This document shows, in pieces, positions 1-64,000 of a stretch of DNA of 64,000 nt (its first letter is position 1; every line of letters begins with the position of its first letter). The notes below the pieces were generated by a model, which was given only the letters and a program-made list of their open reading frames with translations, had not been told where the DNA came from and did no database searches. Source of the DNA: Macrostomum lignano (lineage: Eukaryota); NCBI GenBank assembly GCA_002269645.1, contig NIVC01003480.1, positions 31,938-95,937 on the forward strand, given 5' to 3'. Made by a program: the position numbers and the translations under genes.

Positions 1-740
1 TTGTGTTCTAGTAGGGTCATGTTTGTGTTTGAGTAGGGTCATGTTTGTGTTTGAGTAGGGTCATGTTTGTGTTTGAGTAGGGTCATGTTTGTGTTTGAGT
101 AGGGTCATGTTTGTGTTTGAGTAGGGTCATGTTTTTGTTTGAGTAGGGCCATATTTGTGTTTGAGTAGGGTCATGTTTGTGTTTGAGTAGGGTTATGTTT
201 GTGTTTGAGTAGGGTCATGTTTGTGTTTGAGTAGGGTCATGTTTGTGTTTGAGTAGGGTCATGTTTGTGTTTGAGTAGGGTCATGTTTGTGTTTGAGTAG
301 GGTCATGTTTGTGTTTGAGTAGGGTCATGTTTTTGTTTGAGTAGGATCATGTTTTTGTTTGAGTAGGGTTATGTTTGTGTTTGAGTAGGGTCATGTTTGT
401 GTTTGAGTAGGGTCATGTTTGTGTTTGAGTAGGGTCATGTTTGTGTTTGAGTAGGGTCATGTTTGTGTTTGAGTAGGGTCATGTTTGTGTTTGAGTAGGG
501 TCATGTTTGTGTTTGAGTAGGGTCATGTTTGTGTTTGAGTAGGGTCATGTTTGTGTTTGAGTAGGGTCATGTTTGTGTTTGAGTAGGGTCATGTTTTTGT
601 TTGAGTAGGATCATGTTTTTGTTTGTGTAGGGTCATGTTTGTGTTTGAGTAGGGTCATGTTTTTGTTTGAGTAGGGTCATGTTTGTGTTTGAGTAGGGTC
701 ATGTTTTTGTTTGAGTAGGGCCATATTTGTGTTTGAGTAG
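1..740. repeat. 22-bp minisatellite
   Basis: Unit GAGTAGGGTCATGTTTGTGTTT. Confidence 0.95.
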
Positions 741-767
741 AATTATAATTGCCTTTGTAACGTACAG

Positions 768-1460
768 TAGGACTATTGGGACCCTATCTGTATTGTAATG
801 GGACTATCGGGACCCCTATCTGGACTGTAGTGGGACTATCGGGACCCATATCTGTATTGTAATGGGACTATCGGGACCCCTATCTGGACTGTAGTGGGAC
901 TATCGGGACCCATATCTGGACTGCAGTGGGACTATCGGGATCCATATCTGGACTGCAGTGGGACTATCGGTACCTATCTGGTCTGTAGTGGGAGTCTTTG
1001 GGACTATCGGGACCCCTATCTGGACTGTAGTGGGACTATCGGGACCCATATCTGGACTGCAGTGGGACTATCGGGATCCATATCTGGACTGCAGTGGGAC
1101 TATCGGTACCTATCTGGTCTGTAGTGGGAGTCTTTGGGACTATCGGGACCCCTATCTGGACTGTAGTGAGACTATGGGGACCCCTATCTAGTCTGTAGTG
1201 GGAGTCTGTGGGACTATTGGGACCCCTATCCGCACTGTAATGGGACTATCGGACCCATATCTGGACTGTAGTGAGACTATGGGGACCCCTATCTAGTCTG
1301 TAGTGGGAGTCTGTGGGACTATTGGGACCCCTATCCGCACTGTAATGGGACTATCGGACCCATATCTGGACTGTAGTGGGACTATGGGGACCCCTATCTG
1401 GTCTGTAGTGGGAGTCTGTGGGACTATCGGGACCCCTATCTGGACTGCACTGGGACTATT
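768..1460. repeat. 31-32-bp minisatellite
   Basis: Unit GGGACTATCGGGACCCCTATCTGGACTGTAGT and variants. Confidence 0.9.
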
Positions 1461-1616
1461 AGCACTACAAGTCTCACTGTTGCGAGACTGTACGGGACCA
1501 AAAACTGTTTACTATTCGGACGAATCAATTGGGTTTTACTTATCATGCTACTTTCAGTAGAATTCAAGATATTTCAATTGTAAAAGACTTAGAAATAAAA
1601 GTGCACGCACTTCCAG

Positions 1617-4600
1617 TGGACTCGCTGACCCCGGGCGCAGCCAACGGCGCCGCCAACTCGAGCAGCCTGGCACAGCGATCGGCGCCATTCTACATTCTCC
1701 GACTGAAGTCCGAGCCGCCGCCGACCCCGTCGCCGAGAGGAGGGTCGACAGTGATGCTGGAATTCCGCTGGGATCTCATATTGATATTTGTGGCGCTGAA
1801 AACCCTGCAAGGCATTGGCACTGGCAGCTCCGGTCTCATTGGCGTTGTACGATTCTATCTGTGGATCCGGGTGGACCAGTTCACTATGCGGGAGGCTTCG
1901 CTCAAGCTCTTTAATCACTTGCACCTGTAAGTTGGTTGCCCTGATGATTCGCATCCTAAAGTTCACTGCGAGAATCGTCTGGACCTTAAGTCCTTAAACT
2001 CCTTGAAAAGTCATATTTAGACTGCGAGAATTGTCCATAAGCTTTTATAATCGTCAAATCGTCGTAATTGTTACTATTACTAAGAGATGAAAATTGTTAC
2101 TAAGCCATGAGAATTGTCTCTAGGCCATGAGAATCGTTCTTCAAGCCATTAGTTAGAATCGGCCCTAAGCCATTAAAATTGTCCCTAGATCATGAGGATG
2201 GTGTCTATACCATGAGAATTTTCTCTAGGCTACGAGAATCGCCCATAAAGCCATGAGAATTTTCTCTAGGCTACGAGAATCGCCCATAAAGCCATGAGAA
2301 TTTTCTCTAGGCTACGAGAATCGCCCATAAAGCCATGAGAATTTTTTCTAGGCTACGAGTATCGCCCATAAAGTCATGAGAATTGTCTCTAGGCTACGAG
2401 AATCGCCCATGAAGCCATGAGAATTTTCTCTGGGCTACGAGAATCGCCCATAAAGCCATGAGAATTTTCTCTGGGCTACGAGAATCGCCCATAAAGCCAT
2501 GAGAATTTTCTCTGGGCTACGAGAATCGCCCATAAAGCCATGAGAATTTTCTCTAGGCTTTTAGAACCGCCCATAAAGCCATGAGAATCTTCTCTAGGCT
2601 ACGAGAATCGCCCATAAAGCCATGAGAATTTTCTCTAGGCTACGAGAATCGCCCATAAAGCCATGTGAAATTTATCTAGACTACGAGAATCGCCCATAAA
2701 GCCATGAGAATTTTCTCTGGGCTACGAGAATCGCCCATAAAGCCATGAGTATTTCTCTAAACCGTCCGAGAACAGTCTCAAAGCCCATTAAGATTTGTAT
2801 TAGATTATCTTGTCAAATTCTTCTAATCTGTCCCCATGCAGACTGTCGCTCCGTTGGCACCTGTCCAAGAAAACCGGAGAAGTATTGCGCATAGTCGATC
2901 GCGGCGTAAACTCCATCAACCAGCTGCTCAGCTATATTCTATTCAACATTGCGCCTACTCTATTCGACATTAGCATCGGCATTGTGTACCTCACTAGCTG
3001 GTTTAACGCCTGGTTCGGCATCATGGTATTCGCCACCATGGCCCTGTTCCTGTACCTGTCCATTGTCATCACCGAATGGCGCACAAAGTTCAGGCGCCGA
3101 ATGAACGCGCTGGATAATGAGCGGAACGCTCGCGCGGTTGATTCACTGCTCAACTTTGAGACTGTCAAATATTACGCTGCCGAGGGATACGAGACCGAGC
3201 GATTCCGCAAGGCTACGGTGGACTATCAGGTCCTATCATTGCTTACCACACTTTCATTATCCATAGGCGCTATCCTACATTGTTTAGGGGGCAGAGTAGC
3301 CTCCCTGGGTTCGATTTCCACATTCATTTGGGGCTTGTATGTGCAAGAAAATTGGCCCTATGGGTTGTCGTGCGTTGTTTAGTGGTCCTTGTATCTGTCT
3401 ACCTTTGCCTAAACTCAATTTCTTCCAATAACCTACCACAATCTACTTATTGTTAACGCGCCAAAATCTCACTCGACCACTATATTCAGGAGGCCGACTA
3501 CATCAGCAGTCAGACGCTGAATCTGTTAAACAGCGTGCAAAACTTCATTATCAACATCGGCTTCACAGGCGGGGCCCTGCTATGCGCCTATTATATTGTC
3601 CAACGGGCCAATGGAAATCCGGAGGTGCCGGCGCTTACAGTTGGCGACTATGTACTGTTCAGCACCTACATAATGCAGCTGTACGTGCCGTTGAATTGGT
3701 TCGCCACCTACTATAGAATGATTCAGCAACAGTTTATCGATATGGAGAATATGTTTGAACTGCTAGACACTAAGGCAGAAGTTGCCGATCACCCAGACGC
3801 CGTGGATTTGAACTTAGGCGAAGCCACGGTGAGCAGCTTGCCGTTCTCGTGGATCTGGGATTTAAAGTTTGAGAAAACTTTCTGTTCCTTCAGTGTGTTC
3901 CCCTCTGCCTGCTTCCTGATCCTTCAGTGTGTTCCCCTCTGCCTGCTTCCTGATCCTTCAGTGTGTTCCCCTCTGCCTGCTTCCTGATCCTTCAGTGTGT
4001 TCCCCTCTGCCTGCTTCCTGATCCTTCAGTGTGTTGCCCTCTGCCTGCTTCCTGATCCTTCAGTGTGTTCCCCTCTGCCTGCTTCCTGATCCTTCAGTGT
4101 GTTCCCCTCTGCCTGCTTCCTGATCCTTCAGTGTGTTCCCCTCTGCCTGCTTCCTGATCCTTCAGTGCTTTCCTGATCCTTCAGTGTGTTTCCCTCTTGT
4201 CTGCTTCCTGTAAACCCCCTTTGATCTTTCAACAACCGGTGACCCCCTTTGATCCTTCAACAACCGGTGACCCCCTTTGATCCTTCAACAACCGGTGACC
4301 CCCTTTGATCCTTCAACAACCGGTGACCCCACTTTTGATCCTCCAACAACCGGTGACCCCCACCACTGCTCCAGGTGGAATTCCGGGACGTGAGCTTTCA
4401 CTACGAGCCGGCCAAGCCGGTGCTGAAATCCGTGACCTTCACAGTGGAGCCGGGCCAGACCGTGGCTCTGGTCGGCCAGTCAGGCGCTGGCAAATCGTCA
4501 ATCCTTCGCCTGCTGTTCCGATTCTACGATGTGCAATCCGGCCAGATTCTCATCGACGGCAAAGATATTCGCCGTGTGACTCAGAACAGTCTCAGACAGG

Positions 4601-6301
4601 CGATCGGGGTTGTGCCGCAGGACACGGCGCTGTTCAATGCCGATATTCGCTATAATATTCGATACGGGAGGCCCGACGCTAGCGATGCCGAGGTTTGTAC
4701 TTTTATTTTATTTATTATATCATTATTTCTTGACAGAAACTACATACTGACTTAAACTACTCGTAGCCAACTGAAGGCCAACACCCATCAAGACAGTCTG
4801 GGCTGCTGTACACCATGTGTTGAGTATGCGGAATGGGCATGACTGCCTCCTGTCTCCTCGCTGACTGCGGCTAACCCTTATAGGACTTCATCCACCCTTA
4901 TTGGATTAAAGCTACACTATTTAGCCGAAGCTACCCATTATGACAATGTAACTATCTATCATCTACACGAAACTGCTAATAATCTGCTAGAAACTGCCTA
5001 TCTACCCAAACTACCCATCATCTATCCAAACTGCCAATCCATCCAAAACTACCCATTATCTACCCGAAACTGCCTATCATCTACCCGAAGCTACCCATCA
5101 TCTACCCGAAGCTACCCATCATCTACCCGAAGCTACCCATCATCTACCCAAAACTAAGCATCATCTACCCAAAACTACCCATCATCTACCCGAAACTACC
5201 CATCATCTACCCGAAACATACATGCGCAACAGTCGGCCGAGTCGGCCGATCCGGCCGACCGATTTGGCGGCCAATCAAGGAAGTCGCAAAAATGCCCACC
5301 CAAAAATAACCTAAAGAGTAGTACTAAGTAGCTGACGAGGCATTTTAGCTTAATAAAACAGTCATAGTTACTCCTGCCGTTTACCCAAAGTTGCGTTAAT
5401 TTTGCTTTCGGGTTTTTTTAAATGTAAGTCGCATTTTTGGCCAAAAACTACGTCGCATTTTTGTTAAAACTAAGTCGCACGGCTGACCGAATTTTGGAGG
5501 TTGCACATGTATGACCCGAAACTACCCATCATCTACCCAAAACTGCCCATCATCTACCCAAAACTACCCATCATCTACCCGAAGCTACCCATCATCTACC
5601 CAAAACTGCCCATCATCTACCCGAAACTACCCATCATCTACCCGAAACTGCCCATCATCTACCCGAAACTACCCATCATCTATCCGAAACTGCCCATCAT
5701 CTACCCGAAGCTACCCATCATCTACCCGAAACTGCCCATCATCTACCCGAAACTACCCATCATCTATCCGAAACTGCCCATCATCTACCCGAAACTACCC
5801 ATCATCTATCCGAAACTACCCATCATCTACCATGTCCTCTGCTATCAACTCAACTCTCAGGTGGAGCAGGCGGCCACCCTAGCGGACATTCACAGCCGCA
5901 TTCTGAGCTTTCCAAGCGGCTACGATACCGTAGTTGGCGAGCGAGGTCTCAAGCTCAGCGGCGGCGAGAAACAGCGAGTAGCTATAGCTCGAACACTGCT
6001 CAAGGGGCCGAGAATTGTACTGCTAGATGAGGCCACTAGCGCATTGGACACGGCAACGGAGAGGAATATTCAAGCTAGTCTAGATCGGGTCTGCTCAGGC
6101 CGCACCACTCTGGTAGTTGCTCACCGACTGTCCACCATAGTTGGCGCCGATGTCATCTTGGTGTTGCATGACGGCGAGATTGTTGAACGCGGCTCGCACG
6201 ATGCTCTGGTGCAGTCTGGCGGTCTCTATGCTAGCATGTGGCGTCAGCAGAAGCTGGAGTCTGACGAACTGGCTAAGGAGAATGAGACAGCTGAGATGTA
6301 G
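1617..6301 (+). CDS. ABCB6: ABCB6/HMT-1-like half ABC transporter, 3' part (5' exons lie upstream of the window)
   Basis: Exons 1617-1926, 2842-3229, 3490-3828, 4375-4692, 5861-6301 join in frame with GT-AG boundaries. Motifs: [44 protein letters not shown], Walker [10 protein letters not shown]-loop VPQD, signature [13 protein letters not shown], Walker [12 protein letters not shown]-loop VAHRLST. AATAAA at 6694. Confidence 0.93.
2100..2760. repeat. 41-bp intronic minisatellite
   Basis: Unit AAAGCCATGAGAATTTTCTCTAGGCTACGAGAATCGCCCAT. Confidence 0.92.
3887..4362. repeat. Adjacent 34-bp and 28-bp intronic minisatellites
   Basis: CCTTCAGTGTGTTCCCCTCTGCCTGCTTCCTGAT to about 4190, then CCCCCTTTGATCCTTCAACAACCGGTGA. 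Confidence 0.9.
5217..5513. mobile_element. 297-bp MITE with 14-bp TIRs and 8-bp TSD (hAT/P/Merlin-type TSD length) in ABCB6 intron
   Basis: TIRs CATACATGCGCAAC (5217-5230) and GTTGCACATGTATG (5500-5513), 13/14 match. ACCCGAAA duplicated at 5209-5216 and 5514-5521. Repeated subterminal (A/C)GTCGC motifs. Confidence 0.85.
5323..5386 (-). other. 28S rRNA helix 69-71 derived fragment inside the MITE (not a functional rRNA gene)
   Basis: Minus strand GGGTAAACGGCAGGAGTAACTATGACT-N14-AAATGCCTCGTCAGCT versus the conserved eukaryotic LSU sequence GGGTAAACGGCGGGAGTAACTATGACT-CTCTTAAGGTAGCC-AAATGCCTCGTCATCT (recalled consensus). Confidence 0.8.
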
Positions 6302-6404
6302 TCTGCCTGCTTTACTGTGGATTTGGAAGTGGCTTTAACTCTTAGTAGGGCGAAACTGCTGGAGATATTTCCTAGAATTGCTGTTTCTGGGAATTCCGAA
6401 TTCT

Positions 6405-6645
6405 TTGTTCTTATCATAATTGAGGCCCAGGTTCTTATGGGTTCTTACCATCTTGATTGAAGCCTAGGTTCATATTGGCTCTTATCATAATTGAGGCCCA
6501 GGTTCTTATGGGTTCTTATCTTGATTGAGACCTGGGTTTATATTGGTTCTTATCATAATTGAGACCTGGGTTTATAATGGCTCTTATCATAATTGAGGCC
6601 CAGGTTCATATTGGTTCTTATCATAATTGAGACCTGGGTTTATAG
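6405..6645. repeat. About 34-bp repeat in ABCB6 3' UTR
   Basis: TTATCATAATTGAG(G/A)CC recurs at 6411, 6482, 6550, 6584, 6618. Confidence 0.8.
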
Positions 6646-7419
6646 TATCAGTAGCACAAAATAGGCATATTTCGTGTTTCGTGTTAGCTAGTTAATAAAT
6701 TTGTTTATTTTGTTTTTATCTTAACAATGAAGCTATTAAATACTTTATGCAGCACTGGGGCAGGTATCGCCCATTGTGCGGAAGAGTGAGCAACTACATC
6801 ACGAATTGATTTTCCCATAAATAGATTTCTGGCCCTACTTTATCTGCTTCTTCCTATCCGCCCCAATTCACTCGCGTTCTTGACAGCTGACTGTATTTTT
6901 AAACCTACTAGCCGCAATCAGTAGGATGTAACCTCTCTAATTTTGTTATAACTACTGTTAAACTACTTATTGATAAGTAGTATAAAAATTATATATAGAT
7001 AAAATAGTCTTTCGACTGTAAAAAATTACACATTCGCGGTATATTGTTTAGCGCCATGGATTTTCTGCAGCTGAATTAAGCTTGAAGATCGTAACTCTAT
7101 AATAGAAATGTACGTCTGGCGTTATCGACTTATTGTAGTTTTTCCAAAATAAGAAATTAACTTACTTGCCTCGATCAGAAGCGTATCATATAAATAGACC
7201 TTTTAGTCAGTTGTTTTTGTACTTATTTTCATTTGATACTGTGACACTGCGGCTGTGTGTCACCAAGTAGGCATTCTGCGGTCACGTGCTGCATCACGAG
7301 ACTGCCTTCACTGCGTCATCTCACTGCGCCAGACAAACACACTTTGAGCGCTTACAGAGACGTTAAGTAAGAGATACTAAGTAGCTGATTCTAGACTTAT
7401 GCGTATGCAGATACCGCCA

Positions 7420-8298
7420 GCCTCCAAGATCCTTATTTGCTGGGCCACCTTCCCATATCCTCAGTTGCTGGGCCAGCCTCTCAGATCCCCAGTTGCTGGG
7501 CCAGCCTCCCAAATCCTCAGTTGTTGTTAGTCTACCAGATCCTCAGTTGCTGCGCCAGCCTCCCAGATCCTCAGTTGCTGGGCCACCTTCCCAGATCCAT
7601 AGGTGATGGGCCAGCCTCCAAGATCCTTAGTTGCTGGGCCACCTTCCCATATCCTCAGTTGCTGGGCCAGCCTCTCAGATCTCCAGTTGCTGGGCCAGCC
7701 TCCCAAATCCTCAGTTGTTGTTAGTCCACCAGATCCTCAGTTGCTGCGCCAGCCTCCCAGATCCTCAGTTGCTGGGCCACCTTCCCAGATCCATAGGTGA
7801 TGGGCCAGCCTCCAAGATCCTTAGTTGCTGGGCCACCTTCCCAGATCCTCAGTTGCTGGGCCAGCCTCTCAGATCCCCAGTTGCTGGGCCAGCCTCCCGG
7901 ATCCTCAGTTCCTGAGCCAGCCTCTCAGATCCTCAGTTGCTGAGCTAGGCTCCCAGATCCTCAGTTGCTGGACCAGTGTCACCCCCTTCCCAGATCCTCA
8001 GTTGCTGGACCAGTGTCACCCCCTTCCCAGATCCTCAGTTGCTGGACCAGTGTCACCCCCTTCCCAGATCCTCAGTTGCTGGACCAGTGTCACCCCCTTC
8101 CCAGATCCTCAGTTGCTGGACCAGTGTCACCCCCTTCCCAGATCCTCAGTTGCTGGACCAGTGTCACCCCTTCCCAGATCCTCAGTTGCTGGACCAGTGT
8201 CACCCCCTTCCCAGATCCTCAGTTGCTGGACCAGTGTCACCCCCTTCCCAGATCCTCAGTTGCTGGACCAGTGTCACCCCCTTCCCAGATCCTCAGTC
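7420..8298. repeat. 28-bp minisatellite (194-bp higher-order block) grading into a related 37-bp unit
   Basis: CCCAGATCCTCAGTTGCTGGGCCAGCCT, then CCCAGATCCTCAGTTGCTGGACCAGTGTCACCCCCTT from about 7960. Confidence 0.92.
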
Positions 8299-9235
8299 TA
8301 GATCTTCGTCTAGCTGCCAAAAATTGCAAGGTTGCAACTTTCGATTTCCATAATTATGACTGACTCGTTATTTTTCTCTTAACAACTTATCCCCGAATTC
8401 GTTCTGCGCAGCTCTGCGCTTGTGAATTGCGCATAAAAAATAGCCTGTTGTAACTCATCCTGCAATATATACAGAATGTTATAGTAGGCGGAAGATAGTG
8501 TAGTGATGCCATAGTTCCTAACTATCAACATGTACTAAAATGAGGTTTACGTTTGGAAGAGTTCAAGCAACATTCTTGTCTGCTTTCATTTTGCATCAGC
8601 AATGAATTCTTGCGCGGGGCATCTTTTTTTGGTTTTTTGACAGCATGCCGATTCTGCCTTGCGGTTCTGTGCCGCCTCTATTGGGCAATACGGCCAGACC
8701 TCAAAAAGGCCTTTCTACGATCAATGCTGCACTTCCTGAATACTGAATTTAGTCTTCAAGGGCGTTTTCCTAAAGCCGACTGACTTCTAGCTGCTCTTAG
8801 CAACAAATGTTTAAAGTGCAAGCGCCAAGTTGCCCAGTTTTGCTATCGTATTTCGGCATCTGAAAATATGCTTTATTACTAACCAAATATTTGATGCTTT
8901 TGGCCGCCTGCCAAGACCAGCAAAACAAAATAGATGGGCAGTCAGCCAACGAAGTTACTCATAAATAAAAATAACTATTCCCAGGACACTCGCGCCATGG
9001 TCTTGCCACCTGCAACACTGAGAGGCACCCTGGCATGCACTCATACAGTCATACAGACGCCTACACAGCGTGTACTCATGCACAGCCAGGCGCGTCGCCA
9101 CCGGGGGGGGGGGGGGACAGGGAGGACATGTCCCCCCCTCAGTAAAAGCTATGGGGGGCATGCAAATGCTTTGTCCCCACAACCCACGTAACCCACTTTG
9201 TGACCCATTGTGGTAATCAATCATTTTTCTTCAGG

Positions 9236-9622
9236 GCGCTAAAATGAGTGCCTGCGGCGCTAAAATGAGTGCCTGCGGCGCTAAAATGAGTGCCTGCGGC
9301 GCTAAAATGAGTGCCTGCGGCGCTAAAATGAGTGCCTGCGTTGCCAAAATGAGTGCCTGGGACGCTAAAATGAGTTCATGCGGCGCTAAAATGAGTGCCT
9401 GCGGCGCTAAAATGAGTGCCTGCGGTGCTAAAATGAGTTGCTGCGGCGCTAAAATGAGTTGCTGCGGCGCTAAAATGAGTGCCTGCGGCGCTAAAATGAG
9501 TGCCTGCGGTGCTAAAATGAGTTCATGCGGCGCTAAAATGAGTACCTGCGGTGCTAAAATGAGTGTCTGCGGCGCTAAAATGAGTACCTGCGGTGCTAAA
9601 ATGAGTGCCTGCGGCGCTAAAA
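9236..9622. repeat. 21-bp minisatellite
   Basis: Unit GCGCTAAAATGAGTGCCTGCG. Confidence 0.93.
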
Positions 9623-10027
9623 TGGTTTTAATCTTGAAAATCAAAAACCAGTCAAAAGTCATTTTTAGTCAGTTTGCCGGACTTGTACTTCGTACGAGTG
9701 TATAATAAACAAACGCCGGCTCGTACACGAAATGGTTTATGCAGGGACTACCTCAAACACATTAGAGAGATGCTGTGTTACTTTGTTGTCTATGGTTATT
9801 TTCTACTGCTGATAAAAGACCAGCCTCGTAAAAAATTCCTAGTTTCCCGTCCCGGTGTTTGAGTAGTCCCTGGATTTATGCAGCTATAATAAGCGTGAAA
9901 TATTGGTAGACTATTGGTAGACTGATGGTTAGAACTGAATCATCAACGCACACATGTTCGATATGTAAATTCTTCATACTGGTACGCAAGTCGTATAAAT
10001 ATTTATATTTATAAATACCATTTGGAC

Positions 10028-10200
10028 ACCATGGCCCTCTAAGGTCACAGCTGCTTTGCCTTATGCATCGCTATCTTCAGAACTCCGCACTGAGGAACGC
10101 CCATTCTGCGTCTCCGCAGTGTTGAGAATACGGAGCACTTCATCGGAGAGGTGCACCACTGCGAGGTGTCACTACCTCTTTCGAAATTTTCAGACCCGAG
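10028..10200 (+). mobile_element. Degenerate 3' (CCHC region) fragment of a related LINE
   Basis: ACCATGGCCCTCTAAGGTCACAGCTGCTT (10028-10056) is 26/29 identical to 11326-11354. Broken translation gives TMAL*GHSCF..HRYLQ..PFC..NTEHFIGE, parallel to TMTLSGHGCFSRHQYLQ..CSFC..TAEHFVSIC. Confidence 0.65.
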
Positions 10201-10230
10201 AATCTCTGCGTACAGCAGGTAGTTCGACCT

Positions 10231-11747
10231 CTGCAGCTATACGGCAGGGATATTGCCTTCGCGCACCAGACCAGATGTCTCGGGGTCATACTTGATCACC
10301 GGCTCAACTGGTCCTTCCACGTGAAAGCAAAAGCCAAGCGTGCCTCAGCCATCCTGGCCCAGCTCCGACGGGCACTTGGCACCTCTTGGGGTCTTTCCCC
10401 AAAGCGGCTTTGGCGGATCTACACTTCCGTAGTTAGACCTGCCATTACGTAAGCCTCGGTTGTCTGGGTTAGCGCTACCCAGGTCAAAAGCCATGCAGAT
10501 TTGCTCAACACGATCCAGGGCAGAGCGTGTAGGCTTATCTGCAACGCCACCAGGTCCACGCCCTTTGCCGGCATGGGGGCCTTCCTTAATCTACCGCCTC
10601 TCGACCTCTTCGTCAGGGGTGAGGCGGCTAGAACGACGCGGCGTTTACTTGATGCCGGTGTCAAATTCCTTTACATGAGGGCACCTGCTAAGCGGAACCT
10701 CGTCCCGCATAGCGAACTGTGCCTCAACATTCTCAACGAGTGTCAGGCCAATCGCGTCTTCACCGATGGCATTGCCTCAACGCTCAACCTGAGACAACGC
10801 TACTCCACTGGAACCCCGGTGAGCTTCATTGCTACACCGACGGTTCTAAGCAGTCAGCCAACACCGGTTTTGGTGTTGGAATCTTCCTGAACGGGAGGGT
10901 CATCGCAACCCGGTAAGAACCGGTAAGAACATCATTTTCCATTCGGACAGCCAAGCTGCCTTGCACGCCATCAGTGGCTGTATTCTGCTACAGTCCTCGA
11001 CTGTATCAAACTCCTCAACAAGTTGGGCTCCACCAACAAAATCACCCTTAAGTGGGTTCCGGGGCATGTGGGGATCCGAGGAAATGAGTTGGCTGACGCC
11101 CTTGAAAAAGTTGGCGCCTCCGGCTCCTCTCTCGGTCCCGAACCCCTTGTCCCGATTCCTGGCTGTGTCATCGACTCGCGCATCAAAGCGTGGATCAGGA
11201 CTCAGCACCGCTCGACTTGGGCGAACTGCACTACCTGCAGGCAATCCAGAGGCGCTGTCCCTCAGCCCTCTCACCAGCTCCGGAAGATCTTCTTGCGCCT
11301 CTCGCGCAGAGACATCCGGGCTGCCACCATGACCCTCTCAGGTCACGGCTGCTTCTCTAGGCACCAGTACCTGCAGGGCAACGCCATCAACGCCATCTGC
11401 AGTTTCTGTAACTCAGGTGACGAAACCGCTGAGCATTTCGTCAGCATCTGTCCCGCCTTTACGCGAGCCAGACTCACTTACCTCGGGCCACACACATCTA
11501 TTACTGAAGCGTGCAAACCCGAAAACTTTAATCAGCTCATGCGCTACCTCCGGGCCACCCGCAGGGCTGAACTCTCCTTTCCAGAGAGCACTATAGCTGC
11601 TGGCGACACTGGGGGACCTCCCTGGGCGGCGCCAACCCTTCGTCCATAGCGACGCGTCGGCCGTTCAGGGATTAGCGGAATGGGCGCCCGCGCCTTCCCG
11701 CTGTGTCCCCTCCGGGACAGCCCTGCAGCTAAGTCAAGTAAGTCAAG
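10231..11747 (+). mobile_element. 5'-truncated, inactivated non-LTR retrotransposon (R1/I-group-like ORF2 end: RT thumb, RNase H, CCHC)
   Basis: CLGVILDHRLNW..WGLSPKRLWRIYTSVVRPAIT*ASVVW (TAA at 10450). RNase H motifs YTDGSK, HSDSQAAL, LKWVPGHVGIRGNELAD. CSFCNSGDETAEHFVSICP finger. At least three frame breaks. (TAAGTCAAG)2 tail at 11730-11747. Confidence 0.9.
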
Positions 11748-12021
11748 CAGGTAGTTCTATAGTTTTATTCCATTTCGTTAATTCAGTTACACTGAACCTG
11801 TCAGTCTCCGTTGATTTACCATCCTGGCCATGGGAAAAAAGTGCAGTCAGTATACACTGGCAACATTGAAAAGTTTCCACTTTCGCGCCGTTTAGAGTTT
11901 CAAAACTGGTTTTTGTCGCCAGACTCGTGCCATAGACGATTGATGATTTCGTCAACACGCACTTGGGCCATAGACAAAAACTTGGGTCATAGACGCCAGA
12001 CAGATCGAAGGAAACAGTCAC

Positions 12022-13307
12022 ATGGAGCAGACAGGAGCAGCTTACAGGAGTCTAAAATCCACGTTGACCCTTCGCGCGCTAGGGTGGAAACTTTTCAATA
12101 TTGCTGAGTGTAAATAAGTCATCATGAGATTGCTGGGATATTCCATTTTAAAACCGATTATAGCATTTTCCTGGCTTGATCCAGCCTAGGAGCAAGCAAG
12201 TAGCCCAGCCATTGAGGACTTGCTTTCATTGTCTATGGCCCAAAAAGGGGGTCCCTTGGAGCAACCAATTTGAGAATTCAGTCTTTTCCATAGTTGTGCC
12301 AATGTTTCCAAAAGACAGATTTCATTAGACAAACATGGATGCCAATTGTCTTTGGTTGTTCCTTCAGAGGGAGAGAGAAAGAGATAAAGCGAGGCAGGAG
12401 CCAATAGAAAACTTTCCTGCAACTCTCTACACCGCGGTCCACTGCGCTATTTCGGTCAATGGTTTGTTCCTGATAATAAGACCGTAGTTTTCCAGCAACC
12501 ATAAAAATAAAGCCCAACAACCCAATTGCAGCTGCATGCAGTTCTCTGTTCACAGCGATGCAGGGGCTAAACGTTGCCAATCCGCCCAGCTACGAGGAGT
12601 CTGAATGGCTTCATCAAGCTGCCGCTATTCAAGCTACGAGTAGCCGCTTGAACCGGCTGTCCTACCTAATAACGGCGATAATTTGCGTCGAAAAGCGAGA
12701 CTTTGCCCTGTCGCATGCCAGATGCGAGGGCTGCGCCCACTGCCTGGCTGCTAGGCGGGTCGCCACCCCGCGCGAGGCTCGACAACTGGTCCAGTCTGCC
12801 TTCCTGACTGGCCACCTGCCCTGTTGCTACAGTGCCAACCAGCCAGTTGAGTTCGTATTCTTTCAAACCACTGCTCCGAGGGGCCTATTAAGGTTGTGTC
12901 TGATACCTCTGACCCGACTCAGCCTGCCAAGTCCGGAGCTGTTCAATCGAACCAGCTGGACTTCGAAGGACGCCGACCAACTGGAGGCTGTCAAGGCCGC
13001 GGTGATTCGCCAAGCTCGAACAGTCTGCTCAGTTTGCATGGCCGAATTTCCGCCAGCTGCCGGTGGTGTCCGAGCGGCTTACGGCATCCGCAGGCTGTTT
13101 AAGATCAACGTCGGCGAGCAGAGAGTCCAGACGGCGACCAGGGAGCTTCAGGACAGCCACTTTGCTGACCAGGTTGCTCTGGCGGTGGACGCAGCGACGA
13201 AGAAGCTGCTGAGAGACTTGAAGGCAACAACCGATGGAGAGCCCGCTTCGGTGCTCGGCTACCGGCATGCCGTTTTGGAGTCGGCGCTGCCTGCCGGCCT
13301 TTGCTGA
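12022..13307 (+). CDS. Uncharacterised Cys-rich protein, putative two exons (about 279 aa)
   Basis: A non-repetitive 249-codon ORF (12558-13307) is preceded by the acceptor TTCTCTGTTCACAG ending at 12555. Candidate exon 12022-12109 (ATG..GAGT|GTAAAT) joins in frame. No family recognised. Confidence 0.55.
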
Positions 13308-13499
13308 TCAACTCTGAAAGAGAAAACATATTGAACTTCTGATGAGCTGTAAATAAATCACTGTAGTCTGGTACTTGCGACTCAACTCTTTTAACATAAC
13401 AAAATTATTGTAATTTAAATATAAAAAAACTATTGTGTTACTAAATTACTGTTAAGAAGCAGATGGTATTATAAATCACCAATAGCGCTTAGTGAAACG

Positions 13500-13772
13500 G
13501 AAAATAGAATGGATTGCTAATCTAGCCAATACATGGATGCAGGAATAGAATGGATTGCTAATCTAGCCAATACATGGATGCAGGAATAGAATGGATTGCT
13601 AATCTAGCTTACATTAATGCAGGAATAGAATGGATTGCTAATCTAGCCAATGCTTGAATGCAGGAACAGGATGGATTGCTAATCTAGCCAATGCTTGAAT
13701 GCAGGAACAGGATGGATTGCTAATCTAGCCAATGCTTGAATGCAGGAATAGGATGGATTGCTAATCTAACCC
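13500..13772. repeat. 41-bp minisatellite, same family as 55470-57612
   Basis: GAATAGAATGGATTGCTAATCTAGCCAATACATGGATGCAG. Confidence 0.92.
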
Positions 13773-14214
13773 AGAGCTATAAGAAATGAAGTCCCAATGG
13801 TAGCACCAAGTAAACAAACACAATGCTAATCAATTAATTAGACACCTTCAGTTGCAAAGTATCACATTTGAGTCACGAGCCACCTTCAGTCCAGTGGTAC
13901 CGATTCTTGTTATCTATTCGTCAGAGTGGAATAAACCCAGAGAGGTCCAAGTGGCCAGCTCCATAATAAGAAATTACATTTTTCTCTTGCACTCTTGTAT
14001 CATTTTAAGCGCTAAAATTGTAGCAAATATGCAATTCAATTTATCCGCTGGCTGCACTGAAGAGCTTCAAGGCGATTATCAATTTTGGTGCATTCCTACC
14101 GTTGATTTGCATTAACATCTTTATTACCAGATTATGTTTTCAGTGATTAGATTGGTTATAAATCTGGGGCGTTTTACTCGTATTTACTTTTAGAATAGAG
14201 TTGCTGGCAACGTT

Positions 14215-14745
14215 TACTCCTTGTCTACCCCTCTCTACACTCTCTACCCTAAATCTACTCCTTGTCTACCCCTCTCTACACTCTCTACCCTAAATCTACT
14301 CCTTGTCTACCCCTCTCTTCACTCTCTACCCTAAATCTACTCCTTGTCTACCCCTCTCTACACTCTCTACCCTAAATCTACTCCTTGTCTACCCCTCTCT
14401 ACACTCTCTACCCTAAATCTACTCCTTGTCTACCCCTCTCTACACTCTCTACCCTAAATCTACTCCTTGTCTACCCCTCTCTACACTCTCTACCCTAAAT
14501 ATACTCCTTGTCTACCCCTCTCTACACTCTCTACCCTAAATCTACTCCTTGTCTACCCCTCTCTACACTCTCTACCCTAAATCTACTCCTTGTCTACCCC
14601 TCTCTACACTCTCTACCCTAAATCTACTCCTTTTCTACCCCTCTCTACACTCTCTACCCATAAATCTACTCTTTGTCTACCCCTCTCTACACTCTCTACC
14701 CATAAATATTCTCCTTGTCTACCCCTCTCTACATTCTCTACCCCT
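14215..14745. repeat. 41-bp pyrimidine-rich minisatellite
   Basis: CTACTCCTTGTCTACCCCTCTCTACACTCTCTACCCTAAAT. Confidence 0.92.
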
Positions 14746-15210
14746 GATACGCCTTGGGTCTACTTTCTGTCTCGCCTTTCTTTAAACCAATTAAACCCAT
14801 TTCTGGGCAGTATCAAATAAGTGGCATTTAAGCGCTTACACCCAGAATGGCTACTCAATTTCAGTAGTATCCCTCGACAATTTACTCGCTATAAAAAATG
14901 AAAAATGAATGTTAATGCGAACAGCATTTCTATACCGCCCCTCAACTCCGTGTATCCAATGAGAGTCATCATCTTCATCCATTCTCCCTCTCTGCCCTCC
15001 TTTCCTCTCTCCCCTTATCTGGGATTTGACGGGTCAGGAAATCCCTGACAAGGAGCAGGGAGCGACCGTCAGCCCCACAACCCGCCGCCCAGTCCGTCCC
15101 AGTTGAACTTAATAAACTTTAGTCCCACGTAGAGACTCGCGTCAATGCAAAACGGTTCTGCGAGCAAAGAAATTCATTTCGACAAATTAGATCCAAGTTT
15201 CATCCAAAGA

Positions 15211-21316
<6,106 letters not shown>

Positions 21317-21436
21317 ATGCTTAGCCGTTCTGGTTATTGTTGCTATGGCTCTGTGCCTACTTAGTATTCTATACGGAAATTTATGAGCTTCTTCTGGGGG
21401 AAGGGGTTCGCTTCGTAAGACCTGAATTTCCTGAAT

Positions 21437-21491
21437 AGGGTTAGGTTAGTGTTAGGGTTAGGGTTAGGGTTAGTGTTAGGGTTAGGGTTAT

Positions 21492-21522
<31 letters not shown>

Positions 21523-21547
21523 GGTTAGGGTTATGGTTAGGTTTAGA
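21437..21547 (+). repeat. Interstitial (TTAGGG)n telomere-like tract
   Basis: About 18 perfect or degenerate TTAGGG units starting about 120 nt after the channel stop codon. Confidence 0.85.
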
Positions 21548-22499
21548 GTTGAACCGTAAAAGTTATCGACCCGTCAGCTATAAATGTAGGAATTGCTGAA
21601 ATTCTGTGACTATTGGCCGGATGAGGGTTGAGGTTTGGGTTAGCTGTTCAAGGGTAGAATTTTATGACTACGTACCTTTTTGTGGTTTCGACCAATAGTT
21701 TGTTATTCATTTCATATTTAAATTAGCTCCTTTTGTTTAATTTACACAATTCTGCATGCAAATATTCAGTGTGTGGCTTTCATAAGGCCTAAATTTCACA
21801 GGAATCATTATTAAAATGACAATATTTTAGGCGATGTGAAATTTACTGGATGTAAAAGCGCCCCTGACTTTAGCGCCCTATTGCTTTCACGCTGACAAGC
21901 TGAGGCCATCGCGTGACCGAATAGGGACTTTGAAACTTCGAGAGGCTTCGAAACGGAACCAACAAGTGCTGCAATTAGCATTTAGAAAAAGCCATAAAAG
22001 TCTGCAGTAGCAGTTTTACCCCCTTTTTTCCAAAAAAAGATTAACTTGTTCCTGCCAGTCATATGTTATTCTTGTGTCTCCAATGCTTATAAAAAGCTAA
22101 TGTTGTTTGACAGAAACTGTTTACAGTGCAATAACTACAGAAAATTTATTAGCGTAATTTCACAACTCTCTATTACCAAGCAGTTTTGATCGCAAGCTAC
22201 TTAACAATTGGTCTTTTCTGCTGCACATTTTGTTACTGTCACTAAGCTAAGAATGATAAAATATGGATTCATAAAACCAATGAGCCGAGCAGTGCCATTT
22301 TAATGGTTTTTTGGCACAGGACATGTCGCTCGTACGATTGTGAGTAAAGATATAAAATAAACATGGAATCCTAGTTTTCTACACGAAGATCTTTATGAAT
22401 ATCAATAGAGCTAAAAGAAGGGCAAAACATGTTACAAGATGAACATTGGGTCTGCCTTCTATCGAAAGTAATAAAAATTTTTGTGCTTAAGAAATAAAA

Positions 22500-23105
22500 A
22501 CGGGGGGATTGCTGAGATGCCAAGGCTCGCATGGGGAATTGTTGAGATGCCAATGCTCACGGGGGGATTGTTGAGATGACAAGCCTCACGGGGGGAATTG
22601 TTAAGATGCCAATGCTCACGGGGGAATTGTTGAGATGCCAAGGCTCACGAGGGGGTAGTTGAGATGCCAATTCTCACGAAGGGAATCGTTGAGATGCCAA
22701 TGCTCACGGGGGGGAATCGTTGAGATGCCAATGCTCATGGGGGGAATCGTTGAGATGCCAATGCTCACGGGGGGAATCGTTAAGATGCCAATGCTCACGG
22801 GGGGAGGAATCGTTAAGATGCCAATGCTCACGGGGGAGGAATCGTTGAGATGCCAATGCTCTCGGGGGAATCGTTAAGATGCCAATGCTCACGGGGGGAA
22901 TCGTTGAGATGCCAATGCTCACGGGGGGAATCGTTAAGATGCCAATGCTCACGGGGGGGGGGAATCGTTGAGATGCCAATGCTCACGGGGGGGGGAATCG
23001 TTGAGATGCCAATGCTCACGGGGGGAGGAATCGTTGAGATGCCAATGCTCTCGGGGGGAATCGTTGAGATGCCAATGCTCACGGGGTGGATTGTTGAGAT
23101 GCCAA
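22500..23105. repeat. About 30-bp minisatellite
   Basis: GGGGGAATCGTTGAGATGCCAATGCTCACG with variable G-run. Confidence 0.92.
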
Positions 23106-23959
23106 AGGTAAAGTTGAAGCTGCTGGTAGGTCATGCACTCAGATAGAGAGATTTAAGGTTATGCTTAGGCAATGGCTTAAGAGGAGATGCTGAGATTCTA
23201 AGACTCAAAGGGGATGCTGATGTCTAGCTGGCTTTTAGGAGTCAAGCTTTTTTAATTTAAAACATCGAAATCCTTATGAAATCAACAGTAGTCTTATACT
23301 ACTCCCGTACTTCTTCAAAAACTTCTACTTCTTCTGCAACCGCAGTATTACATGTAGATCTCTTTCGTTTTCGGTAATCTCTGATGGTCACTTGCCATCT
23401 TATGCTATGCGCATGTTGGAGGGTAGTTGACACTTTTTATCCGCCATTTCCTAGTCAAAATACATTTCGGATAGAAGAAGCATACAATCAAAAATTGGCT
23501 CAATCGAAAGTGTGGTGCATGCATAGTGCGCCCAACAGCTGTAAATAAATTGTACATTAATATTAATGTCGTTAGATCGGGTTTCAAGACTGCCATGAGA
23601 TGCTAGATGTAATCGTCCATGCATTGCGATATGAAATCCATACGCAGACTCTAAGCATGCAGCGATGTTGAAAGGATTCGATCTCATGGTAATTTAATCG
23701 CATATTATATTTGTTGCTAACTAGCTAATTAATTTATCCGGTGCGGAATACTGCAGTCTACTTGTACATGCATATCTCAACAGGTAGCTAAAATGTCACT
23801 GCACAAAATGCACTGTATGAGCGCTCAGTCAATATGCAATTAGCTCAGTTACTAAATTAAAGACACAGAAAGTCATTCACGCACCTCAGTTGTCCATGAC
23901 AATGACCCTGATACATGATCGGGCAACCAATACTATATTGTACCGATACTATATGAATG

Positions 23960-24267
23960 CAATAATAATTATTATTTTTATTACACCTGCCCTAATAGGC
24001 AGATGTGCAACCAACAGCTCAGCCGCAGCTATTGCGCGGCGCATCTGAAGGCTGCGTACGGCTGTTCAGTCCAAGGACTGGGGGGTCGCTACACACATCT
24101 TTAATTACACCAGCTAATGCTGGCACCCATTTTACAGCTGGGTGAACTGAAGCAATGCAGAGTTAAGTATCTTGCTCAAGGACACAAATTGTTCCGAGTG
24201 AGTCAAGAATCGAGCCCCCGACCATTCAGTCGTGATTCCGACGGTCTAGCCACTAGGCTACATCCCC
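23960..24267 (-). mobile_element. tRNA-headed CORE-type SINE
   Basis: Minus strand begins GGGGATGTAGCCTAGTGG (tRNA-Ala-like; A box 24250-24260), then B box GGCTCGATTCT (24206-24216), then GTGTCCTTGAGCAAGATACTTAAC..CAGCTGTAAAATGGG resembling the MIR CORE domain, and a TAA-rich tail near 23960-23985. Confidence 0.8.
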
Positions 24268-26387
24268 TTGTTCTACAGTTCAATTGTTAGTGCATGTAAG
24301 ATATCGCATTGAAAACCTGCGCAACCTGAAGCACTGCATGTCTGTCTCGCCTCGCTATGACGCCAGAATTATGATTTTAATCTCCGGTGCTCAACCAGAT
24401 TACATCGGAAATAAAAATGGTGAGAAGAAAAATACAGCTATAGATTTCTTATCGATGCAGTCACACCCGGGTCATGATTATGCATGCAGCAGCGCAATGG
24501 CCAGAAACTGCCAATATGTGACGCATAAAGGACCTCGGCGTTTTAATGAAGCTGCACTGTACAAGGGGTTCATAAGCTCAAGATTCTCCGTCCTTGAAAG
24601 ACAGAATCTTTCACGAGCTGGATATTTCATACAATCGATTTCGTTTAAGTTGTTCTAGTGACCCGACAAACGTTTGCCAGCTTGTGAAGTTTTGTATGGA
24701 TTGTGACCTTTCTACTCGTATTATTTTTTATTAGAGGCCGGGGGCTGGTGTGCACCTTGCGCACTTTAAACGATTGTAGGCCAACCGGCGAGAGGCATTA
24801 CTTATTGCCCCGCATTCCGCCGACTCCCCTGAACCGGCAAACAAGCGCGCAGATACATGTACGTACGCAATCATACGGCCATAGGCACACACTCAAACAG
24901 GTGGGTACAGCGCGCGGCCCTTATTTTTATTTATTACATGTACTAACTAACGAAGTAAGGGCTTACTGTGCCTTGGAAGTTGGCCCTCTAGGGCGTTAAT
25001 TGCACGAGCAGAGCCAAGCCAAGATTCCAATATATTTAGCCCCCTGCAAATTAAACTTGTACTGCAGTTTTTTGGCTCCCCCAACGGGGGGCGCTGATTG
25101 CTAGTAATGATTCTCAAGCCTTTTTCAACATGGATAAACCTTTATTTTTTCAACAAGAGGCCTTGCTTAACTCGGGGAGGTGGGGAAGTGGGACATCGTC
25201 ATCCGAGCTCGTACATGTATTGCTCAAACAAACTACATGTAACTAGTTTGTGTAATTGTTACTTTATAAATTAATATTTAAAAAAATTATATCAACTTAT
25301 TTTTAATATTTCTACATTTGTATTTCTAAATTGGTTTTTAACTTTTTGTTTATCTATTTAAAATGTCTGCTTTAAATTGGTCTTTTTTGTTAAATTAATA
25401 TTGTGGTAGGCGAGGCCTCTGCACTATTCCGACTGAATGTAATGTTATTTCCTCTGTGTGGATTACGCATGCTGACGTCATTTCCCTGCGTGGAAATCCC
25501 CCCTCTCTTTTCCTCTAAGTGTGTTTTCGGGAACTCACTCCCCGTAACTTTGTTTTACTGTGCTTTGAATAGGCTAGGGTTACACCCGATGTTTAATCGT
25601 CACCACCCCGCGGTGTACCCGATCATTTCCATTGCGTGTACACTCGACTCTAATTCCCACCCGGTGTAACCCTTTCCTCCCAGTGGCTCATGAGAGCGTT
25701 ACTTATTAAGAGTCTGCAGCCCCTCCTCTCCCGGCTAGACTATCGTTTGGACCCTACCCCGACCGTTAGGACCTAGCAGACTCTTTTGCAGCCCAAAATA
25801 CGAGGGGACCCTACCTGCACTGTAAGCCCAGCATCCAGACCCGGCCAGCTAATTTAGCATAATTATAATAATAGTTAATTGCTTACAGTGCGTTTTTTAA
25901 TCCGTTTAGTGGAATAATAATAATATTCAGCCATCTGGCCAAGTATCCGGCCTATTTAACCTTGTGTGTTTGAAACGGTGTCTTTAGCCTTCGTGACCTC
26001 GGAAGCTTTTATTTGACCCTCGGTGGTCTCAAGAGAAGTTCTAGGGCAAATTCGAGCAATTTTGAGCTTTAGAGCTTTTCCCGCGAATATCCGCGTTGGT
26101 GGCAGCGAACTACTACTTACAGTAACACTCTCGACAAATTAGTTTATCTTAAGTTTCCCGTATCGGCTAATTTCTGCATTCGGTATTCTGATTGTCGGAA
26201 AAACTAGACTGCTCAGCTGCGACCACAGCTACCCTCCCCCTGAGCTTGAGGAACTTAGCAGCCGGAGCTCCCCTTCATCTGCAAGCCGAGATCTTCGCCC
26301 GAGTTTGTTTGAATTCTCGGAAACCGCACCAATTTGAACAGCTGAAAAGCAAACGAAATCCAAGCCAGCTAGCACATTCGTCATGAC

Positions 26388-28746
26388 ACGCATTTGTTTC
26401 CCGATCGATATTCAGATTGATATTCGAAAATTAACAAAATCTCTGCTCTGCAAAAATATTTTAGAACGCCGTTTGACAGGAAAAAAAGTGCAACTAAGAA
26501 CATTGCAAAAATAAAGTTTCAGCTCGATCCGCCCCTCTGACTCGAAATGGCACCGATTTTCGATGTGCTCCTATTTAAAATACATGTGATTTTATAAGGC
26601 AGATCGATATTCGAGTTCGCTCACTTTGGCTTGACCGTTCAACATGAAATTTTATCTGTTCGAGCTGCCAAAACTTATTTTCGTTCTGAACGAACGAAGC
26701 AACTGCAAATTACGTAGAGAATTTAAGCAGCGCTTTTTTAATTTTACGAGTACATCTAGACTGTTTCTTAAAGCATACTAGGTAATCGTATAGGAATTAC
26801 GAATCGTGCATCTCATCGTTCGTGCAATCGCACAGTTTTTATTGTTATAATTTTCTTTACAAACTCTCATACTCCATCAGCCAGGTGCGGATCCAGGAAT
26901 TTCTTGAGTGGGGCCTAATGCAATGCTCGATCACCGAGGGCCTTGGGGCCGGATTGGAAGGGCCGGATCTGGCCTTGGGGCCGAGGGCTGTTGACCCCCT
27001 GCTATAAGTCTTAATTTATAAGTAAGTTAATTAATTCTCATATAGCTCCAAGTCCCAAACAACGTTGTTGCCTTCATGCGTAAAATTTATGAGAAAGAAA
27101 TAACGTTTCCTATTAAAATAGAACAAAACTTCTGGAAGGAACGTTTTCAACCTCGTTCTGATCCCCAGATTTGTGGCTTTTTTCTGTTTTCGGTGATTTA
27201 TGGCCGTCTAGCTGTCACTTTTGGCTCCAGCCTGTCTAGGTCAAAGAGGTCTTTCCAGCTTTCTCCCCACTCACTCTGTTGCTTTCTCCTTGGATTTATG
27301 GGCGTTTTGCTGTCACTTTTGGCGCCAGGATGTCTAGACAAGTGACTTTTATTAAGTTTTGCTTATGATTTATGACCGCACCTGTCAACTTCCCTGGGGT
27401 CTAAAGGCCACCTGGTGGGGTGGGTTTTGGGGTCTTGAGCTCAGCTAATCAGAGTCGACCTGACTGCCCCCGGCTCGACCAATCAGAAAATTCGGCGCCT
27501 ATTTTAACAAAAGCTCTCAGCCAATCGGAAAATTCGGCGTGCGTTATAACAAATCGGCCGCGTGAGAGCTATAAAAGGCGGCAACTCGACCCGCGCTCGA
27601 GTAACCCGCCTCCTCCGGGACCTTCCCTGCCCTGCTGCTTCCTCTTCTGGTCCTGCCGACCTGATCCCCCTTTCCCCGGCAGTTTCGGCTTCAACAGCTA
27701 AGTTCCCCTGAGAAGCATCATCAATATCTCCCGGCGGTGATCTAAGAGCAGCAACGACTATCGGCAAGCGAAGAGCAGCGGCGGCAATCGTCAGTCAAGA
27801 TCAGCAACAGCATCCCATCTGAGCGCTTCGGTCTCTGTGGATTCCTTGGCTACCGGCAGATAGGTCCTCTGATTGGTTTGGTTTTAGACAGCTAAAAGAC
27901 ACTAGATGGCAGGTAAGTGCAGTGCCCCTCTAGTCGGAAGTCCGATTCCGACAGCTCCGGTTTGGTGAGCCAGGGCGCACGGACTGGTGGCAGCGAGTTT
28001 GTTAATCCGCGGGTTAGCTAATTTCTACCTTTCAAATTCTCCCTGCTTGTCTCTTGCTGTCTTCGCCTAGCTATAGGACCTTGCTGCTCGCCCACAATCT
28101 AGCTACCATGGGGATGACCATCTGACAGGAGTGAGAGGCCAGAGCTCTTAGTGATTCATTTCTGAGTTCTGAGGCCCGAAGCTACAGGCTTAAAAAGGCC
28201 GAACCCATCAGGAGCACATCGAAAATCGGTGCCATTTCGAGTTAGAGTGACGGATCGATCTGAAACTGTATATTTATCGGTTTCTTAGTTGCACTTTTTA
28301 GTGTGTAAAATTTCATGTTGAATGGTCAAGCCAAAGTGAGCGAATTCGAATATCGATCTGCCTTATAAAATCACATGTATTTTAAATAGGAGCACATCGA
28401 AAATCGGTGCCATTTCGAGTCAGAGTGACGGATCGATCTGAAACTGTATATTTATCAGTTTCTGGTTTGCACTTTTTAGTGTGTAAAATTTAATGTTGAA
28501 TGGTTAAGCCAAAGTGAGCGAACTCGAATATCGATCTACCTTATAAAATCACATGTATTTTAAATAGGAGCACATCGAAAATCGGTGCCATTTCGAGTCA
28601 GAGGGGCGGATCGAGCTGAAACTTTTTTTTGCCATGTTCTAAGTTGCACTTTTTATGTCAAACGGCGTTCTAAAATATTTTTGCAGAGCAAAGATTTTGT
28701 TAATTTTCGAATATCAATCTAAATATAGATCGGGAAACAAATGCGT
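26388..28746. mobile_element. Foldback-like element with about 265-bp terminal inverted repeats
   Basis: 26388-26654 is the near-perfect reverse complement of 28484-28746. The right arm has extra tandem copies of a 178-bp subunit (starts 28211, 28389, 28567). No transposase ORF or clear TSD. Confidence 0.75.
27479..27576 (+). promoter_or_regulatory. Pol II promoter-like module (two CCAAT boxes plus TATA) inside the foldback element
   Basis: CCAAT at 27479 and 27521, each followed by AAAATTCGGCG; TATAAAAG at 27570. Confidence 0.45.
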
Positions 28747-29849
28747 ACAATTTTATGCATTATGTTTTGTTGTAACTTTTGCTAAAAAATGACTTGCATG
28801 CATATTGATCTAAAAAAGTGCAGATGGACGAGTTGCATCCAGTGCAAAAAAGTGGGTGCAAATCCAAATTTAAGGGTGTAAATTACACCCTATTTGCATA
28901 AAAAACCCTGCTTTAAAGAGAGAGATTTAAACCCCCCATCCTCAATATATTGTGTATGATATCATGATGGTGAAAATATTATCAGATTGTAGGCTACTAG
29001 TACCTACAGCTGAATATCTGAACTATGAATGAATTAATTTTCAGTCAGTGTATGTAATTTTCGAGCAAGTGTGGCTTCAGGCTTAGCATTAATAATTTCA
29101 CTTAACATCTTTCTAAGTGTCCAAATGAATAAACTAATGTTGCAAAATGACTTTGCTAGGAATACTTCTGAAGAATTTAATTGTCCAACTCCCATACATC
29201 GCCATAGGCCATCATAGGCATAAATATGCAATTTTTTAGAAAGCCAAAGTCTTTCATTTGTTGGATATGATTTTTACACCTAGGCCCCTAATCCAAGACC
29301 AAGAGTCCAAGACTAAGTCCAAAATCAAATTTGAGTATTTGATTTTGAAAAATAGCAATGTCACAATTATTGATATAATAGACCTAGTCTAAGTTATAGC
29401 CATAGGGCCTATTCAAACCTTAAATAAAATATATTAAAGATTAACATTGTGGGTTAGGGCTGGCTAAGGGCATTCTTTCGTTTTAGAAGACTCTCTATGT
29501 ATCAAATAGGAAGCTGGCAGTTTCAAAAAAGAAGACCCACCTAAAACATAGGAAGCTGCTCACATATTGTTGTCTATTATTTTGTTTGTTTATTCTTAAT
29601 GGCTTTGTGTGTCCTTTATTACAGTTTATATTACAGTTTCGTTTAAAAAACCGTCAAGCTACTATTTCATTGAAGGTCTTCCAAAACGAAGGTAGTAGGG
29701 GTGGCAGCAACAAAAGCTGCAGAAACGTAGGGTTTAGATGATTTGTTTTCCTGTGTTGGCCTTGGGTACATTTTCTATGAATGTCTGACATATACAGTTT
29801 CGTTTTAAAAGACTGGCCAGTTGAGGTGTAGAACTTTTGCCACGCTTTC

Positions 29850-31480
29850 ATTTTGTTAGTGAATGCTCGTTTTTTGATTGATTTCTTCCCCTTTTTTATG
29901 GGTCTTCCATTACAAAAGTCACACATTTTTGGGTCTTTTATAACGAAAGAATGCCTGGCTAAGTATATATGACAAACTTTTCTTAATCTATGAATCAATA
30001 ATCTGACAAAGGCAATCAAGTGTTTCTTTTATTTTCTAACTTAATTTAGTTGTTTAAGCACCAGGTCATCTTCTTGATTCAAAATATTTTGTTTTCTAGA
30101 CTTTTTGTTAAAACTACAGATATTGCTATGGGAACTACAGCAATATGGTAATATTGGGGTCCCTATGACTATAGAATATGGAGAATTGGAATAAGCCATA
30201 GTTTTGCTTATGGCTATGGCTACAATACATGGACCCTCCTTATGGCAAAACATTAGTCTTAAGTTGTAGAAAAAATATAGTTACATAAATAATGTAGTTA
30301 CTAAGCTTTGGGCAATGTTAGGCTAGGGAATCAAGATATCTATCACTAATTTTATATATAGGAATATTCAAACTTTTTGCACTCTTTATTATATAAAAAA
30401 TAACAACTTTGCTATTTTTCCTAAATAAATATGAATCTAAAAACAAAAAAATTATATATATTATAAACAAAATATTTTGGTTATAAAGATTTGCATTATT
30501 TATTTTGTATAGGGGCCTAAGTTAAATTATCTTATACTTCTTAACTTTTCTTAATAAAACTTTGCTAACATAATAACAAAAACGTCTTCTATAATGAAAA
30601 GATAAGAAATAAAAAGGCTTAATTCATTTTGGAACTAATAAATGACTAGTGTTTTGTCATTCCTGGTAATATTCATCTTTTTACTATGGATATCTATATT
30701 ATAAGTATTATAAATAGCAAGTAAAGTGATTTTTCATTTTGTCATAGCATATAGTAACTATACTGTAATCTTTTTAAATATAGTAAGCTTCTTTGTATTT
30801 TTTGTTTATAACTAGTTTTTTCATCATTGATCTATGTTGCTATTTTAAAATTAATTAATTAATTCTTTCTTTTTTGATAATTCAAAACTCAAAACTAAGT
30901 ATAGTAATCTATAGGAAGATATTCAAATTTTTACATTTCCATAGTTAGCCATAGGAGCAATTATTTTCTATAGGTATATTCATAGCTGCTACAGCCATAC
31001 AGGTATTTATTTTATTATAATTGCTATAGTATTGGTATACAGCCATAGCCATAATTATTGTAAAACATTAGAATGGACTGTTTGGTTTGGACTAAGGTTA
31101 TTAATCAGATGTTGGATGTATGCTTAATAGTATTAGTTTTTTTGGGTGGTTGATTGAATATAAGTAAGAAAGTTATAAATAAAATAATAGAATGGGACCT
31201 AAAAAGATAGTTTCAAATGGAGCTAGGAAGGAATAGAGCTCTATTCTAAAATGACTTTGATAAGTTTAGAAGCCCAAGTTTGCAGCATAAAAAAACTTGC
31301 TAATTGGTTCAGCCATAATGTACATTAGCCAGTCCACTGAAATGTACATGGCTGCTTTAGGATGGAATTCCGAGAAAAGGCAATAAAAATTGAAGCTGGA
31401 TGGGGGTAGGGTGGAATGGCGCGGTTGGAGGGTTTCAGCTGGGGGGTAAGAGCCCATAAAATGAGCCTTGGCTTTAAAAA
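29850..31480 (-). mobile_element. Possible highly decayed RNase H-type LINE remnant
   Basis: AT-rich block. Minus-strand peptide LIHRLRKVCHIYLARHSFVIKDPKMCDFCNG resembles the RLRIGH..HS..DPP.C..C end of I-group ORF2; PPYPHPASIFIA (about 31390) resembles the RNase H SIFTAE region. Confidence 0.35.
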
Positions 31481-31625
31481 TACATAAAAATTCTTTCTGT
31501 TTAACTTACTACTGAACTGAAAGTAGCTTACACGCAAATGTGCTGAGTGGCCCATCTAGCTATTCTAGTATCTGTGGACAGGATTCAAATCTCCATCCCA
31601 TGGAATTTAGATCCCTTATACTCGT

Positions 31626-34048
<2,423 letters not shown>

Positions 34049-34489
34049 TTTATTTTCTGTCTGAATGATATTGATTGATTAATTGCCTGTCTGATTAATT
34101 GATTTATAGCTCATCTAGCAACTGATTAGTTAACTGATTGGCTTCTGAAAGCATTTTTGTTCACACGTGCTGCTTAACCACTATGTTAAATAAAATAACG
34201 ACATTGCATATTCGGTACATTTTACTTTTAGTAGTTCAATATGTCTTTGGTAGGTAAAGTGTGATAATTGTGTAATTTCTTTTTAGGTAATTTTATAATG
34301 AGATTTTTCATGCCGTTAGCTTGTTTGTATTAATTATGTCAGTCTCAATTTTTTCATTTCTATAGCACTATGCTCACTTTGTTTAATAGTAAATCTAAAG
34401 TATACTGACTTAATATCTAACTTTCTTTAAAAGTAATTTTGGAGAGTTATAAAATTGATTAGGTCAGATAAACTTATACATGTGTAGAT

Positions 34490-35800
34490 TTTGTATTTGA
34501 GAATATAGAGTCTATTTGAGGATATAGAGTCCGTATTTCAGGTTATAGAGTCTGTATTTGAGAATATAGAGACCATTTGAGAAGAGAGTCTGTATTTGAG
34601 AATATAGAGAGTCTGTATTTGAGAATATAGAGAGTCTGTATTTGAGAATATAGAGAGTCTGTATTTGAGAATATAGAGAGTCTGTATTTGAGAATATAGT
34701 GAGTCTGTATTTGAGAATATAGTGAGTCTGTATTTGAGAATATAGAGAGTCTGTATTTGAGAATATAGAGAGTCTGTATTTGAGAATATAGAGAGTCTGT
34801 ATTTGAGAATATAGAGAGTCTGTATTTGAGAATATAGAGAGTCTGTATTTGAGAATATAGAGAGTCTGTATTTGAGAATATAGAGAGTCTGTATTTGAGA
34901 ATATAGAGAGTCTGTATTTGAGAATATAGAGAGTCTGTATTTGAGAATATAGAGAGTCTGTATTTAAGAATATAGAGAGTCTGTATTTGAGAATATAGAG
35001 AGCCTGTATTTGAGAATATAGAGAGTCTGTATTTGAGAATATAGAGAGTCTGTATTTGAGAATATAGAGCCTGTATTGGAGAATATAGAGAGTCTGTATT
35101 TGAGAATATAGAGAGTCTGTATTTGAGAATATAAAGAGTCTGTATTTAAGAATATAGAGTCTGTATTTGAGAATATAGAGAGTCTGTATTTGAGAATATA
35201 GAGAGTCTGTATTTAAGAATATAGAGTCTGTATTTGAGAATATAGAGAGTCTGTATTTGAGAATATAGAGAGTCTGTATTTGAGAATATAGAGAGTCTGT
35301 ATTTGAGAATATAGAGAGTCTGTATTGGAGAATATAGAGAGTCTGTATTTAAGAATATAGTGAGTCTGTATTTGAGAATATAGAGTCTGTATATGAGAAT
35401 ATAGAGAGTCTGTATTTGAGAATATAGAGAGTCTGTATTTGAGAATATAGAGAGCCTGTATTTGAGAATATAGGGAGCCTGTATTTGAGAATATAGAGAG
35501 TCTGTATTTGAGAATATAGAGAGTCTGTATTTGAGAATATAGAGAGTCTGTATTTGAGAATATAGAGAGTCTGTATTTGAGAATATAGAGAGTCTGTATT
35601 TGAGAATATAGAGAGTCTGTATTTGAGAATATAGAGAGTCTGTATTTGAGAATATAGAGAGTCTGTATTTGAGAATATAGAGAGTCTGTATTTGAGAATA
35701 TAGAGAGTCTGTATTTGAGAATATAGAGAGTCTGTATTTGAGAATATAGAGAGTCTGTATTTGAGAATATAGAGAATCTGTATTTGAGAATATAGAGTCT
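34490..35800. repeat. 23-bp intergenic minisatellite
   Basis: TATTTGAGAATATAGAGAGTCTG. Confidence 0.95.
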
Positions 35801-35889
35801 GTACTGAGTTTATCCCCATCACGAAATTCAACATTGATGCTGTAAGCGTCTCTCCCAGTTACCAGACAACAACAAACCTATAAAGCACA

Positions 35890-36216
35890 ATGGGCGTCAA
35901 AGTAGAAACCATCAAGCAAGGCGACAACTGCTCCTATCCGCCGAAAGGCTGCACGGTCACAGTGCACTACGTTGGCACCCTGACCAATGGCAACAAGTTC
36001 GACTCCAGCCGCGACCGCGGCAAGCCATTCCAATTCAGACTCGGCGCTGGCGAAGTCATCAAAGGCTGGGACGAGGGCGTCGCCCAGATGAGCAAAGGCG
36101 AAGTTGCTAAGCTCACCTGCACACCGGACTTCGCCTACGGAGCTAGGGGCTATCCGCCCGTGATTCCGCCCAACTCCACCCTCGTGTTCGAGGTTGAGCT
36201 GATCAACTACAAGTGA
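35890..36216 (+). CDS. FKBP1A: FKBP12-type peptidyl-prolyl isomerase, 108 aa, intronless CDS
   Basis: [56 protein letters not shown]. Confidence 0.97.
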
Positions 36217-36739
36217 ATTGAGACCTGATCGGTACCTGCTTGTCTGTTAACTGTTGTCTAATAACTTTTTTCTGCTTAGCCCCTTTTATTGCTGTAGTGT
36301 GTATGTTAAAGTTTAAATGTTCAAAATTTTGTAAAACAAAATTTGTCAACACACTTTTATTAGTCTACTCACCGTGAGTAGTAAAATATTCGAGCAAATA
36401 GTAATTAAAACCCGGTTTCAAGATATTATTAATGACCGAATTATGCTAATTGTGTAGTAATAAATTCAACATTATGACAGCTTTCCGTAGTTTATTGCAA
36501 TTCTATATTACAATCCAAACCCAGAAATTGACAAACCATTTTTTCTTTTTATAGAGTACAAATAATTACCCTGTTACTTTGTTGTTCACTGTTACCAAGT
36601 TCCCTAGTGTTAATTGTGCTTCTTTTCGAATGTTTACCAACCATCTGAAATTGAAATAAAATCTGTTGTTGCATTCTACGTGTGCTAAATATAAGTATTG
36701 TATTGTTTAATTTATATATATTGCAATTAATCTATAGTG

Positions 36740-37360
36740 CAGATCCTCATGCGGTTCTCTTCCGCTACCCTCAGATCCTCAGGCGGTTCTGTTCCGCTAC
36801 CCTCAGATCCTCAGGCGGTTCTCTTCCCCTACCCTCAGATCCTCAGGCGGTTCTCTTCCCCTACCCTCAGATACTCAGGCGGTTCTCTTCCGCTACCCTC
36901 AGATCCTCAGGCGGTTCTCTTCCGCTACCCTCAGATCCTCAGGCGGTTCTCTTCCGCTACCCTCAGATTCTCAGGCGGTTCTCTTCCGCTACCCTCAGAT
37001 CCTCAGGCGGTTCTCTTCCGCTACCCTCAGATCCTCAGGCGGTTCTCTTCCGCTACCCTCAGATCCTCAGGCGGTTTTCTTCCGCTACCCTCAGATCCTC
37101 AGGCGGTTCTCTTCCACTACCCTCAGATTCTCAGGCGGTTCTCTTCCGCTACCCTCAGATTCTCAGGCGGTTCTCTTCCGCTACCCTCAGATTCTCAGGC
37201 GGTTCTCTTCCGCTACCCTCAGATTCTCAGGCGGTTCTCTTCCGCTACCCTCAGATCCTCAGGCGGTTCTCTTCCGCTACCCTCAGATCCTCAGGCGGTT
37301 CTCTTCCGCTGCCCTCAGATTCTCAGGCGGTTCTCTTCCGCTACCCTCGGATCCTCAGGT
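36740..37360. repeat. 32-bp intergenic minisatellite
   Basis: CAGATCCTCAGGCGGTTCTCTTCCGCTACCCT. Confidence 0.95.
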
Positions 37361-37579
37361 GGGTCGTCCCATGTCTTTTCTCTATGATTTCCAGATCGCT
37401 AGTCATAAACATAACATCATGATATAATACATAGGTAGCGCAGCTTATGTTATGAACATACCGTAGCATTAGACCCTGAATAAGATTCTGCTTAAAAATC
37501 TCACAATCTCTCCATTCCAAATAAATATTTCTGAGACCTATTCGGCTTCAACTTTTGTCAGATTAAAATTTAATAAAAA

Positions 37580-40391
37580 ATGACTTTAGACAAAAATGAT
37601 CCCGCAAAGGTGTTTCGCATCAAAATCATTAGCATGGGCAACTCGGATACCGGCAAGGTGAGCTAGTGTCTGCGTGTGTACTTTTAAATAATAATTTGAC
37701 TATTTTTCGCTGTGAATATTGCGAAAAGCAATCATTTAACTATTGTTTCTTTCTTTTAAAACAGAGCTGCATTATTAAACGCTACTGCGAGAAACGATTC
37801 GTACAAAAGTACTTGATGACCATCGGTATCGACTTTGGCGTTACTAAGTACGTTATGAACTTTGCAACCGTTTATTATGAAGCTCAGAGTTTGCTGGGCC
37901 AGCCTCCCAGATATCAGTTGCTGTACCAGCCTCCCAGATCCCCAGTTGCTAGGCCAGCCTCCCAGATCCTCAGTTGCTGTACCAGCCTCCCAGATATCAG
38001 TTGCAGTTGCTGTACCAGCCTCCCAAATCCCCAGTTTCTGGGCCAGCCTCCCAGATCCTCAGTTTCTGGGCCAAGCCTCCCAGATCCTCAGTTGCTGGGC
38101 CAGCCTCCCAGATCCTCAGTTTCTGGGCCAGCCTCCCAGATCCTCAGTTGCTGGGCCAGCCTCCCAGATCCTCAGTTGCTGGGCCAGCCTCCCAGATCCT
38201 CAGTTGCTGGGCCAGCCTCCCAGATCCTTAGTTGCTGGGCCAGCCTCCCAGATCCTCAGTTGCTGGGCCAGCCTCCCAGATCCTCAGTTGCTGGGCCAGC
38301 CTCCCAGATCCTCAGTCGCTGGGCCAGCCTCCCAGATCCTTAGTTGCTGGGCCAGCCTCCCAGATCCTCAGTTGCTGGGCCAGCCTCCCAGATCCCCAGT
38401 TGCTGGGCCAGCCTTCCAGATCCTCAGTTGCTGGGCCAGCCTCCCAGATCCTCAGTTGCTGGGCCAGCCTCCCAGATCCTTAGTTGCTGGGCCAGCCTCC
38501 CAGATCCTCAGTTGCTGGGCCAGCCTCCCAAATCCTCAGTAACCCTGGTGCTCTCCTCGTCTCCCCAGAGTGACAGTGGGCGACCGCGACGTCAAAGTGA
38601 ACATCTTCGACTTCGCTGGCCATCCCGTGTTCTACGAGGTCCGCAACGAGTTTTACCGCGACGTCCAAGGCGTCATGCTAGTCTATGACGTCACCAACCG
38701 GGCCAGCTTTGAATCCTTAGACGCCTGGATCAAGGAGATGAAATCTGAACTGGGCGCCAAGCATATTGCCGAGTTCGACTCCGCGTATTTTGTAGTCTGC
38801 GCCTATAAGGTTTGAATATCACTTAGAAATATTGTCCGTTAAATGTGGGTGACAGTGGAAATGAGAGTGAGAAGAGAAGTGTTGAAAAGGAGAGGATGAG
38901 ATGATGGGAGAGTAGGAAAAGAGAGGAGAGTATAGAATAGGAGGGGAAGAGAAGAAGAGAGGAGGGGAAGAGGAGAAGAGAGGAGGGGAAGAGGAGAAGA
39001 GAGGAGGGGAAGAGAAGAGAGGAGGGGAAGAGGAGAAGAGAGGAGGGGAAGAGGAGAAGAGAGGAGGGGAAGAGGAGAAGAGAGGAGGGGAAGAGAAGAG
39101 AGGAGGGGAAGAGAAGAGAGGAGGGGAAGAGGAGAAGAGAGGAGGGGAAGAGGAGAAGAGAGGAGGGGAAGAGGAGAAGAGAGGAGGGGAAGAGGAGAGT
39201 AGGAGAGAGGGTTGACGAGGGAGAGAGAAGAGTAGAGGTGACTGAGGAGAGGAATGGGAAGAGAAGAGGTGGAGATGAAGAGGAGAAGGGGGGAGAGGAG
39301 AGGCGCCAGTCGATGCGCAGGTAGCGAGTAGGCAAGTAGCCTTTGTCCGTTGCGCTTATCCATCAGCACACGCACAAGGTGTCCAGCGGGCCTGACTATC
39401 TCATCCTCAGGCAGTATATACACATTATATTTTCAATCTGGCAGGTGGACAAGAAGCAGGCGCGAGTTGTTGACGAACTCGAAGGTCGCCTGTGGTCAGA
39501 TGCGCGCGGCTATCCGTACTTTGAGACCTCGGCTCTGAATGGCGACGGGGTCAGCGAGATGTTCAAATGCCTATTCGACGGTGTCGTGGAGGCCGTGATC
39601 TCCGGAAAGAAGCCGCAGCCGATTCCTGTGCAGCTGGGCTACAACACCGAACAGATTGAAGCTATTAAGAAGCTGAAGAGTGGCAGAGACAACTACGAGA
39701 GACTGGGCGTCGCTCAGAATTGCACTAAGTGAGTTCCTGATCTTCTACCATGCTCATTGTTAAGTCTCGCCATTCTCATCCCTCAGTCCCGCCATTATTA
39801 TCCCTACCCCAGTCTGGCCAGTCCCTACCCCAGTCCCGCCAGTCCCTACCCCAGTCCCGCCAGTCCCTACCCCAGTCCCGCCAGTCCCTACCCCAGTCCC
39901 GTTAGTCCCTACCCCAGTCCCGCCAGTCCCTACCCTAGTCTGGCCAGTCCCTACCCCAGTCCCGCCAGTCCCTACCCCAGTCTGGCCAGTCCCTACCCCA
40001 GTCTGGCCAGTCCCTACCCCAGTCCCGCCAGTCCCTACCCCAGTCCCGCCAGTCCCTACCCCAGTCCCGCCAGTCCCTACCCCAGTCCCGCCAGTCCCTA
40101 CCCCAGTCTGGCCAGTCCCTACCCCAGTCCCGCCAGTCCCTACCCCAGTCCCGCCAGTCCCTACCCCAGTCTGGCCAGTCCCTACCCCAGTCCCGCCAGT
40201 CCCTACCCCAGTCCCGCCAGTCCCTAACCGGCAGTGGACCCGCGGCGCCCCGCAGAGAGGACATAAACAAGGCGTACCGCCGCCTGGCCGTGCTGCTGCA
40301 CCCGGACAAAAGCGTCGCTCCTGGCAGCGAGGAGGCTTTTAAAATTCTTGTCAATGCGCGAAATCAACTGCTGTTGAATGTGAAACAGTGA
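37580..40391 (+). CDS. DNAJC27: DNAJC27/RBJ (Rab-like GTPase with C-terminal J domain), 273 aa
   Basis: Exons 37580-37657, 37765-37847, 38569-38809, 39445-39728, 40256-40391 (822 nt). [61 protein letters not shown]. Confidence 0.95.
37890..40226. repeat. Intronic arrays of DNAJC27: 28-bp, purine-rich about 21-bp, and 21-bp
   Basis: 28-bp unit as at 7420 (37890-38540); GA-rich tract (38870-39300); CCAGTCCCGCCAGTCCCTACC (39800-40226). Confidence 0.92.
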
Positions 40392-40999
40392 GACTGAAGA
40401 TTAAAAAACTTTATACAGTTTCTTTAAGTGCCTTTCCATCAAGTTTTTTAAAGCTAATGTCTTTTGAAGTACCAATTTTTCGATTAAATTTCTTTATTGA
40501 CTACTAGCGCTTAGTAGGTTGACTCGTTTTGTTTTCTTGAGTAAATAAAAATAATCCGTCCGAAATTGATCTGTGTTACTATTTTTACTAGCCTCGTATG
40601 CTGTTTTTGTACACCCAAGTGAGTCCTTAACATTCCTGTGTGCATTGGCGCTATCTACTGCAATTTTTATCTATTTAAAGTAGTGTTTTCCTATCCATAC
40701 ATGTGTATTGTAAATGCGGATAGTACATGTAAGTAGTATAGTGCATGTTTTTCTGTCAGCTGATTTATAGATTTGCTGCATATTTGTAATAGTATACTAC
40801 TGTAATACTATTATTAGTATCCACTGCTGCTGCTACTGCTTCTGTGTTGCTATTTTTATTTTTTAAGAATATAAGATGAAATTCCGTCCATATTTTCGGA
40901 ATTGCTTGTTTGATGCATTTTATTCTTTTTATTTATTAAGTATAATTATGATAGTGGAGTTGAATTAGTTACTTTTTTAAGAAATTGTAAGTTTAGTAC

Positions 41000-42615
41000 T
41001 GGGTAGCGAGTTTGGTATAGGGTTTTAGGTAGCGAGTTTGGGGTAGAGTTTTAGGTAGCGAGTTTGGGGTAGAGTTTTAGGTAGCGAGTTTGGGGTAGGG
41101 TTTTAGGTAGCGAGTTTGGGGTAGAGTTTTAGGTAGCGAGTTTGGGGTAGAGTTTTAGGTAGCGAGTTTGGGGTAGGGTTTTAGGTAGCGAGTTTGGGGT
41201 AGAGTTTTAGGTAGCGAGTTTGGGGTAGAGTTTTAGGTAGCGAGTTTGGGGTAGGGTTTTAGGTAGCGAGTTTAGGGTAGGGTTTTAGGTAGCGACTTTG
41301 GGGTAGGGTTTTAGGTAGCGACTTTGGGGTAGGGTTTTAGGTAGCGACTTTGGGGTAGGGTTTTAGGTAGCGAGTTTGGGGTAGAGTTTTAGGTAGCGAG
41401 TTTGGGGTAGAGTTTTAGGTAGTTGTTTGGTATAGGGTTTTAGGTAGCGAGTTTAGGGTAGAGTTTTAGGTAGCGAGTTTGGGGTAGGGTTTTAGGTAGC
41501 GAGTTTGGGGTAGAGTTTTAGGTAACGAGTTTGGGGTAGAGTTTTAGTTAGCGAGTTTGGGGTAGAGTTTTAGGTAGTTGTTTGGTATAGGGTTTTAGGT
41601 AGCGAGTTTAGGGTAGGGTTTTAGGTAGCGAGTTTAGGGTAGGGTTTTAGGTAGCGAGTTTAGGGTAGGGTTTTAGTTAGCGAGTTTGGGGTAGGGTTTT
41701 AGGTAGCGACTTTGGGGTAGGGTTTTAGTTAGCGAGTTTGGGGTAGAGTTTTAGGTAGCGAGTTTGGGGTAGAGTTTTAGTTAGCGAGTTTGGGGTAGAG
41801 TTTTAGGTAGTTGTTTGGTATAGGGTTTTAGGTAGCGAGTTTAGGGTAGGATTTTAGGTAGCGAGTTTGGGGTAGGGTTTTAGTTAGCGACTTTGGGGTA
41901 GGGTTTTAGGTAGCGACTTTGGGGTAGGGTTTTAGGTAGCGACTTTGGGGTATGGTTTTAGGTAGCGACTTTGGGGTAGGGTTTTAGGTAGCGACTTTGG
42001 GGTATGGTTTTAGGTAGCGACTTTGGGGTAGGGTTTTAGGTAGCGAGTTTAGGGTAGGATTTTAGGTAGCGAGTTTTGGGAAGGGTTTTAGTTAGCGACT
42101 TTGGGGTAGGGTTTTAGGTAGCGACTTTGGGGTAGGGTTTTAGGTAGCGACTTTGGGGTATGGTTTTAGGTAGCGACTTTGGGGTAGGGTTTTAGGTAGC
42201 GACTTTGGGGTATGGTTTTAGGTAGCGACTTTGGGGTAGGGTTTTAGGTAGCGACTTTGGGGTAGGGTTTTAGGTAGCGAGTTTGGGGTAGGGTTTTAGG
42301 TAGCGAGTTTGGCGTAGGGTTTTAGGTAGCGACTTTGGGGTAGGGTTTTAGGTAGCGAGTTTGGCGTAGGGTTTTAGGTAGCGACTTTGGGGTAGGGTTT
42401 TAGGTAGCGACTTTGGGGTAGGGTTTTAGGTAGCGAGTTTGGGGTAGGGTTTTAGGTAGCGAGTTTGGGGTAGGGTTTTAGGTAGCGAGTTTGGGGTAGG
42501 GTTTTAGGTAGCGACTTTGGTGTAGGGTTTTAGGTAGCGACTTTGGGGTAGGGTTTTAGGTAGCGACTTTGGGGTAGGGTTTTAGGTAGTTGTTTGGGGT
42601 AGAGTTTTAGGTAGT
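41000..42615. repeat. 26-bp G/T-rich intergenic minisatellite
   Basis: GGTAGCGA(G/C)TTTGGGGTAG(G/A)GTTTTA. Confidence 0.95.
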
Positions 42616-42727
42616 GAGTTTGGGAGAAATTTCAATCAATATTGAATACTCAATGCATGCAACTCGGTCTCGCTGCATTGGCAGCCAATCTCGCGCAGTC
42701 AGATTTCTAAGAAAGACAAAGCAAACG

Positions 42728-43000
42728 ATGGTGCACAAAGGCCTGGGCCAGGGCATGGCCTATGTTCGGGGCATCATCTACTATTCGGTGTCGCCGAACG
42801 AGCTGCACCCGTTCCGCGGCCTGCTCACCAAGGCTCCCTGGAATGCGTTGCGCCGGGTCAGCGAAGAATTCTTTCGCGTTGTGCCGCCATTCGCTGGCGC
42901 CTACCTGATCATCACCTGGGGCAAGGAGGCCAACGAGAAAACTAAGCGAAAGGACCCGGCCTTCTTTGAGCAGGAGGCTGCTCAGAATGGCGAGCTATGA
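42728..43000 (+). CDS. UQCRQ: Cytochrome bc1 complex subunit 8 (QCR8), 90 aa
   Basis: GIIYYSVSPNELHPF..NALRRVSEEFFRVVPPF..YLIITWG..KRKDPAFFE matches the UQCRQ pattern. Confidence 0.9.
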   Translation: MVHKGLGQGMAYVRGIIYYSVSPNELHPFRGLLTKAPWNALRRVSEEFFRVVPPFAGAYLIITWGKEANEKTKRKDPAFFEQEAAQNGEL

Positions 43001-43569
43001 GAAACTGCTAATTAATATTTTTAATTAACCCAAACTATATTACACGCGAAGCCCAATTCTACTACTGGGAAAGTAGCATCTTGCGAGTAGTTAGATCAGT
43101 AGTGTTTAAGTAGGTAGATCTACTAAACCGCCCCACCCTCTCTATCAACTCCGTGTAACATCGCCTCTCTTCTGTTGCTCAGAAATAGAATGAAAGTTTA
43201 AAATAATTAATCAACTAGATAGTAATAAATATTACATCATTTCAAGTTTTCGTCTTACGCCTGTCTTATTTCTGCCGTAAGGCATGCAATGCCCAAGCTT
43301 TTGTTTATGCGCGCATTTCAAGTGGGCTCTTGAAACGTGTTACTATGCGCAGAGAATTCGCCAGGTGCGTCCGTGTGTTAGCCTGCACCTATTCAGCATA
43401 TATATGAGATAGTCCATAACTTTATTGGAGTTGCTTATTTTATCTACCAGCTGTTTACTCAGACAGTCCAATCCGATTTAACGGTAAGTTTTATCTGTCA
43501 AGACAATCTGTATTTTGCTTTGTTAACAGAGACCCCTGTTGGGCATGCAAAATAATTTGACGAGGGGCG

Positions 43570-44290
43570 GTGGCGCTACCTGAACAGCTGACAATGGGTA
43601 TGGCGCTACCTGAACAGCTGACAATGGGTGTAGCGCTACCTGAACAGCTGACAATGGGTATGGCGCTACCTGAACAGCTGACAATGGGTATGGCGCTACC
43701 TGAACAGCTGACAATGGGTGTGGCGCTACCTGAACAGCTGACAATGGGTATGGCGCTACCTGAACAGTTGACAATGGGTATGGCGCTACCTGAACAGCTG
43801 ACAATGGGTGTGGCGCTACCTGAACAGTTGACAATGGGTATGGCGCTACCTGAACAGCTGACAATGGGTATGGCGCTACCTGAACAGCTGACAATGGGTG
43901 TGGCGCTACCTGAACAGCTGACAATGGGTATGGCGCTACCTGAACAGCTGACAATGGGTGTAGCGCTACCTGAACAGCTGACAATGGGTATGGCGCTACC
44001 TGAACAGCTGACAATGGGTGTGGCGCTACCTGAACAGCTGACAATGGGTATGGCGCTACCTGAACAGCTGACAATGGGTATGGCGCTACCTGAACAGCTG
44101 ACAATGGGTGTAGCGCTACCTGAACAGCTGACAATGGGTATGGCGCTACCTGAACAGCTGACAATGGGTATGGCGCTACCTGAACAGCTGACAATGGGTA
44201 TGGCGCTACCTGAACAGCTGACAATGGGTATGGCGCTACCTGAACAGCTGACAAAGGGTATGGCGCTACCTGAATAGCTGACAATGGGTG
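43570..44290. repeat. 30-bp intergenic minisatellite
   Basis: TGGCGCTACCTGAACAGCTGACAATGGGT(A/G). Confidence 0.95.
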
Positions 44291-44464
44291 TGCGCCGAAG
44301 GAGTTGCGACAGCTCGTGCTCGCAGCCCTCCTGCGAGGGGTCAAGGGATCAAGGGATGCAGTGCCAGAATTGATTAGTTAAAGCAATTACTTTGCCGATA
44401 AACCGATGATTTGCGTCGAGCTAAAAGTACCTCGAAGAAATGAAACACTTCCGTCCAGACCGCC

Positions 44465-45077
44465 ATGTCCTCCGACTCCGCTGCCGCGCTGCCCCGCCCG
44501 CACTCTGCGCTAGTCGTCGATGGCCCCGACCGCGCCGGCGCCCGCTCGATGCTACGCGGCGTCGGATTGAAAAGCGCCGATTTTGCCCGGCCGCAGGTTG
44601 GCGTGGTGTCCTGCTGGGCCACCGTCACTCCGTGCAATTTGAATCTGCGCGAGCTGCAGGACCTGGCGGGTGAATCGGTCCGCGAGGCCGGGCTGGTGCC
44701 GATGCACTTCAACACCGTCACGGTCAGCGACGGCATCAGCATGGGCACGCCTGGCATGCGGCTGTCGCTGATCAGCCGCGAGGTCATCGCCGACTCCATC
44801 GAGACGGTGACGCTGGCCGAAGGCTTTGACGGCCTGGTCTGCCTGGGCGCCTGCGACAAGAACATGCCAGGCATGGCCATGGCCATGTTGCGGATCAACC
44901 GGCCCGCCCTGTTTGTCTACGGTGGCAGCATCCTGCCCGGCTGCGGCCCGAAGGGCGACAAGGTGGACATCCGCACCGTCTATGAGGCCATCGGCGGCTA
45001 CCACAAAGGCAGCGTCAGCGACAAGGTTGGCGATCGGACTGTCTGTCCACGTGTCTGCCTGTCTGCCTGTATGTCTA

Positions 45078-45148
<71 letters not shown>

Positions 45149-47744
45149 TATTCGTCCCACCCCCACCGCGGCAGGAGCTGTCGGACATTGAGGAGTGCGC
45201 CATCCCGGGGCCGGGCTCCTGCGCGGGCATGTACACCGCCAACACAATGTCCTGCGCCCTGGAGGCTATGGGCCTCGCTCTGCCCGGCGACGCCTCGCCG
45301 CCGGCCGTCAGTGAAGAGAAACGGCGCCAGGCGCGCCATCTGGTTGGCGCCGCGCTAGCCAACATGATGCGGTGCGGGATTCGGCCGCGCGACATTGTCA
45401 CGAGACAGGCGCTGGAGAATGCGGCCGCCGTGGTTTCCGCGCTGGGCGGCTCCACCAACGCCTGCCTGCATCTGGTAGCCATCGCCAGGGAGGCCGGCCT
45501 GGCTGACTTTGGCCTGGACGAACTCCAATCGGTGTTCCAGCGAACCCCGTGCTGGCTGACCTGTTCCCCAGCGGCTGCCACGCCATGGCCGACCTGCACG
45601 AGGCTGGCGGGCTTCGGCCGCTGCTCCGCCGCATGCTGTCAGCCGGCCTGCTGCACGGCTCGGCCGTCACCTGCACCGGCCGGACACTTGCCGAGGATCT
45701 GAAAGGAGTGGAGGATTATCCAGCAGGGCAGAAGGTTATTCGGCCAATGTGTGAGATATCCAGCCAATCAGCGCTCTACGCACTCATTTAACATTTCTAT
45801 CCCTGGTTAACCCCGCCAGCCAATCAGCACTCTCCGCACTCATCCCACATTTTCTATCCCTGCTGAACCGCACCAGCCAATCAGCGCTCTCCACACTCAT
45901 TCTTTAAACTTTCTACCCTCAGTAATGCACGCCAACCAATCGTGATCTATCTTTAACCTTGCTTTCTAACAGCCGATCCGATTAAAGCTACCGGTCATCT
46001 GATAATCTTCCGCGGCAGTCTCTGCCCGAACGGCGCCGTTGGCAAACTTATCGGCGACGAGGGCGACAGCTTCTCCGGCCCGGCTATCGTGTATGAAAAT
46101 GAGGAGGCCGCCTATGTCGGCGTCTCTCGCGGACAAGTCCAACCTGGCCACGTTGTTGTTGTGCGTAACGAGGGACCGGTCGGAGGGCCCGGCATGCGGG
46201 AGATGCTGGCCGTGACAGCTGCTATTCAAGTAAAAATTACTAATAAATCTCTATGCTAGCATAACCGTGTCTGTACATGTACTCTAGGATGTACATGTAC
46301 ATCGCCAAACCGCCCAATAATGACATTTTAAATCAACCCTTTAAAGCTTTCAGCAACCCTAATTTATTGGTTCTATAATAAAAGCAAGAGAAGCCTAAGC
46401 AGGCCACTCTTAGCCACAATGTACGCACGCCCGAATAAGCCTCTCTCCCCCCAATCTACGCACACACGAATAAGCCTCTCTCCCCCTAATCTACGCACAC
46501 CCGAATAAGCCTCTCTCCCCCCAATCTACGCACACACGAATAAGCCTCTCTCCCCCCAATCTACGCACACACGAATAAGCCTCTCTCCCCCCCCAATCTA
46601 CGCACACACGAATAAGCCTCTCTCCCCCCAATGTACGCACGCCCGAATAAGCCTCTCTCCCCCCAATCTACGCACACACGAATAAGCCTCTCTCCCCCAA
46701 TGTACGCACACCCGAATAAGCCTCTCTCCCCCAATGTACGCACACCCGAATAAGCCTCTCTCCCCCTAATCTACGCACACCCGAATAAGCCTCTCTCCCC
46801 CTAATCTACGCACACACGAATAAGCCTCTCTCCCCCCAATCTACGCACACACGAATAAGCCTCTCTCCCCCCCCCCAATCTACGCACACACGAATAAGCC
46901 TCTCTCCCCCCAATGTACGCACGCCCGAATAAGCCTCTCTCCCCCAATCTACGCACACACGAATAAGCCTCTCTCCCCCAATGTACGCACACCCGAATAA
47001 GCCTCTCTCCCCCAATGTACGCACACCCGAATAAGCCTCTCTCCCCCTAATCTACGCACACCCGAATAAGCCTCTCTCCCCCTAATCTACGCACACACGA
47101 ATAAGCTTCTCTCCCCCCAATCTACGCACACCCGAATAAGCCTCTCTCCCCCCAATCTACCCACACACGAATAAGCCTCTCCCCCAATGTACGCACACCC
47201 GAATAAGCCTCTCTCCCCCAATGTACGCACACCCGAATAAGCCTCTCTCCCCCTAATCTACGCACACCCGAATAAGCCTCTCTCCCCCTAATCTACGCAC
47301 ACACGAATAAGCCTCTCTCCCCCCAATGCACGCACGCCCGAATAAGCCTCTCTCCCCTAATTACGCACGCCTAAATAACCCTCCCTGAAAATTTTACAGG
47401 GCCGGGGCCTGTCTGGCCGCGTAGCTCTGATCACGGACGGCCGCTTCTCTGGCGCCACGAAGGGTTTTGTAGTTGGTCACGTGACCCCAGAGTCAGCTGT
47501 CGGCGGGCCAATCGGCGCGCTTCGCACCGGCGATCAAATTGAAATCGACGGTCCCGGCCGACAAATTAATGTCCGACTGGCCGAGTCCGAACTGGCCGCC
47601 CGACTGTCCGAGGCGGCTACGGTGGCTGCGGAGGCTTCGGCCGAGGCGAAAGCGGACCCACCGGGAGGATCTCGCACCTCCGTGTTGGCGAAGTACAGAC
47701 GGCTGGTCAGACAGGCTGATGAAGGAGCCATTGTGGTTTCGTGA
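44465..47744 (+). CDS. ilvD: Dihydroxy-acid dehydratase (IlvD/Edd family, 2Fe-2S-type motifs), about 579 aa, with one apparent 1-nt frameshift
   Basis: Exons 44465-45025, 45175-45750, 45973-46229, 47400-47744 total 1739 nt, one short of a multiple of 3. Motifs [68 protein letters not shown]. Confidence 0.93.
45050..47375. repeat. Repeats in the three ilvD introns
   Basis: (CTGT)n at 45050-45147; three 57-bp CAGCCAATCAGC units (45760, 45817, 45874); about 36-bp GAATAAGCCTCTCTCCCCCCAATCTACGCACACAC (46425-47375). Confidence 0.9.
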
Positions 47745-48299
47745 GGGTGATCGACTGCTTTGAGTCATTTGACCTCTTCTGTCATCTGTGTCGGATAAGG
47801 TTGGCATACTTGTTGATAATATTTTTATTAATTTGATGAGCCTGTTCGATTAACTGTTTAATGAGCTGTTTAAAAAGAAATTCTAGATATTCTGCGTGAA
47901 ATTCAGTGTTACAAGATCCTTTACCATTAGGTAAAACTAAAATGTCCTACGTACTACTACTAATGACAGTTTCAAGTAGTAAACTTTATGCGTGTTCTTT
48001 ATTTTGCATTGGTGTTTGAATTTTTTCTTGCTTTTACTAGTAATGTTTCTTTCAATATTCACTAATTAGCTGAATAAATTAATGCCTTGGTTAAGGTGAT
48101 TAAGTTCTTTAATTGTGTTTTTCATTGTTTAGTGAAAATGAATTCATGTTTTGTTAATTTGCAATAAATTTTCAACGGCTGTTTCATTCTCGAGTTTGCA
48201 AGTTCTGATTATTAAATAGTCAATTAACGGACTTGAAGTTAGCGGGCTTTTTATTCATTTTTTGCACTTTTTCTCATTCTTTGACTTCAGCTTTGCTTT

Positions 48300-49725
48300 G
48301 TGACTTATTTACTGGTCTCCTGACTCATTTACTGGTTTTCTGACTCCTTCACCGATTTCCTGACTCATTCACTGATTTCCTGACTCATTAGCCGGTTTCC
48401 TGACGCATTCACTGATTTCCTAAATCATTCACTGGTTTCCAGACTCATTCACCGATTTTCTGACACATTTACTGATTTCCTGACACATTCACTGATTTCC
48501 TGACTCATTAGCCGGTTTCCTGACGCATTCACTGATTTCCTAAATCATTCACTGGTTTCCAGACTCATTCACCGATTTTCTGACACATTTACTGATTTCC
48601 TGACACATTCACTGATTTCCTGACTCATTAGCCGGTTTCCTGACGCATTCACTGATTTCCTAAATCATTCACTGGTTTCCAGACTCATTCACCGATTTTC
48701 TGACACATTTACTGATTTCCTGACACATTCACTGATTTCCTGACTCATTAGCCGGTTTCCTGACGCATTCACTGATTTCCTAAATCATTCACTGGTTTCC
48801 AGACTCATTCACCGATTTTCTGACACATTTACTGATTTCCTGACACATTCACTGATTTCCTGACTCATTAGCCGGTTTCCTGACGCATTCACTGATTTCC
48901 TAAATCATTCACTGGTTTCCAGACTCATTCACCGATTTTCTGACACATTTACTGATTTCCTGACACATTCACTGATTTCCTGACTCATTAGCCGGTTTCC
49001 TGACGCATTCACTGATTTCCTAAATCATTCACTGGTTTCCAGACTCATTCACCGATTTTCTGACACATTTACTGATTCCCTGACACATTCACTGATTTCC
49101 TGACTCATTAGCCGGTTTCCTGACGCATTTACTGATTTCCTAAATCATTCACTGGTTTCCAGACTCATTCACCGATTTTCTGACACATTTACTGATTTCC
49201 TGACACATTCACCAATTTCCTGACTCATTCACCAATTTCCTGACACATTCACCGATTTCCTGACACATTCACTGGTTTCCTGACGCATTCACTGATTTCC
49301 TAAATCATTCACTGGTTTCCTGATTCATTCACCGATTTCCTGACACATTCACCGATTTCCTGACACATTCACTGGTTTCCTGACGCATTCACTGATTTCC
49401 TAAATCATTCACTGGTTTCCTGATTCATTCACCGATTTCCTGACACATTCACCGATTTCCTGACACATTCACTGGTTTCCTGACGCATTCACTGATTTCC
49501 TAAATCATTCACTGGTTTCCTGACACATTCACCGATTTCCTGACACATTCACTGGTTTCCTGACACATTTACTGATTTCCTGGCATATTCACCAATTTCC
49601 TGACACATTCACCGATTTCCTGACTCATTCGCCGGTTTCCTGACACATTAGCTAATTTTCTGACTCATTCACCAATTTCCTGACACATTCACCGATTTCC
49701 TGACTCATTCACTGGTTTCCTGAGT
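48300..49725. repeat. 20-bp satellite with 120-bp higher-order repeat
   Basis: TGACACATTCACTGATTTCC monomers; identical six-monomer block starting at 48421, 48541, 48661, 48781, 48901, 49021, 49141. Confidence 0.95.
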
Positions 49726-50229
49726 CACGGAGTAGTTCTTTGTTTCATTTAGTTTGCTTCCAAGCTTGGATTCCAATCCACCCAACATTCAACAATACAT
49801 TTGGGATTCGTTAATCCATAGCAATAATTTATGACCCAGGCCACTTGGCGCACCGGAGATTAGTCACCCTATCTGTCTCCCAGATCACCATTAATAGCCA
49901 GAAATTTAGCGAATTTTGATGAAGCGCAATTTTTAACAATTAAAACAGTTGGCAATAAAATGCATTTTATAGTACTGGATTGTAGTAGGAGCTGTAAGAA
50001 CTCCAAATCCGATCAAGTGCATGGCCAATTAAAATTTACCATACAAAAAATTTATCAATTTGTTCAGCAGCTTAACAGAAAGCTTGCTTGCAACATTCAA
50101 CTTGAAGTGGTTTTTGTTTTAATTACCGAAACGACAGCAAAAACTGTTGCATTTCGATTGAAACTCTGCGCAATTTAGAATCAGATTTTTTTGCCTGAAA
50201 TTTTGCTTTTATTACCTATAGGGTATTTA

Positions 50230-50710
50230 AAGCAAATACCCTATCTGACAGTTAAATCACCCTATCTGAGAGGTAATCACCCTATCTGACAGGTAAATCA
50301 CCGTAACTGACAGGTAAATCACAGTATCTGACAGGGAAATCACCCTATCTGATTCGTAAATCACCGTATCTGACAGGTAAATCACCGTATCTGACAGGTA
50401 AATCACCGTATCTGACAGGTAAATCAGCCCTATCTGACAGGTAAATCACCGTATCTGACAGGTAAATCACAGTATCTGACAGGTAAATCACCCTATCTGA
50501 TTCGTAAATCACCCTATCCGACAGGTAAAATACCCTATCTGACAGGTAAATCACCCCATCTGACAGGTAAATCACCCTATTTGACATGTGAAACACCGTA
50601 TCTGACAAAGCAATCAGCCCTATCTGACAGGTAAATCAGCCCTATCTGACAGGTAAATCAGCCCTATCTGACAGGTAAATCACCACATCTGATAGTTAAG
50701 CACCCTATCC
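50230..50710. repeat. 21-bp minisatellite
   Basis: AAATCACCCTATCTGACAGGT. Confidence 0.9.
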
Positions 50711-51008
50711 ATATAACTCATTCTAAAACTATAATGCCGAAATTAATTACATTTATGTGTTCGTTTCGCCTATGGTTCATAATCAAATACTGATGAGCTC
50801 TCATTGGCCGGCATATATCATTCAATTTTCACCCTTTTCTAATTGGCTGTCTTAGCCCCCTCCTCGGGCCAATTAGAAGTCCGACTTGTGTAGCTGTTAA
50901 GTAGAAAGAAATTATCTGTATTTGAAGCACCTGATTATTTCAGGCTAATCAGAACTTCATTCTTCACTGTTTTTAAAAAAAAAACAACTATTTTAAAACA
51001 AAATTTTC

Positions 51009-52224
51009 ATGGACAACTCACTGCAAGTCGCCGCCGCTTCTGCCGCCCCGCTTCCGCCCCCGCTTCCGCCCCCGCTTCCGCCCCCGCTTCCGCCCCCGCT
51101 TCCGCCCCCGCTTCCGCCCCCGCTTTCGCCCCCGCTTCCGACAGGCTTAAATTTGGCGTCTCTGCAATTCTCAACATTGGCTGCTCAGCCAGCCGCTTCC
51201 GGATGCTGGGGCCGCTTCCGCCTCCGCCGCACTTGCTGCTTCAAGCTCAACAGCACCGACTGCTGCTTTCCCATGCTGCTGCTAGTCCAGGCTCTGCGCC
51301 TCATCATAGCGGCGCCTTTGCGTCTGCAACAGCTGACAGCGGTGAGTGGCCCTCACGCGCCCCAATTCAAAATCGCCCAATTCAAAATCGCCCAGTTCAA
51401 AATCGCTCCTAAAAATTGCCCCTAAAAATCGCCCCTAAAAATCGCTCCTAAAAATTACCGCTTTGTCGATCGCCTTCCACGCAGGCCTGCAGCAGCCCCT
51501 GCCGCCGCTGAGCCAGCTGCAGACCCTTCATCATCAGCTGTTGCAGCTGCAGCAGCACCAGCAGCACCTCCTTCAAAGCCAGCTGCAGTACCAGCTGCAG
51601 CACCAGCTCCAGCCTCAGTCTCAATTTCTACCAGTCGTTGATGCAAGCCCTGTCCGTGACGGAGTCGGTGGCGTCAGCGGCCGAGTCATTGGTGGAGTCC
51701 TTCGTCGGGCCGTGTTCAGCGAATCGCAGCGACGCGGCCTCGAGAAGGCCTTCCAGCAGCAGAAGTACATCGGCAAGCCCGACCGGAGACTGCTGGCTGA
51801 CAGGCTGGGACTGAGAGACTCTCAGGTGAGACTGCTGGCTGACAGGCTGGGACTGAGAGACTCTCAGGTGAGACTGCTTGCTGACAGGCTGGGACTGAGA
51901 GACTCTCAGGTGAGACTGCTGGCTGACATGCTGAGACTGAGAGAATCTCAGGTGAGACTGCTGGCTGACATGCTGAGACTGAGAGACTCTCAGGTGAGAC
52001 TGCTGGCTGACATGCTGAGACTGAGAGACTCTCAGGTGAATCTCAGGTGGTATTAGCCAGATTCAGATGGGGAACTATCAGTAGTTGGTAGTTGGTTAGA
52101 AGATGAACTATTGATCCTTTAATCCCTTCTATCTGCCCTCGCTCCCGCCTTCCAGGTGAAGATCTGGTTCCAAAATCGCAGGATGAAGTGGCGCAACGCC
52201 AAGGAACGCGAAAGCAGCGATTAA
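51009..52224 (+). CDS. Dbx: Dbx-class homeobox protein, about 247 aa, with one apparent 1-nt frameshift in exon 1
   Basis: Exons 51009-51341, 51485-51825, 52156-52224. eh1 motif LKFGVSAIL. Homeodomain LRRAVFSESQRRGLEKAFQQQKYIGKPDRRLLADRLGLRDSQ|VKIWFQNRRMKWRNAKERE. Confidence 0.92.
51786..52038 (+). repeat. 42-bp repeat spanning the Dbx exon 2 donor (six copies)
   Basis: AGACTGCTGGCTGACAGGCTGGGACTGAGAGACTCTCAGGTG; CAG|GT at 51826, 51868, 51910, 51952, 51994, 52036. Confidence 0.95.
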
Positions 52225-52489
52225 AGTTTGTCATGTCTCGGTTTTGTCTGATGTCAGGAACTCCACTGGTTGTTTGAAGCGTAGCCATCCTCTCCCGAGC
52301 ACAAAATGAATGTTGCTGTATCTGCATGCATGTAAATACACTATAACTAAGTACAAATGGTCATTTCACAAACTTCTAGGTGTTAATACCTTGTTATCAG
52401 TTCAGGTTAAATCTGTATTCATTTGGAGTTTTGTTGTTTTTGTGCTTTATAATATAAAAAATGAGCGAGGAAGGTATAAAAGGGGATAC

Positions 52490-52985
52490 CGAGACAGGAA
52501 GGGAGAGAGTTGAGACAGAGAGGAAGGGAGAGAGTTGAGACAGAGAGGAAGGGAGAGAGTTGAGACAGAGAGGAAGGGAGAGAGTTGAGACAGAGAGGAA
52601 GGGAGAGAGTTGAGACAGAGAGGAAGGGAGAGAGTTGAGACAGAGAGGAAGGGAGAGAGTTGAGACAGAGAGGAAGGGAGAGAGTTGAGACAGAGAGGAA
52701 GGGAGAGAGTTGAGACAGAGAGGAAGGGAGAGAGTTGAGACAGAGAGGAAGGGAGAGAGTTGAGACAGAGAGGAAGGGAGAGAGTTGAGACAGAGAGGAA
52801 GGGAGAGAGTTGAGACAGAGAGGAAGGGAGAGAGTTGAGACAGAGAGGAAGGTAGAGATTGGAGACAGAGAGGAAGGGAGAGAGTTGAGACAGAGAGGAA
52901 GGGAGAGAGTTGAGACAGAGAGGAAGGGAGAGAGTTGAGACAGAGAGGAAGGGAGAGAGTTGAGACAGAGAGGAAGCGAGTGAAG
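52490..52985. repeat. 25-bp purine-rich minisatellite
   Basis: GAGACAGAGAGGAAGGGAGAGAGTT. Confidence 0.95.
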
Positions 52986-54475
52986 GAAGATGGAGAGGAA
53001 GGGAGAGAGGGGAAGAGAGAGAGGAAGGGAGAGGCAGGAGGGTAGGGAGAGATGCAAGCGACTAGAAAGGCAGTTCAATAGACATTCAGGAAGCAGGACC
53101 GCTACCACTCGGAAGCAGACAGACACATAGACTCCCTGCAGACACCGCAGCTTACAATTGAACAGGATTGAACAGGAACAGGATTCAGTGCAAACAATGC
53201 TAATTTTCTAGCCAAACATCAAACTGGAGGACCCGAAGTGTTCATCATCAGCCAGCAGTCACGTTTCTCTCTGCTCATACTCTCAATAGCTACATGGTGA
53301 TTCGGAATTTAACATTGAAAGCAATTTTAAATTCAAAAGTCTTATCTTTAAGGCTATCAATCAATGTCAGAAGAGCAGGTTTTGCTTTTGTTAGTCAAAC
53401 GTGATCGCATTTTAAATATTATTCAATTTGCTTAATGCTTCCTAAAGCAAACTGCTCAAATCTGGGCTGGAGCAGGCTGGGGATGTAATTGTCTAATTCA
53501 CCTCGTAATTATCACCTGAACAAATTGTCAGACTAGCAACAAGCGAAGAAATCGCTGTGCAAAAAGTGTTTTACACTACATATCGGTTAGTTGGCCTAGT
53601 CAATAGAAATCAATGAACTGAGCATTTTAGGCTTTTAGTGGTCTTTGTAGTAAGAGGTATAGAACCGCCATTGGGCCAGTCCAGGAGCTTTCAGAGGTCC
53701 TTTTCCAAGAAACCGCCTCTGAGCCGGTCAAACGGCTTTTTGATGTCCTTGGCTCCAGCAAGAGTCTTAGAAACGACCATTGGGTCCGTCCTACGGCTTT
53801 TAGAGGTCTTTGACTCCAGCAAGAGGATTAGAACTTCCTTTTGGGCTTTTGTGGTCCTTGGCTCGAGCAAGAGGCTTAGAATCCACCTTTGGGCCCGTCC
53901 AGTGGCTTTTAGAGATCTTTGCTCCAGCAAGAGGATTAGAAACCGCTTTTGGGCGTTTTTATTTGTTTCTTTAAAGTGTGAAAACGTTAATCCTGATAAT
54001 TTTGCAACTTTCAGTTGTCTCAGGTTGTCTAAATCGAATTTGTATACAAATACTGCACAATTTCTGCTTAGCAACTGCAGAGATATCATTAGATTAGTTA
54101 TCAACATAATTTAGACAACAAAGACTAGCAACAGTAAAGACCCAAATAATGACATGATGAATTGAGAGAATTTCTTGAAAATCCAAAAATTCGAAATTTA
54201 GTTTTTGTTAGAACTTTTGTCACCGCCAGCTTGAGACGCTTGGCAACAGAAAATTCAATTTCCAGAGATGTGGGCGATAGTGCCAGGCGTTCTCAGCCGT
54301 CTAACAAAGACCAGTCAAGATCTTTGTTGAATCTAACTTTCGGCCTCCACACCAAGTTGAGTCACCGCTATTAGCTAAATATAAGTTTTCCTGTGCACAT
54401 GTTTATAAATATTAATATCAGACAGTTTTCAATCTGTCATTTTCCCATTCTAGGCAACGCGGCGCTTTCTGAAAA

Positions 54476-57400
54476 CTAATTGATCATCCTCATCACTGCG
54501 GACCACGGATTGATAGCTGCAGACTCCATCTGATTCCGGGGCGGCAACTCGTAAGGTGGAAAATCTCCAACTTTGAAAAGTTGAACGTTGAAAGCAATTA
54601 AATTTTACAATTGTTAAGATTCACTTTATTGGCACGATAGATTTCCTCACTGCCAAAAAGTTTTGACATTTTTTCGCGTTCTACTACTCAGATATCATGT
54701 AGTAAGTAGTAGCAGAGTGGGGACATTACTGTGCTTTTTGGTAATTTGCAATTTTTCCTGCCTCTATGTATGCCTCTAATTCACTCATAAACTCGCTCAT
54801 AACCTCACTCATGAACTCACTCATGAACTCACTCATAAACTCACTCATGAACTAAGTCATGAACTCACTCATGAACTCACTCGTAAAGTCACTCATTCAG
54901 TAGGTTTATAATTTTTTACAAAAGCGTAAAATTAAAAAAACAAATGCATTTCTATACTTCATTATTAATAGTAGTACAATAAAGTAGAAGCATAGGTGTA
55001 TAATCTGAAGATTACACATGAAATTTTCGATCCTCACATGCCTATATTAATGATTCCAGACACATCCGGTTCCCGAAATCATGCACTAATTCTCCCTCAC
55101 TTACTTCCGCCTAGTGTCTCCCAGCAACCACCAAGAGGGGCGGATCGAAGCTTGGGATTGTGAAGAGGGGAAGGAATCACGAGGCAGCCGTGCAAATTCC
55201 TATACTGTGGCTCGTAAAGTCCTAATTTGGGCAGCGTGTGCAAGGGACTGGGGGGGGGGGGCTGGTGCCCACCAGGTGCCATGCGGTTCCGAAAACTTGG
55301 TTGGGCACAGAGCTTACCTACAAAAAGGACAACTTCTAATCCAACAGACGGACTGCCGCTAGGGTGCAAGTGGGTCTTGCGGACAGCCATTGACCGCGGT
55401 ATAGTTTAAAGGACAGCCGTGTGCAATGCTGATTTATGACAGTGGGTCACTTTTGGGGATCAGCGAGTTCAATGGATTGCTAATCTAGTCTGCGTGGAAT
55501 AGAATGGATTGCTAATCTAGCCAATACACGGATGCAGGAATAGAATGGATTGCTAATCTAGCCAATACACGGATGCAGGAATAGAATGGATTGCTAATCT
55601 AGCCAATGCACGGATGCAGGAATAGAATGGATTGCTAATCTAGCCAATGCACGGATGCAGGAATAGAATGGATTGCTAGTCTAGCCAATACACGGAATGC
55701 AGGAATAGAATGGATTGCTAATCTAGCCAATACACGGGTGCAGGAATAGAATGGATTGCTAATCTAGCCAATACACGGATGCAGGAATAGAATGGATTGC
55801 TAATCTAGCCAATACATGGATGCAGGAATAGAATGGATTGCTAATCTAGCCAATACACGGATGCAGGAATAGAATGGATTGCTAATCTAGCCAATACACA
55901 GATGCAGGAATAGAATGGATTGCTAATCTAGCCAATACACGGATGCAGGAATAGAATGGATTGCTAATCTAGCCAATACACGGATGCAGGAATAGAATGG
56001 ATTGCTAATCTAGCCAATACACGGATGCAGGAATAGAATGGATTGCTAATCTAGCCAATACACGGATGCAGGAATAGAATGGATTGCTAATCTAGCCAAT
56101 ACACGGATGCAGGAATAGAATGGATTGCTAATCTAGCCAATACACGGATGCAGGAATAGAATGGATTGCTAATCTAGCCAATACACGGATGCAGGAATAG
56201 AATGGATTGCTAATCTAGCCAATACACGGATGCAGGAATAGAATGGATTGCTAATCTAGCCAATACACGGATGCAGTTATAGAATGGATTGCTAATTTAG
56301 CCAATACACGGATGCTGGAATAGAATGGATTGCTAATCTAGCCAATACATGGATGCAGGAATAGAATGGATTGCTAATCTAGCCAATGCACGGATGCAGG
56401 AATAGAATGGATTGCTAATCTAGCCAATACATGGATGCAGGAATAGAATGGATTGCTAATCTAGCCAATACACGGATGCAGGAATAGAATGGATTGCTAA
56501 TCTAGCCAATACACGGATGCAGGAATAGAATGGATTGCTAATCTAGCCAATACACGGATGCAGGAATAGAATGGATTGCTAATCTAGCCAATACACGGAT
56601 GCAGGAATAGAATGGATTGCTAATCTAGCCAATACACGGATGCAGGAATAGAATGGATTGCTAATCTAGCCAATGCACGGATGCAGGAATAGAATGGATT
56701 GCTAATCTAGCCAATACACGGATGCAGGAATAGAATGGATTGCTAATCTAGCCAATACACGGATGCAGGAATAGAATGGATTGCTAATCTAGCCAATACA
56801 CGGATGCAGGAATAGAATGGATTGCTAATCTAGCCAATACACGGATGCAGGAATAGAATGGATTGCTAATCTAGCCAATACACGGATGCAGGAATAGAAT
56901 GGATTGCTAATCTAGCCAATACACGGATGCAGTTATAGAATGGATTGCTAATTTAGCCAATACACGGATGCTGGAATAGAATGGATTGCTAATCTAGCCA
57001 ATACATGGATGCAGGAATAGAATGGATTGCTAATCTAGCCAATGCACGGATGCAGGAATAGAATGGATTGCTAATCTAGCCAATACATGGATGCAGGAAT
57101 AGAATGGATTGCTAATCTAGCCAATACACGGATGCAGGAATAGAATGGATTGCTAATCTAGCCAATACACGGATGCAGGAATAGAATGGATTGCTAATCT
57201 AGCCAATACACGGATGCAGGAATAGAATGGATTGCTAATCTAGCCAATACACGGATGCAGGAATAGAATGGATTGCTAATCTAGCCAATACACGGATGCA
57301 GGAATAGAATGGATTGCTAATCTAGCCAATGCACGGATGCAGGAATAGAATGGATTGCTAATCTAGCCAATACACGGATGCAGGAATAGAATGAATTGCT

Positions 57401-60400
57401 AATCTAGTTAATACACGGATGCAGGAATAGAATGGATTGCTAATCTAGCCAATACACGGATGCAGGAATAGAATGAATTGCTAATCTAGTTAATACACGG
57501 ATGCAGGAATAGAATGGATTGCTAATCTAGCCAATACACGGATGCAGAAATAGAATGGATTGCTAATCTAGCCAATGCACGGATGCAGGAACGGAATGGA
57601 TTGCTAATCTAACCTACATGGTCAGTGTGTGCCGGTCATTTTCTCATAAAATTCAATTAATTCTGCCCTGCGTAAACATTTCTGCTCAAAGGAAAACCGC
57701 AGTCGAATTGATCAGTGCACGATGCGAATCACGATTTTCCTTTGTTGAAAATCAATAATTTGGTGATTAACTTATTTTTAGCATCGTTGAAAAATTTTCG
57801 ATCCGTATGATAGCCATTGGGTGCCTGCCCTCAATCCGCTACCTGACACTCCGGTCTCTCACCTGACACTCCAGTCTCTATCTTGACAATCCAGTCTCTC
57901 ACCTGACACTCCAGTCTCTCGCCTGACACTTCAGTCTCTCACCTGACACTCCAGTCTCTATCCTGACACCCCAGTCTCTATCTTGACACTCCAGTCTCTC
58001 ACCTGACACTCCAGTCTCTCACCTGACACTCCAGTCTCTCACCTGACACTCCAGTCTCTCACCTGACACTCCAGTCTCTCACCTGACACCCCAGTCTCTA
58101 TCTTGACACTCCAGTCTCTCACCTGAAACTCCAGTCTCTCACCTGACACTCCAGTCTCGGTCCTGACACTCCAGTCTCTCACCTGACACCCCAGTCTCTA
58201 TCTTGACACTCCAGTCTCTCACCTGAAACTCCAGTCTCTCACCTGACACCCCAGTCTCTCACCTGACACTCCAGTCTCTCACCTGACACTCCAGTCTCTC
58301 ACCTGACACCCCAGTCTCTCACCTGACACTCCAGTCTCTCACCTGACACTCCAGTCTCTCGCCTGACACTCCTGTCTCACCTGACACTCCAGTCTCACCT
58401 GACACTCCAGTCTCTCACCTGACACCCCAGTCTCTATCTTGACACTCCAGTCTCCCACCTGACACTCCAGTCTCTCGCCTGACACTCCTGTCTCACCTGA
58501 CACTCCAGTCTCACCTGACACTCCAGTCTCTCACCTGACACCCCAGTCTCTATCTTGACACTCCAGTCTCTCACCTGAAACTCCAGTCTCTCACCTGACA
58601 CTCCAGTCTCTCACCTGAAACTCCAGTCTCTCACCTGACACTCCAGTCTCTCACCTGACACTCCAGTCTCTCGCCTGACACTCCAGTCTCTCACCTGACA
58701 CTCCAGTCTCTCACCTGACACTCCAGTCTCTCGCCTGACACTCCAGTCTCACCTGACACTCCAGTCTCTATCCTGACACCCCAGTCTCTATCTTGATACT
58801 CCAGTCTCTCACTTGACACTCCAGTCTCTCACCTGACACTCCAGTCTCTCACCTGACACTCCAGTCTCTCACCTGACACCCCAGTCTCTCACCTGACACT
58901 CCAGTCTCTCACCTGACACTCCAGTCTCTCGCCTGACACTCCTGTCTCACCTGACACTCCAGTCTCACCTGACACTCCAGTCTCTCACCTGACACCCCAG
59001 TCTCTATCTTGACACTCCAGTCTCCCACCTGACACTCCAGTCTCTCGCCTGACACTCCTGTCTCACCTGACACTCCAGTCTCACCTGACACTCCAGTCTC
59101 TCACCTGACACCCCAGTCTCTATCTTGACACTCCAGTCTCTCACCTGAAACTCCAGTCTCTCACCTGACACTCCAGTCTCTCACCTGAAACTCCAGTCTC
59201 TCACCTGACACTCCAGTCTCTCACCTGACACTCCAGTCTCTCGCCTGACACTCCAGTCTCTCACCTGACACTTTAGTCTCTCACCTGACACTCCAGTCTC
59301 TCGCCTGACACTCCAGTCTCACCTGACACTCCAGTCTCTATCCTGACACCCCAGTCTCTATCTTGATACTCCAGTCTCTCACTTGACACTCCAGTCTCTC
59401 ACCTGACACTCCAGTCTCTCACCTGACACTCCAGTCTCTCACCTGACACTCCAGTCTCTATCCTGACACCCCAGTCTCTATCTTGACACTCCAGTCTCTC
59501 ACCTGACACTCCAGTCTCTCACCTGACACTCCAGTCTCTCACCTGACACTCCAGTCTCTCACCTGACACTCCAGTCTCTCACCTGACACTCCAGTCTCTC
59601 ACCTGACACCCCAGTCTCTATCTTGACACTCCAGTCTCTCACCTGAAACTCCAGTCTCTCACCTGACACTCCAATCTCTCACCTGACACTCCAGTCTCTC
59701 ACCTGACACTCCAGTCTCTCACCTGACACCCCAGTCTCTATCTTGACACTCCAGTCTCTCACCTGAAACTCCAGTCTCTCACCTGACACTCCAGTCTCTC
59801 ACCTGACACCCTAGTCTCTCACCTGACACTCCAGTCTCTCACCTGACACTCCAGTCTCTCACCTGACACTCCAGTCTCTCACCTGACACTCCAGTCTCTC
59901 ACCTGACACTCCAGTCTCTCACCTGAAACTCCAGTCTTTCACCTGACACTCCAGTCTCTCACCTGACACCCAGTCTCTATCTTGACACTCCAGTCTCTCA
60001 TCTGAAACTCCAGTCTCTCACCTGACACTCCAGTCTCTATCTTGACACTCCGGTCTCTCACCTGACACTCCAGTCTCTCACCTGAAACTCCAGTCTCTCA
60101 CCTGACACTCCAGTCTCTCACCTGACACCCCAGTCTCTATCTTGACACTCCAGTCTCTCACCTGACACCCCAGTCTCTATCTTGACACTCCAGTCTCTCA
60201 CCTGAAACTCCAGTCTCTCACCTGACACTCCAGTCTCTCACCTGACACCCCAGTCTCTATCTTGACACTCCAGTCTCTCACCTGACACTCCAGTCTCTCA
60301 CCTGACACTCCAGTCTCTATCTTGACACTCCGGTCTCTCACCTGACACTCCAGTCTCTCACCTGACACTCTAGTCTCTCACCTGACACTCCAGTCTCGGT

Positions 60401-61038
60401 CCTGACACTCCAGTCTCTCACCTGACACTCCAGTCTCTCACCTGACACCCCAGTCTCACCTGACACTTGTCTACGATCTGGAGAATCGAGCCTAAAAGAT
60501 AAGGTTGTTATTTGACGTAAAAGTGCAAATCTGTCCTGGTTCGGCTCGGCAATTGCGGGTGTCTGCGCAGCAGGATGAAATCAGGGCTTTGGGGATTCGG
60601 AGGGGATCCTTCGAGTGGATAACAATTTTTGCATCAAGGAAACGGAGGCGCCAGGCATGAGCGGGGAAGAATATCCCAATCCCTCTGTTCGCTCACCTTG
60701 AAAAACTTGGCTGATGCTAAGATCCCCCATAGGAAGTTCCTTGTGGTTTGTCTTTCATCTTCTCCTTGCTAAAACCAGAATCCCCTAATTCATACACGAT
60801 GAGGCTTCTTCTAGTAAATTTATCATAACAAATTTCCACGCATTCGAACTAGAAATTTAAAGAAAACTTCTTATAGTTATTGGCCAAGCTTTAGTCGCAA
60901 TAGCCAGTTTCAATTTGTAGCCATGGCAACCAGGCCTGTAAAAATCCTTACCCGAGTGTTTCGCAGGCAGACGGGCATGCAGAACAGGCAGCTTATCTCC
61001 CACAGTGTTTTCCTTGACCTTTTGTTACGAAATATTTC
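54476..61038 (-). CDS. Putative unannotated multi-exon gene, product unknown (incomplete model)
   Basis: Minus-strand exons 61038-60952, 60768-60697 and 60562-60460 have consensus AG/GT ends, each is open in only one frame, and their phases match. Candidate 3' exons 55204-55105 and 54570-54476 (stop) also join in frame. Confidence 0.45.
55470..57612. repeat. 41-bp minisatellite with internal 656-bp duplication
   Basis: GAATAGAATGGATTGCTAATCTAGCCAATACACGGATGCAG; variant GCAGTTAT ends at 56280 and 56936. Confidence 0.95.
57841..60468. repeat. 20-bp minisatellite with 570-bp duplicated block
   Basis: CACCTGACACTCCAGTCTCT; identical ORF-track translations at 58339 and 58909. Confidence 0.95.
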
Positions 61039-61224
61039 CTGTAAACGGGCTATCCAGACATTGAAACCAGTGCTGACTGATCAATGATTTCTTCTATTTC
61101 TAGCCGTTTAGGAGAAAGTGCGCAGTTCTTGCTGATCGAACACTTGCTATCAGGAGTATTGTGGAGCTATTGATAATTTTAGTAACCGCATTTTGTTGCG
61201 TTTCCAACTGCACTGATTTCATTC

Positions 61225-63012
61225 ACTGTTCTACCCTCTGTTCTACCCTCTGTTCTACCCTCGGTTCTACCCTCTGTTTTACCCTCTGTTTATCCTCTGT
61301 TCTACCCTCTGTTCTACCCTCTGTTTTACCCTCTGTTCTACCCTCTGTTCTATCCTCTGTTCTACCCTCTGTTCTATCCTCTGTTCTATCCTCTGTTCTA
61401 CCCTCTGTTCTATCCTTTGTTCTACCCTGTGCCCTACCCTCTGTTCTATCCTCTGTTCTATCATTTGTTCTATCCTCTGTTCTACCCTCTGTTCTACCCT
61501 CTGTTCTACCCTCTGTTCTACCCTCTGTTCTACCCTCTGTTTTACCCTCTGTTCTACCCTCTGTTCTATCCTCTGTTCTACCCTCTGTTCTACCCTCTGT
61601 TCTACCCTCTGTTCTATCCTCTGTTCTACCCTCTGTTCTACCCTCTGTTCTACCCTCTGTTCTACCCTCTGTTCTACCCTCTGTTCTACCCTCTGTTCTA
61701 CCCTCTGTTCTACCCTCTGTTCTACCCTCTGTTTTACCCTCTGTTTATCCTTTGTTCTACCCTGTGCCCTACCCTCTGTTCTACCCTCTGTTCTATCCTC
61801 TGTTCTCTCCTCTGTTCTATCCTCTGTTCTCTCCTCTGTTCTATCCTCTGTTCTCTCCTCTGTTCTACCCTCTGTTCTACCCTCTGTTCTACCCTCTGTT
61901 CTACCCTCTGTTCTACCCTCTGTTCTACCCTCTGTTCTACCCTCTGTTCTACCCTCTGTTCTACCCTCTGTTCTACCCTCTGTTCTACCCTCTGTTTATC
62001 CTTTGTTCTACCCTGTGCCCTACCTCTGTTCTACCCTCTGTTCTATCCTCTGTTCTCTCCTCTGTTCTATCCTCTGTTCTCTCCTCTGTTCTATCCTCTG
62101 TTCTATCCTCTGTTCTATCCTCTGTTCTATCCTCTGTTCTACCCTCTGTTCTACCCTCTGTTCTACCCTCTGTTCTACCCTCTGTTTTACCCTCTGTTCT
62201 ACCCTCTGTTCTATCCTCTGTTCTACCCTCTGTTCTACCCTCTGTTCTACCCTCTGTTCTACCCTCTGTTCTACCCTCTGTTCTACCCTCTGTTCTACCC
62301 TCTGTTCTACCCTCTGTTCTACCCTCTGTTCTACCCTCTGTTCTACCCTCTGTTCTACCCTCTGTTCTACCCTCTGTTCTACCCTCTGTTTTACCCTCTG
62401 TTTATCCTTTGTTCTACCCTGTGCCCTACCCTCTGTTCTACCCTCTGTTCTATCCTCTGTTCTCTCCTCTGTTCTATCCTCTGTTCTCTCCTCTGTTCTA
62501 TCCTCTGTTCTCTCCTCTGTTCTACCCTCTGTTCTACCCTCTGTTCTACCCTCTGTTCTACCCTCTGTTCTACCCTCTGTTCTACCCTCTGTTCTACCCT
62601 CTGTTCTACCCTCTGTTCTACCCTCTGTTCTACCCTCTGTTCTACCCTCTGTTCTACCCTCTGTTTTACCCTCTGTTTATCCTTTGTTCTACCCTGTGCC
62701 CTACCCTCTGTTCTACCTCTGTTCTATCCTCTGTTCTCTCCTCTGTTCTACCCTCTGTTCTACCCTCTGTTCTACCCTCTGTTCTACCCTCTGTTCTACC
62801 CTCTGTTCTACCCTCTGTTCTACCCTCTGTTTTACCTCTGTTTATCCTTTGTTCTACCCTGTGCCCTACCCTCTGTTCTACCCTCTGTTCTACCCTCTGT
62901 TCTATCCTCTGTTCTCTCCTCTGTTCTATCCTCTGTTCTCTCCTCTGTTCTATCCTCTGTTCTATCCTCTGTTCTATCCTCTGTTCTACCCTCTGTTCTA
63001 CTCTCTGTTCTA
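61225..63012. repeat. 12-bp minisatellite
   Basis: CTCTGTTCTACC and variants. Confidence 0.95.
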
Positions 63013-63404
63013 TCTTATGTGGCATTCAATGATTTCGCGTGCACTGATCTTCGTATCTTTGTCTACAATATTTTCATATTCATAATCAATAAAAGCGCTC
63101 GAAGTTTGAGCATTTTTATAGTCAGACTCCATAGATTCATAATATATAAATTATGGTGCGTTTTGGCCAACTGCAAAATGGAATATATAAGGTCATTTAA
63201 TTACTCCTATTCAACGCATCTCTCTCCAGGCATTACCCTGCGAGTAATAATGCCTCAGCATTGAGTCTAGTTTTTCCCTGAGACTGATAAACTCTAGTCA
63301 CAGGAAAATAGGCTGCAATTCTGTGCTGCAATCTGATTTGTAGGTATAAATTCTCAGAAGCGAGCCTATCTCAGCTGGTGACTTCCGGGTAGAGTATACT
63401 GGAG

Positions 63405-64000
63405 TAGAGAGGAGAGAGGGAGGAGAGAGCAGAGAGGGAGGAGGGAGCCAGAGAGGGAGAGGAGAGAGGGAGGAGAGAGGAGAGAGGGGGAGAGAGAGGA
63501 GGGGGAGGAGAGAGCAGGAGGGGAGGAGAGAGGAGAGAGGGGAGGAGAAGGGAGAGAGGGGAGGAGAGAGGAGAGAGGGAGGAGAGAGGAGAGGGGAGGA
63601 GAGAGGAGAGAGGGGGGAGAGAGCAGAGAGGGGAGGAGAGAGCGAGAGAGGGGAGGAGAGAGCAGAGAGGGAGAGGGGAGCGAGAGGGAGAGAGAGAGGG
63701 GAGGAGAGAGGAGAGAGGGGAGGAGAGAGGAGAGAGGGGAGGAGAGAGGAGAGAGGGGGAGGAAGAGGAGAGAGGAGGAGAGAGGAGAGAGGCGAGGAGA
63801 GAGGAGAGAGGGGAGGAGAGAGCAGAGAGGGAGGAGGGAAGGAGAGGGGAGGAGAGAGCAGGAGAGGGGAGGAGGAGGAGCAGAGAGGGGAGAGGAGAGA
63901 GGGGGAGAGAGGAGAGAGGGGAGGAGAGAGGAGAGAGGGGAGGAGAGAGGAGAGGGGAGGAGAGAGGAGAGAGGCGAGGAGAGAGAGAGAGGGGAGGAGA
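63405..64000. repeat. GA-rich low-complexity tract
   Basis: Pure purine GGAGAGA-type repeats to the end of the window. Confidence 0.95.

Follow-up and report, generated by a model that had tools for sequence, protein, structure and literature searches.

Animals are auxotrophic for the branched-chain amino acids (BCAAs), and dihydroxy-acid dehydratase (DHAD) is normally absent from them. To our knowledge, natural exceptions to this rule are few, and comprise bdelloid rotifers and insects with endosymbionts. A horizontally acquired DHAD in animals has published precedent in the bdelloid rotifer Adineta ricciae, where transcripts of a foreign ketol-acid reductoisomerase (KARI) and a foreign DHAD have been described, the latter being proposed to complete valine and isoleucine synthesis (Boschetti et al. 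2012, PMC3499245). In sap-feeding insects, amino-acid-pathway genes have been reacquired by horizontal transfer, at least as Wilson and Duncan (2015) are summarised in PMC9560156. Here we describe a bacterial-type ilvD gene in the genome of the flatworm Macrostomum lignano; a literature search on an M. lignano ilvD gene found nothing.

Results

ilvD is embedded among host genes on three contigs

The window, meaning the whole 64,000-nt stretch of DNA that was analysed, is identical in sequence to M. lignano contig NIVC01003480.1 (GCA_002269645.1, Mlig_3_7 assembly), and a Macrostomum lignano UniRef entry contains an IlvD part with 100% identity to the frame-repaired ilvD product described below. 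On both counts the gene belongs to an animal genome, as the preliminary description had claimed. ilvD lies at 44465-47744 on the forward strand, in four exons separated by three GT-AG introns of 149, 222 and 1170 bp (Table 1), and its neighbours in the window are animal genes, as Pfam confirms. The order C2orf69-DNAJC27-UQCRQ-ilvD is common to three long-read (PacBio-based) contigs, on all of which ilvD is flanked on both sides by host genes with alike junctions, so that long-read contigs tie ilvD to animal genes three times over with gene order kept. Three copies are the normal state of the M. lignano genome (PMC10733133). The upstream neighbour encodes a protein 47% identical to human UQCRQ (tblastn), and the Pfam UcrQ model matches the called gene. 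The GenBank form of this UQCRQ is 112 aa long, with its start further upstream.

Contamination, or a chimeric assembly that joined bacterial to worm DNA, might be suspected from the GC content of the ilvD exons (0.60-0.68), which exceeds the window mean of 0.46. However, ilvD GC3 is 0.76 and equals that of host genes, falling inside the range of the neighbouring genes (0.66-0.79), while the three introns carry worm-type minisatellites, the gene is present in two assemblies, and the same junctions recur on three separate contigs. With no bacterium closer than 59% identity either, we consider an artefact of this kind vanishingly unlikely.

Removal of the three introns leaves a protein that is gaplessly colinear with solved DHAD structures over every exon junction, which bears out their earlier identification as GT-AG introns. 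All three are kept in all three genomic copies: introns 1 and 2 are 100% identical among them, and intron 3, at 1170 bp in the window copy, is 499 and 534 bp long in the other two. The introns had also been said to carry minisatellites like those of host genes. This is true of their style, as 20-60-bp minisatellites are abundant over the entire window (63 TRF rows), but not of their family; the intron minisatellite families were sought elsewhere in the window without a match, each being confined to its own intron.

Table 1. Features of the ilvD locus, in window coordinates
Feature	Position	Strand	Details
UQCRQ (cytochrome b-c1 complex subunit 8), upstream host gene	42728..42999	+	single-exon CDS, 90 aa
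30-bp minisatellite, 24 copies	43571..44289	.	TRF; occupies most of the UQCRQ-ilvD spacer
Candidate 3' splice acceptor ttccgtccag	44449..44458	+	6 nt 5' of ATG; putative use
ilvD exon 1	44465..45025	+	codons 1-187; C57 (TPCN), D89 (SDG), C130-D131-K132 (CDKNM)
Intron 1, 149 bp	45026..45174	+	GTTGGC...GGCAG; (TCTG)n run
ilvD exon 2	45175..45750	+	codons 188-379 and first base of codon 380; C203 (GSCAG)
C4 homopolymer, one base short	45545..45548	+	one base fewer than homologues and both paralogous copies (C5 in the latter); FQRTP/VLADL
Intron 2, 222 bp, phase 1	45751..45972	+	GTGAGA...CTAACAG; 57-bp x2.5 repeat
ilvD exon 3	45973..46229	+	rest of codon 380 to codon 465; E446 (EGP), GPGMREM
Intron 3, 1170 bp, phase 0	46230..47399	+	GTAAAA...TTTACAG; mostly 35-bp minisatellite
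35-bp minisatellite, 27.8 copies, in intron 3	46417-47383		TRF
ilvD exon 4	47400..47744	+	codons 466-579 and TGA; catalytic S482 (DGRFSGAT), Ala-rich insert
AT-rich 3' flank of ilvD, GC 0.31	48073..48168	+	sequence composition
Two AATAAA, candidate polyadenylation signals	48073-48078, 48163-48168	+	sequence; putative use

As assembled, the window copy lacks one base

The preliminary description had read a 579-aa spliced protein from the window. This does not hold for the assembled sequence, whose spliced CDS has 1739 nt and an interrupted frame, a one-base frameshift at 45545-45548 having been overlooked and silently repaired. The frameshift falls within a homopolymer and is peculiar to this copy, where it leads to a premature stop at 45700-45702 and a product that ends after 362 residues, ahead of the EGP/GPGMREM and DGRFSG motifs. 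At this run the L082 and L084 copies both have the extra C, and L084 (NIVC01001730.1) has an intact CDS of 1740 nt and 579 codons. L082 has a 1-nt deletion in a different homopolymer, so that only one of the three copies is in frame in this assembly. P0121, a window-type protein derived from ML2, an older assembly from the same PacBio reads, is in frame at the C-run. Because both other copies have C5, L084 is intact and the ML2 copy is in frame, the deletion in the window copy is probably a long-read consensus or assembly error, with no real lesion. Polishing is hampered in M. lignano because 93% of read pairs have more than one mapping position (PMC10733133).

The product matches branched-chain dihydroxy-acid dehydratase

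Profile, residue and motif tests were done on the frame-repaired protein. It contains the ILVD_EDD_N (PF00920, 393.5 bits) and ILV_EDD_C (PF24877, 211.4 bits) domains, and scores 654 bits against the TIGR00110 ilvD equivalog (cut-off 618) and 729.5 against PRK00911/NF002068 (cut-off 644), while models of the arabinonate and xylonate (sugar-acid) enzymes and of Edd score far under their cut-offs. Judged by its sequence, the gene matches a dihydroxy-acid dehydratase (IlvD, EC 4.2.1.9) of the branched-chain class of IlvD/Edd. The Fe-S cysteines and the Mg and catalytic motifs listed in the preliminary description can each be located (TPCN at 55, SDG at 88, CDKN at 130, GSCAG at 201, EGP at 446, GPGMREM at 451 and DGRFSG at 478), and eight ligand or catalytic residues are kept (C57, D89, C130, D131, K132, C203, E446 and S482), all of them in columns that are at least 98% conserved. 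Homology to the IlvD model begins at residue 12, and the N-terminus (LPRPHSA.VVDGP.RA.ARSML) can be aligned with that of the bacterial protein P0008, so that no presequence has been added, in agreement with the transit peptide's reported absence.

Alongside these conserved residues the protein has an unusual number of changes at near-invariant positions. Of 149 columns with at least 98% conservation across 315 homologues, it deviates at 14, where the 99th percentile of the homologues themselves is 4, and the deviant positions adjoining active-site residues include H60N, G129A, G204A, G484A and H486K. Among the motif variants are SGAT for SGGS/SGGT and GSCAG for GxCGG; G484A is shared with 5 of the 315 homologues and G204A with 4. 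Given the 14 deviations, enzyme activity or specificity may be altered. These substitutions showed no significant clustering next to active-site residues (4 of 22 sites near active-site residues against 10 of 127 elsewhere, P = 0.13), and for this reason we claim no active-site remodelling. Along a worm branch measuring about 0.65-0.69 substitutions per site, change has nevertheless reached only 9% of the near-invariant columns, versus 33% of the 90-98% conserved class, in keeping with selective constraint. A lineage-specific insert rich in Ala, about 15 residues long, lies ahead of the C-terminal helix.

Divergence of this sort could instead speak to neofunctionalization, in which the dehydratase would have come to act on another 2,3-dihydroxy or sugar acid, or would have changed in cluster or oxygen sensitivity. 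The outlying sites (PCNMH to PCNLN, GGCDKN to GACDKN, SCGG to SCAG and SGGSH to SGATK) and a pendant branch about twice that of the nearest bacterial relatives are in keeping with such a shift. However, CDKNM, which marks the branched-chain class, is kept, with the Gly before it replaced by Ala, and the CDKTT of the sugar-acid classes is absent (PMC9314677). Mutagenesis has shown a non-polar residue before the Thr of the SGGT-type motif to be necessary (PMC9314677), and the Ala of the worm's SGAT is such a residue. As the IlvD models also score far above their sugar-acid and Edd counterparts, and the odd sites show no significant enrichment near the active site, we regard a new function as distinctly improbable, and a branched-chain DHAD as the preferred assignment.

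Phylogenetic evidence points to a bacterial source

Bacterial proteins match the worm protein best (53-59% identity), ahead of those of fungi and plants (45-49%). At 26 clade-diagnostic positions it shares the fungal/plant state at none and the bacterial state at 19. We carried out likelihood placement with simplified code of our own (empirical rate matrix, gamma rates, fixed neighbour-joining backbone), in which the eukaryotes were fungi and plants only. The worm protein was placed among bacteria as sister to the bacterial P0059, whose gene is located in a leuCD-leuB-ilvE-ilvBN-ilvD operon. Moving it to the eukaryote stem cost 29 lnL units on one of two backbones and 103 on the other, and moving it inside the fungal/plant clade cost 140. 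A neighbour-joining tree on Kimura distances did join the worm protein to fungi and plants at 60% bootstrap, but we reject this grouping as long-branch attraction, since no clade-diagnostic residue is shared and the gamma-rate likelihood contradicts it on both backbones.

We are unable to name a donor. No relative exceeded 59% identity in a word-indexed search of 5.8 billion proteins, and an exhaustive comparison with 1.84 billion cluster representatives brought up none closer; the nearest sequences, P0059 and P0002, are from uncultured bacteria at no more than 59% identity, and Verrucomicrobiota and Gammaproteobacteria are found near them. Other animal sequences were absent from the best matches in these collections.

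These results also bear on vertical retention, by which an ancestral eukaryotic (mitochondrial-type) DHAD would have been kept in Macrostomum and lost in other animals. The introns and host codon usage would suit such a history, as would the neighbour-joining tree with its simple distance correction. On the other hand, the lack of any shared fungal/plant synapomorphy-like position, the lower identity to fungi and plants than to bacteria (58-59%), the likelihood deficits, the missing presequence, the failure to find an orthologue in any other animal in the databases searched, and the many independent losses required make it highly improbable. The worm protein thus falls outside the fungal/plant DHAD clade, and the proposal that a bacterial-type gene was acquired horizontally and domesticated gains support from placement, linkage, introns, host-like GC3 and an excess of synonymous changes. 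There is good support for a horizontal transfer that preceded the genome triplication.

Selection and transcript evidence

The three copies are separated by 10 exon substitutions, 7 synonymous and 3 nonsynonymous (P about 0.005-0.016), and the synonymous excess reaches exons 3 and 4, 3' of the frameshift. The corresponding dN/dS is about 0.16. Since introns 1 and 2 show zero substitutions between copies, low exon divergence is partly regional, and within this comparison it is the synonymous-to-nonsynonymous ratio, at 10 sites, that points to selection.

The sole transcript-derived CDS on record at the locus is an unspliced 297-aa ORF that extends out of exon 1 into intron 1; no gene has been called in either of the other copies. 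GenBank mis-annotates ilvD as this 297-aa hypothetical ORF, and in UniProt one ilvD copy is fused to UQCRQ and wrongly named. Two older gene models, P0001 and P0121, splice out all three introns; no contig encoding P0001 is on record. A collection of 15 billion proteins, with assemblies of public sequencing runs among its sources, contained no exact match to the 579-aa protein, a 582-aa form starting at an SL-derived ATG, the frameshift-truncated form or four single-exon ORFs.

Both older models use the boundary of the candidate acceptor upstream of the ATG (Table 1), with P0001 starting TAMSS and P0121 joining UQCRQ codon 51 to this boundary. The M. lignano SL ends in ATG, and an ATG so derived would be in frame with ilvD (ATG ACC GCC ATG). 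The acceptor at 44449..44458 could be an SL trans-splice site; its GTCCAG fits the published flatworm trans-acceptor motif, [T/C]TNCAG, at 5 of 6 positions, the TNCAG part matching. SL trans-spliced downstream genes of flatworm operons are expected to have a repeat-corrected distance of less than 1000 bp to the upstream gene on the same strand. Here the acceptor lies about 1.2 kb from the UQCRQ AATAAA (43224-43229), and discounting the 719-bp minisatellite leaves about 0.5 kb.

The transcript record and the frameshifts could together describe a decaying relic, a gene once functional and now being lost in rediploidisation. The frameshifts of two of the three copies would then be real and the transcripts unspliced read-through from UQCRQ, with enzyme produced from one copy only or not at all. 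Such decay would account for the deletions in the window copy and L082, the unspliced annotation, the changes at near-invariant positions and the missing full-length protein in run-derived sets. Against it stand the intact L084, the in-frame ML2 copy of window type, the location of both deletions in homopolymers of a PacBio/Canu assembly whose polishing is hampered by multi-mapping, the synonymous excess past the frameshift, and the retention of every catalytic residue. We consider decay unlikely.

Discussion

Taken together, we put at roughly three in four the probability that this locus records an old bacterial ilvD transfer that has been domesticated and is kept in all three subgenome copies, the deletion being an assembly error. 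In such a history, a bacterial DHAD gene would have been taken into the nuclear genome in the Macrostomum lineage, prior to the recent triplication of that genome, inserting downstream of host UQCRQ at a distance of about 1.5 kb and in the same orientation. It would later have gained three spliceosomal introns with host-type tandem repeats, a host-like third-position composition and an AT-rich 3' flank, and purifying selection would have retained it in each of the subgenome copies. The mature mRNA may start at the acceptor 6 nt 5' of the ATG, possibly through SL trans-splicing of a UQCRQ-ilvD precursor. Its product would be a cytosolic Fe-S/Mg enzyme that lacks a presequence and dehydrates 2,3-dihydroxy acids to 2-keto acids (2-ketoisovalerate and 2-keto-3-methylvalerate), which a host branched-chain aminotransferase could convert to valine or isoleucine. 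Its dihydroxy-acid substrates might come from ilvB/ilvC-type genes of the worm, from its food or from microbes.

Partial BCAA synthesis as the role of ilvD in the worm is speculation. A bolder and doubtful extension is that M. lignano has regained part or all of valine/isoleucine synthesis, together with that of the pantothenate precursor, with ilvD among several bacterial genes (ilvC, ilvB/H) expressed via SL trans-splicing or operons. If this were true, a tractable animal would be naturally prototrophic or semi-prototrophic for an 'essential' amino acid. M. lignano is a laboratory model flatworm with transgenesis and RNAi, and a bacterial-type DHAD gene fixed in such an animal makes its use of the gene directly testable. 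The locus also raises the questions of where an Fe-S enzyme without a presequence would work, and of whether landing downstream of a host gene, in combination with SL trans-splicing, helped a promoterless bacterial gene to become domesticated.

Among known systems, the worm protein most resembles the short form of bacterial IlvD (TIGR00110/PRK00911), with which it shares two-domain architecture, approximate length, the three Cys ligands, the Asp-Lys Mg site in CDKNM and the catalytic Ser, and whose N-terminus can be aligned with its own from about residue 8. It also has the bacterial PGMREML in place of the PGMPEML of fungi and plants. It differs from the bacterial form in being encoded by a nuclear gene with three introns and no pathway operon partners, in its identity of at most 59%, and in carrying the Ala-rich insert and 14 near-invariant substitutions, SGAT for SGGS/T among them. 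Fungal Ilv3 and plant chloroplast DHAD (PDB 9ix7, 5ze4 and 8hs0) share the family, fold and catalytic residues at 45-49% identity; however, they have organellar presequences, which the worm protein lacks, and form a clade of their own that adjoins a Chitinophaga (Bacteroidota) sequence in the backbone tree.

M. lignano is a free-living diatom feeder, and we know of no obligate endosymbiont partner for it. In sap-feeding insects, as summarised, nuclear genes of bacterial origin likewise patch essential-amino-acid pathways, but there the other steps come from an obligate endosymbiont with which the transferred genes cooperate. A. ricciae, like M. lignano, is an animal with a horizontally acquired DHAD, but belongs to a different phylum and has a reported KARI partner. 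Since no close relative of the worm gene turned up in any of the collections searched, it appears to have been acquired independently of the rotifer gene. The evidence from the rotifer is transcriptomic, whereas that from M. lignano is genomic, in the form of synteny, introns and three subgenome copies.

Identity and origin of the gene

All protein-level results refer to the 579-residue Macrostomum lignano IlvD obtained by adding one base to the window's coding sequence. This repaired protein carries both IlvD/Edd Pfam domains and exceeds the cut-offs of the NCBIfam ilvD equivalog (654 vs 618) and of PRK00911 (729.5 vs 644), while falling far under those of the arabinonate, xylonate and Edd models. 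All eight Fe-S/Mg-binding or base residues are kept (C57, D89, C130, D131, K132, C203, E446 and S482), and the protein has the CDKNM motif that marks the branched-chain class, sugar-acid classes having CDKTT (Melse et al., PMC9314677). The preliminary description reported no transit peptide, and we agree, since homology to IlvD starts at about residue 8-12 and leaves no room for a presequence. The protein is unusual in departing from 14 of 149 columns with conservation of 98% or more among 315 homologues (99th percentile of the homologues, 4); the changes include H60N, G129A, G204A, G484A (SGAT for SGGS/T) and H486K. The proximity of these 14 substitutions to the active site was not significant (P = 0.13).

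That ilvD reached the worm by horizontal transfer is well supported by sequence comparison. Apart from the best database match, which is itself an M. lignano UniRef entry, the nearest sequences are bacterial, at 53-59% identity, and come from Verrucomicrobiota, Gammaproteobacteria, Acidobacteriota and uncultured lineages. Identity of the worm protein to fungal and plant dihydroxy-acid dehydratases (DHADs) is 45-49%; between fungal and plant DHADs it is 62%. Nothing closer came up when 1.84 billion cluster representatives were scanned exhaustively with HMMER. The worm protein is there the representative of a 50% cluster of its own, and the best other representatives with a named source are bacterial. 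A simple neighbor-joining tree did group the worm protein with the fungal/plant clade (60% bootstrap), but this grouping is contradicted by diagnostic columns and by likelihood placement. At the 26 columns separating the fungal/plant clade from bacteria, the worm never has the eukaryotic residue, has the bacterial residue at 19, and has another at 7. For the placement, an approximate method with limited eukaryote sampling, the worm protein was tried on every branch of an optimized backbone, using an empirical rate matrix from the alignment and four gamma categories. A 77-taxon backbone places it best as sister to P0059, a protein of an uncultured bacterium whose gene lies in a leuCD-leuB-ilvE-ilvBN-ilvD operon; on the eukaryote stem the likelihood is 29.4 lnL lower (RELL 0.017), and inside the fungal/plant clade it is 140 lnL lower. 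A broader 51-taxon backbone that includes 50%-cluster representatives again favors P0059 and a second bacterial protein, P0002, with the eukaryote stem 102.6 lnL worse. Together, these columns and placements uphold the original proposal of a bacterial-type, horizontally acquired gene. The worm protein sits on a long pendant branch (0.64-0.69 substitutions per site), and with the nearest bacteria at no more than 59% identity, the searches and placement do not allow a donor lineage to be named. In the backbone tree, the fungal and plant DHAD clade adjoins a Chitinophaga (Bacteroidota) sequence, apart from the worm gene's bacterial group, which hints that the canonical eukaryotic DHAD may have a separate bacterial affinity.

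Gene structure and reading frame

Three-frame translation of 44400-47800 gives four IlvD-like blocks on the + strand, and exon and intron limits were set from homology and splice signals (see table). When joined, the exons align to solved DHAD structures without gaps over every junction, in keeping with the three introns described.

Features of ilvD and other annotated features in the window
Feature	Position	Strand	Size and limits	Basis or content
ABC transporter exons (ABC_membrane + ABC_tran)	2804-4752	+		domain content
RNase H domain, reverse-transcriptase-like long open frames	10126-11646	+		between ABC-transporter and Cys-loop receptor genes
Cys-loop ligand-gated ion channel exons	16451-19184	+		domain content
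GenBank 297-aa CDS	44465-45358 (11804-12697 of the contig record)			no Pfam match on record
ilvD exon 1	44465-45025	+		homology, splice signals
ilvD intron 1		+	149 bp, GTTGGC...GGCAG	holds (TCTG)n run
ilvD exon 2	45175-45750	+		homology, splice signals
ilvD intron 2		+	222 bp, GTGAGA...CTAACAG, phase 1	holds 57-bp repeat
ilvD exon 3	45973-46229	+		homology, splice signals
ilvD intron 3	46230-47399	+	1170 bp, GTAAAA...TTTACAG	holds 35-bp x27.8 minisatellite
ilvD exon 4	47400-47744	+		homology, splice signals

The introns had also been said to share the minisatellite style of host genes. This stands insofar as 20-60-bp minisatellites are abundant throughout the window, with the qualification that each ilvD intron array is, by comparison within the window, confined to its own intron. 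The introns of the ABC transporter and Cys-loop channel genes are likewise crowded with minisatellites. Elsewhere, two families, one with a 28-bp unit (GCCAGCCTCCCAGATCCTCAGTTGCTGG) and one with a 41-bp unit (AATAGAATGGATTGCTAATCTAGCCAATACA...), reappear at far-apart sites (7416-7976 and 37891-38540; 13503-13768 and 55496-57611) and look like dispersed repeats rather than purely local arrays.

The claim of a full-length IlvD needs amendment for the window's copy. Its spliced coding sequence is 1739 nt, not a multiple of three, and the frame switches in exon 2 at the C4 run 45545-45548, with ...FQRTP on one side of the switch and VLADLFPSG... on the other. Unrepaired, the mRNA would reach a stop after 362 residues; one base added at the run restores the 579 residues originally described. 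Both other copies of ilvD in the assembly have C5 here, and a protein of the window's type (A41, M325, D551) is in frame in an older UniRef model, whose source we take to be ML2, another assembly of the same PacBio reads. Mlig_3_7 is a short-read-polished Canu assembly in which 93% of read pairs have more than one mapping position (PMC10733133 for multi-mapping). On these grounds the frameshift is probably a consensus error. The copy on NIVC01001730.1 is wholly intact (1740 nt, 579 codons). The copy on NIVC01001283.1 has a separate one-base loss in exon 2 (G4 to G3, equivalent to window 45204-45207), which points either to indel errors left in the coding sequence of Mlig_3_7 or to subgenome-specific decay.

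Host linkage, copies and selection

The other genes of the window are all on the + strand and are ordinary animal genes: an ABC transporter, a Cys-loop receptor, C2orf69, FKBP12, a Ras/DnaJ protein, whose architecture we take to be DNAJC27-like, and UQCRQ. The open frames at 10126-11646 are probably a retroelement fragment, and downstream of ilvD (50894-51811) lie GC-rich, low-complexity open frames of doubtful coding potential, with runs of Ala-Ser-Ala-Pro and of Pro/Leu. A look-up of the UQCRQ protein led to three contigs of GCA_002269645.1 (Mlig_3_7), one of which, NIVC01003480.1, agrees with the window at 20339 of 20339 positions. The block C2orf69-DNAJC27-UQCRQ-ilvD occurs on all three contigs, with FKBP12 called on one, so the linkage of ilvD to animal genes is borne out three times. 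Three copies are normal in this neopolyploid genome, where three-copy blocks make up about 70% of the assembly and the coding SNP rate is 1.1% (PMC10733133). The three introns recur in every copy of ilvD, introns 1 and 2 without any difference. Intron 3 measures 1170 bp in the window vs 499 and 534 bp in the others, owing to different numbers of 35-bp minisatellite units. Intron 3 ends in TTTACAG in the window vs TTCCAG in the other two copies.

Ten exon substitutions distinguish the copies, seven synonymous and three conservative (A41S, M325I, D551N), giving a dN/dS of about 0.16 and a binomial P for synonymous excess of 0.005-0.016, depending on the assumed transition bias. Five of the seven synonymous changes fall in exons 3 and 4, implying that these exons have been translated in the IlvD frame, for which they must be spliced. 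Given one intact copy, this pattern of purifying selection and the retained catalytic residues, we predict that ilvD is likely functional.

At third codon positions ilvD is similar in composition to its surroundings, with a GC of 0.76 against 0.66-0.79 in neighboring host genes; the high overall GC of ilvD is due to first and second codon positions. A candidate splice acceptor (ttccgtccag) lies 6 nt upstream of the ATG. One older UniRef model, P0001, starts exactly at this acceptor (TAMSS...), and another, P0121 (A0A1I8ISI1), joins UQCRQ codon 51 to it. In M. lignano, trans-splicing acceptors follow the motif [T/C]TNCAG and the last bases of the SL are ATG; genes of one operon are within 1 kb of each other once repeats are subtracted (PMC8629364). 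An SL-borne ATG would keep the ilvD frame here, and the repeat-corrected UQCRQ-ilvD spacer is about 0.5 kb, so a UQCRQ-ilvD transcription unit with ilvD as its downstream gene is plausible. P0121, in the same UniRef cluster as the best match, agrees with the repaired protein at all 579 residues (100% identity) and has 51 additional N-terminal UQCRQ residues. It joins the first 51 codons of UQCRQ (42728-42880) to ilvD from 44459 across a weak donor (cgcgtt/GTGCCG), and UniRef gives it the name 'Cytochrome b-c1 complex subunit 8'. The model is either an artefact of gene prediction or reflects cis-splicing inside a polycistronic precursor. At ilvD, the transcript-based GenBank annotation of the window's contig has only an unspliced 297-aa ORF that begins in exon 1 and continues into intron 1, and no gene is called on either paralogous contig; direct expression evidence is weak.

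Comparison with known cases

We found no literature on this ilvD gene in Macrostomum, and its place is best seen beside precedents in other animals. Foreign KARI and DHAD transcripts have been described in the bdelloid rotifer Adineta ricciae, where they were proposed to complete valine and isoleucine synthesis (Boschetti et al. 2012, PMC3499245), and horizontal transfers that patch amino-acid pathways have also been described in symbiont-bearing insects (PMC9560156). The M. lignano ilvD is thus an addition to a known kind, a foreign DHAD having already been published for a bdelloid rotifer.
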